Below are positions 1 through 32,000 of a stretch of DNA of 32,000 nt, piece after piece. This DNA comes from Bellilinea caldifistulae. Lineage in GTDB: Bacteria; Chloroflexota; Anaerolineae; Anaerolineales; Anaerolineaceae. The number at the start of each line of letters is the position of its first letter. Positions within the stretch are counted from its first letter, which is position 1. The notes under the pieces are model-generated. The model ran no database searches and had not been told where the DNA came from. It worked only from the letters and a program-made list of their open reading frames with translations. Position numbers and translations under genes: made by a program. The stretch lies in the NCBI RefSeq assembly GCF_001306055.1, contig NZ_LGHJ01000011.1, positions 150,001 through 182,000 of the forward strand, read 5' to 3'.

Positions 1-82
1 TAGAAAGCACAACCGAGTGATGGGTCGAATCAATTCCCACAAAACGTTGTCCGCCTATCCATTGCACCGATGCAGATGCCAT
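1..82 (-). CDS. 5' end of a CDS running off the window (MASASVQWIGGQRFVGIDSTHHSVVLS...), possibly OsmC/Ohr-like
   Basis: ATG at 82..80 is preceded by GGAGGA (96..91) with an 8-nt spacer, and the frame stays open to the window edge. Only 27 aa are visible, so the family guess is weak. Confidence 0.45.
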   Translation of the reverse strand, partial: MASASVQWIGGQRFVGIDSTHHSVVLS

Positions 83-109
83 TGAAAAACTCCTCCATCC
101 GTTCTGAAA

Positions 110-604
110 TTACTTTTCGAACAAAGCCGCCCAGCCTTCGCGGATGCGGCGGAAACTATCTTCCAACGCCTCCGGCAGAACGCGCGTGCCGGCTAAGGTG
201 GACATGAAATTGGTATCTCCTGCCCAGCGCGGCACAATGTGAAAGTGAAAATGCTCGGCAATGCCTGCCCCAGCCACGCTGCCGATGTTCGCCCCCACAT
301 TGAATCCTTCCGGCTTATAGACATTTTGCAGCACCAGCAGACCACGGTTAAGCAACTCGATGATCTCCGATCGGGTTGCCTCATCCAGTTGGGACAGACT
401 GGGTTGATGATCGTACGGCACAACCATGATATGCCCGCTGGTGTAGGGAAAGCGATTGAGAATCACGTAGGCGCGTTCACCTCGCGCAATGATCAGGTTT
501 TCGTGTCCGTCTTCCTGATGCGGCGCCGCGCAGAAAACACACTGGCTGCTTTTTTCATTGCCCTGAATGTATTTCATTCGCCACGGTGACCAGAGGTGAT
601 CCAT
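110..604 (-). CDS. HIT (histidine triad) family nucleotide hydrolase/transferase, Ap4A-phosphorylase-like
   Basis: 164-aa ORF with the histidine triad HFHFHIVPRW near the C-terminus and an N-terminal WSPWRMKYI motif typical of this HIT branch. Confidence 0.85.
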   Translation of the reverse strand: MDHLWSPWRMKYIQGNEKSSQCVFCAAPHQEDGHENLIIARGERAYVILNRFPYTSGHIMVVPYDHQPSLSQLDEATRSEIIELLNRGLLVLQNVYKPEGFNVGANIGSVAGAGIAEHFHFHIVPRWAGDTNFMSTLAGTRVLPEALEDSFRRIREGWAALFEK

Positions 605-648
605 GCGCCGATTGTATCACAGCCAGCGGGAAGATTTCCAGTTGTTTT

Positions 649-1479
649 TTACTCTTCGTCAGTTTGAACCGGGTCTTTTTTGGGTAATTTAATCCACAAA
701 GCCGGATTTTCCAACGCGGCGTGCAAATCGTCCAAAAAACCCGTCAGCCGTGCGGCAAGCAGGTCGGGCCGCTCCAATGGGAGCAGATGGCCGCCATCTG
801 CAATCACATCCAGCCGGGCCATTGGCAGCTGATCGGCCAGGAAGCGCGAGCGTGAAGGGGGTGTCAGGCGGTCGTGGCGCCCACAGGCAATATAAGCCGG
901 GGATTGAATCTGGTTGAGCCGCTGCCGAATGTCAAAACGGGCACAGGCCAGCCAGTCGCCGTAAAGCACACTGCTGCGTACCTTGTGCAAACTGCTCGAA
1001 ATGCGGGCAGCCAGTTCAGGGCTGGTGGTGCTGGTAATCAGCCGCTCCCGAATTAAGCGGATGCCAAGCGGCGCCGAGGCAGGACTACTCAGGTAATCCA
1101 CCAGTCCAGATGGCACATCGAAGCTAGCCGCCGCCGAGAACAGCCCCACGCCGGCCACGTGCTGTGGAAATTCCAACGCCAGATACAAAGCAATCGCAGC
1201 CCCCATGGAATGTCCGACAAAAACCGCCTGAAAGCGCCCCAAATCCGCCAGGAATTCCAGCAGCACTTCGGCGTATTCTTCAACCGATTGACAACCCGGC
1301 AATGTAGAACGCCCATGCCCCGGCAGATCAATTGCGTAGACCGTGTAACCAGTCAGCCGCCGAAATTGGGCTGGCCAGTCCAAATGGCTGCCGCCTGCCC
1401 CGTGAATCAGGATGACGGCTTTTTGATCACTTTTGCCCCCCTCATGCAGCGAATAGGCAATTCCGGCTGTCAAGGGCAT
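649..1479 (-). CDS. alpha/beta-fold hydrolase
   Basis: 276 aa with an HGAGGS oxyanion-hole region, a GHSMG nucleophile elbow and a C-terminal GGHLLPLE catalytic His region. Confidence 0.85.
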   Translation of the reverse strand: MPLTAGIAYSLHEGGKSDQKAVILIHGAGGSHLDWPAQFRRLTGYTVYAIDLPGHGRSTLPGCQSVEEYAEVLLEFLADLGRFQAVFVGHSMGAAIALYLALEFPQHVAGVGLFSAAASFDVPSGLVDYLSSPASAPLGIRLIRERLITSTTSPELAARISSSLHKVRSSVLYGDWLACARFDIRQRLNQIQSPAYIACGRHDRLTPPSRSRFLADQLPMARLDVIADGGHLLPLERPDLLAARLTGFLDDLHAALENPALWIKLPKKDPVQTDEE

Positions 1480-1502
1480 GTGAATTTTCCTGTGCGGCGT
1501 GA

Positions 1503-3287
1503 TTAATTGGCTTGAGGGACTTTCGCCACTCCGCGTTGCAAGCGGTCTACTGCGGCTTCGTCCAGCGGAATGATGGCTTGAACGCGAGTGCCTTTACCCG
1601 GAGCCGAGTGGACGCGCAAGACGGCGTTAATCATTTCAGCCCGCTCGCGCAGGTTAATCATACCCAAACTTCCCCGTTTTTCATAGGAATTGAGCACACC
1701 ATTTACATCAAATCCCTTACCATTGTCGGCAATTTCCAGAAAGACCATCCCCTCATCATCGGGCAAGCGTTTTAACCGCACCCGAATCAGGCTTGCCTGA
1801 GCGTGTTTACGGGCGTTGTTGATGGCTTCTTCTACAAGATAGAACACTGCGCTTTGCCGGTTCAGATCCAATGCATCCACAGCCTGCGGCTCAATTTCCA
1901 ATGCCACATTTTGCTGGTAGACTTCTTTCATCTTGCCGGCCATTTGTTCCAATGCGGCGTTCAATCCGTCGCTTTCCAGTGCCAGCGGCCGCAGGGTAAA
2001 CAGCATATGACGCAGTTCCTGAGTTGCGCGTAGAGCAAGTTCCTCAATCCGTTGCAGCTCTTGCGGTAATTCTTCTGGTTTGCGTTGCAGCATTTTTGCC
2101 GCAATTTGCGCCCGGGTTACAATTGCCGCAACCAGTTGAGTCGGTCCATCGTGCAGGTCTCGCGCCAGTTTCTTGCGGGTTTCTTCCTGTGCGCTGAGAA
2201 TTCGATTTTTTTCCTCTTCGATCTCCTCGAACAGGCGAGCGTTCTGAATGGCAATCACCACCTGATGACCAATCATTTCGAGCAGATCGCAGCGTTCGCT
2301 GGTAAAAAATTCAGCCTGCGGATGGGCAAACACCATCACCCCATAAATCTGCATTCCGCGCATCAGCGGCAGCACCAGTGCCGCCTGACAGGTCTGTAAC
2401 GCCAGCAGGCGTTTCAGCTCCGGGTCGGCAGCCGGGTTAGAGATCAACTGTGGTTGGCCGCTTTTCAGGGCGCGCGCCAGCCCGCCCTCTTTGGCGTAAA
2501 ACACCACCCGCCGGTCAGCCGGTGAAAGCCCGCGTGCTTCGCCGATCCCCATTTGATCGCCCTCAAAGTGCAGCACAGCGCTGATCAGGCGAGTGGTCTC
2601 GCTTTCTTCACCCAGCGCGCTCTGGGTGAGGTTCAGTGCAGTATCCAACACCACCTGATAATTCAGAGTAGCGCTGAGCGTTTCCACCATCGAGTAAAAA
2701 ATTTCCAGCCGCTTGCGTTCTTTGATCTGAGCCTTGCGTTCGGTTTCTTCGCGCAACGCCAGCAGGCTACGGTAACGCTGGCGCAGCAAACGCATCACCC
2801 GCCGGCTGAGCAGCCCCAGCACCAGCATGGCCGTCAGGTGAATTGCCAGCAAAAGGCTGGCCGGCAGCAAATAAGCCGGGAGACTTTCCGTGCCGATCAT
2901 CCGCAGAGTAACCCCGCCCTCCAGCAGGGTCACCAGCAGGGTGCTGAACAACGCCCCGCGCCATTCATAATACAGCGCCCCGCTAAGGATCGCCAACACC
3001 CCCGCCCATGAAAGGGGTCCTCCCAACCCGCCGCTGGTGTAGAAAAACGCCGCACCGATCAGCACATCGAATACCACGCCGATCAACCGGTGAGCCGGCA
3101 GACGGGTGTTGGCAACTGCCAGAATGGAAAAAATCAAGTTGAGGCCGGCGGTTGCCGCAATCGCCCCCAAAAATAGAACGGAAGGCACCCCGGCAAGCGC
3201 CTGGATTGTTATGAAAACAACCAGCACTAACCAGCGCAGCGCCAGTATCAGCAAATCGGGCAAATAGGGGAATTCTGCTCTGCGCAT
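1503..3287 (-). CDS. membrane sensor histidine kinase (multi-TM N-terminus, GAF domain, HisKA_3, HATPase_c; NarL/LuxR-partner class)
   Basis: 594 aa with a hydrophobic N-terminal third. It has the H-box DLHDGPTQ, N-box EEAINNARKHA, G1 box DNGKGF and G2 box GSLGMINLRERA. No response regulator is adjacent. Confidence 0.9.
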   Translation of the reverse strand: MRRAEFPYLPDLLILALRWLVLVVFITIQALAGVPSVLFLGAIAATAGLNLIFSILAVANTRLPAHRLIGVVFDVLIGAAFFYTSGGLGGPLSWAGVLAILSGALYYEWRGALFSTLLVTLLEGGVTLRMIGTESLPAYLLPASLLLAIHLTAMLVLGLLSRRVMRLLRQRYRSLLALREETERKAQIKERKRLEIFYSMVETLSATLNYQVVLDTALNLTQSALGEESETTRLISAVLHFEGDQMGIGEARGLSPADRRVVFYAKEGGLARALKSGQPQLISNPAADPELKRLLALQTCQAALVLPLMRGMQIYGVMVFAHPQAEFFTSERCDLLEMIGHQVVIAIQNARLFEEIEEEKNRILSAQEETRKKLARDLHDGPTQLVAAIVTRAQIAAKMLQRKPEELPQELQRIEELALRATQELRHMLFTLRPLALESDGLNAALEQMAGKMKEVYQQNVALEIEPQAVDALDLNRQSAVFYLVEEAINNARKHAQASLIRVRLKRLPDDEGMVFLEIADNGKGFDVNGVLNSYEKRGSLGMINLRERAEMINAVLRVHSAPGKGTRVQAIIPLDEAAVDRLQRGVAKVPQAN

Positions 3288-3384
3288 ACCATTAAATCAT
3301 AACCGATTTGTAACCAAAAATAGACTTATAAAATTGCAAGGTGAAGCCAGACTTTTTTTTCTGGCTTTATGACATTTCCTTTTT

Positions 3385-3560
3385 AATGTCATTCCGAGCG
3401 AAGCAACACTTTGCAGTGCAGGTGGGAATCCCCGCCCTTGCCCCCTACAGCCTTGCGGGAGATTGCCACGCCGCCTGACGGTGGCGTGGCAATGACATAA
3501 ACCAGTTTACGTCATTCCGAACGTAGTGAAGAGTCTCCGCCCATCTGCCGCTGACGGGGA
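3385..3560 (-). repeat. About 1.6 units of a hairpin-forming repeat family, the same family as 25470..25838, in forward orientation on the minus strand
   Basis: The minus-strand sequence aligns by eye with the 105-nt unit at 25556. Example: GGAGACTCTTCACTACGTTCGGAATGACGTAAACTGGTTTATGTCATTGCCACGCCACCGTCAGGCGGCGTGGCAATCTCC here versus GGAGACCCCTCACTCCGTTCGGGGTGACATTAGCTGGTTTACGTCACCGCGAGCCGCCGTCAGGCGGCGTGGCGGTCTCC there. It overlaps the last codons of pheA. Confidence 0.8.
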
Positions 3561-4366
3561 TACGACCCCAACACCCGTAAAAAGGTAGCAAACTCACCCA
3601 GATTGCGCAAGGCGTTTTGAACCCGCTCTTCGCCGATGGAACCCGCCAGATCAATGTAGAAGAAGTACTCCCACGGCTTGCCCACCAGCGGACGCGATTC
3701 GATCTTGGTCAGGTCAATTTCGCGCAGGGCAAACACACTCAACGCCTTGAACAGAGCCCCCGGTTGATTTTTGAGGCTGAACACAATCGAGGTCTTGGCA
3801 TCCCCACCCGCTTCAACTGGCTGACAGGCAATCAGCAAAAAGCGGGTGAAATTGAGCGGGTTGTCCTCCAGCCCTTCCACCAGCACCTGCATCCCGTACA
3901 ACTCGGCTGCCCGGCGCGCGGCAATCGCCGCCAGATCGCGCTCACCGCGCTGGCGCACCAGATGCACCGCCCCGGCCGTATCATGCACCGCCTCGCTTTT
4001 CAGCCCCAATCGGCGCAGGTTTTCGCTGCACTGCGCCAGCGCCTGCGGGTGGCTGATCACCCGCCGTACCTCCTCCAGCCGTACCCCCGGCAGGGCAATC
4101 AGGCAGTGGGCAATCCGCAGGTGATGCTCGCCCACCACATGCAAATTGTGCTGGAGCAGCAGGTCGTAGTTACGATGGATGCTACCCGCCAGAGAATTTT
4201 CAATCGGAATGAAACCCAGCGCCGCCTGTCCGCTCTGAACCGCCTCGAACACCTGCTCGAACGATTCGCACGGCAGGCTGACCGCGTCGCTGCCCAAACG
4301 GTCAAAGATGGCTGCTTCGGAATAGGCGCCGGGTTCACCCTGAAAGGCAACCCGCAAACCGCTCAT
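3512..4366 (-). CDS. pheA: prephenate dehydratase
   Basis: 284 aa with the PDT domain plus ACT domain, including TRF and ESRP motifs. Its start overlaps the ilvE stop (ATGA). The last ~14 aa ([14 protein letters not shown]) are encoded by repeat-derived sequence. Confidence 0.92.
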
Positions 4367-5286
4367 GGATTGACCAGATCCAGCCAGTGCTGATAGCGTT
4401 CATCCTCACCGCGCACCACCGCGTGAAAAGCCTGCATCAAGCGGTAGGTCACCGGGCCGCGCCGCCCGCTGCCGATCACACGGTGATCAATCTCGGTTAC
4501 CGGCACAATTTCGGCAGCCGTGCCGCTCACAAAACACTCCTCCGCCACGTACAGGTGATCGCGGCTGATCTGGGCTTCCTGCACCTCGTAGCCCAAATCG
4601 CGCGCCAGGGTGATGATGGCATCGCGGGTAATGCCCTCCAGCACCGCCCAGGTACCGGGTGTGTAAATCACCCCGCGCCGAACGATGAACAGGTTTTCGC
4701 CGGTGCATTCAGCCACATAGCCCTGCGGGTCAAGCATGATGGCTTCATCAAAGCCCAGCCGTGCCGATTCGGTTTTAGCCAGCACGCTGTTGGCGTAATT
4801 GCCGGTGATTTTTGCCTTGGTCATCATGATATTTGGATGCAGGCGGGTAAAGGACGAGATGTTCATGCGGGCGCCTTTTTCCAGCGCCTCATCGCCCAGA
4901 TAAGCCCCCCAGTACCACGCGGAAATCCCCACCCGCGCCCAGCCGACATCCAGATTGAGGTTCTTCACCTGACTGTCGAAGAAAATCAACGGGCGAATGT
5001 AGCAGGATTCAAAGCCGTTGGCCCGCACCACCTCGCGGCAGGCTTCTTCAAGTTGCTCCTGGGTAAACGGCAGCGAGCGAAACCCCAGAATCTTGGCCGA
5101 TTCCAACAGCCGTTGAATGTGATCCTTCAGCCGGAAGATCGCCGGCCCGCGCGGTGTGGCATAACAGCGGATGCCCTCAAAAACGCCCAAACCGTAATGC
5201 AAAGCCGAGGTCATAAACGGCACCATCGCCTGCTCGTTTTTGACCAGTTGGCCGTCCAGCCAGGTATAACCTTCGTTTTCCGTCAT
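4363..5286 (-). CDS. ilvE: branched-chain amino acid aminotransferase (class IV)
   Basis: 307 aa with the typical class IV aminotransferase sequence (FEGIRCY, GENLF, EGITR motifs). It lies within the ilv/leu operon. Confidence 0.92.
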
Positions 5287-5310
5287 GATGAATTCTCCTT
5301 TGATGAAAGA

Positions 5311-6387
5311 TTAGAATGAATCCTCCAAAGAAAGCCGATCCAGCACGGCATCGGTCATTGCCCGGGTGGAGAGGCTGCCGCCCAGATCGCGGGTTCGGCA
5401 GCCCTCCTGAAGGGCGCGCTCCACCGCCTGTTCCACCGCACGCGCCGCTTTTTCCTGCTTCAGGGCATAGCGCAACAGCAGGGCCGCGCTGAGAATCGCG
5501 CCGAGCGGGTTGGCAATTCCCTGCCCGGCAATATCCGGGGCCGATCCGTGAATCGGCTCGTACAAGCCGCCGCCCCTCCCGCCCAGCGATGCGGAAGGCA
5601 GCAAGCCCATCGAACCGGCCAGCACGGCGGCCTCATCCGTCAGAATGTCGCCAAACATGTTTTCGGTGACAATCACATCAAAGGCAGCCGGACTGGTCAC
5701 CAGCCGCATGGCGGCCGTATCCACCAGCACATGCTCGACCTGCACCTGCGGGTAGCGCCGGCTGACCTGTTGAACAATCTGCCGCCACAGGCGCGACGTT
5801 TCCAGCACATTGGCTTTGTCCACCGAGGCCAACCGCCCGCGCCGCCCGGCTGCCAGTTGAAAAGCCAGATCCACCACCCGCTCGATTTCGTAATCCCAGT
5901 ACACCAGCGAATCGACCGCCCCCTCACGCCCGTCCTGCCGCAGGCGGCCCTTCGGCTCACCGAAGTACAGCCCACCGGTCAACTCACGCACCACCAGCAA
6001 ATCCACTCCCTGCAACCTTTCGGGACGCAGCGGCGAGGCATCCACCAGAACAGGGTACACCCGCACCGGCCGCAAATTGGCAAACACGCCCAATCCCTTG
6101 CGGAGTGCCAGCAGCCCCTGTTCGGGACGGACGGGCGCAGTGGGATCATCCCATTTCGGCCCGCCAACTGCACCCAGCAGCACGGCATCCGCTTGCTGGC
6201 ACTCCGCCAGAGTGGCTTCGTCCAGCGCCGTCCCCAGCCGATCAATCGCACAGCCGCCGATCAGACGCTCTTTGTAGGTAATTTCAATCCCGGTTTGGGC
6301 TGCGGCAGCATCCAGCACCTGTCGGGCTGCATGAGTAACTTCGGGGCCAATCCCGTCGCCGGGTAATACAATGATGGTAAAGGTCAT
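5311..6387 (-). CDS. leuB: 3-isopropylmalate dehydrogenase
   Basis: Contains [13 protein letters not shown] and [10 protein letters not shown] motifs. I place the start at ATG 6387 (AAAGGA lies 12 nt upstream) rather than the TTG at 6408, which overlaps the cimA stop. Confidence 0.93.
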
Positions 6388-6404
6388 GGCAAAGACAATT
6401 CCTT

Positions 6405-7991
6405 TCAATGAACCGCTTCGGGTTGCGGCTGGGCTTCGACGACCAGAACGCCGTACTCAATCGAATCAGTCAGCGCGCGCCACGAGGCTTCGATGATGTT
6501 GGTGCTGGCACCGACCGTCCCCCAGGCACGGTGGCCGTTGCGGGTTTCGATCAGCACGCGGGTGGTTGCACTGGTACCGTTGTTGCCGTCCAGAATGCGC
6601 ACCTTGTAGTCCGAAAGGTGAAAGCGGGCAATTTGCGGGTAGTAGGGCAGCAGCGCCTTGCGCAGGGCGGCATCCAGCGCCGCCACCGGCCCGTTGCCCT
6701 CCGCGGCGGTGTGGATTAACTCGCCACCAACCCGCACCTTGACGGTTGCCTCGGCAATCATCCCCCGCCCGGCGCGGTGTTCCACCTCAGCGGTGAAGTC
6801 CACCAGTTCAAACGGTGGCTGATAATCGGCTTTCTGGCGCAGCAGCATCAGCATGACCGAAGCATCGGCCGCCTCGAACGAAAAACCTTTGGCTTCCAGC
6901 GCCTTAACTTCTCGCAGTGCCTGATTGAGATTGACCTGATCGTCAATTTCAATCCCGTTTTCCTCGGCCTTGCTGAGCAGATTACCCCGTCCGGACAGTT
7001 CCGAAACGACCACCTGCGAGCGGTTGCCGACCAGAGCCGGGTCAATATGCTGGTAGGAACGCGGCGTGCGGCGCATAGCGGCCACATGAATGCCGCCCTT
7101 GTGGGCAAAGGCATCCCGTCCCACATAAGCAAGATGTTCATCCGGAGCCAGGTTGGCGATCTCGGCTACGTAGTGGGCAAGGTCGGTCAACTGAGCCAGA
7201 TGACCGGACGGCAGGCAGGTGTAGCCCATCTTCAATTCCAAATCGGGGATGACCGAACACAGATTGGCATTGCCGCAGCGTTCGCCGTAGCCGTTGATGG
7301 TGCCCTGCACCTGCACACATCCCTCCCGCACGGCTGCCAGCGAATTGGCCACCGCGCACTCGCCGTCGTTGTGGGTGTGGATACCCAGTCGGGCATGCGG
7401 AAAGCGCGCCCGTACCGCCCGAACAATCTCGCTCACCTCCCACGGCATGCTGCCGCCGTTGGTATCGCACAGCACCAGCGTCTCGGCTCCACCGCGCAGT
7501 GCCGCCGCCAGCGTTTGCAAGGCGTATTCGGCGTCCTCCTTGTAACCGTCAAAGAAGTGTTCGGCATCGTAAATCACCCGCCGGCCCTGCGCGGTCAAAT
7601 AGGCGAGTGATTCCTCGATGATGCGCAGGTTGTTTTGCGGGGTGGTGCGCAGTACTTCATGGACATGCAGCAGCGAGGATTTACCCACCACCGTGCAAAC
7701 CGGCGCTTTCGAGTCCAGCAAGGCACGAATGTTGTCATCCTCGGCAGGGGTCTTGTTGACCGCGCAGGTCGCCCCAAAGGCGGCAATGACGGCGTGCTTC
7801 CATTCCATCTCGGCAGCGCGGGCAAAAAACTCGGCATCCTTGGGGTTGGAGCCCGGCCAGCCGCCTTCGATGAAGTCCACCCCAAACTCATCCAGCCGTT
7901 TGGCAATTGCCAGTTTATCATTCAGCGAAAGGGAAATGTCAGTACGCTGGGTACCATCGCGCAGGGTAGTATCGTAGATTTCGATTTTCAT
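6405..7991 (-). CDS. cimA: (R)-citramalate synthase (long LeuA-like form)
   Basis: 528 aa with an [16 protein letters not shown]-terminus, an HTHNDGE metal site and a C-terminal LeuA-dimer-type regulatory domain. It is distinct from the 539-aa leuA in the same operon, and its length and N-terminus fit the CimA family. Confidence 0.8.
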
Positions 7992-8015
7992 TTTCTCACG
8001 CTCCTCCGGGAACCT

Positions 8016-8606
8016 CTAAAATTGGCGCTGCGCTTCGTAACGGGCAATTTCAGCCTCCAAACCGAGCAGGTAGCCCAGTTCATCCACGCCGTTCAGCAGA
8101 CAGGTTTTGCTAAACGGGTCAATCGGGAAGGTTGCCGTACTGCCGTCCGGCAGTTCCAGCGTCTGCGAGGCCAGATCAATCGTCAGCCTTTGAGCGGGGT
8201 CGCTGCCAAAAATCTGCATCAGCCGTTCGTGCACCTCTGGGGAGACCACCACCGGCAGCAACCCGTTTTTGAGGGCATTGTTGCGAAAGATATCCGCAAT
8301 GGTTGTGGAAATTACCGCCCGAATGCCCCAACCGAGCAATGCCCAGGCAGCGTGTTCGCGCGAGGAGCCGCTGCCAAAGTTATCGCCGGCCAGTAAAATC
8401 TGCGCCCCCTGACTTTGAGGCTGGTTGAGAACGAATTCCGGGTTGGGGCTGCCGTCCGGCAGGTAACGCCAGTCGGCAAACAAACTGGCGCCCAGCCCGT
8501 TTTTGTCGGTCGTTTTCAGAAAACGCGCCGGGATGATCTGGTCGGTATCCACGTTGCTGACCGGCAAGACCACCACGGTTGAAGTTAAGCGGGTAAAGGG
8601 CTGCAT
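8016..8606 (-). CDS. leuD: 3-isopropylmalate / citramalate isomerase small subunit
   Basis: 196 aa with the [13 protein letters not shown] motif. Confidence 0.93.
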
Positions 8607-8618
8607 GGCTCTGGCTCC

Positions 8619-10049
8619 TCACGAAAGATAGGGGCGCGGATCGGTGACAACCCCGGTCAACGCCGAGGCAGCCGCCGTAAGCGGACTGGCCAGGAAAGTG
8701 CGCCCGCCCTTGCCCTGCCGCCCTTCAAAGTTGCGGTTGCTGGTGCTGATGGCGTACTGCCCCGGTTCGAGTTGATCGCCGTTCATCGCAATGCACATCG
8801 AACAGCCCGGTTCGCGCCATTCCGCTCCGGCTTCCAGAAAGACACGGTGCAGGCCTTCGGCTTCGGCCTGTTTTTTGACCTGCTGTGAGCCCGGCACCAC
8901 CAGCACCCGCAGCCCCGGCGCCACCTTGCGCCCGCGCAGCAGCGCAGCCGCCTGCCGCAGGTCGGCCAGCCGGCCGTTGGTGCAGGAGCCGATAAAGACG
9001 GCATCCAGTTTATGACCCAGCAGCGGCGCGCCCGGCTGCAACCCCATGTACGCCAGCGATTTTTCCAGCGCAGCCCGCTGAGCGGCATCGTTGATCTCCT
9101 GCGGAGAGGGGATGTGTCCGCTGATCGGGATTCCCATGCCGGGATTGGTGCCGTAGGTGACCATCGGTTCCAGCCGGCTGGCATCCAGATAAACGGTGTG
9201 GTCGAAGGCAGCGCCCTCATCGCTGGGCAGGGTGCGCCAGCGGGCAACGGCACGTTCCCACGCCTCACCTTGCGGCGCATACGGCCGCCCGGCCAGAAAT
9301 TCAAAGGTCGTGTCGTCGGGAGCAATCATGCCAGCCCGCGCCCCGCCTTCGATGGACATGTTGCAGATGGTCATGCGTTCTTCCATGCTCATGGAACGGA
9401 TGGCTTCGCCCATGTACTCAAACACATAGCCGGTGCCGCCAGCCACCCCAATCTGGGCGATCAGCGCGAGGATGACATCCTTGGCGGTAACGCCCGGCTT
9501 CAATCGCCCCTCGATGCGCACCGCGCAGGTCTTGGGCTTGCGCTGCAACAGGCATTGAGTGGCCAGCACATGCTCCACCTCGCTGGTGCCGATCCCAAAT
9601 GCCAGCGCACCAAACGCGCCGTGGGTGGCAGTGTGGCTGTCACCGCAGACAATCGTCATGCCCGGCTGAGTCAGCCCCAGTTCCGGGCCGATCACATGCA
9701 CAATACCCTGATTCGGGCTGCCCAGTCCCATCAGCGGAATGCCGAACTCGCGGCAGTTTTTTTCCATTTGCATGATCTGGCGGCGGCTGAGCTCATCGGC
9801 AAACGCCAGCCGGCCATCCCCGTTGCCGTTGGGCTTGCTGAGGGTGGGGATGCCGTGATCGAGCGTGCCGACCGTCCGCTCCGGGCGGCGGACACGCAAA
9901 CCCCGCGCCCGCAGACCGCTGAACGCCTGCGGCGAGGTGACTTCATGCACCAGATGCAGGTCTATGTACAGAACAGCCGGCGAATCCGGCGGTTGGGTAA
10001 CGACATGACTTTCCCAGATTTTTTCAAACAACGTTTTTGGGCGGCTCAT
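8619..10049 (-). CDS. leuC: 3-isopropylmalate / citramalate isomerase large subunit
   Basis: Aconitase-family motifs GDSHT, GSCTNGR and GCSMCIAMN. The start is ATG 10049, with an alternative GTG at 10055. Confidence 0.93.
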
Positions 10050-10233
10050 ACTCACTCACCGATTGACGAAGATGTTGTTCATAGGCGGTGCCGTTCATTT
10101 CGGCAGCCGGGCGGTGGGGATGACTCTTCATCAAAAAGTCGGTCATATCCCATCCGGCGGGGATGGTATTGGGGCGCACAAAGGCTTGCGCCGGATCATC
10201 TGGTTCAAAGTAAGCGGAAAAAATGGGGTTCAT
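10024..10233 (-). CDS. small conserved-looking ORF of unknown function (69 aa) between leuA and leuC
   Basis: A strong SD (AGAGGAGA) lies 7 nt before ATG 10233. The ORF fills the only sizeable gap in the operon, and its stop overlaps the leuC start by ~26 nt, a translational-coupling geometry. I recognise no family. Confidence 0.5.
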
Positions 10234-10276
10234 GATTCAGTCTCCTCTCTGGCGAATGATTGAAAAAAAGGACCGA

Positions 10277-11896
10277 TTAAACCGGCTGAACTGCCGACTG
10301 CTCCACACTGCCGTACTGACCGCTGGCCACCAATAACTTGTTCAGGGCAGCCAGGTAGGCTTTGACACTGGCCACCACAATATCCGTATCGGCACCGTAG
10401 CCGCCAAAGGTACGCGGCACTTCAGCCTCGCGCTGCGGGCTGATTTGCAGCAAGGCGTCAATGCCCTCGATGCGCACGGTTACTTCTCCCAGCGCATCAA
10501 TCCCCTCGGTTACGGCGTGCACGACGAATTCCTGCAAGGTATTGGGGGCTTTGACAATCGCATCAATGGCTTTGTAGGCCGCATCCACCGGCCCGGTGCC
10601 CACCGCTGCGCTGACATGCAGCTGACCATCCGGGCCGCGCAGGCGCACGGTGGCGGTGGGCATGCCCATCGTCCCGCAGGCCACCTGTAAACCGTCCAGC
10701 GCAAAGAACTCGCGCGGCTGGTACAATTCGTCCGAAACCAGCGCCTCCAAATCGGCATCGGTGATGGTCTTCTTGCGGTCGGCAAGGTGCTTAAACCGTT
10801 CAAACACCTGATCCATTTCAGACTCATCCAGCGCGTAACCCAGCGCCGCCAGACGGGTGCGCAGGGCGTGCCGCCCGGAGTGCTTGCCCAGAACCAGTTT
10901 GCTCTGTGTAGCCCCAACTGTTTCGGGACGCATGATCTCGTAGGTCAGGGAATGCTTGAGCATCCCGTCTTGATGAATGCCGGCTTCGTGGGCAAAGGCA
11001 TTCGCGCCGACAATCGCCTTGTTGGGCTGCACCGGCAAACCGGTGTAGTTGCTGACCAGTTTACTGATACGGCTGATCTGCGTCGTATCAATGCCGGTGT
11101 GCAGGCCGTAAAACTGCGGGCGGGTGTGGAGCGCCATGACGACCTCCTCCAGGGCGGTATTGCCAGCCCGCTCGCCGATACCGTTGATGGTCACTTCGGC
11201 CTGGCGGGCGCCGGCCCGCAAACCGGCCAGCGTGTTGGCGGTTGCCAGCCCCAGGTCGTTGTGGCAATGCACCGAAACAATGCAGTTTTCGATGCCCGGT
11301 GTGTTCTGGATGATTCCGGCAATCAGCGCGCCAAATTCATCCGGGGTGGTGTAGCCCACCGTATCGGGGATATTCAGGGTGGTTGCCCCGGCGCGGATGG
11401 CAACCGCCAGTACCTCATAGAGGAATTCCGGGTCACTCCGCCCGGCGTCCTCCGGGCTGAACTCGACATCCTCGCACAGACTGCGGGCGTATGCCACCAT
11501 TTCGGCAACCCGTTCCAACACCTGCTGACGGGTCATGCGCAGTTTGTACTGCATGTGAATTTCCGAAGTGGCTAAAAAGGTGTGGATGCGCGGTCGCGCA
11601 GCCGGCTGAACCGCCTGCCAGGCTTTGTCAATATCGCTTTTGGTGGCACGCGCCAGCCCGCAGATGATCGGCACCCGCCCGCCATCCGCCGAATTACCGA
11701 CTTCGATGGCAATCCGGCGCACGGCTTCCAGATCATCCGGCGAGGCCGCCGGGAAGCCAGCCTCGATCACATCCACCCCCAGCCGCGCCAGCCCGCGCGC
11801 CACTTCCAGCTTTTCGGCGCTGGTCATGGTCGCACCGGGCGACTGCTCGCCATCTCGCAGGGTGGTATCGAAAATGCGTACATAGGGTTCGCTCAT
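10277..11896 (-). CDS. leuA: 2-isopropylmalate synthase
   Basis: Contains [11 protein letters not shown] and HCHNDLGLA motifs plus a C-terminal LeuA allosteric domain. The start is ATG 11896, preceded by AGGAGGA; the 31-codon upstream extension in the track overlaps ilvC. Confidence 0.93.
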
Positions 11897-11925
11897 CGCT
11901 TTCCTCCTGATGAACCGATAAAAAA

Positions 11926-12987
11926 TCAACCGGCGGTTTTTTGCCAGTTTTCGGGGCGCAGGAAGCGCACCATTGCCCCGGCCTGCCACATCTCCGATTC
12001 CCGCATTTGCCGCAGTTCTTCCGCTAATTTTTCCTGATAATCCGGCTGGCTGTTGGCTTCCAGCACGCGGCGGGTTTCTTCCCCGCTGGCAACCGACTGA
12101 TACAGGCGCTCAAAGACCGGCAGGGTAGCGTTGCGGAACTCATGCCGCCAGTCCAGTGCCCCGCGTTGGGCGGTTGCTGAGCAGTTAGCGTACATCCAGT
12201 CCATCCCGTTTTGAGCCACCAGCCGAATAAGGCTTTGGGTCAATTCCTCGACCGTTTCATTAAAAGCCTCCGACGGGGTGTGGCCGTGTGCGCGCAGCGT
12301 TTGATACTGAGCCTCCATGATGCCGGCCAGCGCGCCCATCAGCACGCCGCGTTCACCGGTCAGGTCGGAATACACCTCGTGCTCAAAGGTGGTTTCAAAC
12401 AGATAGCCGGAGCCGATGGCGATGCCCAGCGCCAGCGTGCGCTCGCGTGCCCGGCCGGTGTAATCCTGCGCCACCGCAAAGCTGGAATTGATGCCGCTGC
12501 CTGCCAGAAAATTGGCGCGCACGCTGGTGCCCGAACCTTTCGGGGCGACCATCACCACATCCACATAGGCGGGCGGCACGACACCGGTCTGATCTTTGTA
12601 CACCACCGCAAATCCATGGGAAAAATAGAGGGCATCGCCTTCTTTCAGGCACGGGCGAATGCGCTCCCAGGTCAATTTCTGGGCAGCGTCCGATACCAGG
12701 TACTGCACTACCGTACCGCGCGCCGCGGCTTCTTCCATCGAGAACAGGGTTTCACCCACCACCCAGCCATCCCGCTGAGCCTTCTCCCATGATTTGCCGC
12801 CCGGGTTGACCCCCACGATGACCTTGATGCCGTTATCACGCAAATTCAACGCCTGCGCCGGGCCCTGCACGCCGTACCCCAGCACGGCGACCACTTCATC
12901 CTTCAAAACCTCCTGTGCTTTGCTGAGAGGGAATTCCTCACGGGTTACCACTTCTTCTTCAACGCCTGCAAAGTTCATTTTTGCCAT
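11926..12987 (-). CDS. ilvC: ketol-acid reductoisomerase
   Basis: 353 aa with the Rossmann motif LGYGVQG and a typical IlvC core. SD AGGAGA lies 7 nt upstream. Confidence 0.93.
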
Positions 12988-13006
12988 GTTTGCTTCTCCT
13001 CACGTC

Positions 13007-13552
13007 TCAGTTTTCGGAAATTGTTTCGGGGTGCGGGTGGGCCTGCCCGTTGCCGTTGAGCGGCACATACAACGGCGTACTGCCGCGCTCCATGGCGACT
13101 ACGCCGGTGCGCACCATCTCAATGATGCCGAACGGACGCAGCACCTCAACAAAGCCGTCAATTTTTTCCACATCCCCGGTTAATTCAACTATCAAAGATT
13201 GGTTGGTAACATCCACCACCCGCCCGCGGAAGACATCCACCACCTGCATGATTTGGGTGCGGCTTTCGGGCGGAGCCTGCACTTTGATCAGCGCCAGATC
13301 GCGCACCACGCTCTGGGTGTGGGTCAGGTCTTCCACCTGCACCACATTGACCAGCTTATACAGGTAAGCCGTCAACCGCTCGATGGCGAAATCATCTCCT
13401 TCAACCACAATCGTCATGCGCGAGAGACCGGGCTGCTCGGTGTGGCCGACGGTCAGCGATTCGATGTTGAACGCCCGCCGGCGGAAGAGCGAAGCCACGC
13501 GGTTCAGCACGCCGGGTTTGTCTTCAACCAGAACAACCAGTGTATGCGCCAT
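13007..13552 (-). CDS. ilvN: acetolactate synthase small (regulatory, ACT) subunit
   Basis: The LVVLVEDKPGVLNRV ACT motif sits at the N-terminus. The start is probably ATG 13552 (GGAG 6 nt upstream). In-frame starts at 13573, 13570 and 13564 overlap the ilvB stop. Confidence 0.9.
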   Translation of the reverse strand: MAHTLVVLVEDKPGVLNRVASLFRRRAFNIESLTVGHTEQPGLSRMTIVVEGDDFAIERLTAYLYKLVNVVQVEDLTHTQSVVRDLALIKVQAPPESRTQIMQVVDVFRGRVVDVTNQSLIVELTGDVEKIDGFVEVLRPFGIIEMVRTGVVAMERGSTPLYVPLNGNGQAHPHPETISEN

Positions 13553-13569
13553 TTTCCGCTCCATAGTCA

Positions 13570-15288
13570 TCACAATTCATCCTCTCCGGTTTCGACAATC
13601 GCCGTGCGCACCGGACGGCGGATCATGTTGTGCAGGTCGGCCCCGGCCGGCACCATCGGATAGACGCTGTCTTCCTGCTCCACCCGGAAATCAATCACCA
13701 CCGTGCCATCGCTGGCGCGGGCGGTCTCCAAAGCCGCCTGAACATCCTCGCGCCGTTCAACCCGCAAACCGGTCAGCCCGTGTGCCTCAGCCAGTTTGAC
13801 GAAATCCGGGCTGCGCATCGGGGTTGCGGCGTAGCGCCGTTCGTAGAAGAACTCCTGCCACTGGCGCACCATGCCCAGATAGCCGTTGTTGATCACGGCC
13901 ACATTGACCTTGATGCCCTCCTGAGCAGCCGTGGAAAGTTCGGCAGCCGTCATTTGAAAACCGCCGTCACCGACAATCGCCCACACCTCCGCTTCCGGGC
14001 GGGCAAATTTAGCCCCGATGGCGGCCGGCAGGCCAAAGCCCATCGTCCCAAGTCCGCCGGAAGTGATCCACTGGAAAGGCTGGTCCACGCGGTAGTACTG
14101 GGCCGCCCACATCTGGTGCTGGCCCACATCGGTGGTGATGATTGCATCCCCACCGGTGAAACGCCACAGGTCGTGAATCACATGTGCAGCGTACAGATGG
14201 CCGTCCGGCGGCAGGTATTGAATGTCGCGCACGGCGCTTTCGCCTTTCATCTCCTGGATGTGTTCCAACCAGACCGAATGATCCAGCCGGGGCAGGTGTT
14301 CCAGCATGGTTTGCAGCGTTTCCCGCAGGTCGCCGACAATCCCGACATCCACCCGCACGTTCTTGTTGATCTCGGCCGGGTCAATGTCAATGTGAATCTT
14401 GCGGGCATTCGGAGCGTAGGTCTTCAGGTTGCCGGTCACGCGGTCATCAAAGCGCATCCCAAACGCCAGCAGCAGGTCGGCTTCCTGAATGGACTGGTTG
14501 ACCCACGCCTCGCCGTGCATGCCCATCATGCCCAGATTGAGCGGATGCGAAGCCGGAAAACCGCCGATGCCCAGCAGCGTCATCGCCACTGGAATTTGCG
14601 CCCGTTCGGCAAATTCCTGCAATTCACGCATGGCGTTGGAAAGCAGCACGCCCTGCCCGGCCAGAATCAACGGCTTGCGCGCCTGCGCAATCAGTTCAAG
14701 GGCCTGCTCCACCTGCCGGCAAAGCGGGTGACGCTGCGGACGATAACCGCGCAACTTAAGCGGAGCCGGGTCATACTGCCACTCGGTGCTGTTCTGCTGG
14801 GCGTCTTTGGCAATATCCACCAGCACCGGGCCGGGGCGCCCGCTACGGGCAATGTAAAAGGCTTCCCGCAGGGCCGGGCCAACATCCTCCACCCGCGTGA
14901 CCAGGTAATTATGCTTGGTAATCGGCAGGGTGATACCGGTGACGTCCGTTTCCTGAAAGGCATCAAAACCGATGAACCGGCTGACCACCTGCCCGGTGAT
15001 GAAAACGGTCGGCGAAGAGTCCATCATTGCCGTGGCGATGCCGGTGGTCAGGTTGGTAGCGCCCGGCCCGGAAGTCGCCATGGCCACCCCCACCTTGCCG
15101 CTCACCCGCGCATAGGCATCCGCCATGTGGGCTGCACCCTGCTCGTGGCGCACCAGCACATGGTGTACCGGGTAATCCAGCATGGCGTCGTAAATTGGCA
15201 GGTTAGCCCCGCCCGGATAGCCAAACACCACTTCAACCCCCTCACGTTTCAGCACCTCCCAAACAATTTGTGCACCGGTTAATTTCAT
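13570..15288 (-). CDS. ilvB: acetolactate synthase large (catalytic, ThDP) subunit
   Basis: Contains GYPGGA and the ThDP motif GDGGFQM. The start is ATG 15288, preceded by AAGGAGGAAG. Confidence 0.93.
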   Translation of the reverse strand: MKLTGAQIVWEVLKREGVEVVFGYPGGANLPIYDAMLDYPVHHVLVRHEQGAAHMADAYARVSGKVGVAMATSGPGATNLTTGIATAMMDSSPTVFITGQVVSRFIGFDAFQETDVTGITLPITKHNYLVTRVEDVGPALREAFYIARSGRPGPVLVDIAKDAQQNSTEWQYDPAPLKLRGYRPQRHPLCRQVEQALELIAQARKPLILAGQGVLLSNAMRELQEFAERAQIPVAMTLLGIGGFPASHPLNLGMMGMHGEAWVNQSIQEADLLLAFGMRFDDRVTGNLKTYAPNARKIHIDIDPAEINKNVRVDVGIVGDLRETLQTMLEHLPRLDHSVWLEHIQEMKGESAVRDIQYLPPDGHLYAAHVIHDLWRFTGGDAIITTDVGQHQMWAAQYYRVDQPFQWITSGGLGTMGFGLPAAIGAKFARPEAEVWAIVGDGGFQMTAAELSTAAQEGIKVNVAVINNGYLGMVRQWQEFFYERRYAATPMRSPDFVKLAEAHGLTGLRVERREDVQAALETARASDGTVVIDFRVEQEDSVYPMVPAGADLHNMIRRPVRTAIVETGEDEL

Positions 15289-15349
15289 TGCTTCCTCCTT
15301 TGACGAATGATGAAAATGACGGCTCAATAGAATGAATGAGTAATCCTTC

Positions 15350-17017
15350 TCAACACATCAGCACCGCCCCCGTATCGGCGCTGGTAACAAACTGCTGATA
15401 GCGGCGCAGCCAGCGGCTGGTCGTGCGCGGTTGAAAGGGCGGCAGTTCTGCCAGCCGACGGGCAATTTCCTCGTCGCTCAGGTGCACGTTCAGGCTGCGC
15501 TCATCGAGGTTGATTTCAATCACATCACCGGGCTTGAGCGCCGCAATTGGACCTCCGGCCGCCGCCTCCGGAGAAACATGCCCAATGCAGGCGCCGCGTG
15601 TGCCACCCGAAAAACGCCCGTCGGTGATCAGGGCCACCTTATCGCCCAGTCCCATGCCCATGATGGCGCTGGTCGGGCTGAGCATCTCCTGCATGCCCGG
15701 TCCGCCCTTCGGGCCTTCGTAGCGGATGACCACCACATCGCCGGGCTGGACTTCGTGGGCGAGAATGCCGCGCAGGGCATCTTCCTGCGATTCGTAAATC
15801 CGCGCCGGCCCGCTGAAACGGCGCATATTCGCCGAAACACCGCCGGTCTTGACCACCGAACCGCGCGGCGCCAGATTGCCGAAGAGGATCGCCAGCCCGC
15901 CGTCGGTTGAGTGGGCGTTCTCCCAGCGGCGGATGACCTCTTCATCGCGGATTTCTGCTCCCTGCAGGTTCTCCCCCATCGTTTTACCGCTCACGGTCGG
16001 GCGGTCGAGGTGCAGCATGCCCGTAGCGCGCTGAATTTCGTTCAAAATCGCCGGGATACCGCCGGCGCGGTGGACATCTTCCATGTGCCACTTGCCGGCC
16101 GGGCTGACCTTGCACAAGTGACGCACCTTTGCCGATACCTGATTGATCCGTTCAAGCGAGTAGGGAAATCCGGCTTCGTTGCAGATGGCCAGGGCGTGCA
16201 GGATGGTGTTGGTTGAGCCGCCCATCGCCATATCCAGCGCAAAGGCGTCGTCCATCGCCTCGGGGGTGATGATGTCGCGCGGGCGCAGGTCGCGCTCGAC
16301 CAGATCCAAAATCAACCCGGCCGCCCGTTGAGCCAGTTCCTCGCGCTCCGGCGTATTCGCCAGCGCCGAGCCGTTGTAGGGCAGAGCAATCCCCAGCGCT
16401 TCCATCAGGCAGTTCATGCTGTTGGCGGTAAACATGCCGGAACACGAACCGCACGAGGGGCAGGCGTAATCTTCCAGCACTTTCAGTCGGCTGCGACTCA
16501 TCCGGCCGGCCTGCACCGCTCCAACCCCCTCGAAGACCGAGATCAGGTCAATCACCTCGCCATCCGGGGTGCGCCCGGCCGCCATCGGCCCACCGGAGAT
16601 GAAAATGGCCGGAATGTTGACCCGCACAGCCCCCATCAACATGCCCGGAACGATTTTGTCGCAATTGGGAATGCATACCATGCCATCGAAGGGGTGGGCG
16701 GAAATCATCGTCTCAATCGAGTCGGCAATCAGCTCGCGTGAGGGCAGCGAAAACTTCATCCCCTCGTGTCCCATGGCGATACCGTCATCCACGGCAATCG
16801 TGTTGAACTCAAACGGCACACCGCCAGCAGCGCGGACGGCTTCTTTGATCTTTTTTCCAAATGCCTGCAAGTGAACATGACCGGGGACGATATCCACATA
16901 GGAATTGACAATCGCAATAAACGGCTTACCCAAATCGGCATCGGTTACGCCGGTGGCTTTGAGTAAAGCCCGGTGAGGTGCAAATTCAAGTCTGGTTTTG
17001 ATGGGAGTGGAGCGCAT
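15350..17017 (-). CDS. ilvD: dihydroxy-acid dehydratase
   Basis: 555 aa with [11 protein letters not shown] and CPSCGSC Fe-S motifs. It is the first gene of the operon. Confidence 0.94.
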
Positions 17018-17046
17018 GGTTCTTCCTCTGGCGATAACGGGTTATC

Positions 17047-17078
17047 AAAAAAGACCGCCCGGTTGGGCGGTCTTTTTT
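17047..17078 (-). terminator. intrinsic terminator (attenuator) 29 nt upstream of the ilvD ATG
   Basis: Minus strand reads AAAAAAGACCGCCC-AACC-GGGCGGTCTTTTTT: a 9-bp GC-rich stem, a 4-nt loop and a U-tract. ACCGCCCAA (17071..17063) is complementary to TTGGGCGGT (17145..17137) inside the leader ORF. Confidence 0.8.
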
Positions 17079-17102
17079 CTTTGCTATGCGTTAGGTCTGA
17101 GT

Positions 17103-17222
17103 TTATCTGCTTCTGGACTCTCCTGCGCTCACTCTTACCGCCCAAACGGGTAATGGGTTCTCGAGTACAATAACGAGAACCAAAATCGCGATAAGAATGA
17201 ACAGGGAGAAGAACGAAATCAT
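17103..17222 (-). CDS. candidate ilv/leu leader peptide, 39 aa: MISFFSLFILIAILVLVIVLENPLPVWAVRVSAGESRSR
   Basis: The ORF lies between the promoter and the terminator. Residues 7-20 are 12/14 Ile/Leu/Val, and there are 3 Phe at positions 4, 5 and 8. The SD is weak. It is too short to appear in the ORF track. Confidence 0.6.
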   Translation of the reverse strand: MISFFSLFILIAILVLVIVLENPLPVWAVRVSAGESRSR

Positions 17223-17261
17223 CGGGGGATAAATTTTTCCAAATTGGGGAAATTTCGCCCT

Positions 17262-17290
17262 ATTGTAGGACAATTGGAGTCAAAAGTCAA
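17262..17290 (-). promoter_or_regulatory. sigma70-type promoter for the ilv/leu leader and operon
   Basis: TTGACT (17290..17285), a 17-nt spacer, then TACAAT (17267..17262). An A/T-rich UP-like tract lies upstream. Confidence 0.65.
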
Positions 17291-17333
17291 GTACCTTTCA
17301 AAAATTTTAACCTTTTCTTTACATTGGTGGAGT

Positions 17334-18389
17334 TCAAGACACATACCCCAACCGTACCATCAACTCGGCGTTGAGCAGCGAGCCGCCGGCCGCCCCGCGG
17401 ATGGTGTTGTGCGAAAGCACCGTCAGGCGCAGGTCAAAGAGAGCATCCGGGCGCACCCGTCCCACCACCGTCGTCATGCCCCGGCCGGTCATCCGGTCAA
17501 GGCGCGGCTGGGGGCGGTTTTCCTCCTCGCGCACCACAATCACCGGTCGGGCTACCGAAGGCAGATCCGCCACCGGAGCGGGAGCTTCGTACTCTGCCAG
17601 TACAGCGGCAGCCTGTTCGGGAGCAGCCCGCCCAGCCAGTTCGACCGAAAGACACACTAAATGACCGTCGGTCACTGCCACCCGGTTGGTATGCGCCGAA
17701 ATGCCGAATTCGGCAAGGCGGATCTCCTCGCCTTCCAGTTTGCCCAGCATCTTGCGCGGTTCCCACTCGACCTTGTCCTCCTCACCGCTGATAAACGGGA
17801 TGACATTATCGGCAATATCCAGCGAGGCAACCCCGGGGTAACCCGCCCCGGAAAGGGCCTGCAGCGAAACGGCAAACACCCGCTTCAAGCCAAAGGCGTC
17901 TTGCAGGGCTTTGAGGGCAATCGTCATGCCGGTGCTGGTGCAGTTCGGGTTGGTGGTAATCCAGCCCGTCCAGCCGCGCCGCCTGCGCTGAACTTCAACC
18001 AGGCGGGCATGTTCCGGATTCACCTCCGGAATGAGCAGCGGCACATCCGGCTCACGGCGGTAGGCGGAAGCATTCGAACACACCCCAATCCCGGCTTGCG
18101 CCAGGGCGGGCTCAACCTGACGGGCGATATCGGCTGGCAGCGCCGAAAACGCCAGACGAGCCCCGTTGAGCGATTCGGCTTCACTGGGCAGCACCGGCAT
18201 CATCCTCGCCCAATCGGGCATTGGCTCTGGCAACAGCCAGCGGCACACCTCGCCGTAGGTTTTTCCATGGCCGCGCTCCGAACCGGTCAACGCCACCACC
18301 TCGAACCACGGATGATTGTCCAGCAACTGCACAAAACGCTGGCCGACGCTGCCGGTTGCGGCCAGCACGGCAACCGGAATCTTGCTCAT
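17334..18389 (-). CDS. asd: aspartate-semialdehyde dehydrogenase
   Basis: 351 aa with VLAATGSVGQ NAD(P)-binding and NPNCTSTG active-site Cys motifs. Its start overlaps the aspartate kinase stop by 4 nt. Confidence 0.92.
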   Translation of the reverse strand: MSKIPVAVLAATGSVGQRFVQLLDNHPWFEVVALTGSERGHGKTYGEVCRWLLPEPMPDWARMMPVLPSEAESLNGARLAFSALPADIARQVEPALAQAGIGVCSNASAYRREPDVPLLIPEVNPEHARLVEVQRRRRGWTGWITTNPNCTSTGMTIALKALQDAFGLKRVFAVSLQALSGAGYPGVASLDIADNVIPFISGEEDKVEWEPRKMLGKLEGEEIRLAEFGISAHTNRVAVTDGHLVCLSVELAGRAAPEQAAAVLAEYEAPAPVADLPSVARPVIVVREEENRPQPRLDRMTGRGMTTVVGRVRPDALFDLRLTVLSHNTIRGAAGGSLLNAELMVRLGYVS

Positions 18390-19828
18390 GCCTGCACCTC
18401 CTGATGGGGAATGACCTGACGATGCAATGTGCGTACCGCCGCCTGGGTGTCCTCGTCCTTCAGCACAAAACTGATCGAGACCTCCGATGAACCCTGCGCG
18501 ATGGCGATCACGTTGATGCCCTGTTCGCCAAGTGCGCTGAACACCTTACCGGCGACCCCCGGCGTGCTGCGCATCCCCTCACCCACCACCGTGAGGATGA
18601 CCACCTCATCGGTTGCCCACACCCGGTCAATGTCCTTGCCCTGAATTTCGCGGTAAAACTCGTTCTGAATGGCGGCAATCACCCGCTCGGCTGCCGCAGC
18701 CGGTACGGCAATGCAGATGGCCTGCTCGGAAGATGCCTGCGAGATGAGCGAGATGTTGGTGCCGGTGGAGGCAATTGCCGCAAAAGTGCGCGCCGCCACA
18801 CCCGGCACACCCAGCATACCACGCCCCTCGACGGTAACCAGTTTCATCCCGCGGATGGCGGTAACCGATTTGACAATGCTGGAATGATTTTCGGGGGGTT
18901 TTTCGGCCACCAGCCGCGTGCCGGGATGATCCGGGTTGAAGGTGTTCAGCACGCGCAGGCCAATGCCGGCTTCGATCACCGGACGGATGGTTTTGGGGTG
19001 CAGCACCTTGGCGCCGGCGTAAGCCAGTTCGGCCACCTCGCGAAAGGTCAGTTCCTCGATGGTATGCGCCTCCGGTACGATGCGCGGATCGGCGCTCATC
19101 ACGCCGTCCACATCCGTCCAGATCCAGACTTCGTCAGCCGGCAGAGCCGCCCCCAGCAGAGCAGCCGTGTAATCCGAGCCGCCCCGTCCAAGGGTGGTTA
19201 CTACGCCGCTGCGGGTTGCGCCGATGAAGCCGGTCACCACCGGGACGATGCCCCTTTGCAGGAGAGGCGGCAGCACCTCACGCACCGCCGTCTGGGTCGC
19301 CGTCCATTCCGGGTAGGCAGATTGATGGTGATCATCCGTGATGATCAGGCTGGTTGCCTCAACCACCTGAGCCGGGCAGCCCTGTTCCTGAAGAGCAGCT
19401 GCCAGCAGACGCACCGCCATGCGTTCCCCCAGCGAGGAAACCGCATCCAGCGCCCGCGGGGTAGCCTCACCGAGGATATAAATCGCCAGACACAGCGATG
19501 CAAAATCGCCGATCATCCGCTCGATTTCGGCACGCACGGCTGCGGCGCGGTTGGACTCACACACCAGAGCGTTCAGAACTTCCTCGTGGCGGGCGGTCAG
19601 AGTCTGAGTTGCCTGCTGGTACACTTCGGCATCCCCGTGCGCTGCAGCCGTTGCGCTGCGCAGCAGCAAGTCGGTCACCCCCGAAAGGGCCGAAGTGACA
19701 ACGGTCAGGTAAGGCGAGCGGCTTTTCTGACGGATGATAATCTCCACCGTCTGACGCATGGCCGCCGGACTGCCCACCGACGTCCCGCCAAATTTCATCA
19801 CCAGATTTTGTGGATTGGATAAAGACAC
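18386..19828 (-). CDS. aspartate kinase with C-terminal ACT domains
   Basis: 480 aa with the KFGGTSVGS N-terminal motif, an amino-acid kinase fold and tandem ACT-like C-terminal regions. Confidence 0.9.
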   Translation of the reverse strand: MSLSNPQNLVMKFGGTSVGSPAAMRQTVEIIIRQKSRSPYLTVVTSALSGVTDLLLRSATAAAHGDAEVYQQATQTLTARHEEVLNALVCESNRAAAVRAEIERMIGDFASLCLAIYILGEATPRALDAVSSLGERMAVRLLAAALQEQGCPAQVVEATSLIITDDHHQSAYPEWTATQTAVREVLPPLLQRGIVPVVTGFIGATRSGVVTTLGRGGSDYTAALLGAALPADEVWIWTDVDGVMSADPRIVPEAHTIEELTFREVAELAYAGAKVLHPKTIRPVIEAGIGLRVLNTFNPDHPGTRLVAEKPPENHSSIVKSVTAIRGMKLVTVEGRGMLGVPGVAARTFAAIASTGTNISLISQASSEQAICIAVPAAAAERVIAAIQNEFYREIQGKDIDRVWATDEVVILTVVGEGMRSTPGVAGKVFSALGEQGINVIAIAQGSSEVSISFVLKDEDTQAAVRTLHRQVIPHQEVQA

Positions 19829-19856
19829 TTTAAAAACACCTCACTTTCCTGTACCA

Positions 19857-22184
19857 TTACTCCGCCGGCCGTAAATAACCCATACCTTTCTTGCCGTCCA
19901 TCCGAATTTCCAGCCGGTGGGCTGGGCGCTCGGCCGGCAGGTGAATGACTTTGATGCACTCCAGCGCCGCCGAATTTTCCTCAATCCAGACTGACCGCTG
20001 GTCAGTTGCCCGGCGCAAAAATGCCAGATTGAGATAATCGTCTTCTTCTTCCGCCGAAACCGCCAGCGGGAAAATGCCCGACTCGACCAGATCCTGAAAG
20101 AAATGCGTGCCGTAGGACGGCTCGGAGGCATAGCCGCCTTTGCGGCTGGTCAGTTCGATCAGCGCGCGGGTGTTGAAAATATCGGCATAGGTGACCGGCA
20201 CACCCTGCATGAAATCGGTCGAGCCCCAGCGCCCCGGCCCGATCAGGACGAAGTTTTTGCCTTCCAGCGCGCGGTTGATCTGGGCAATCCGGCGGGCTGT
20301 TTCGCTGAAATCATGCGCCGAGGGCAGGCGGTAGTATTTTTCCGGATCCACAAAGACGATGTACTCCACCCCCTCCACCACCCCCAGCGGCACCATCCGG
20401 TTGCTGACAAAGATCACATCCTCGTCGCGCACTCCCTCTGGCAACCGCACCGCCAAATCGGCATTCCAGCTGTGATGCGGGCGGCATTGCAGCAGGTGAA
20501 ATTTCAGGTCGGGCTTGCCACCTTCCCCCGGCTGAATCGTCAGGGCAAACTCCACATCTACCGCCGAGTGGTACTCCTCCGCCAATCGGCTCAGAATATT
20601 GCGCAGCAGGGGAACGAAATCGGTTTGCAGCAGCCGTTCAAACGTGACCACGAACTGGCTGGGCTGCAGCGAAAGCCCCAGCGTCAACGGCGGGCGGATT
20701 GTCTCGCCATCGTCCACCGAGATGACCCAGCGCAGTGCCGGAAAGTCCGTCCCCAGCACCTCTTGCACCGGCAGAGTGACCAGCGCATTGCTTTGCAAGT
20801 CAATCACATCCATCTGATGCTGAGAGTACTGGCGGATCGCCTGCGGGGTCACCTCCGGGCGCAGGTTAGGATGACTCAGACCGATCAGGCGGGGGTAATC
20901 GTTGGGGGTGCGTTCCACGGCGCGCGTCCCCAGCCCAACCACCAGGCGGGCAAAGCCCTCCTCCCGGCGCAGGCGCGGGTTCCACACAATCGGGCTGAAC
21001 GAGTAGGCAACGCCGGCTGCTGACGGGAAATACTTCCCCCGATACGGCTGACCCTGCACCTCTTGAATCAGGATCGCCATGCGTTCGTCGTAGTCAATCA
21101 GCCCCATCCGGCGGCGGTACGAAAGCGCATCCGGATTGTAAATGCTGGCATACGCCCGCCGGATTGCCAGAGTCAGGTCGCGCAGGTTTTCTTTGAGGCT
21201 GCCCTGGTTGGGGCAGAAAACGCTCAGGTACTTGCCTGCAAATGACGCGCCAAAATTATCCTCCAACAGGCTGGAAGAGCGCACGATCAGGGGGGTGTTG
21301 CCCACCTCGCGCAGCAGGTCGCGCAGTTGATCGGCAATCTCCTCCGGAAAGCGCCCGCCGGCGTATTTTTCCTGAATCAGCGGGTAATCCTGCCGGATTT
21401 GCTCATCCGATTTGTACTTCTGATTGACGTATTCCAGATCGTTCAGCGCGAGGAAGTCGTAGAACACATCCGCACCGATGAAGTACGAACGTGGCAGGGT
21501 GATGCGCTCGGCCAACTGGGGGACAGTCGCCTGCAGGATTTTATAGGCCAGCAGCATTCCGGCGGCTTTGCCGCCAATTTTGCCGCTGCCGATGCGGTGG
21601 CGGATGATGTAGCTGAAATCGGCAGCCGTGAACCAGCGTTTGGCAATTCGGATGAAGCCCAGCTGGTCACTCAGCAGGCTTTTGAGCAGCACCACCCGCA
21701 GCTCTTCGAGATGGTGCTGCACCTGAGCGCGCTGCTCCGGCGGCAGAGATTCGTAGGCTTCTGCCTGACGCAGTACCATCTCCAGCGGAGCCAGTTCCGG
21801 GTTGAAACGCAGGCTGATTTCCGATCCAACCGGCGGGCGCTCTCCTCCGCGATCGGCCAGCACATCATCTACAATCTTGTGCAGCAGTTCAATCGGCAGG
21901 TTGTAGGCAAAGTAAAAATCGGTCAGGATGCGACGGATGCGGTGATAGCGCAACTCCCAACGTTCGCTGTCCTCCGGACGCTGCTCATCGCCCAGCCCTT
22001 CGCGCTTCTGCGATTCGATGGCCTTTTCGCGGATTTCCTGCTCGAACCGCTCCGGCGAAATGATCCCACGCTGGAACAACTCCTCGCGCATCCGCCGACG
22101 GATGGAGGAAGCCAGCATGGGGTACTGCGCCAGCAGCAGGTAAATTTCCAGAATTTTCGATGACTCAGGGGGAATAACCGACAT
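19857..22184 (-). CDS. PEP/pyruvate-binding (PPDK_N, ATP-grasp) domain protein lacking recognisable swivel-His and PEP-utilising domains; function unknown
   Basis: 775 aa with GSGKIGGKAAGMLLA and VRSSSLLEDNFGASFAGKY motifs, typical of the nucleotide-binding domain of pyruvate,water/phosphate dikinases. A ~190-aa N-terminal region and a ~250-aa C-terminal region are unassigned. Confidence 0.75.
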   Translation of the reverse strand: MSVIPPESSKILEIYLLLAQYPMLASSIRRRMREELFQRGIISPERFEQEIREKAIESQKREGLGDEQRPEDSERWELRYHRIRRILTDFYFAYNLPIELLHKIVDDVLADRGGERPPVGSEISLRFNPELAPLEMVLRQAEAYESLPPEQRAQVQHHLEELRVVLLKSLLSDQLGFIRIAKRWFTAADFSYIIRHRIGSGKIGGKAAGMLLAYKILQATVPQLAERITLPRSYFIGADVFYDFLALNDLEYVNQKYKSDEQIRQDYPLIQEKYAGGRFPEEIADQLRDLLREVGNTPLIVRSSSLLEDNFGASFAGKYLSVFCPNQGSLKENLRDLTLAIRRAYASIYNPDALSYRRRMGLIDYDERMAILIQEVQGQPYRGKYFPSAAGVAYSFSPIVWNPRLRREEGFARLVVGLGTRAVERTPNDYPRLIGLSHPNLRPEVTPQAIRQYSQHQMDVIDLQSNALVTLPVQEVLGTDFPALRWVISVDDGETIRPPLTLGLSLQPSQFVVTFERLLQTDFVPLLRNILSRLAEEYHSAVDVEFALTIQPGEGGKPDLKFHLLQCRPHHSWNADLAVRLPEGVRDEDVIFVSNRMVPLGVVEGVEYIVFVDPEKYYRLPSAHDFSETARRIAQINRALEGKNFVLIGPGRWGSTDFMQGVPVTYADIFNTRALIELTSRKGGYASEPSYGTHFFQDLVESGIFPLAVSAEEEDDYLNLAFLRRATDQRSVWIEENSAALECIKVIHLPAERPAHRLEIRMDGKKGMGYLRPAE

Positions 22185-22201
22185 ACCTCACCGCCTGCCA
22201 G

Positions 22202-22254
22202 AGAGGGTATAAAATTCTGCTTCACTTTGGCGAATGCTGAAAATTATACCCTCT
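22202..22254. promoter_or_regulatory. 11-bp perfect inverted repeat AGAGGGTATAA-N31-TTATACCCTCT between the gdh stop and the PPDK_N gene start
   Basis: The arms are at 22202..22212 and 22244..22254. On the minus strand the first arm contains TATAAT. Confidence 0.4.
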
Positions 22255-22265
22255 TCCGCCCATTT

Positions 22266-23528
22266 TTACGCCCAGCCGCGCAGCCGAACCGCTTCCGCCA
22301 CCCGGCTAACCGCCACCAGATAAGCCGCCTTGCGGTAGTCCACACCGTGCTGCCGGGCAACCTCATGGACCTTCCAAAACGCACCGGTCATGCGCTGGTC
22401 AAGCCGCTGATGCACCTCGTCCTCATCCCAGTAATAGCCGTAGGCATTTTGCACCATCTCAAAGTACGAAACGGTAACGCCGCCGGCGTTGCACAAAAAG
22501 TCGGGCAGCACGACGGCTTTTTTGGCAAACAGCACCGCGTCGGCTTCCGGCGTGGTCGGGCCGTTGGCCAGCTCGGCGATGAACCGCGCCTTGATTCGCT
22601 CGCAATTTTCCTGATGGATGGCGTTTTCCAGCGCGGCCGGAATCAGCACCTGCACATCCAGTTCAAGCAGTTCGGCATTGCTGACCGGCTGTGCGCCGGG
22701 GAAGTTGACCACTGAACCGGTGCGCTGCTTGTGCGCCAGCACCGCCTCGTAGTCCAGGCCGTCCGGGTTGTAAATACCGCCGCGCGAGTCGGAAACCGCC
22801 ACCACCTTGAGTCCGAGCAGCTCAGCGCCCAGTTTGTGGGCAAAAGAACCGGCGTTGCCGTATCCCTGAATGGCGGTCGTTGCGCCGCGCAAATCCACCT
22901 GATGGGCTTTGGCGGCCTCGCGCAGACAGTACATTCCGCCGCGAGCCGTGGCATCCCCGCGCCCGGCCGAGCCGCCCAGCGCCAGCGGTTTGCCGGTGAT
23001 CATCCCAAATTCGGTGTAACCGCGCTGGTAGGAAAACTCATCCACCATCCAGGCCATGATCTGGGGAGTGGTGTACACATCCGGCGCCGGTACATCCGCC
23101 TCGGCGCCCAAAATGCGCCCCACCTGACGAATGTAGGCGCGACTGAGCCGTTCCAGTTCACCGGGAGAAAGCTGCTTGGGGTCGCAGATGATTCCGCCCT
23201 TGCCGCCCCCCAGCGGCAAGTCCATCACGGCGGTTTTCCAGGTCATCCAGGCTGCCAGCGCACGCACGGTATCCACCGTTTCCTCGCTGTGGTAGCGGAT
23301 TCCGCCCTTGCACGGACCGCGCGCATCGTTGTACTGAACGCGAAAGCCTTGAAAAATGCGCACCGTGCCGTCATCCATGCGCACTGGAAGGGTGACATGC
23401 AATTCACGCATCGGCCAGCGCAGCAGCTCATGCACCGCCGCGTCTAATTGCAACAGGCGCGCGGCTTCATCGAGTTGCTGCTGAGCCACCCGAAACGGGT
23501 TATAGGGTTGAGAAGATGAAGCAGACAT
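22266..23528 (-). CDS. gdhA: NAD(P)-dependent glutamate dehydrogenase
   Basis: Contains the PLGGGKGG active-site Lys motif of Glu/Leu/Phe/Val dehydrogenases. The start is ATG 23528, preceded by AAGGAGGAAG; the 20-codon upstream extension in the track is unlikely. Confidence 0.92.
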
Positions 23529-23835
23529 AAAAAACTTCCTCCTTGGCGAAGTAGAATGCTGGCGAATCACCTCTTTTGGAGGTAGCAAACCGATAGGATA
23601 AGTTAAAGTGCAGCGCCGCGAGTCCTCTACGGCGTCTGGGTGATTTGCTCCGCCGGCACAGGCAGAGAACCCTCCCGGCGGCAGCCCTCGCTTGAAATCA
23701 ACGCGTGGGGGGAGTTATTGTAATAATCGGGGCGTGGGGTGAACGGCTAACGGGAACCCGCTGCAACCGTCTAGTGGAAAAACGCAGCAACCAATTACCT
23801 CAAATCCGGACGGTCTGTTTTCAAAAAGTTGGGCT

Positions 23836-23864
23836 ATTTTATATTCATTTCATCCGTTTTGTAA
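23836..23864 (-). promoter_or_regulatory. candidate gdh promoter
   Basis: TTACAA (23864..23859), a 17-nt spacer, then TAAAAT (23841..23836) on the minus strand. If used, the 5' leader is ~300 nt. Confidence 0.3.
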
Positions 23865-23937
23865 AGGGATTGAAGGAAAATTCAGATCATTTTTCCGAAA
23901 AAATCGCTTCGGTTGAATTTTTTTAACCTTTTCTTAA

Positions 23938-23965
23938 TTGACTTTTTCAAAAAACTCACTATACT
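23938..23965 (+). promoter_or_regulatory. sigma70-type promoter for the Met leader and downstream PLP enzyme
   Basis: TTGACT (23938..23943), a 16-nt spacer, then TATACT (23960..23965). An A/T-rich tract lies upstream. Confidence 0.6.
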
Positions 23966-23996
23966 ATGGGGTAATTCCCGTTCAGGTAAACATTCG

Positions 23997-24113
23997 ATGA
24001 CCTTAATTCCTGCAAGCCTGCTGATTGCTCTCTCCCTCATGGCGATGATGATGGCGATGGTCATGCGCGGCCTCATCCAGCAGGCAGCGCTTGCACGGAG
24101 ACGGGTCGAATAA
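23997..24113 (+). CDS. candidate methionine leader peptide, 38 aa: MTLIPASLLIALSLMAMMMAMVMRGLIQQAALARRRVE
   Basis: This is the promoter-distal part of track ORF 23913..24113. There are six AUG codons within nine codons (24039..24065). CAGGCAGC (24081..24088), inside the ORF, is identical to the terminator right arm and so can pair with the left arm. Confidence 0.6.
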   Translation: MTLIPASLLIALSLMAMMMAMVMRGLIQQAALARRRVE

Positions 24114-24146
24114 AAACCGGCTTCTGCATCGCTCATCGTCCACCAG

Positions 24147-24187
24147 CGGGCTGCCTGCAAGGTTCAGGCAGCCCGTTTTTTATTTTT
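24147..24187 (+). terminator. intrinsic terminator (attenuator) 21 nt upstream of the PLP-enzyme ATG
   Basis: CGGGCTGCCTG-CAAGGTT-CAGGCAGCCCG followed by TTTTTTATTTTT: an 11-bp stem with a U-tract. Only the RBS (GGAGG) fits between it and ATG 24209. Confidence 0.85.
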
Positions 24188-24208
24188 CAGTTCCCCGGAG
24201 GTATTCCC

Positions 24209-25456
24209 ATGACACAAACTGTGCCCCTTTCCACCCTGATAGACCTGCTCAACCGGCAACCGGACCCCGAATCATGGGGCGATTCGACCCGTGCCATTCA
24301 TGCCGGCAGCCAGCGCGAAAAACCCTACCACGCCATCATCGAACCGCTGGTACAAACCGCCACCTACACATTTCGCAACAGCGAGGAAGTGATTGCCTAT
24401 CAGGACGCTCACAGCCGCGGCCTGCCCACCGACCGTCTCGAATACGGGCGCTACGGCAACCCGACCATCGCCGCCTGCGAGGCACGCCTGGCCGCCCTGG
24501 AAGGCGCCGAAACCGCCATCCAGTTTGCCAGCGGCATGGCCGCGATTACCACCACCCTGCTGGCCTGTCTGCGCAGCGGCGACCATCTGGTGATGACCGA
24601 CGACTGTTACCGTCGGACGCGCCAGATCTGTCTGGAATTTTTAGCGCGTTTTGACATTCAGACCAGCGTCGTACCCATCGGCGATTACGCTGCGCTGGAA
24701 GACGCCATCCGCCCGAACACCCGCTTGCTGCTCTCCGAAACGCCCACCAATCCCTATCTGCGCGTGCTGGATCTGGAACGATTTTCTGAAATCGCCCACC
24801 GCCATCGGCTGATCAGCGTGGTGGATACCACCTTTGCCACCCCCTTCAACCAGCGCCCGCTGGATTGGGGTGTGGACATCGTCATTCACTCGGCCACCAA
24901 GTATCTGGGCGGTCACAATGACCTTCTGGCCGGCTTCGCTGCCGGCAGCGCCGCGGCTCTGACTCCTGTGCGTGAACTGCACAACATTCTTGGCGCCACC
25001 GCCGACCCGCACAACGCCTACCTGCTGCTGCGGGGCATTAAGACCCTCAGCATCCGGCTGGGGCGCCATAATGAAAACGGGCAACGGGTCGCCGAATTTC
25101 TGGAATCCCACCCGGCTGTCGAGCAGGTCTGGTATCCCGGTCTGCCCTCCCATCCCGATTACGCAGTGGCCAGCGCGCAGATGAAAGGCTTTGGCGGTGT
25201 GGTTTCTTTCACCGTGCGCGGCGGCCTGTACGATACCGCTCGCTTCATTGACCGCCTGCAAATCCCCTACATTTCGCCTTCGCTGGGCGGAACGGAGAGT
25301 CTGGTCATTCAACCGGCACTGATGTCCTACTACGATGTCCCACCGGAAAAACGACAGGCGCTGGGCATCCGCGACAATCTGGTGCGCCTGTCATTGGGGC
25401 TTGAGGATGCCGACGACTTGATCGCAGACCTGAAGCAGGCTCTCGAAGCGTTGTAA
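24209..25456 (+). CDS. Cys/Met-metabolism PLP-dependent enzyme (cystathionine gamma-synthase / O-acylhomoserine sulfhydrylase family)
   Basis: 415 aa with the PLP-lysine signature DIVIHSATKYLGGHND and an N-terminal STRAIHAG motif. The exact reaction cannot be assigned by eye. Confidence 0.88.
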   Translation: MTQTVPLSTLIDLLNRQPDPESWGDSTRAIHAGSQREKPYHAIIEPLVQTATYTFRNSEEVIAYQDAHSRGLPTDRLEYGRYGNPTIAACEARLAALEGAETAIQFASGMAAITTTLLACLRSGDHLVMTDDCYRRTRQICLEFLARFDIQTSVVPIGDYAALEDAIRPNTRLLLSETPTNPYLRVLDLERFSEIAHRHRLISVVDTTFATPFNQRPLDWGVDIVIHSATKYLGGHNDLLAGFAAGSAAALTPVRELHNILGATADPHNAYLLLRGIKTLSIRLGRHNENGQRVAEFLESHPAVEQVWYPGLPSHPDYAVASAQMKGFGGVVSFTVRGGLYDTARFIDRLQIPYISPSLGGTESLVIQPALMSYYDVPPEKRQALGIRDNLVRLSLGLEDADDLIADLKQALEAL

Positions 25457-25469
25457 AACCCTCCCTCGG

Positions 25470-25838
25470 TTGACGTCACCACGAGCGAGCGCGGCAATCT
25501 CCCGCAGGGCCGGGAGGGAGATTTCTCGCTTCGCCCGAAATGACGTTTACGGGTATACGTCACCGCGAGCCGCCGCAGGCGGCGTGGCGGTCTCCGGCAG
25601 GGCCGTTGCGGAGGTTGGGCGGGAGACCCCTCACTCCGTTCGGGGTGACATTAGCTGGTTTACGTCACAGCGAGCCGCCGTCAGGCGGCGTGGCGGTCTC
25701 CGGCAGGGCCGTTGCGGAGGTTGGGTGGGAGACCCCTCACTCCGTTCGGGGTGACATTAGCTGGTTTACGTCACCGCGAGCCGCCGTCAGGCGGCGTGGC
25801 GGTCTCCGGCAGGGCCGTTGCGGAGGTTGGGTGGGAGC
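25470..25838 (+). repeat. tandem array of hairpin-forming repeat units: one divergent ~86-nt unit followed by 2.7 near-identical copies of a 105/106-nt unit
   Basis: Unit starts (TACGTCAC...) are at 25556, 25661 and 25767. The copies differ at only 2-3 positions. Internal stems are GCCGCC-GTCA-GGCGGC, GGTCTCC...GGAGACC and GGTGAC...GTCACC. The array starts 14 nt after the PLP-enzyme stop. Confidence 0.9.
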
Positions 25839-26234
25839 CCTCCCAGCGCGGCACCAAGCGCAGTGCGGTGCAAGTGTCGCTGATGCTCGATAGGACGAAC
25901 AAATTGCCAAAAACTACAATCCTACCGGCAGGCGTTTCAATTCGGCAGGATTTTTTCCATAGAGGACTGCTCTTGCCCTGTGGGTAAGGGAATTTTATTC
26001 TTTGGTGACCGGTCGGCGGGCAGGGAATTCGGCGCGTACAAAGAATGTATAAGGTTAGGGAACCAGAGGGATGTTTTTCCGGCTGGCTGGTGTTATAGTA
26101 ATCTTAGATGCAGGTGGGAAAACACAAGCAAAGGAGACAGCCACACCCATCGCCTGCCGGCAGCTAAAGCGTGAATTATTCGGTAAAAATAATTTTTCGT
26201 CAGGCTGCTCCAATTCAAACAAGGAGTAATCAAT

Positions 26235-27041
26235 ATGACTTCGGAATCAAATGGTCCCCTCGTTGCCGCCGCTGCAGAATTGAAAAAATTTCAGGGGCTG
26301 CGCCGTTTTAACCTGATCATGGGCTTTCTGCACCTGATTCAGGGCATTTTCATGTGGGTAGTCAGCAATGATAGAACCTACCCGATTTTCACCAACTACC
26401 TCACCTTCGACCGGGCAACCTTCACCCTGACACCCAACCCACAATTGCTCTACGAACTACCCTTCGGACCGGCTGTAGCCGTCTTCCTGCTCATCTCAGC
26501 CGTTGCCCACTTCTACCTTTCCACCATTGGCTACCGCCCGTATGTCGAAAATCTGAAGAAGGGCATGAACCCCATCCGCTTTTACGAATATGCTCTCAGT
26601 TCCTCGTTGATGGTTGTGCTGATCGGTATGCTGGTCGGCATCTGGGACCTGGGGACGATGATCGCCATTTTCGGCATCAACGCCATGATGAACCTGTTTG
26701 GCATCATGATGGAAGTTCACAACCAGACGACCACGCGGACGAACTGGCTGGCGTTTATTTACGGCTGTCTGGCAGGTATTGTGCCGTGGATCGTGATTTT
26801 CCTGTACTTCATGGGAGCGGTCAACTCCGGCGACGCCAAACCACCGGCTTTTGTCTACGCCATCGTACCCACCCTGTTTGTGATGTTCAACATCTTTGCC
26901 GTCAACATGGTGCTGCAGTACAAAAAGGTCGGCCGATGGAAGGACTATCTCTACGGCGAACGGGTGTATATCATCCTCAGCCTGGTTGCCAAGACCGTGC
27001 TGGCATGGCTGATCTGGTTCGGCACACTCGCCCCGGTGTAG
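26235..27041 (+). CDS. heliorhodopsin (retinal-binding 7-TM photoreceptor family)
   Basis: 268 aa and 7 hydrophobic segments. Block-by-block similarity to heliorhodopsin 48C12 as I recall it: RFNLIMGFLHLIQ, AVAHFYLS, RFYEYALSSSLMVVLIG, IFGINAMMNLFG, CLAGIVPWIVIFLY, and GERVYIILSLVAKTVLAW with the Schiff-base Lys (K253, codon 26991..26993). SD AAGGAG lies 8 nt upstream. Confidence 0.9.
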   Translation: MTSESNGPLVAAAAELKKFQGLRRFNLIMGFLHLIQGIFMWVVSNDRTYPIFTNYLTFDRATFTLTPNPQLLYELPFGPAVAVFLLISAVAHFYLSTIGYRPYVENLKKGMNPIRFYEYALSSSLMVVLIGMLVGIWDLGTMIAIFGINAMMNLFGIMMEVHNQTTTRTNWLAFIYGCLAGIVPWIVIFLYFMGAVNSGDAKPPAFVYAIVPTLFVMFNIFAVNMVLQYKKVGRWKDYLYGERVYIILSLVAKTVLAWLIWFGTLAPV

Positions 27042-27260
27042 AAATACCCGCGCCACAGCCCTTGCCATCGCGAGCAGCATCCAGAACTCTCTGCCATAAC
27101 CACCCGCCGCGGATGGGTCATCGGCAATAGCAGACAGCGCCTTTTCAACACCACTCCATCGGCGCACGCTCAAGGCCAACCATTTCGAACCTTACAAATT
27201 CGTTAACCCAACCCGGACTACCCATCCAGCTCTTGAAAAAAATTTTTTGGGTATATTTTA

Positions 27261-27288
27261 ATAATACGGCAATTCACATCCGTATTAT
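27261..27288. promoter_or_regulatory. 9-bp perfect inverted repeat ATAATACGG-N10-CCGTATTAT upstream of the LamG-like gene
   Basis: The arms are at 27261..27269 and 27280..27288, in an A/T-rich tract that also contains TTGAAA and TATATT promoter-like hexamers. Confidence 0.3.
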
Positions 27289-27318
27289 CAAATATCTTAC
27301 ACGGTTGAGCTGCGGTAC

Positions 27319-28260
27319 ATGAAACGGATGGGGCTAATTGGATTCGGGGCTGTTTTGCTGGCACTTATCCTGCCTGCCCAACCCAGGCAGGTTGTACTCT
27401 CTGTCGCGCCGGCTCAATCCAATCAAACCTCGTTGCGTTTCTTCGGCACGGGCAGCGGCGATATTGACCGGGTTAAGATTCCTCTGGATAATCCACATCG
27501 TTCGGTGGATGTCGGCGGCGATTTCACCATTGAGTTCTGGCTCAAAGCCGCACCCTCGAGTAACCCCAGCCCGTCCTGCCAGGAAAGCGCCTCCGAAGAC
27601 ACCTGGACAAACGGCAACATCATCCTCGACCGCGACATCTTTGGCGACGGCGATTACGGCGATTACGGCATCTCGCTTTACCGCGGTAGGATTGCCTTTG
27701 GTGCGGCGGTGGGCAGTAACCGCCGCACCATCTGCGGAATAAGCGACTTGCGAGATGGTCAGTGGCATCATGTAGCCGTCACCCGCCAGAGCGGGAATGG
27801 GCAGATGCGCATTTTTGTGGACGGGCAATTGCAAAAAACCGAAAACGGACCTGGCGGGAATCTCTCTTATCGGGACGGACGCAATACTTCTTACACGAAC
27901 AGTGACCCTTATCTGGTCATCGCCGCCGAGAAGCATGACTACGACCCCAGCACCTACCCATCCTTCAACGGCTGGTTGGACGAGTTACGCATCTCCAACG
28001 TCATACGCTACACAGCAAACTTTACCCCGCCGAGTATGCCCTTCAACCCCGATGCCAGCACGGTTGCACTTTATCACTTCGACGGTACGCCGGGCCCCTG
28101 TAACGGAACGGTCAGCGATGCTTCCGGTCAGGGCAATAACGGTCAATGCAAGCATGGCGGCACATCCCCAAATCTCGGCCCGCAGTATGTGCTTGACAGT
28201 CCCTTTACCGGTAGTATCATCTATGACTTTAAAATTTACCTGCCTTTGGTGCGCCGCTAA
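27319..28260 (+). CDS. secreted concanavalin-A-like lectin/LamG (Laminin_G_3-type) domain protein
   Basis: 313 aa with an N-terminal signal-like peptide (MKRMGLIGFGAVLLALILPAQP). It has the FTIEFWLK...DGQWHHVAVT...MRIFVDGQL pattern typical of LamG_3 domains. Confidence 0.75.
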   Translation: MKRMGLIGFGAVLLALILPAQPRQVVLSVAPAQSNQTSLRFFGTGSGDIDRVKIPLDNPHRSVDVGGDFTIEFWLKAAPSSNPSPSCQESASEDTWTNGNIILDRDIFGDGDYGDYGISLYRGRIAFGAAVGSNRRTICGISDLRDGQWHHVAVTRQSGNGQMRIFVDGQLQKTENGPGGNLSYRDGRNTSYTNSDPYLVIAAEKHDYDPSTYPSFNGWLDELRISNVIRYTANFTPPSMPFNPDASTVALYHFDGTPGPCNGTVSDASGQGNNGQCKHGGTSPNLGPQYVLDSPFTGSIIYDFKIYLPLVRR

Positions 28261-28292
28261 AAATTCTTAACATTTTGTTAGCCGTGCGGCTA

Positions 28293-28320
28293 TTGACAAT
28301 TCCGACCAAACCGCTATAAT
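28293..28320 (+). promoter_or_regulatory. consensus sigma70 promoter upstream of the lysW cluster
   Basis: TTGACA (28293..28298), a 16-nt spacer, then TATAAT (28315..28320). The predicted start site is only ~3-5 nt before ATG 28331. Confidence 0.65.
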
Positions 28321-28330
28321 TTGAAGCATC

Positions 28331-28420
28331 ATGAGTTTGGAACTGCGCGTGCGTAAGGATCGTCGTCCATTCCTTCCCCCTTGCGGGGCAGGACGGCTTT
28401 ATGCACGCCAGCGTGGTTGA
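28331..28420 (+). CDS. candidate leader ORF, 29 aa: MSLELRVRKDRRPFLPPCGAGRLYARQRG
   Basis: A near-leaderless short ORF between the promoter and the terminator. It has 4 Arg and 1 Lys in codons 6-12. GCGGGGC (28383..28389) is complementary to GCCCCGC (28463..28469) at the terminator apex. Confidence 0.35.
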   Translation: MSLELRVRKDRRPFLPPCGAGRLYARQRG

Positions 28421-28455
28421 GTTCCTTCACCAATCACAGTGAGTCGGCAAATCAA

Positions 28456-28486
28456 GCCCTCCGCCCCGCGGAGGGCATTTCTTTTT
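28456..28486 (+). terminator. intrinsic terminator (putative attenuator) 26 nt upstream of the lysW ATG
   Basis: GCCCTCCGC-CCC-GCGGAGGGC followed by ATTTCTTTTT. Only the RBS (GGAGG) lies between it and ATG 28513. Confidence 0.7.
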
Positions 28487-28512
28487 AACATCTTTTTCAA
28501 ACGGAGGTTCTC

Positions 28513-28680
28513 ATGTCCCTAACATCCTGTCCCGAATGCGAAGCCGCCATCGAGCTGAACGATGTCCTCGTCGGTGAAATTGTGGTCTGCCCGGATTGCG
28601 GTGTAGACCTGGAAGTAATCAGCCTTGAGCCACTCCAGCTGGAACTGGCTCCCATGGAAGAAGAAGACTGGGGCGAGTAA
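28513..28680 (+). CDS. lysW: amino-group carrier protein LysW (55 aa, zinc-ribbon)
   Basis: Not in the ORF track because it is under 60 aa. Sequence: [55 protein letters not shown]. It has CPxC...CPxC zinc-ribbon cysteines and the C-terminal EDWGE tail characteristic of LysW. SD GGAGG is present. Confidence 0.88.
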
Positions 28681-28703
28681 GCCCCGCCAAAGGAGAAACA
28701 GCG

Positions 28704-29654
28704 ATGAAAATTGGTGTCCTGCTTTCACGGGTGCGGATCGAGGAAAAGTGGATCCTCGAAGCGCTGGAAAAACGCGGCATCCCCCACGAGCGGATTGACG
28801 ACCGCGAAGCGGTGTTCGATTTTGCCCACCCCGAAAACTGGCTGTCCTACTCCGCCGTGCTGGAGCGCAGCCTCTCGTTTGCGCGCGGCCTGTACGCCAC
28901 CCAGATACTCAACGCCTGGGGCATTCCGACGGTCAACATGGCGCATGTCGCCGCTACCTGCGGGGATAAACTGGCCACTTCGGCTGCGTTGGCGCGCGCC
29001 GGCATCCCTCAGCCGCGCATCAAGGTCGCCTTCACCCCCGAATCGGCACTGCAGGCCATCGAAGAACTGGGCTACCCGGTGGTGTTAAAACCGGTGGTCG
29101 GTTCGTGGGGGCGGCTGCTCGCCAAAATCAACGACCGCGACGCCGCCGAAGCCATCCTGGAGCACAAAGAGACACTCGGTTCTTACCAGCACTCCATCTA
29201 CTACCTGCAGGAATACATCCAAAAGCCGGGACGCGACATCCGCGCCTTTGTGGTGGGGGATCAGACGGTGTGTGCCATTTACCGCACCTCCTCTCACTGG
29301 ATCACCAACACCGCTCGCGATGGCAAGGGAGAAGTCTGCCCAATCACGCCTGAATTGAACGCCTTATGCGTTGCGGCTGCTCAGGCAGTCGGCGGCGGCG
29401 TGCTGGCCGTGGATGTTCTCGAAGACCCGCAGCGCGGCTTTCTGGTCAACGAGATTAACCACACCAGCGAGTTTCACACCCTCGCCCCCACCACCGGGGT
29501 GGACGTTGCCGGCCTGATGGTCGAGTACACCCTCGCCGTTGCCGAGGGTCAAATTCACCCCCCGTTTCCGGCCGTGAGCGCGCCGCAAGTACCCATGGGC
29601 ATCCTGCACACCTCCCCGCTGGGCATCCCCCTGTGGAGGGCAGCCGCCCAATGA
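28704..29654 (+). CDS. lysX: RimK/ATP-grasp ligase LysX (alpha-aminoadipate or glutamate--LysW ligase)
   Basis: 316 aa ATP-grasp protein immediately after lysW, with SD AAGGAGA. Its stop overlaps the next start (ATGA). Confidence 0.85.
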
Positions 29655-30691
29655 GCCGCTTGCGCGTTTCAATCATCGGTGCGGCCGGTTATGTGGGCGG
29701 CGAGTTGCTGCGCCTGTTGCTCGATCATCCTTTCGTGGAAATCCAGCAGGCGACTTCCGGCAGTCACCTCGGTGAATTTGTGTATCAGCAGCACCCCAAC
29801 CTGCGCAAGCGCACCACCCTCAAATTCAGCGACCCTCAGCAGGTTAAACCGTGTGATGTCCTCTTTCTGGCAATGCCGCACGGCGAAAGCCAGCAGCGGA
29901 TCGAAGATTACGCCGCCATTGCCCCACGGATTGTGGACTGCTCGGCGGATTTCCGTCTGCGGGATGCCGAACTGTACCGGCGGTATTACGGAGAGGAACA
30001 CCGCGCCCCGGCCTGGTTGAGTAAGTTCGTTTACGGCCTGCCGGAATTACACCGCGAGGAAATGCGCTCGGCGGCTTACATCAGCGGCGTGGGCTGCAAC
30101 GCCACCGCCTCCATTCTGGCGCTTTACCCGCTGGTCAAGGCCGATGCGCTCGATCTCACCCGCCCGGTGATTGTCGAAATCAAAACCGGTTCTTCGGAGG
30201 GCGGGGCTTCCCCCAATCCCGGCAGTCATCACCCCGAACGGAGCGGCGTGATCCGCACCTTTTCGGCATACGGACACCGCCACACTGCCGAGGTGATTCA
30301 GGAACTCGGTCTGAGCGAGGTTCACCTGACCATGACGGCGGTGGATCTGGTGCGCGGCGCGCTGGCAACCGCTCACGCCTTTTTGCGTCCGGGCATTGGC
30401 GAAAAGGACTTGTGGAAAATCTACCGCCAATGGGCCGAAAGCGAGCCGTTCATCCGGCTGGTACGCGACCGGCGCGGCATTTACCGCGTGCCGGAGCCCA
30501 AAATTCTGGCTGGCAGTAACTACGCCGATGTCGGCTTCGATGTGGACGAATGTTCCGGGCGGGTGATCGGCATGGCGGCGATTGACAACCTGATGAAGGG
30601 CGCTGCCGGTTCAGCCGTGCAGGCGATGAACCTGATGTGCGGTTTTGACGAAACTGCCGGCCTGACTTTTGGCGGATTACACCCCATTTAG
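29651..30691 (+). CDS. lysY: LysW-bound aminoadipyl/glutamyl-phosphate reductase (ArgC/LysY family)
   Basis: Contains the [19 protein letters not shown](P) motif and the GVGCNATA active-site Cys. The start is ATG 29651, overlapping the lysX TGA. Confidence 0.88.
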
Positions 30692-30705
30692 CGGAGGAAT
30701 CACCC

Positions 30706-31509
30706 ATGCTGGTTGTCAAAATTGGCGGCGCCGCCGGCGTCAACATATCTTCCATTTGTGCCGATGTTGCCAATCTGGTCCAACAGGGCCAAAAGGTGGT
30801 GCTGGTTCACGGCGGGTCGGCGGAGGTGAATGAGATATCCACCCAACTCGGCCATCCGCCGCGCTTCGTCACCAGCGAAAGCGGTTTTACCAGCCGTTAC
30901 ACCGACCGGAAGACGCTGGAAATTTTTGCCATGGTTACTGCCGGCAAAATCAATACCCTGCTGGTGGAGCAGTTGCAGAAACATGGCGTCAACGCCTTTG
31001 GGTTGACCGGACTGGACGGGCGCTGGATGATCGCTCATCGCAAGGAAGCCATCCGGGTGGTGGAAAACGGGCGTAAACTGGTGCTGCGGGACGATTACAC
31101 CGGCAAAATCGAGCAGGTCAACCCGGCGATCCTCTCCCTGTTGATCGCCACGGGTTACACGCCGGTGGTAGCGCCGCTGGCGATCTCGCCGAACGGTGAA
31201 GCGCTCAACGTGGATGCCGACCGGGCGGCGGCGATGGTGGCAGCCGCCCTCGGCGCAGCCACCTTAATCCTGCTGACCAATGTACCCGGTCTGATGCGCA
31301 AATTTCCGGATGAAAGCACCCTCATTCATCACCTGCCGCGGGTTGAAGTACAGCGTGCCATTGAGTATGCCGAAGGCCGGATGAAGAAGAAAGTGCTGGG
31401 TGCTGCCGAAGCCCTGCAAGGCGGCGTAAGCCGGGTCATTTTTGGGGATGGGCGCAGCCCCCACCCCCTCGTGGATGCTCTGCAAGGGAAAGGTACGGTG
31501 ATCGAATGA
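30706..31509 (+). CDS. lysZ: LysW-bound aminoadipate/glutamate kinase (ArgB/LysZ family)
   Basis: 267 aa amino-acid kinase fold with VVKIGGA and VLVHGGS motifs. SD GGAGGA is present. Confidence 0.88.
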
Positions 31510-32000
31510 TGGACATCTTGGCAGTTGAAGACCGCTACACTTCCGGCCTGTACACCAAACGCCCGATTGCGATTGTGCGCGGGCAGGCTGCCCATCTGTG
31601 GGACAGCCACGGGCGAATGTATATTGACTGTGTCGGCGGGCAGGGGGCAGCCAACATCGGCCACGCCAACCCCCAGGTGGCTCAGGCGGTTGCCGAACAG
31701 GCTCAACGCTTGATTTCCTGCCCGGAAATGTTCTACAACGACCGGAGAGCCGCGTTGGAGGAACGCCTGTGCCAGGTGAGCGGTTATCCGCGGGTTTTCC
31801 TGTGCAACTCCGGGGCAGAGGCTAACGAAGCCGCCATCAAGTTTGCCCGCCTGACGACCGGACGCAGCGAGATCATCGCCTTCAAACGCGCTTTTCACGG
31901 GCGCACCTTTGGCGCACTCTCCGCCACCTGGGAGAAAAAATACCGTCAGCCGTTCGAGCCGCTGGTGCCGGGCTTCACTCATCTGACTTACAACGATCCG
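31506..32000 (+). CDS. lysJ: class III aminotransferase (ArgD/LysJ family), 5' part; continues beyond the window
   Basis: An open frame from ATG 31506 (overlapping the lysZ stop) to the window end. Translation: [56 protein letters not shown]...[18 protein letters not shown]. It is not in the ORF track because there is no stop in the window. Confidence 0.85.

Follow-up and report, generated by a model that had tools for sequence, protein, structure and literature searches.

What controls the large ilv-leu operon of Bellilinea caldifistulae? We investigated this in a window of 32,000 nucleotides, which is the whole stretch of DNA analyzed (contig NZ_LGHJ01000011.1, positions 150,001 to 182,000). 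An initial reading made from the letters alone (hereafter the sequence-only reading) had placed a leader-peptide attenuator in front of a 12-ORF operon on the minus strand. The operon is composed of the following:

15350..17017, minus strand: ilvD (dihydroxy-acid dehydratase), the first gene of the operon (NCBIfam TIGR00110, 815 bits)
3512..15327, minus strand: the remaining operon, i.e., ilvB, ilvN, ilvC, leuA, a 69-aa ORF, leuC, leuD, cimA, leuB, ilvE, and pheA (NCBIfam and Pfam)

The 12 ORFs are 11 enzyme genes plus the 69-aa ORF between leuA and leuC; cimA encodes citramalate synthase and pheA prephenate dehydratase. A Shine-Dalgarno sequence (GAGGA, 17028-17024) precedes ilvD, and no strong terminator was found inside the operon. 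The operon genes make exactly Ile, Leu, and Val, so that their products match the codon cluster of the leader described below. Our analysis, conducted entirely in silico, indicates that a classical ribosome-mediated, multivalent Ile/Leu/Val transcription attenuator probably controls this ilvD-ilvBNC-leuA-leuCD-cimA-leuB-ilvE-pheA operon (probability of roughly 85%).

The leader begins with a promoter and a short ORF:

17290-17285 (TTGACT) and 17267-17262 (TACAAT), minus strand: sigma-70-type promoter with a 17-nt spacer (10/12 in a consensus scan)
17103..17222, minus strand: leader ORF of 39 codons plus TAA (ATG at 17222-17220, TAA at 17105-17103), product MISFFSLFILIAILVLVIVLENPLPVWAVRVSAGESRSR
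17163..17204, minus strand: regulatory codon run, codons 7-20, LFILIAILVLVIVL, 12/14 Ile/Leu/Val

This promoter was the best promoter-like site in 17.4 kb. Transcription is predicted to start at approximately 17255, with the ATG of the leader ORF ~33 nt downstream. The leader peptide contains 5 Ile, 6 Leu, 6 Val, and 3 Phe, amounting to 17 Ile/Leu/Val codons in a 39-codon ORF, and codons that are minor for this genome encode 5 of the 6 Leu and 5 of the 6 Val residues. A run of 12/14 Ile/Leu/Val was the sole case among 45,523 stop-free 14-residue stretches in the six frames of the 32 kb (the runner-up had 10/14), and only the ATG frame was both open and Ile/Leu/Val-rich. We found no good Shine-Dalgarno sequence for the leader ORF, either in the window or in relatives, in agreement with the weak one noted earlier.

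Downstream of the codon run, the leader can form several alternative helices:

17072-17047, minus strand: core of the intrinsic terminator, GACCGCCC-AACC-GGGCGGTC-T6
17047..17078, minus strand: full terminator (the attenuator) with a 14-bp stem, AAAAAAGACCGCCC-AACC-GGGCGGUCUUUUUU, in which the flanking A6/T6 extend the core
17188..17210, minus strand: segment 1, which supplies the 5' side of helix P1 (codons F5-A12, where the Ile/Leu/Val run begins; leader nt 13-35)
17118..17145, minus strand: segment 2, containing the antiterminator strand (17145-17137) and the P1 3' strand (17141-17118, leader nt 82-105)
17063..17071, minus strand: segment 3, ACCGCCCAA, made up of the 5' arm of the terminator and the two loop bases that follow it
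17156..17181, minus strand: inner hairpin P2 of 8 bp with a 10-nt loop, GGUUCUCG (17181-17174) paired with CGAGAACC (17163-17156)

The terminator hairpin has an energy of −22.3 kcal/mol and, because it is symmetric, also scores as a plus-strand terminator. Its T-run lies 29 nt from the ilvD ATG (17017), and no promoter was found between the two. Within the ORF, TTGGGCGGT (17145-17137) is perfectly complementary to ACCGCCCAA (17071-17063). The resulting antiterminator, UUGGGCGGU:ACCGCCCAA, has 9 bp and −17.6 kcal/mol, a duplex energy attained in 3 of 300 shuffles, and excludes the terminator. Segment 2 can alternatively pair with segment 1 as P1 (−34.7 kcal/mol; z = −3.7; 0/300 mononucleotide shuffles). 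P1 and the antiterminator are mutually exclusive, since the 3' strand of P1 shares 5-7 nt with the antiterminator strand in the window (7-17 nt in relatives). P1 encloses P2, whose 5' arm and loop consist of Ile/Val/Leu codons and which may serve as a pause or nucleation hairpin. The minimum free energy (MFE) fold comprises P1 around P2, plus the terminator, and the leader folds with z = −5.6 relative to dinucleotide shuffles. These predicted pairings make up the full classical set, namely a 1:2 anti-antiterminator, a 2:3 antiterminator, and a 3:4 terminator. The minus-strand coordinates of the promoter, the 39-codon ORF, its 12/14 run, the complementarity, the terminator, and the 29-nt gap were all as the sequence-only reading had given them; P1 and P2 are additions to it.

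In the mechanism that we propose, the strong promoter would start the transcript and a ribosome would begin the 39-codon leader ORF. With ample charged Ile-, Leu-, and Val-tRNA, the ribosome would pass codons 7-20 and reach the stop codon (17105-17103). In its wake, or if the RNA is not translated, segments 1 and 2 would pair as P1, leaving segment 3 free for segment 4; the terminator would then form, and polymerase would stop short of ilvD, at approximately 17047. A shortage of charged tRNA for any one of the three amino acids would presumably make the ribosome stall in the run, where it would block P1 and melt P2, and UUGGGCGGU could pair with the emerging ACCGCCCAA before the 3' arm of the terminator is made, a kinetic competition that we infer. 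Once formed, the antiterminator would prevent the terminator from nucleating, and the operon would be transcribed.

We modeled this decision by folding a transcript ended just before the 3' arm of the terminator, with a ribosome covering −15 to +13 around the A site and base pairs across the ribosome forbidden. In the window leader, the antiterminator was complete (7/7 core bases) for A-site codons 5-22, and it was gone from codon 24 to the stop codon as well as on free RNA. An earlier footprint model, in which pairs were allowed to span the ribosome, was discarded: P1 could close around the ribosome there, so that the antiterminator disappeared unrealistically at codons 17-20. The final model yielded a stall-dependent antiterminator in 15/15 leaders (the window and 14 relatives); the free truncated RNA lacked the antiterminator in 10 of the 15, and in the other 5 it was already part of the MFE structure. 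At equilibrium, the terminator state is favored for the full leader (−67.2 vs −43.1 kcal/mol) and stays so when a ribosome is stalled (−40.0 vs −32.6 kcal/mol); the switch must therefore be kinetic. The decision of the E. coli trp attenuator is likewise kinetic.

We then asked how far the element is conserved. Relatives were collected by an IlvD genome scan and, for close IlvD homologues, by looking up their contigs. The scan left 80 loci, most of them, among the matches listed, from other phyla; the closer relatives came from the protein search and contig look-ups. The IlvD of the window shares 95% identity with a metagenomic protein and 89% with the Anaerolinea thermophila enzyme, which places the window in the Anaerolineaceae (Chloroflexota). 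At least 14 further leaders were found at IlvD identities of 71-95%, including those of A. thermophila UNI-1, A. thermolimosa, and Thermanaerothrix. Fourteen relatives keep the promoter, the Ile/Leu/Val ORF, P2, P1, the antiterminator, and the terminator. Their homologous ORFs start with ATG and encode 29-39 aa, the distance from stop codon to terminator is 21-38 nt in homologous leaders, and a TTGAC(A/T)-17-TAnnAT equivalent occupies the same place in all relatives read. The Ile/Leu/Val run, the short ORF, and the complementarity were conserved upstream of ilvD in all 15 leaders. The gene upstream of the leader, in contrast, varies by locus (asd, nitroreductase, AzlCD, TMEM175, MFS, TPR, PDT, and peptidase M20) and lies on the opposite strand in several relatives. 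Because the upstream gene changes in this manner, the element goes with ilvD rather than serving as a terminator for the gene before it. Across the many phyla of the scan, an Ile/Leu/Val-rich uORF within 450 nt of ilvD occurred in 12 of 76 loci among the matches listed, the window included, and the leader was missing from four other Chloroflexi loci among those matches. Ile/Leu/Val uORFs that may or may not be homologous to the leader ORF also precede ilvD at loci of Ignavibacteria, Calditrichota, and Bacteroidota.

Compensatory changes among the 15 leaders back the predicted helices. RNAalifold recovered P2 and the terminator, with 11/17 pairs compensatory (in P2, for example, GGCUCUC/GAGAGCC and GGUCCUU/AAGGACC). 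It recovered only these two because, in the MAFFT whole-leader alignment, the GGG core of segment 2 is shifted by one column in one clade relative to another; anchored, ungapped sub-alignments were used for the antiterminator and P1. When the ORF was paired with the 5' arm and loop of the terminator, the best duplex mapped to the same ORF position, just 3' of P2, in 15/15 leaders (z of −1.7 to −5.2), and segment 2 tracks the otherwise free terminator loop across leaders, as in the following examples (L086, L087, L089, and L003 are relatives):

Window: segment 2 UUGGGCGGU, terminator arm and loop ACCGCCCAA
L086: segment 2 UUCGGGCGG, terminator arm and loop CCGCCCGAA
L087: segment 2 GCGGUUGGG, terminator arm and loop CCCAACCGC
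L089: segment 2 UUGGGUUGGG, terminator arm and loop CCCAACCCAA
L003: segment 2 GUUGGGAGG, terminator arm and loop CCUCCCAAC

Segment 2 paired into the loop by 4.33 bp for cognate vs 2.87 bp for non-cognate combinations (permutation p ~0.0014). In the anchored alignment of the 15 leaders, 86% of antiterminator cells were paired and 6 of the 10 pairs showed double (compensatory) changes; 0 of 500 shuffles matched this covariation score, and slid registers were only 30-64% paired. For P1, which was scored in the Anaerolinea/Thermanaerothrix group, 77% of cells were paired vs 45-58% in slid registers, and 8/22 pairs were compensatory, a result matched by 2 of 500 shuffles. Conversely, the z of the P1 duplex was uneven across leaders (−0.2 to −4.2, mononucleotide shuffles) and weak in some relatives, because Ile/Leu/Val codons are rich in pyrimidines and segment 2 in purines. 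The strength of P1 is thus in part compositional, and its support therefore rests on covariation. The terminator is present in 15/15 leaders and also carries compensatory changes, so that all four predicted helices (terminator, antiterminator, P1, and P2) are backed by changes of this kind.

Could the same elements have come together for other reasons? The hairpin might simply be the terminator of asd, with the ORF and its 9-bp complementarity being coincidental. Aspartate kinase (lysC) and aspartate-semialdehyde dehydrogenase (asd) genes do lie upstream of the leader, and asd ends ~260 nt upstream on the same strand with no terminator of its own directly after it, so the lysC-asd transcripts probably end at the leader hairpin. 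However, a strong promoter separates asd from the ORF, the terminator and ORF persist beside differing and often opposite-strand upstream genes, and all chance controls speak against coincidence; we regard a chance juxtaposition as effectively refuted by the comparative data. Another reading takes the ORF as a real gene that has its own terminator and encodes a small, hydrophobic, stable membrane peptide, and has ilvD expressed by read-through or from another promoter, independently of BCAA. The hydrophobic stretch of ~20 residues, the retention of the ORF in 15 genomes, and the existing annotation of the A. thermophila copy as a 44-aa hypothetical gene would all suit this reading, but the substitutions do not. 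In the run cores of the 15 homologues, 149 of the 162 residues (92%) are I/L/V (L 58, I 49, V 42), which is far above the level of a typical membrane helix, and F, A, G, M, and W are nearly missing. Between close leader pairs, substitutions in the run are synonymous or I/L/V swaps, whereas the C-terminal tail undergoes radical ones (for example, R to E, M to R, and D to H). The residues over the 3' arm of P2 also differ radically among homologues (EN, KS, KD, KG), although base pairing is retained there. These patterns fit a putative sensor ORF constrained by RNA structure rather than a functional peptide. In addition, peptide function leaves the covariation between segment 2 and the terminator loop unexplained, the terminator lies only 29 nt from ilvD with no intervening promoter, and the element always precedes ilvD, whatever the upstream gene. 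A membrane peptide, which had been raised earlier as a caveat, is therefore very unlikely.

A further possibility is a terminator/antiterminator switch that responds to a small ligand, a protein, or uncharged tRNA, with the Ile/Leu/Val ORF being incidental. Alternative helices alone are no proof of a role for the ribosome, the Shine-Dalgarno sequence of the leader is weak, and both T-box and protein-mediated control of ilv-leu genes exist in other bacteria. Yet no Rfam family reached its gathering threshold in the window or in 20 related loci, and no T-box or riboswitch was matched at E<=10; for the T-box (RF00230) this applies to 16950-17400, and no match of gathering level occurred in the window. 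The absence of a T-box, as the sequence-only reading had it, thus stands. Moreover, the ATG, the frame, the Ile/Leu/Val identity, and the position of the stop codon are kept while nucleotides drift, the Ile/Leu/Val richness is confined to the ATG frame, and the codon run lies just where, in the model, a stall frees the antiterminator. We therefore consider a switch without the ribosome unlikely, and the earlier proposal of multivalent BCAA attenuation in a non-proteobacterium is supported by the 14 relatives, the covariation, and the footprint model.

How does the predicted Anaerolineae attenuator compare with known systems? The best Rfam match at E<=10 was Leu_leader (RF00512), at 29.7 bits vs a gathering score of 50; it covered the terminator only, occurred on both strands, and reflects a generic terminator hairpin, not homology. 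The Rfam leader families for amino acids (Leu_leader RF00512, and those of Thr, Phe, His, and Trp) belong to the same mechanism class, although none reached its gathering threshold here. Among enterobacteria, the ilvGMEDA (ilvL), ilvBN (ivbL), and leu operons are controlled by leader-peptide attenuation. Like ilvL and ivbL, the Anaerolineae leader would combine a constitutive promoter with a short mixed Ile/Leu/Val ORF and a multivalent response, and has 1:2, 2:3, and 3:4 helices with the terminator just before the first BCAA gene. It differs from them in showing no sequence or covariance-model similarity, in belonging to the class Anaerolineae of the phylum Chloroflexota, in preceding a far larger operon (ilv plus leu, cimA, ilvE, and pheA), in having its stop codon after segment 2, and in the extra conserved P2 inside the codon run.

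Outside Proteobacteria, the statement in the sequence-only reading that Firmicutes use a T-box instead was too simple. The T-box does serve ilv-leu operons there, and, like the predicted attenuator, it controls this pathway by a choice between terminator and antiterminator that depends on tRNA charging; it senses by direct tRNA binding, whereas the Anaerolineae leader would sense by a ribosome on a coding leader. However, Staphylococcus aureus and Listeria monocytogenes (Rli60) have leader-peptide attenuators upstream of ilvD-first ilv-leu operons (PMC5794164, PMC5864092). Those leaders are likewise non-proteobacterial, ribosome-mediated, and directly upstream of the ilvD that heads an ilv-leu operon, but they are Leu-rich or Ile-focused, act with CodY, and are unrelated in sequence and structure; in addition, they have been tested experimentally, whereas the Anaerolineae leader is known here in silico. 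The Corynebacterium ilvBNC leader (ilvB-II motif, three-hairpin model; PMC10272879, PMC11857589) shares a BCAA-rich uORF, a three-hairpin terminator/antiterminator leader, and a Gram-positive-type lineage, but lies upstream of ilvB rather than ilvD, is unrelated in sequence, and has another layout of regulatory codons. The ilvB-OMG and Leptospira ilvB motifs, candidate BCAA-rich uORF attenuators from comparative genomics (PMC10272879), also fall outside the model phyla and are tied to ilvB. Neither the window nor 20 related loci gave an Rfam match of this kind, in a library that may omit these models.

Because leader peptides are known in S. aureus, Listeria, and Corynebacterium, novelty is lower than the sequence-only reading had implied. 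A leader of this kind, known in Proteobacteria, Actinobacteria, and Firmicutes, is apparently unreported for Chloroflexota: we found no report of a leader-peptide attenuator in Chloroflexota or Anaerolinea in the literature searched, although the survey of Lopatovskaya et al. 2010, reportedly the broadest comparative one, may predict one. The understanding of attenuation itself is unchanged. What is gained is a conserved Anaerolineae example of predicted ribosome-mediated attenuation outside Rfam coverage, together with 15 aligned leaders that show covariation and can seed a new RNA family, and the "hypothetical 44-aa protein" of A. thermophila is re-annotated as a predicted leader peptide. 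The predicted attenuator would also imply functional transcription-translation coupling in this Anaerolineae lineage.

Finally, we considered whether the attenuator might be a four-input sensor, in which Phe starvation also relieves termination, or whether, alternatively or additionally, the hydrophobic peptide acts in trans. The earlier interest in the three Phe codons arose from pheA being in the same operon, and Phe sensing, if true, would match an unusual feature of this ilv-leu operon, in which pheA comes last and is translationally coupled. In the window leader, F5 and F8 lie inside segment 1 and within the modeled stall window (codons 5-22), and some Phe sensitivity is therefore conceivable. 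However, homologous leaders contain 0-4 Phe codons, and 4 of the 15 have none. We therefore rejected a designed link between the Phe codons and pheA as not backed by conservation, and consider a fourth input or an action in trans rather improbable. A single hint of co-variation comes from one relative (L089), whose leader carries no Phe codon and whose pheA is located upstream of that leader, outside the operon.

A homologue of the Ile/Leu/Val-rich leader ORF upstream of ilvD was found in Anaerolinea thermophila UNI-1, and other features of the leader region were also compared among ilvD loci (L-numbers denote these loci in other genomes):

L081:1287-1421, homologous leader ORF of A. thermophila UNI-1 (AP012029.1), called as a 44-aa protein-coding gene
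17252-17260, minus strand, motif GGGCGAAAT, directly downstream of the -10 box
L006, L008, L010, L011, L012, L013, L022 and L075, Ile/Leu/Val-rich short upstream ORFs (uORFs), approximately 100-400 nt upstream of ilvD

The product of the 44-aa gene had no Pfam hit. This gene is probably better annotated as a leader peptide, whose start is likely the ATG 15 nt downstream of the called one. An Ile/Leu/Val leader was not found within 450 nt of ilvD in four other Chloroflexi loci (L002, L005, L009, and L019); therefore, the attenuator seems to be restricted to a subset of the Anaerolineae. The ilvD gene of L019 appears to lie behind another coding sequence and not at the head of the operon.

The motif downstream of the -10 box occurred at the equivalent position in L081, L082, L085, L068, and L091, and was more conserved than the leader ORF itself in relatives down to approximately 77% IlvD identity. 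This motif may act as a discriminator or start-site element, may be a site for a protein, or may duplicate, on the 5' side, the GGGCG that is complementary to the terminator arm CGCCC. The attenuator hairpin (17047-17078) has symmetrical flanks of A6 and T6, and thus scored equally as a terminator on the plus and minus strands. It could also stop antisense transcription arriving from the ilvD side.

Ile/Leu/Val-rich uORFs were also present upstream of ilvD in Ignavibacteria, Calditrichota, Marinimicrobia, Bacteroidota, and related loci, in each of which ilvD starts at approximately position 3001. Several of these loci lacked a canonical terminator, and a long-range hairpin followed the uORF in L008 (roughly AAUCCCAAA ... 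UUUCGGGAUU) and L012. Among the loci that were tested, none matched an Rfam family. These uORFs may represent a related or convergent class of leaders.

Within the operon, two regions concern gene content and gene starts:

10024-10233, minus strand, 69-aa ORF that takes up the interval of approximately 220 nt from leuA to leuC and overlaps the annotated leuC start
11896-11989, minus strand, leuA start region, with the GTG start of the longest ORF versus a probable ATG

The 69-aa ORF is preceded by a strong Shine–Dalgarno sequence, GAGAGGAGA, and accounts for the twelfth ORF of the 12 that the sequence-only reading had assigned to the operon. A weak, terminator-like hairpin (10286-10272) lies at the 3' end of leuA. 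On the minus strand, the longest ORF for leuA begins with the GTG at 11989 and overlaps the 3' end of ilvC. Because alignments to leuA family models begin only at residue 31-37 of this ORF, the real start is probably the ATG at approximately 11896 (MSEPYVRIF...).

Follow-up and report, generated by a model that had tools for sequence, protein, structure and literature searches.

Three biosynthetic units in the 32 kb stretch of DNA analysed here (the window) are preceded by the same parts, a promoter, a short open reading frame (ORF) and an intrinsic terminator, placed before ilvD (U1), a PF01053 Met-pathway enzyme (U2) and lysW (U3). This raises the question of whether the three share a mode of control. 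A preliminary description proposed ribosome-mediated attenuation, including for Met and possibly Arg/Lys, and we consider it very likely that each unit is a classical ribosome-mediated (leader-peptide) transcription attenuator. Directly visible in the sequence are the parts with their order, spacing and conservation, as well as a codon bias specific to the ORF frame. Coordinates are collected in Table 1.

Table 1 Positions of the U1, U2 and U3 features in the window (L numbers are locus handles).
Unit	Feature	Position	Strand	Remarks
U1	Promoter TTGACT-17-TACAAT	17262..17290	-	10/12 match; A/T-rich tract upstream; identical in L001
U1	Leader ORF, 39 codons, MISFFSLFILIAILVLVIVLENPLPVWAVRVSAGESRSR	17103..17222	-	Conserved in L001, L003, L022
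U1	Region 1, CUGUUCAUUCUUAUCG	17188..17203	-	Within regulatory codons; MFE fold
U1	Antiterminator strand GGGCGGU (region 2 core)	17137..17143	-	Predicted to pair with terminator 5' arm GACCGCCC
U1	Intrinsic terminator GACCGCCC-AACC-GGGCGGUC + U6	17047..17078	-	Ends 29 nt before ilvD ATG (17017)
U1	Controlled operon ilvD-ilvB-ilvN-ilvC-leuA-(69-aa ORF)-leuC-leuD-cimA-leuB-ilvE-pheA	3512..17017	-	NCBIfam assignments; gene calls in L134
U2	Promoter TTGACT-16-TATACT	23938..23965	+	10/12 match; conserved in L001, L136, L137
U2	Leader ORF, 38 codons, MTLIPASLLIALSLMAMMMAMVMRGLIQQAALARRRVE	23997..24113	+	Annotated as 38-aa gene in public record
U2	Met run MAMMMAMVM, codons 15-23	24039-24065	+	All ATGs of the run in frame 0
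U2	Region 1, GCCUGCUGAUUGCU	24016..24029	+	5' of Met run; pairs with region 2
U2	Region 2 (antiterminator strand) CAGCAGGCAGCGCU, codons 28-32	24078..24091	+	Complementary to terminator 5' arm
U2	Intrinsic terminator, 13-bp stem AGCGGGCUGCCUG...CAGGCAGCCCGUU + U tract	24145..24187	+	Ends 21 nt before gene
U2	Controlled gene, Cys/Met-metabolism PLP enzyme (cystathionine gamma-synthase / sulfhydrylase type, PF01053)	24209..25456	+	
U3	Promoter TTGACA-16-TATAAT	28293..28320	+	12/12 match
U3	Leader ORF, 29 codons, MSLELRVRKDRRPFLPPCGAGRLYARQRG	28331..28420	+	Leader and terminator in 28/57 related loci
U3	Arg/Lys cluster RVRKDRR, codons 6-12	28346-28366	+	
U3	Antiterminator strand CCCCCUUGCGGGGCAGGACGGCU	28378..28400	+	Pairs with terminator region in fold models
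U3	Intrinsic terminator GCCCUCCGC-CCC-GCGGAGGGC + AUUUCUUUUU	28456..28486	+	Ends 26 nt before lysW; equivalents in relatives
U3	Controlled cluster lysW-lysX-lysY(argC)-lysZ(argB)	28513..31509	+	lysJ and lysK follow beyond the window

The anatomy agrees largely with the preliminary description. Promoters of the form TTGAC(T/A) and TA(C/T)A(A/C)T are found where it placed them (10/12, 10/12 and 12/12 matches), with an A/T-rich tract 5' of every -35 hexamer. The leader ORFs start 10-40 nt past the -10 hexamer and have 39, 38 and 29 codons, matching the 29-39 claimed. Their pairing with the anti-SD is weak (-3.3, -3.8 and -0.2 kcal/mol), as had been suggested, compared to mostly -8 to -11.6 kcal/mol for genes with reliable starts; strong SDs are thus a property of most structural genes, and the wording "almost all" went too far. 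The GC-rich terminators are the three strongest terminator-like sites of the whole 32 kb (17047-17078, 24145-24177 and 28456-28476), each facing a biosynthetic gene. The T tracts stop 29 nt short of ilvD (17017), 21 nt short of the Met enzyme (24209) and 26 nt short of lysW (28513), within the 21-29 nt originally given. This gap contains an SD, and no second promoter was seen between terminator and gene at U1-U3.

Chance alone could bring together hexamers that resemble promoters, ordinary terminators and short ORFs in intergenic DNA. The window contains no overall excess of terminator-like matches over shuffled sequence (20 vs 19.7; 15 vs 16.1), and Arg/Lys runs are common in shuffles. Promoter-like sites number 13 in the 14-32 kb stretch vs 5.9 +/- 2.2 in shuffles. 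On the other hand, it is the top three terminators that belong to U1-U3 and face biosynthetic genes. Runs of codons were tested on 200 dinucleotide shuffles of the window: neither the U1 run, with I/L/V/F at 16 of the 19 codons from 2 to 20, nor the U2 run of 6 Met in 9 codons was reached in any of them (0/200 each). All three leader types are furthermore conserved in relatives, at 57-83% identity of the enzymes. These comparative data contradict a chance origin, which we regard as extremely improbable, and the earlier argument that the recurrence is no coincidence is borne out.

Every homologue in the relatives retains an intact ORF from its ATG to an in-frame stop, and the cognate codons keep their frame although the remainder of the leader peptide drifts. 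The cognate count is strictly highest in the ORF frame, of the three frames, for 4/4 ilv, 11/11 Met and 20/22 lysW leaders. Many Anaerolineae leaders begin 8-15 nt past the -10 hexamer. Further leaders were found in the phylum, with CCCCC before cysK (Cys) and YFYFYF before aroH (Tyr/Phe). Across five operon types the enriched amino acid is the pathway's own.

In the mechanism we propose, a strong sigma-70-type promoter would drive transcription and a ribosome would begin on the leader ORF with little delay; for U3 and many homologues a leaderless or nearly leaderless start is predicted. With cognate aminoacyl-tRNA plentiful, the ribosome would cross the regulatory codons and cover or pass the antiterminator strand. 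This would let the GC-rich hairpin of the terminator form and bring RNA polymerase to a halt 21-29 nt before the first gene. With cognate aminoacyl-tRNA scarce, the ribosome would stall in the cognate run: Ile, Leu, Val and Phe codons for ilvD to pheA, Met codons for the PF01053 enzyme, and Arg and Lys codons for the lysW cluster. Such a stall would break the region 1:2 helix, allowing region 2 to pair with the terminator 5' arm and transcription to read through into the operon. We infer the switching between terminator and antiterminator from fold models, and the codons and the pathways point to charged tRNA as the signal. Against this reading, we know of no study of transcription-translation coupling in Chloroflexota.

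The MFE folds of U1, U2 and U3 consist of the region 1:2 helix and the terminator (z = -5.6, -2.3 and -3.6 vs shuffles); in U1, region 1 would act as anti-antiterminator by pairing with region 2 in ribosome-free RNA (z = -5.6). In constrained folds, the antiterminator forms with the modelled A site at F4-P23 in U1 and at codons 2-16 in U3, where the full-length MFE fold loses the terminator with the A site at V7-F14. For U2 it forms only with the A site at M15-R24, matching the Met run exactly. A ribosome that has moved past these positions, or has reached the stop codon, leaves the terminator arm free.

In line with the preliminary description, the distal part of the ORF contains in each unit a segment with complementarity to the 5' arm of the terminator: GGGCGGU at 17143-17137 (U1), CAGGCAGCGCU within 24078-24091 (U2) and GCAGGACGGC at 28388-28397 (U3). 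Complementarity clearly above shuffles is confined to the ilv family, with z of -1.6 to -2.6, clear co-variation and z = -3.6 for the U1 antiterminator:terminator-arm duplex; in the ilv leaders of two diverged genomes (L003 and L022) terminator and antiterminator vary jointly. Neither the Met family, with a mean z of -0.5 to -0.9, nor the lysW family, with one of about -0.9, clearly exceeds dinucleotide shuffles, and significance is limited to some members (L093, L096, L115, L058, L073, L007 and L131). Short GC-rich arms readily find partners.

More than 15 loci or protein clusters of Anaerolineae contain Met-rich leader homologues, the cultured Thermanaerothrix daxensis among them (Met-rich leaders in L001, L003, L007, L008, L015, L022, L129-L132 and L136-L139). 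In every case the leader lies immediately 5' of the PF01053 gene, also at loci with a different gene neighbourhood. A helix CUGCU:GGCAG is kept in 7/7 aligned Met leaders, GGCAG being invariant in the family, and the terminator displays two compensatory pairs. In six Chloroflexota (L006, L013, L014, L019, L021 and L026) the orthologous gene is instead preceded by a SAM-I riboswitch (RF00162, 76-91 bits); neither the window nor any of nine Met-leader or related loci contains the SAM-I aptamer. The riboswitch occupies the same position between promoter and PF01053 gene, on the same terminator-based platform, and is, judging from this placement, a functional analogue of the Met leader in Met-pathway control. 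It differs in that its aptamer senses SAM directly, whereas the Met-leader loci have a Met-codon run in place of the aptamer. Hence, the U2 signal would be the charging of Met-tRNA and not SAM.

Some features of U2 do not sit easily with attenuation. Met starvation would limit initiation of the leader ORF too, which is a point against attenuation at this unit. In a ddG test of the window's Met leader the arm was sequestered about equally with a stalled ribosome (-4.8) and with one at the stop (-5.8). In the model of the truncated Met transcript without a ribosome the arm pairs with region 1 (-14), and such pairing does not fit simple superattenuation.

The U1 and U2 ORFs might alternatively encode real small hydrophobic membrane peptides with terminators of their own, their link to biosynthesis being incidental or of another kind. 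Both peptides resemble single transmembrane helices and are called as genes in public records, with one extended version named "membrane protein YqhA". We consider this very unlikely, as both diverge freely outside the cognate residues and the terminator-pairing segments, and the Met peptide stays directly before the same Met-pathway enzyme across neighbourhoods and alternates with the SAM-I riboswitch. Moreover, the U3 peptide is not hydrophobic, yet has the same design, and the short terminator-gene gap, with its SD and no second promoter, also speaks against this reading.

For U3, whose ORF is nearly leaderless (ATG 10 nt past the -10 hexamer), an Arg/Lys run of 5 in 7 was reached in every one of the 200 shuffles of this GC-rich window and is at chance level in the window alone; its specificity is thus carried solely by conservation. 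Adjacent K-R codons are retained in 20/22 non-redundant lysW leaders, in synonymous and permuted variants: the Arg codons change between CGA, CGG, CGT and CGC, and the core appears as KRR, RRK, KR or RxRKxRR within a peptide that is otherwise not conserved. The synonymous Arg codons, together with the permuted KRR/RRK, speak for selection acting at the level of codons and not on an RNA motif. In 22/57 relatives lysW simply comes after argH, which points to a role for arginine, or for arginine and lysine.

U3 could also be a nascent-peptide arrest sensor in which K-R-R(-P) acts with an ornithine- or arginine-like ligand, comparable to SpeFL or the fungal arginine attenuator peptide, with hungry Arg/Lys codons playing no part. 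Pro often follows the K-R-R core, and sensors of the SpeFL type bear an Arg-rich motif, according to a summary (PMC12360218). The sign would nevertheless be wrong for a biosynthetic cluster, since a stall at high arginine or ornithine would favour the antiterminator and turn the pathway on. The surroundings of the core are not conserved, and codon counting fits the interchangeable core variants better than a defined arrest peptide does. We judge an arrest sensor to be quite unlikely.

A further possibility is that the leaders are translation-independent RNA switches, with a metabolite, tRNA or protein binding conserved RNA and the ORFs as by-products. Strongly conserved stretches do exist, namely AUGGUCAUGCG and GGCAGC among the Met leaders and, in many of the lysW leaders, AAGCGACGACC; translation of the U1-U3 leader ORFs is itself a prediction. 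Against this, none of the 4227 Rfam families reached its gathering score in the window, the His/Trp leader and ilvB-type models included. The best matches below threshold (score/gathering) were Leu_leader RF00512 (29.7/50), Phe_leader RF01859 (25.8/55) and Thr_leader RF00506 (22.4/55), all located on the U1 terminator. For the T-box, neither the window nor any of 17 related loci gave an Rfam match. An ORF kept intact from ATG to stop in every homologue, cognate residues specific to its frame, synonymous Arg codon changes with permuted K/R order, and an enriched amino acid that fits the pathway in five operon types would not be expected of such a switch, which we regard as very unlikely.

Leader-peptide attenuation, the reading we favour, has well-known counterparts. 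The enterobacterial attenuators (trpL, hisL, leuL, thrL, ilvL/ivbL and pheL; Rfam Leu_, His_, Thr_, Trp_ and Phe_leader) share the logic and parts of U1-U3: a promoter-proximal ORF with a cognate run, alternative 1:2, 2:3 and 3:4 helices (predicted for U1-U3), and a terminator before the first gene. U1 corresponds to the ilvGMEDA, ilvBN and leu leaders, with additional Phe codons that suit the pheA gene closing the operon. U1-U3 are nevertheless without sequence or structure homology to the enterobacterial leaders (the Leu_leader score of 29.7 vs a gathering score of 50 involves the terminator alone), the Chloroflexota ORFs are often leaderless and their SD is weak or missing, and putative Met and Arg plus Lys specificities are added here.

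The lysine (alpha-aminoadipate, LysW-dependent) cluster of Thermus thermophilus is reportedly under leader-peptide attenuation (Tsubouchi et al., J Biol Chem 2005), with a leader that is said to contain Lys codons and to lie before the homocitrate synthase end of the cluster. It shares with U3 a LysW-pathway cluster behind a short ORF with basic codons and then a terminator; the U3 leader differs in lying directly before lysW and in having adjacent Lys and Arg codons. The ilvB-OMG and ilvB-II motifs of the Breaker laboratory, conserved ORFs with branched-chain codons before ilv genes of several phyla, have been re-interpreted as attenuators (PMC10272879); these precede ilvB, whereas U1 precedes ilvD and the window matches no Rfam model. 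Leaderless leaders are described in actinobacteria, with trpL, ilvL, leuL, a Cys-rich cys leader and a candidate metL before metNIQ in Streptomyces lividans (PMC1262725; PMC8079986). The Anaerolineae leaders resemble these in an ORF at or next to the transcription start and in their cognate runs, Cys included. Many actinobacterial leaders are without a recognisable intrinsic terminator, while the Anaerolineae elements have textbook terminators. In the S. lividans metL only two Met codons are internal and termination is unclear, compared to dense runs of up to 6 Met in 9 codons in Anaerolineae.

The reviews and comparative studies consulted place Met and Arg/Lys control under riboswitches or T-boxes (PMC1262725). 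No earlier description of such attenuators in Chloroflexota was found in the literature. Conservation, the exchange of the Met leader for SAM-I, the stall models and the Cys and Tyr/Phe leaders all agree with the suggestion that ribosome-mediated attenuation here extends to Met and possibly Arg/Lys. The term "lineage-wide" is apt only in part: leaders occur in many relatives, but about half of the related loci have SAM-I (Met) or a lysW that lies in an arg operon and has no leader. Within this genome, the analysis covered the three operons of the window. "Regulon" is a misnomer, since the units are independent cis-acting sensors, and the Met and Lys/Arg specificities that their codons suggest appear to be new for leader-peptide attenuation.

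Re-inspection of the window showed that every feature listed in the preliminary description for the ilvD leader unit (U1), the Met-enzyme leader unit (U2) and the lysW leader unit (U3) is present (see table). The three terminators are the top three terminator-like sites by strength in the whole 32-kb window. Shine-Dalgarno (SD) pairing of the leader ORFs is weak (-3.3, -3.8 and -0.2 kcal/mol for U1, U2 and U3, respectively), while most structural genes with reliable starts fall at -8 to -11.6 kcal/mol; the proposed contrast therefore holds for most structural genes, but not for almost all of them as had been claimed. The U3 ORF is nearly leaderless, its ATG following the -10 hexamer by 10 nt (window 28321-28333). 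Many leader ORFs of related loci (among them L131, L132, L008, the ilv leader of L003, L056 and L061) likewise start 8-15 nt past the -10 hexamer and are thus leaderless or nearly so. Such starts would account for SDs that are weak or missing in the leaders. An Rfam search at gathering score returned no match anywhere in the window, and membership of any curated RNA family was not found for U1-U3; sub-threshold matches were confined to U1 and are terminator-driven (Leu_leader, 29.7 bits versus a gathering score of 50).

Features of the three leader units and genes of the window (gene identities are NCBIfam assignments unless the row says otherwise)
Feature	Coordinates	Strand	Details
U1 promoter	17290-17262	minus	TTGACT-17-TACAAT
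U1 leader ORF	17222..17103	minus	39 codons; peptide MISFFSLFILIAILVLVIVLENPLPVWAVRVSAGESRSR
U1 terminator	17047-17078	minus	T tract to ilvD (17017), 29 nt
U2 promoter	23938-23965	plus	TTGACT-16-TATACT
U2 leader ORF	23997..24113	plus	38 codons; peptide MTLIPASLLIALSLMAMMMAMVMRGLIQQAALARRRVE
U2 terminator	24145-24177	plus	T tract to Met enzyme (24209), 21 nt
U3 promoter	28293-28320	plus	TTGACA-16-TATAAT, 12/12
U3 leader ORF	28331..28420	plus	29 codons; peptide MSLELRVRKDRRPFLPPCGAGRLYARQRG
U3 terminator	28456-28476	plus	T tract to lysW (28513), 26 nt
Second promoter-like site	28193-28220	plus	TTGACA-16-TATCAT, 11/12, near-consensus
pheA	4366..3512	minus	
ilvB, ilvN, ilvC, leuA, leuC, leuD, cimA, leuB, ilvE	between ilvD and pheA	minus	
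69-aa ORF	10024-10233	minus	AGAGGAGA; annotated gene in source record, no family assignment
ilvD	17017..15350	minus	
asd, aspartate kinase, PEP-utilising-type protein, gdh	17334-23588	minus	separate genes
Cys/Met-metabolism PLP enzyme (Met enzyme)	24209-25456	plus	
Laminin-G-type protein	downstream of Met enzyme	plus	
Tandem repeat	25552-25837		106-nt unit, 2.7 copies, 97% matches
Heliorhodopsin	26235-27041	plus	NF038020, 379 bits
lysW-lysX-lysY-lysZ	from 28513	plus	

The codon runs of the leaders were compared with stop-free stretches in all six frames of 200 dinucleotide-preserving shuffles of the 32-kb window. Neither 6 Met in 9 codons nor 16 Ile/Leu/Val/Phe in 19 codons was reached in any shuffle (0/200 each), in contrast to 5 Arg/Lys in 7 codons, reached in 200/200. 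The specificity of U1 and U2 can hence be read from the window itself, whereas that of U3 needs comparative support; the argument against coincidence stands for the U1 and U2 runs, but does not extend to the U3 run as seen in the window. The U1 and U2 peptides would also pass for small membrane peptides. The amino-acid-sensing attenuation put forward in the preliminary description is supported by modelling and comparative evidence.

Minimum free energy (MFE) folds of the three leader transcripts contain a region 1:2 helix, the pairing alternative to the antiterminator, which includes the regulatory codons and is followed by the terminator. A ribosome was modelled as protecting mRNA to 14 nt past the first base of the A-site codon, with pairing across the ribosome forbidden and the transcript folded before the terminator 3' arm is made. 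In this model, the distal ORF segment of U1 captures the terminator 5' arm with the A site at F4-P23, and the arm is captured in U2 with the A site at M15-R24, exactly the Met run, and in U3 with codons 2-16 in the A site. Once the ribosome has moved further downstream or reached the stop codon, the arm is unpaired or only weakly held. The modelled behaviour is as would be expected of classical attenuation, under the assumption that transcription and translation are coupled in Chloroflexota. The U3 terminator is also lost in the full-length equilibrium fold with the A site at V7-F14; the very stable U1 and U2 terminators persist in full-length equilibrium MFE folds at all leader ribosome placements, and their switch is visible only in the co-transcriptional (truncated) model. 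Arm capture in the Met and lysW families is not clearly above chance against dinucleotide shuffles (mean z -0.5 to -0.9), with significance in some subfamilies by duplex and ddG shuffle tests. For the Met leader of the window, the ddG of arm sequestration is similar in the stalled and stop states.

The ilv family displays duplex strength above shuffles (mean z -2.6). In L003 and L022, two related loci where ilvD (77% identical) lies immediately downstream of the Met enzyme, ilvD is preceded by a leader (MDTFAGFTLVLLDLLLVLILLGIENPIRVWAVRGVRHRP and MFAISFLLVLLAIAVLILIENTSYTRAAEAVIKTQA, respectively) and a terminator. The distal ORF segment co-changes with the terminator arm among the three loci: the window pairs GGGCGGU to ACCGCCC, L003 pairs GGGCAG to CUGCCC, and L022 pairs GGGCAGCC to GGCUGCCC.

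A genome scan with the Met enzyme as query yielded ~23 Chloroflexota loci. In six of these (L001, L003, L007, L008, L015 and L022), the orthologue lies behind a short Met-rich ORF and a GGCUGCC...GGCAGCC terminator, in that order, and the same kind of leader and terminator was found in four more contigs (L129-L132; examples MGIQFASAALFLVMAMGMMAMVMRRFSRQAALAEGKVI and MKTTSVFLPALFNMSMMMEMVMRGDTRQAVVEERQV) picked solely by enzyme identity (68-81%). Alignment of seven Met leaders revealed conservation of a helix between CUGCU, 5' of the Met run, and GGCAG, 3' of it, of a hairpin inside the run, and of the terminator, the latter with two compensatory pairs. A profile search with a query alignment headed by the 47-aa L130 leader matched 14 protein clusters annotated as 'hypothetical proteins', among them one from cultured Thermanaerothrix daxensis (leader at L136, 3001-3123) and one from Bellilinea sp.; in 5/5 contexts inspected the peptide gene is directly upstream of the PF01053 enzyme, with other neighbours varying. 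Extended Met-leader ORFs in public annotation (P0124, P0134) carry the labels 'membrane protein YqhA' and 'LrgA-family effector', and are probably mis-annotated leader peptides.

Six Chloroflexota loci (L006, L013, L014, L019, L021 and L026) possess a SAM-I riboswitch (76-91 bits) at the equivalent position, and an Rfam search of the Met-leader loci gave no match. This alternation between Met leader and SAM-I riboswitch provides the best evidence that the enzyme is likely Met-biosynthetic and that the leader would regulate the same kind of decision. A different upstream region is seen in L011 (~8690-8790) and L016 (~9625-9730), where the stretch before the orthologous Met enzyme contains a promoter (TTGACAAAAC...TGTTATCAT) together with a long hairpin that is conserved (GCGACGAAGCCUCUUC...GAGAGGCUUCGUGC), and has no Met leader, SAM riboswitch or Rfam match; this arrangement may represent a third type of control. 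Aspartate kinase directly follows the leader-controlled enzyme in L130 (2748-4190) and L132 (2790-4208), unlike in the window, where aspartate kinase and asd are located on the opposite strand between the ilv and Met units.

Comparative material for U3 came from a metagenome scan with LysX as query (80 loci, 65-100% identity), 57 of which have at least 200 nt upstream of lysW. A short ORF and terminator precede lysW in 28/57, while 7/57 are unclear. In the other 22 (L053, L057, L059, L069, L076, L079 and 16 others), lysW directly follows another gene, recognisably the argH C-terminus, without a leader, an arrangement that by gene order places the LysW carrier-protein cluster within an arginine operon. 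Adjacent Lys and Arg codons are found in 20/22 non-redundant lysW leaders whose sequences are otherwise widely divergent (e.g. ...FLPKRRP..., ...SELKRRP..., ...LRLRRKP... and ...GAKRG...). The Arg codons interchange CGA, CGG, CGT and CGC, the order is KRR or RRK, and in 20/22 leaders the R/K cluster of the ORF frame strictly exceeds that of the other two frames. Taken together, the synonymous Arg codons, permuted order and frame bias fit codon selection, not an RNA motif. The presence of Lys with Arg codons and the argH-lysW gene order suggest a role for the LysW cluster in arginine synthesis (ornithine), either alone or alongside lysine synthesis.

A wider scan, with genes masked, collected intergenic short ORFs followed by a terminator from all retrieved loci, and downstream families were assigned. 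An Anaerolineales locus (L014, 1640-1781) contains a leader ORF with five consecutive Cys codons (MNQHKASFNVSTVENNMMCCCCCMLS) and a terminator upstream of cysK (TIGR01139, 483 bits); the same genome has its Met enzyme under a SAM-I riboswitch. Leaders reading ...VYFYFYF... (L006, 3754-3932) and ...LYFYFYY... (L026, 11242-11401), each with a terminator, are located directly upstream of aroH-type chorismate mutase, the two loci belonging to separate orders of Chloroflexota. With the Met, ilv and lysW cases, cognate-codon leaders thus precede five kinds of amino-acid operon in Chloroflexota.

Within the window, two further candidates were rejected. An internal attenuator in the 220-nt leuA-leuC gap was ruled out, as the gap holds a 69-aa ORF, which has a strong SD and overlaps the leuC start. 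The other candidate, at ~3220-3392 on the minus strand, combines a short Lys-rich ORF and a weak hairpin; it was discarded since a sensor histidine kinase gene follows it and the ORF of that gene contains the 'terminator'. The second promoter-like site falls within the 3' end of an ORF (27319-28260) and precedes the U3 promoter by 100 nt. The heliorhodopsin gene between the Met and lysW units is present at the same position in L002 and absent in L001; the spacer separating it from the Met enzyme holds the tandem repeat. The genes lysJ and lysK follow lysZ immediately beyond the window end, and no further amino-acid operons were found in the 10-kb flanks on either side, so that within this genome the proposed general strategy extends no further than the three units of the window. 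The nearest species-representative genomes by Met enzyme are 'Chloroflexota bacterium MAG175' (90% identity) and Bellilinea sp. (89%); the remaining near relatives are annotated Anaerolineae or Anaerolineales.

The mechanism proposed for U1-U3 is that of the textbook enterobacterial trp, his, leu, thr, ilv and pheA attenuators. Leader-peptide attenuation is textbook knowledge for Trp, His, Leu, Thr, Ile/Val and Phe in Proteobacteria, with a few examples known from Actinobacteria and Firmicutes; Met and Lys are generally described as under riboswitch control, and Arg and Tyr as under T-box or repressor control. To our knowledge, there is almost no regulatory genetics in Chloroflexota. Vitreschak et al. 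(2004) reportedly predicted Met codons in the Pasteurellales thrA leader, and Tsubouchi et al. (2005) are said to have placed the Thermus lysine cluster under leader-peptide attenuation. Among the accessible full texts, nothing relevant was found on leader-peptide attenuation in Chloroflexi or with Met codons. Leader-peptide systems have been placed in Proteobacteria, Actinobacteria and some Firmicutes (PMC2965389), with Met and Lys listed under riboswitches and Tyr and Arg under T-box (PMC1262725). The Streptomyces lividans 'metL' before metNIQ is a weak candidate, carrying only two Met codons internally and lacking a clear terminator (PMC8079986).

Judged by sequence and modelling, U1-U3 show the sequence-testable defining features of classical leader-peptide attenuators, the alternative pairing being clearly above shuffles in the ilv family only, and we consider it highly probable that all three are functional attenuators. 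We are more confident of U1 and U2, and less so of exactly which signal U3 senses. The system is best described as a familiar mechanism with new specificities (Met; Lys and Arg) in a new phylum, the Met leader replacing a SAM-I riboswitch. The suggestion that the design is lineage-wide holds for a clade but not for the phylum, since the Met or lysW leaders occur in no more than roughly half of the related loci. For the Anaerolineae clade of Bellilinea, Thermanaerothrix and relatives, we regard as evenly balanced the broader proposal that the default amino-acid sensors are mostly leaderless leader-peptide attenuators, including the first clear Met-codon attenuator and one that is dual for Lys and Arg codons. 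Attenuation can be tested directly in Thermanaerothrix daxensis, a cultured organism that has the Met leader.

If this reading is true, codon-counting attenuators are evolvable for Met and for Lys with Arg, and the mechanism extends to Chloroflexota. Met is a conceptually awkward signal because it also starts the leader peptide; the Met attenuator would have to function despite the limit that Met starvation also sets on fMet-dependent initiation of its leader. It would furthermore have displaced a SAM-I riboswitch before the same gene, showing that an attenuator is able to do so. Several public 'hypothetical proteins' of 38-47 residues would be explained. The Lys and Arg attenuator would report both end products of the bifunctional LysW carrier-protein pathway, and its codons, together with the argH-lysW order, would bear on the product of the LysW cluster in these organisms.

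Follow-up and report, generated by a model that had tools for sequence, protein, structure and literature searches.

Classical attenuation by leader peptides is known for Trp, His, Leu, Thr, Ile/Val and Phe. For methionine genes, the textbook regulators are SAM riboswitches, Met T-boxes and proteins of the MetJ/MetR type. The enterobacterial trp, his, leu, thr, ilv and pheA attenuators share a common order of promoter, short ORF with codons for the end product, terminator and biosynthetic gene. Their RNA adopts three mutually exclusive helices (1:2, 2:3 and 3:4). The terminator is more stable than the antiterminator, and the control is kinetic.

Other described systems also share features with the locus discussed here. 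Mycobacterial cys operons have attenuators made of leaderless uORFs with polycysteine tracts (bioRxiv 10.1101/834739; predicted in PMC1262725). Like our locus, they combine a short ORF rich in codons for a sulfur amino acid, ribosome stalling (predicted in our case) and genes of sulfur amino acid metabolism. Their codons, however, are those of Cys, their hosts are Actinobacteria and no conserved intrinsic terminator was found in them (PMC1262725), whereas our locus has a strong terminator and an explicit antiterminator. The only published suggestion of a methionine-dependent leader peptide that we found is 'metL', a proposed ORF in front of metNIQ of Streptomyces lividans TK24 (PMC8079986). 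It is a leaderless ORF of 29 amino acids with three scattered Met (…CMCRRMCAF), no Rho-independent terminator is reported for it (PMC8079986), and it precedes a transporter operon. It was put forward without test or comparative support, and in sequence and architecture it is unrelated to the leaders described below. In the Bacillus cereus group, His-leader attenuators replace T-boxes (PMC2965389; PMC9413887). They set the precedent, outside Proteobacteria, for an attenuator that takes the place of a riboswitch-type sensor at the same gene; there the amino acid is histidine, the host a member of the Firmicutes and the replaced element a T-box, whereas here the amino acid is Met and the counterpart a SAM riboswitch. 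A Met-codon attenuator is not described in the full-text literature searched, a scope without the comparative survey of Lopatovskaya et al. 2010, and the initial annotation of our locus was likewise aware of none. The mechanism as such is already known; the predicted specificity for Met and the phylum, Chloroflexota (Anaerolineae), are new.

The locus lies in 32,000 nucleotides of DNA from Bellilinea caldifistulae (contig NZ_LGHJ01000011.1, positions 150,001 to 182,000), the whole of which is called the window. Very probably, a methionine-specific, ribosome-mediated (leader-peptide) transcription attenuator here controls a gene of the cystathionine-gamma-synthase family. In window coordinates, the pertinent features are:

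23938..23965, + strand: sigma-70-type promoter, TTGACT (-35, 23938-23943), 16-nt spacer, TATACT (-10, 23960-23965)
23984..23986, + strand: weak Shine-Dalgarno-like AGG, 10 nt 5' of the leader ATG, of putative function
23997..24113, + strand: leader ORF, 38 codons plus TAA (24111-24113), encoding MTLIPASLLIALSLMAMMMAMVMRGLIQQAALARRRVE
24008..24030, + strand: segment 1, the anti-antiterminator strand, core GCCUGCUG at 24016-24023; forms a helix with segment 2 around the Met run
24039..24065, + strand: putative regulatory codon run M-A-M-M-M-A-M-V-M, six AUG per nine codons
24077..24098, + strand: segment 2, core GCAGGCAGC at 24080-24088; pairs with segment 1 or with the terminator 5' arm
24080-24088 with 24150-24158, + strand: antiterminator helix P1, seen when the RNA downstream of a ribosome that stalls on the Met run is folded
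24092..24128, + strand: hairpin within the antiterminator whose apical loop holds the stop codon of the leader (24111-24113), from the minimum free energy (MFE) fold of 24076-24164
24145..24187, + strand: intrinsic terminator, stem-loop 24145-24177 plus T-tract TTTTTTATTTTT at 24176-24187
24197..24201, + strand: Shine-Dalgarno sequence GGAGG of the gene; GAGG is invariant in alignment A1, L052/L053 differ at the first G
24209..25456, + strand: presumably regulated gene for a PLP enzyme of the cystathionine-gamma-synthase family, 415 aa, PF01053 (Cys_Met_Meta_PP), E = 7.6e-136

The promoter agrees with the consensus in 10 of 12 positions and is predicted to start transcription near 23972. Both hexamers are invariant across six close relatives, and the 5' UTR behind them varies (alignment A1). 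Near-consensus promoters, TTGAC(A/G/T)...TATAAT, are found at the equivalent position in L100-L106 and L108. A consensus scan of the + strand from 23967 through the leader to the gene detected no second promoter-like site. The terminator stem (5' arm 24146-24157, 3' arm 24165-24176) has 13 bp, nine of them G-C, and a 7-nt loop; the hairpin energy is -24 kcal/mol, and the T-tract ends at 24187, 21 nt before the ATG at 24209. Promoter, strong terminator and 21-nt gap had all been named in the initial annotation; they are indeed there, at the coordinates given. In close relatives the terminator stems are conserved and the loop is variable. Across 11 sequences 94.7% of the stem is paired, three pairs are changed on both sides, and no shuffle reached the covariation score.

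The gene product is 100% identical to the Bellilinea caldifistulae protein P0007. It stays below every NCBIfam equivalog cut-off, with methionine gamma-lyase as the highest-scoring match. Among solved structures, plant cystathionine gamma-synthase (1QGN/1I41, 2e-115) comes closest; methionine gamma-lyases reach 5e-95. In L008, L101, L103, L104 and L106 the gene behind the ortholog encodes aspartate kinase, and in L103 and L106 aspartate-semialdehyde dehydrogenase comes next. A role in methionine biosynthesis is probable, as supported by the PF01053 match, the plant relative, the operon partners and the SAM-OFF riboswitches of orthologs.

The start of the leader needs a comment. The listed ORF begins with TTG 23913. 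This codon is upstream of the -35 box, and the frame 5' of ATG 23997 is broken by a 4-nt indel in the close relatives L052/L053. TTG 23913 is therefore rejected, and ATG 23997 is the start, as had been assumed initially; the 38-codon ORF with six AUG in nine codons was correctly described. The frame is retained in all relatives. Within the Met run, close relatives differ only at the third positions of the Ala codons (GCG/GCC/GCA), which indicates translation and a reading frame under selection. The N-terminal half of the peptide varies non-synonymously among the same relatives. GG 23985-23986 is invariant within an otherwise variable stretch (alignment A1). The Shine-Dalgarno sequence AGG is weak, which speaks against an attenuator. 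Searches with the leader peptide gave no Pfam or NCBIfam match. A 48-aa leader query retrieved only six close relatives, all of them syntenic, and is thus uninformative on a wider regulon.

The accumulation of Met codons is not a matter of chance. At an ATG frequency of 0.0144, six or more in nine codons have P = 7e-10 per nine-codon window. In 465 kb of fetched DNA, read in six frames, every place with at least five Met in nine codons is one of these leaders. For places with at least four Met in nine codons, about 0.11 are expected in the upstream zones and at least seven independent ones are observed (Poisson P = 4e-11). Elsewhere, the window and the fetched loci reach this lower threshold in a heliorhodopsin segment and at scattered out-of-frame places, none of which has the leader layout.

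The layout recurs at about 14 distinct loci of orthologs in Anaerolineae and related Chloroflexota, whose gene products are 51-91% identical: a consensus promoter is followed by a short ORF with clustered Met codons, then by an intrinsic terminator and the cystathionine-gamma-synthase-family gene. Their divergent leaders (L003, L007, L015/L108, L022, L056, L064 and L100-L106) have clusters of four to six Met in nine codons within unrelated flanking peptide; between lineages such as L007, L015, L064 and L105 nothing of the peptide is conserved outside the cluster. L008, with only three Met in nine codons, is counted as doubtful. In every Met-leader locus a corresponding terminator (-14 to -29 kcal/mol) is located 22-71 nt upstream of the gene; those of L101 and L102 were taken from reading their sequences, not from automatic picking. 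Met cluster, open frame, terminator and alternative pairing are kept in the orthologous leaders despite the divergence of the remaining peptide and RNA.

Orthologs that lack the leader have something else in its place. In ten other Chloroflexota orthologs (L006, L013, L014, L019, L021, L026, L055, L060, L107 and L109) the position is occupied by a SAM-I riboswitch (RF00162, 73-91 bits) plus terminator, which implies that the gene is under methionine- or SAM-responsive termination control across the phylum. Among ten orthologs sampled blind, eight had the Met leader and two the SAM-I riboswitch. Like the system proposed here, SAM-I (S-box) acts by premature intrinsic termination when the product is plentiful; its aptamer, however, binds and senses SAM, whereas in the Met leaders a translating ribosome would sense the charging of Met-tRNA. 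In the window RF00162 has no match, and it would have been detected, since the same search finds it upstream of the ten orthologs. The window contains no Rfam match at all at gathering threshold. In the region 23600-24300, E values up to 10 yielded only chance-level matches of miRNAs or frameshift elements to the terminator hairpin. Trp_leader, His_leader, Leu_leader and Thr_leader are absent at both thresholds, and so is any T-box match. No known riboswitch in Rfam thus explains the structure, and similarity to the classical attenuators in sequence or covariance model is lacking.

CAGGCAGC at 24081-24088, 15 nt after the last Met codon, is identical to the right arm of the terminator at 24165-24172 and complementary to GCTGCCTG of its left arm at 24150-24157, precisely as initially pointed out. 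Once the 3' arm is withheld, the terminator 5' arm pairs upstream in 10 of 10 folded leaders; all ten likewise have their stop codon between segment 2 and this arm. The antiterminator gain over shuffles has a combined p of 7e-9 for 14 leaders (individual p 0.003 to 0.6), which overstates independence, because the leaders are partly homologous. A permutation of own versus other terminators for segment 2 gave p = 0.0044. L105 and L056 have GGCUACCC terminators with a matching segment 2, i.e., both partners have changed together. In nine leaders 11-15 nt separate the last Met codon from the start of segment 2, a geometry that we judged with the ribosome footprint size of established knowledge. 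Across the alignable subfamily the antiterminator helix is 94.9% paired, yet invariant, and for this reason compensatory changes do not occur in it there. Its conservation in this subfamily could also reflect a conserved Q-A-A peptide.

Segment 1 (24008-24030), which can capture segment 2 after ribosome release, had been missed in the initial list of elements. The segment 1:2 duplex of the window, 24008-24030 with 24078-24098, has -24.3 kcal/mol, as compared to -15.3 ± 2.9 for shuffles (p = 0.008); the combined p for 10 leaders is 3.6e-5, again an overstatement of independence, as the leaders are partly homologous. The single-sequence shuffle p-values for the pairings are modest. The full-length MFE structure contains the segment 1:2 helix and the internal hairpin 24092..24128. 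RNAalifold independently predicts the long-range segment 1:2 helix, and several of its pairs are changed on both sides. Like the antiterminator pairing, the segment 1:2 pairing varies in step with the terminator sequence in divergent lineages. Compensatory changes, proposed at the outset as a check, are seen in the terminator stem and the segment 1:2 helix, but not, within the alignable subfamily, in the antiterminator helix, which is invariant there. As in the classical attenuators, the three helices are mutually exclusive. An observation in its own right is that the nucleotides for M-V-M-R, ATGGTCATGCG(C/T), are nearly invariant in alignment A2 (10 of 11 sequences; L106 has ATGGCAATGCAT); no pairing so far accounts for it.

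From these elements we infer that the leader is translated, that ribosomes stall at its AUG codons, and that a kinetic competition makes read-through dependent on Met. The sequence of events would be as follows. The consensus promoter fires, and the transcript begins near 23972. A ribosome starts at AUG 23997 and arrives at the six-AUG run (24039-24065). If charged elongator Met-tRNA is scarce, it would stall within the run with its leading edge just short of segment 2 and thereby keep segment 2 (24077-24098) apart from segment 1 (24008-24030). Segment 2 would then pair with the terminator 5' arm (24150-24158) as soon as the latter is transcribed, building a three-way antiterminator of about -34 kcal/mol; the terminator hairpin would come too late, and RNA polymerase would continue into the gene. 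With plentiful Met-tRNA, the ribosome would pass segment 2, reach the stop codon inside the antiterminator and block closure of the helix. After its release, segment 1 would capture segment 2, the 13-bp terminator with its U-tract would form, and transcription would end 21 nt before the gene.

The classical geometry invoked in the initial annotation is only partly retained in this scheme. A stalled ribosome may well free segment 2. A ribosome at the stop codon 24111, however, has a footprint of about 24096-24125 and does not sit on segment 2 (24080-24088). In trp the stop codon is placed between segments 1 and 2; here it comes after segment 2, within the loop that the antiterminator helix closes, so that a translating ribosome would melt or occupy the interior of the antiterminator. 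Also, the antiterminator differs from the classical ones in being a three-way junction with an internal hairpin.

Of course, some findings do not fit easily. The terminator conformation outweighs the antiterminator (the 24081/24150 alternative, whose energy had been proposed for comparison) by 8-10 kcal/mol in every modelled ribosome state, and masked-ribosome equilibrium folding keeps the terminator in the MFE structure of all states. There are two reasons: the model allows segment 1 to pair with segment 2 around the ribosome, and the terminator is the more stable structure. Thermodynamic switching to the antiterminator is thus not claimed, and control must be kinetic, as in trp. That read-through would, in such modelling, depend on a kinetic trap counts against an attenuator, even if trp has the same feature. 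The hydrophobic nature of the leader peptides, which together with a basic C-terminus makes them resemble a small membrane protein, is a further objection, and so is the score of the enzyme below all NCBIfam equivalog cut-offs, which makes any assignment of its exact reaction tentative. Finally, AUG is the regulatory codon and the start codon in one; methionine limitation should therefore slow both initiation and elongation on the leader. By lowering fMet-tRNA, it should cut initiation on the leader, and less initiation would here favour termination. We know of no classical attenuator in which the sensor's own start is coupled to the amino acid that it senses.

How do other readings compare? 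The hydrophobic peptides, often with a basic end (RRRVE in the window, KRKR in L022, GRARR in L003), would suit a small peptide that has a function itself, as a membrane or Met-rich peptide, and a terminator of its own, the gene being served by leak-through or an undetected promoter and methionine not being sensed at all. A source labels the relative P0001 as a membrane protein, and an MVMR...QAA motif is conserved in one subfamily. We nevertheless consider this very unlikely, since the peptide beyond the Met cluster is not conserved between the lineages named above, and its hydrophobic neighbours I, L and V are just one mutation away from AUG. The ORF, moreover, is always tied to the same gene, with the terminator 22-71 nt before the start and no promoter-like site between, orthologs have a SAM riboswitch in that position, and the complementarity of the 3' part of the ORF to the terminator arm would be left unexplained. 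The same riboswitch-bearing orthologs, which place a ligand-binding RNA at the site, can be cited in favour of an undescribed riboswitch or protein-binding attenuator that responds to SAM, Met or a regulator protein, with ORF and AUG run being incidental. Alternative structures do exist, and between Met run and terminator the RNA is better conserved than in the N-terminal coding part. What the lineages share, however, is limited to an open frame with clustered AUG codons, the terminator and the logic of the pairings; no conserved core resembling an aptamer is seen in them, and Rfam has no match. The third-position-only variation in the Met run points to translation instead, and an AUG enrichment of such size has, to our knowledge, no precedent as an RNA-binding motif. 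Again, the probability appears to be very small.

Plant CGS mRNA is controlled by a SAM-dependent arrest peptide, and plant CGS happens to be the closest solved relative of the enzyme. Together with the near-invariance of the M-V-M-R nucleotides in alignment A2, this invites the idea of a nascent-peptide arrest sensor, comparable to TnaC or MTO1 of plant CGS1, in which the exit tunnel is jammed by the Met-rich/MVMR peptide, alone or together with free Met or SAM, and stalling would not be due to uncharged Met-tRNA. It is hardly probable: L003, L007, L022, L056 and L064 lack MVMR yet retain both Met cluster and RNA logic, a similarity to known arrest peptides is missing, and a simple run of codons is what classically marks a sensor of tRNA charging. 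Any stall 5' of segment 2 would free segment 2, and the architecture by itself does not fix the specificity. The element could in principle sense translation-transcription coupling in general, i.e., any slowdown of the ribosome, without methionine being the specific signal. This is extremely improbable in view of the sole feature conserved in all lineages, which is the enrichment of one rare codon, and of the relation to the methionine pathway that the gene shares with its operon partners and with the orthologs under a riboswitch. The attenuator reading, with which the initial annotation had come up, is supported by the comparative data, the pairings and the negative Rfam search.

The locus is probably the first recognised member of a family of Met-specific attenuators that is common in Anaerolineae and exchanges places with SAM-I at the same gene or operon. 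With a Met-codon attenuator, ribosome-mediated attenuation would gain a further amino acid and reach into a phylum that has received little study. Bacteria with the Met leader would gauge the charging of Met-tRNA instead of SAM, and the start of translation of their sensor would itself need methionine as fMet-tRNA, a built-in coupling. How a sensor based on AUG keeps a useful response is the specific mechanistic question thus raised. The natural swap of sensors on one orthologous gene, SAM aptamer versus translating ribosome, allows asking what sensing tRNA charging gains over sensing a downstream cofactor. Bellilinea caldifistulae is a named species and is cultured; the prediction is directly testable. 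There is also a lesson for annotation. Leader ORFs of about 40 codons are now called hypothetical or membrane proteins or are missed entirely; in some relatives the leader is called as a 38-aa protein (P0003, P0004 and P0006).

Upstream of the cystathionine-gamma-synthase-family gene in this window of Bellilinea caldifistulae (Anaerolineae, Chloroflexota) lies a Met-codon leader with a terminator. Reading 23700-24400 recovers, each in its place, all the elements of the initial annotation, i.e., promoter, ORF, Met run, repeat, terminator and a 21-nt gap, and the leader is thereby confirmed.

Elements of the leader and the putatively regulated gene in the window
23938-23965, plus strand: promoter TTGACT-16-TATACT, 10/12 consensus positions, top-scoring plus-strand site within 23400-25700
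23997 (ATG) to 24111-24113 (TAA), plus strand: leader ORF MTLIPASLLIALSLMAMMMAMVMRGLIQQAALARRRVE, read from 23700-24400
24039-24065, plus strand: Met run M-A-M-M-M-A-M-V-M, from the sequence
24081-24088, plus strand: CAGGCAGC, 15 nt past the last Met codon
24145-24187, plus strand: terminator, 13 bp (9 G-C), 7-nt loop, tail TTTTTTATTTTT; hairpin energy -24 kcal/mol
24209 (ATG), plus strand: gene of a PF01053 enzyme of 415 aa, by profile match

The element CAGGCAGC (24081-24088) is the same sequence as 24165-24172 in the 3' arm of the terminator and the complement of GCTGCCTG at 24150-24157. From the end of the terminator to the gene's ATG there are 21 nt, and a consensus scan detects no further promoter-like site between leader and gene. 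The leader promoter shares a 350-nt intergenic region with a divergent glutamate dehydrogenase gene (22266-23588, minus strand; 611 bits with the GdhA_Arch model, under its 750-bit cut-off), and this region also contains a minus-strand promoter-like site at 23865-23836.

The Met run is hardly accidental. The ATG trinucleotide frequency of the fetched DNA, 0.0144, yields a probability of ~7e-10 for at least six Met codons per window of nine. In a scan of six frames of the window and 89 fetched loci (465 kb in total), all places with at least five Met in nine codons are short ORFs that directly precede an ortholog of this gene and share its orientation. At a threshold of at least four in nine, the background is ~10 places per 930 kb of strand-specific sequence, i.e., ~0.11 expected in the upstream zones, where at least seven independent lineages are observed (Poisson P = 4e-11).

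Orthologs were taken from a genome-collection scan, a metagenome scan and the contigs of ten more orthologs, the last being picked solely on contig size and 63-81% identity, blind to leader type. They fall into four classes.

Leader classes among the ortholog loci
Class (a), Met-rich leader and terminator:
close group L001, L049-L053, L090-L099: LMAMMMAMVM
L100: VMAMGMMAMVMRR
L101: LMMLMGMMSMVMR
L102: NMSMMMEMVMR
L103: MMGTMTTMVMR
L104: AMMMVMLAMVMRR
L105: KMMSMLMAMVMR
L106: GMMMSMAMH
L003: MMNAWMIWM...MSIMIM
L007 (= L057): IMLNMMAMSM
L015 and L108: MVPMMAM
L022: SMMMRM
L056: IMMMGMMM
L064: MMIGMMEMMM
L008: doubtful member
Class (b), SAM-I riboswitch RF00162 (73-91 bits) and terminator at the equivalent position: L006, L013, L014, L019, L021, L026, L055, L060, L107, L109
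Class (c), gene within an operon, preceded by a ThrC-like PALP gene: L010, L012
Class (d), no leader recognised: remaining orthologs

Eight of the ten blindly chosen orthologs belong to class (a), two to class (b). Wherever the sequence of a class (a) locus was followed upstream as far as the promoter, the latter is near-consensus and stands just 5' of the leader. All class (a) loci have the terminator (-14 to -29 kcal/mol, 22-71 nt 5' of the gene). The comparison thus bears out the initial annotation: Met cluster and terminator recur in divergent lineages, though their leader peptides are otherwise unrelated.

Two other arrangements deserve mention. The Thermoflexus-type locus L107 has two SAM-I matches of equal score (74.2 bits) ~1.1 kb apart, at 99-243 and 1180-1324, which suggests either duplication of the segment with the riboswitch or another regulated gene farther upstream. 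L011 and L016 have another conserved 5' leader in common (2830-2990 in each), with a promoter TTGACAAAAC...GTGTTATCAT and then a long hairpin GCGACGAAGCCTCTTCTTGCACCACA..GGTGTGGGGAGAGGCTTCGTGCGC. Within these coordinates there is no Met-rich ORF, SAM-I match or significant Rfam match; possibly the gene has here a third kind of regulatory RNA, as yet undescribed.

In the alignment of the close group, the promoter hexamers do not change; variation is seen in the 5' UTR and in the N-terminal half of the peptide. Within the Met run, only the wobble base of the two Ala codons differs (GCG/GCC/GCA). All sequences have identical terminator stems, but each has a loop of its own; a 4-nt indel just 5' of the ATG disrupts any longer frame. 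In the alignable subfamily of 11 sequences, the stretch ATGGTCATGCG(C/T), which encodes the M-V-M-R closing the Met run (window 24057-24068; alignment columns 53-64), is almost invariant at the nucleotide level in 10/11, the exception being L106 with ATGGCAATGCAT, although the enzymes share only 65-91% identity. The three main helices do not explain this conservation; RNAalifold pairs part of the stretch locally.

The full-length leader folds (-77.8 kcal/mol, z = -2.0) into a helix of 24016-24023 with 24078-24085 around the Met run, an internal hairpin and the terminator. If folding is restricted to the RNA beyond a ribosome stalled at the last Met codons and the terminator 3' arm is left out, the 5' arm pairs with 24080-24088, the core of segment 2 (24077-24098). 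This antiterminator is a three-way junction of -34.3 kcal/mol versus -24.0 for the terminator hairpin, and its internal hairpin (24092-24128) carries the leader stop codon in the apical loop. All ten leaders folded share this arrangement: segment 2 belongs to the 3' portion of the ORF, and the stop codon falls within the antiterminator. In nine leaders segment 2 starts 11-15 nt past the last Met codon, which is where a ribosome holding that codon in its A site should have its leading edge.

The energy gain from 5'-arm pairing exceeds that of dinucleotide shuffles of the upstream RNA, with p values between 0.003 and 0.6 for single leaders; combination by Fisher's method gives 4e-6 for 8 leaders and 7e-9 for 14, values that overstate independence, the leaders being partly homologous. 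Permuting each leader against the terminators of the others gives p = 0.0044, driven by L105 and L056, which have GGCUACCC-type terminators; their segments 2 (GGUGCGGGUUGCC, GGUGUGGGAAGC) fit these, not the GGCAGC type. Pairing of segment 2 with segment 1 (24008-24030, the anti-antiterminator strand) amounts to -24.3 in the window versus -15.3 +/- 2.9 in shuffles (p = 0.008; combined p = 3.6e-5). Unguided RNAalifold of the 11 sequences returns the terminator and the long-range helix around the Met run, both partners being changed in several pairs. Pair counts on the same sequences give 94.7% pairing for the terminator, with three pairs changed on both sides and a covariation score reached by no shuffle. 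The antiterminator helix, 94.9% paired, is invariant and therefore yields no covariation.

The folds support the alternative pairing that the initial annotation had proposed, but masking a ribosome onto the first Met codon, the last one or the stop codon never removes the terminator from the minimum free energy structure, its conformation being 8-10 kcal/mol more stable than the antiterminator one. It follows that regulation has to be kinetic. Since the polymerase makes segment 2 and the 5' arm ahead of the 3' arm, the antiterminator would form first, and it would have to last while the polymerase passes the U-tract. The earlier idea that a translating ribosome covers segment 2 holds in transit only; at the stop codon it would cover ~24096-24125, off segment 2. 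More likely, it would then block by occupying the loop to be closed by the antiterminator helix, and after its release segment 1 would take segment 2 back.

The best-supported reading, and quite probably the correct one, is a methionine-specific leader-peptide attenuator of the classical four-segment type, for which both the comparative and the structural computations speak. Of course, the ORF might encode a functional small membrane peptide, or the RNA be an unrecognised riboswitch; the leader might also sense nascent-peptide arrest or, non-specifically, coupling. We rate each of these four as very improbable, because the AUG cluster in an open frame is the sole sequence feature that all lineages have in common; besides it, they share the placing of segment 2 and the complementarity of this segment to whichever terminator follows. 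As to known riboswitches, the Rfam scan gave no covariance-model match explaining the leader.

The regulatory logic is that of the trp, his, leu, thr, ilv and phe attenuators, but the stop codon is placed differently, and the Rfam covariance models of those leaders find no match in the Bellilinea leader. Control of the E. coli trp attenuator is likewise kinetic, as required here. The full-text literature searched describes no Met-codon attenuator, though an earlier description is possible in the extensive subscription literature beyond it. Seliverstov et al. (2005; PMC1262725) found no conserved RNA regulatory structure in methionine operons of Actinobacteria, and the sensor swaps documented by Naville and Gautheret (2010; PMC2965389) include none for methionine. 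The sole published suggestion found is the 'metL' ORF 5' of metNIQ in Streptomyces lividans (PMC8079986), a proposal only, with three scattered Met and no terminator. As far as could be determined, the novelty lies in the specificity for Met, in the phylum and in the exchange with SAM-I riboswitches; the mechanism itself is familiar.

The regulated enzyme is 100% identical to a B. caldifistulae protein. Its best-scoring family models are those of methionine gamma-lyase and cystathionine gamma-synthase, all under equivalog cut-offs; of the solved structures, that of the plant cystathionine gamma-synthase clearly matches best (2e-115 versus 5e-95 for methionine gamma-lyases). A SAM-I riboswitch with a terminator turns its gene off at high SAM. 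Its occurrence on orthologs thus points to a biosynthetic role of the gene, and induction by Met-tRNA shortage would therefore be physiologically sensible. Aspartate kinase follows the ortholog in L008, L101, L103, L104 and L106, and then aspartate-semialdehyde dehydrogenase in L103 and L106; in L014 the 3' neighbour encodes a class I/II aminotransferase-fold enzyme. In L010 (1619-2962) and L012 (1379-2959), more distant orthologs whose MAGs bear the labels Rokubacteria and (implausibly) Klebsiella, the gene of the ThrC-like PALP enzyme stands immediately before the enzyme gene and overlaps it. This partner and the similarity to the plant enzyme hint at an O-phosphohomoserine-dependent route.

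Directly 3' of the regulated gene, the window contains a tandem array (25489-25893) of ~4 copies of a G+C-rich unit of 105-106 nt; the inner copies are 97-98% identical, and the core GGCGTGGCGGTCTCCGGCAGGGCCGTTGCGGAGGTTGGG occurs exactly three times there and nowhere else in the window. A heliorhodopsin gene (26235-27041; NF038020, 378.6 bits; PF18761) and then a Laminin_G_3 protein gene (27319-28260) follow. In close relatives a LamG-domain gene begins immediately after the enzyme gene, in place of the array, and the order is enzyme gene, LamG, (DUF2200), heliorhodopsin. The differing order indicates a local rearrangement in the window, which coincides with the tandem array.

Follow-up and report, generated by a model that had tools for sequence, protein, structure and literature searches.

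The open reading frame (ORF) at 26235..27041 encodes, with a probability that we place at about 0.97, BcHeR, the heliorhodopsin (HeR) of Bellilinea caldifistulae. In fact, its protein product is identical to GAP08936.1, KPL76735.1, WP_061912808.1, and UniProt A0A0P6X2C8 from this species, as well as to the entry 'BcHeR [Bellilinea caldifistulae]' (WP_061912808) in supplement file 6 of PMC11109279. Moreover, an exact-sequence look-up placed the gene on the 3.70-Mb contig DF967971.1 of GCA_001050215.2, with the same neighbors as in the window (i.e., the whole 32,000-nt stretch of DNA analyzed here). The heliorhodopsin call of an earlier sequence-only reading is correct but not new, the gene being already annotated and experimentally characterized as BcHeR; with the RefSeq name of WP_061912808.1 reading "heliorhodopsin HeR", nothing is added as a gene call. 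What is new here is that the low GC content of the gene is a composition effect, that its neighborhood is uninformative (each neighbor matched at 0–1 of 80 related loci), and that its chromophore residues are invariant in all 80 relatives.

Family assignment and chromophore-site residues

When searched against Pfam, the ORF matched PF18761 (Heliorhodopsin) over residues 22-265 and the entire model (positions 1-242 of 242), with an E-value of 1.6e-100 and a score of 335.9 bits against a cut-off of 26.7, which is far beyond chance. Likewise, the NCBIfam HeR equivalog NF038020 gave 378.6 bits against a cut-off of 100, so that both full-length matches lie far above the curated cut-offs. Heliorhodopsin is the only significant family in the HMM search that had been suggested as a check, with no other Pfam or NCBIfam family recognized at E ≤ 1, and type-1 microbial rhodopsins are absent from the Pfam and PDB matches at that same threshold. 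The best PDB matches are all heliorhodopsins, including TaHeR (PDB ID: 6is6; 4.8e-77) and 48C12 (PDB ID: 6su3; 1e-58).

The alignment of the ORF with the solved HeR structures is near-gapless and spans all helices, and it brings H33, H92, E118, S249, and K253 into correspondence with H23, H80, E107, S237, and K241 of 48C12. Pairwise with HeR-48C12 and the Thermoplasmatales HeR, both the TM7 lysine and the TM3 glutamate are in register. Here, the E118 column falls at chain index 114 of TaHeR, which is Glu-108 given a 6-residue tag offset, and it is this Glu-108 that has been named the counterion (PMC9385722). We also noticed that 7clj differs from 6is6 in the aligned region solely at the E118 column, where E is changed to D. 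The four residues singled out beforehand (H33, H92, E118, and K253) are all found at the positions given for them, as are the five motif blocks, namely FLHLIQ (31-36), AVAHFYLS (89-96), RFYEYALSSS (115-124), GIVPWIV (181-187), and GERVYIILSLVAKTVLAW (241-258). The reading frame itself was also given exactly (26235..27041, 268 aa, with the ATG start confirmed), and the AAGGAG found 8 nt before the ATG bears out the view that the gene has a strong Shine-Dalgarno sequence of its own. Nothing that had been named as speaking against a heliorhodopsin turned up, as the best match is to this family and the TM7 lysine and counterion glutamate are both present. The gene and its key residues are as follows.

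26235..27041, plus strand: heliorhodopsin CDS (BcHeR, WP_061912808.1), ATG start, 268 codons, TAG stop
26221-26226, plus strand: Shine-Dalgarno AAGGAG, 8 nt 5′ of the ATG, read directly from the sequence
26331..26333, plus strand: codon of H33 in TM1, the equivalent of 48C12 H23 in the alignment
26508..26510, plus strand: codon of H92 in TM2, the equivalent of 48C12 H80 in the alignment
26586..26588, plus strand: codon of E118 in TM3, the single Schiff-base counterion, aligned with 48C12 E107 and TaHeR Glu-108
26979-26981, plus strand: codon of S249, which forms an SxxxK motif with K253 (S249-L-V-A-K253), aligned with 48C12 S237
26991..26993, plus strand: codon (AAG, at the position given earlier) of K253 in TM7, the retinal Schiff-base lysine, aligned with 48C12 K241 and the TaHeR lysine

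BcHeR is reported as one of the first three heliorhodopsins to be characterized biochemically, its description being that of Shibukawa et al. 2019 (Biochemistry 58:2934). According to the account of that work given in PMC9385722, the retinal of BcHeR is 88% all-trans in light and dark alike, the photocycle lasts longer than 1 s and proceeds with no reported M intermediate, and light-dependent pH changes were not seen, which means no ion transport. The same article relates that recombinant BcHeR binds retinal, and it gives the origin of B. caldifistulae as thermophilic digester sludge, where irradiance is low. The heterologous expression and photocycle recording proposed in the sequence-only reading had, for this exact protein, already been published in 2019, with retinal bound.

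Topology and conservation among relatives

The hydropathy profile of BcHeR has seven hydrophobic segments, and there are 13 lysines and arginines on the loops of the N-terminal side versus 3 on the opposite side. This charge bias accords with the earlier expectation of an inside N-terminus and fits an inverted arrangement of seven transmembrane helices with a predicted cytoplasmic N-terminus. Among the intracellular loops (ICLs) so predicted, the following are positively charged.

Residues 101-115: ICL1, RPYVENLKKGMNPIR, 4 K+R
Residues 230-242: ICL3, KKVGRWKDYLYGE, 4 K+R

For comparison, we used 80 loci from other genomes, nearly all of them Anaerolineae, whose HeRs are 74-89% identical to BcHeR. 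The residues H33, H92, E118, S249, and K253 are invariant in 80 of these 80 relatives, and a lysine or arginine is kept at K108, K109, R115, K230, K231, and R243 in 75-80 of them. Overall, 94 of the 268 positions are invariant, the mean column conservation is 0.84, and an internal stop occurs in a single one of the 80 HeR matches. This pattern indicates purifying selection on the chromophore site and on a putative signaling surface in what is a largely anaerobic clade.

As a separate observation, six of the loci (L011, L012, L058, L062, L070, and L078) carry HeRs that are 77-84% identical to BcHeR on contigs labeled as lying outside Anaerolineae, with labels that include Coriobacteriaceae (a 1.8-Mb scaffold), Treponemataceae, Caldisericota, Anderseniella, and Bathyarchaeia. 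Either these contigs are mis-binned or mislabeled Anaerolineae, or the HeR clade has undergone recent horizontal transfer.

Base composition

The HeR gene had been judged by eye to be less GC-rich than its surroundings, and on computation its GC content is indeed 0.532, below both the 0.592 of the window and the 0.56-0.63 of the neighboring genes. Its GC3, at 0.73, is within the neighbors' range (0.65-0.77), and the lower overall GC is therefore due to the amino-acid make-up of a hydrophobic membrane protein. Horizontal acquisition from a foreign source, as the lower GC might have suggested, was rejected given this neighbor-like GC3, which marks HeR as a long-term resident of the genome.

Gene neighborhood

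The window is an amino-acid-biosynthesis region in which Pfam assigns every large ORF to a family unrelated to retinal or carotenoids, in agreement with the earlier remark that genes for retinal or carotenoid biosynthesis are absent from it. Moreover, no transducer-like gene adjoins HeR in the window. Its genes, and those nearest to HeR with their positions, are listed below.

Minus strand, first part: prephenate dehydratase, ilvE, leuB, a second leuA/cimA-like gene, leuD, leuC, leuA, ilvC
Minus strand, rest: ilvN, ilvB, ilvD, asd, aspartate kinase, 775-aa PPDK_N protein, glutamate dehydrogenase
Plus strand: Cys/Met PLP enzyme, HeR, LamG-domain protein, lysW, lysX, lysY, lysZ
22266-23588, minus strand: glutamate dehydrogenase (GDH), 2.6 kb from HeR
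24209-25456, plus strand: Cys/Met PLP enzyme, the upstream neighbor of HeR
27319-28260, plus strand: LamG/concanavalin-like protein of 313 aa with a hydrophobic N-terminal segment, directly downstream of HeR
28513-31509, plus strand: LysW/X/Y/Z carrier-protein pathway

We compared all 25 window proteins with the 80 related loci by tblastn. Within 10 kb of HeR, the LamG protein, LysW/X/Y/Z, GDH, aspartate kinase, and asd each recurred at 0 of the 80 loci, while a distant homolog of the Cys/Met PLP enzyme (39% identical) lies near HeR at one. A functional link between HeR and its flanking genes was rejected on these numbers (0–1 match per neighbor among the 80 loci). De novo clustering of 2274 flanking ORFs likewise gave no conserved partner, with no family present at more than 10 of the 80 loci. 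The families that do recur are DUF1295 and DUF2177 (8 loci each), AhpC/TSA-like, alpha/beta-hydrolase, and DegV (7 each), DUF4345 (6), and Staygreen (4), of which DUF2177 and alpha/beta-hydrolase belong to the ten HeR neighbor classes already published; none of these ten classes adjoins BcHeR in the window. Since its neighborhood recurs at only 0–1 of the 80 related loci, the context of the Bellilinea HeR is, as judged by this comparison, idiosyncratic and offers no reliable clue to function. The amino-acid-biosynthesis surroundings in Bellilinea are, by this negative synteny result, not to be taken as a functional clue.

Some features of this biosynthetic region deserve mention in their own right. 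The LysW cluster is complete: its lysW gene encodes a 55-aa zinc ribbon, lysX a RimK-type ATP-grasp protein, lysY a semialdehyde dehydrogenase, and lysZ an amino-acid kinase. On the source contig, an Aminotran_3 gene and a Peptidase_M20 gene follow past the right-hand edge of the window. The cluster represents, in a bacterium of the Chloroflexota, a lysine or arginine route of the alpha-aminoadipate type. The 775-aa protein (19857-22184, minus strand) is encoded between aspartate kinase and glutamate dehydrogenase, and the ATP-binding PPDK_N domain (residues 202-582) is the only one recognized in it, leaving about 200 residues with no assigned domain at each end. In addition, two LeuA/HMGL-like synthase genes (6405-7991 and 10277-11989, both on the minus strand) are found within one ilv-leu cluster, and the shorter of the two, which encodes 528 aa, is a candidate citramalate synthase gene (cimA) for a threonine-independent isoleucine route.

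A Staygreen-containing cluster in the closest relatives

In the closest relatives, which are Anaerolineae MAGs with HeRs 83-87% identical to BcHeR, we observed a tight same-strand cluster that runs from an alpha/beta-hydrolase gene through HeR and Staygreen to an AhpC/TSA-like gene. The loci are these.

L009, 8955-11834: cluster locus
L008, 492-2325: cluster locus
L007, 2216-4461: cluster locus
L005, 8071-9357: cluster locus

The Staygreen match (PF12638, Mg-dechelatase-like) has an E-value of 1.2e-50, and the gene starts 25-46 nt past HeR. Such tight adjacency is confined to one sub-clade, with the DNA of L008 and L009 being 95.5% identical, and 4.4 kb separate the Staygreen gene from HeR in L080. 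The hydrolase-HeR-Staygreen-AhpC arrangement is absent from the Bellilinea locus, and our literature search found no paper that names heliorhodopsin together with a dechelatase.

Comparison with other heliorhodopsins

TaHeR from Thermoplasmatales archaeon SG8-52-1 (PDB IDs: 6is6 and 7u55) shares 51% identity with BcHeR over 245 aligned residues. Common to both are the seven helices, the His/His/Glu/Ser/Lys set, and the positive charges of the intracellular loops; both also have slow photocycles, and neither transports ions. In contrast, the N-terminus of BcHeR is longer, as is, by 5 residues, its helix 5-6 loop, and an M intermediate is reported to be absent from it in the published account. 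The founding heliorhodopsin, HeR-48C12 (PDB IDs: 6su3 and 6uh3), is more distant, with 44% identity over 250 aligned residues, and, unlike BcHeR in the published account, 48C12 undergoes light/dark adaptation of its retinal and forms an M intermediate.

Partner proteins are known for several members of the family, these being glutamine synthetase for AbHeR (PMC9529153), photolyase for TfHeR, and the ABC transporter OmrDE for OcHeR. The earlier statement that the role of heliorhodopsins is largely unresolved is outdated to this extent. In other HeRs, positive charges of the intracellular loops serve partner binding (PMC11109279, PMC9529153, PMC9769723), and in OcHeR binding requires the positive charges of the cytoplasmic loops (PMC11109279). 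AbHeR, TfHeR, and OcHeR are of the same family as BcHeR, in which the positively charged partner-binding loops are conserved; however, the partner gene of each lies in the HeR operon, whereas the BcHeR gene stands alone.

Proposed mode of action and alternatives

By analogy with other HeRs, we regard BcHeR as most likely a light sensor that would signal through a partner protein, at what we see as roughly even odds; the model is drawn from the regulation of glutamine synthetase, photolyase, or an ABC transporter by other members of the family. At the chromophore, all-trans retinal is bound as a protonated Schiff base on K253 of TM7, with E118 of TM3 acting as sole counterion and H33 and H92 forming part of a conserved polar network. 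In the published account, light isomerizes the retinal and sets in motion the slow photocycle (> 1 s), with no M (deprotonated) state detected. In the proposed sensor, a long-lived late state of this cycle would change how the positively charged ICL1 and ICL3 contact the partner. Several points weigh against this model, among them that the flanking families of the 80 related loci yield no partner candidate (none at more than 10), that HeR has no transducer-like neighbor and no source of retinal within the window, and that light sensing is puzzling in low-light digester sludge. Why a thermophilic strict anaerobe from dark sludge retains a rhodopsin under strong purifying selection is a question that the field already asks; it also already recognizes those of the retinal source and the signaling partner, and the window makes none of the three more tractable.

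One special case of the sensor model, following a proposal by Bulzu et al. on the HeRs of monoderms, is that the light signal of BcHeR elicits a defense against photo-oxidative damage, and this we consider possible, if on the unlikely side. The clustering of AhpC/TSA-like, alpha/beta-hydrolase, and Staygreen genes with HeR in the closest relatives (83-87% identity) speaks for it, as do the reported transcriptional links of HeRs to peroxiredoxin and catalase (Bulzu et al.). However, these cluster genes do not lie beside HeR in B. caldifistulae, AhpC/TSA is found at just 7 of the 80 loci, and the tight HeR-Staygreen adjacency belongs to one sub-clade. The more specific notion at which the Staygreen/AhpC cluster hints, that BcHeR triggers a light-dependent protection against photosensitizers and oxidative stress, is quite doubtful, with the Bellilinea window itself lending it no direct support. 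If it were true, the Bellilinea sensor would be uncoupled from that cluster and act in trans.

It is unlikely that native BcHeR has no retinal or no light function at all, and is instead a relic or a protein with a light-independent role. Beta-carotene 15,15′-dioxygenase requires O2, and B. caldifistulae is a strict anaerobe. This opposition between the host's lifestyle and the O2-requiring carotenoid-cleavage route to retinal favors a protein devoid of its chromophore, as do the low-irradiance habitat (PMC9385722), the reported lack of a complete retinal pathway in most genomes that have HeR as their only rhodopsin, and the window's lack of any crt or blh gene. Set against these points, the lysine, serine, glutamate, and both histidines are invariant in all 80 relatives, amid a mean conservation of 0.84 and with an internal stop in one, and such purifying selection on the chromophore site argues against a relic. 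Moreover, GC3 matches the genome, as expected of a long-term resident gene, the recombinant protein is reported to bind retinal (PMC9385722), and HeRs are described in the literature as efficient at capturing exogenous retinal.

Very unlikely, in our estimate, is a light-dependent regulation by BcHeR of the adjacent nitrogen and amino-acid enzymes, namely GDH, the Cys/Met PLP enzyme, or LysW/X/Y/Z. The idea draws on the position of HeR inside a 30-kb amino-acid-biosynthesis block, on the binding and regulation by AbHeR of glutamine synthetase, a nitrogen-assimilation enzyme (PMC9529153), and on the linking of HeRs to nitrogen metabolism (Bulzu et al.), yet the synteny is not conserved (0–1 of 80 loci), long spacers (778 and 277 nt) lie on both sides of HeR, and 2.6 kb separate HeR from GDH, which is encoded on the other strand. 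Finally, ion transport gated or driven by light, as in the viral V2HeR3, is extremely improbable for BcHeR, for although some viral HeRs transport protons, the published assays as relayed in PMC9385722 contradict it with no light-dependent pH change, TaHeR and 48C12 as the closest solved relatives are also non-transporting (PMC9385722), and the single-counterion closed architecture of non-transporting HeRs is retained.

Spacers and transcription unit

The intergenic distances on either side of HeR, estimated earlier as ~780 and ~277 nt, amount to 778 and 277 nt, and the NCBI gene calls place no gene in either spacer. Their features are listed below.

25457..26234, plus strand: upstream spacer of 778 nt between the Cys/Met PLP gene and HeR
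25970-25990: terminator-like hairpin upstream of HeR, from a consensus scan
26091-26099, plus strand: extended -10-like TGTTATAGT, recognized by eye only
27042..27318, plus strand: downstream spacer of 277 nt, AT-rich (GC 0.49), between HeR and the LamG-domain gene
27257-27292: inverted repeat just 5′ of the LamG-domain gene

Given these spacers, it is plausible that HeR is monocistronic, and its promoter presumably lies in the last ~250 nt of the upstream spacer, where the consensus scan gave no sigma-70 consensus site on the plus strand upstream of HeR. The scan also detected no canonical intrinsic terminator downstream of HeR, and there may be read-through from HeR into the LamG gene. The possibility that the 778-nt spacer encodes a leader RNA or riboswitch was rejected, as Rfam gave no match, whether at the gathering threshold or at E ≤ 1.

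The upstream spacer also contains a 106-nt unit repeated 2.7 times in tandem at 97% identity (25552-25837), with related sequence beginning at about 25470. No other copy of the repeat core was found in the window, nor does it match an Rfam family. For one unit, folding gave a multi-stem structure with an MFE of -57 kcal/mol (z = -3.1), and 0 of 200 shuffled sequences were equally stable. The repeat may have arisen by duplication, or it may represent a small RNA or a genomic repeat element.
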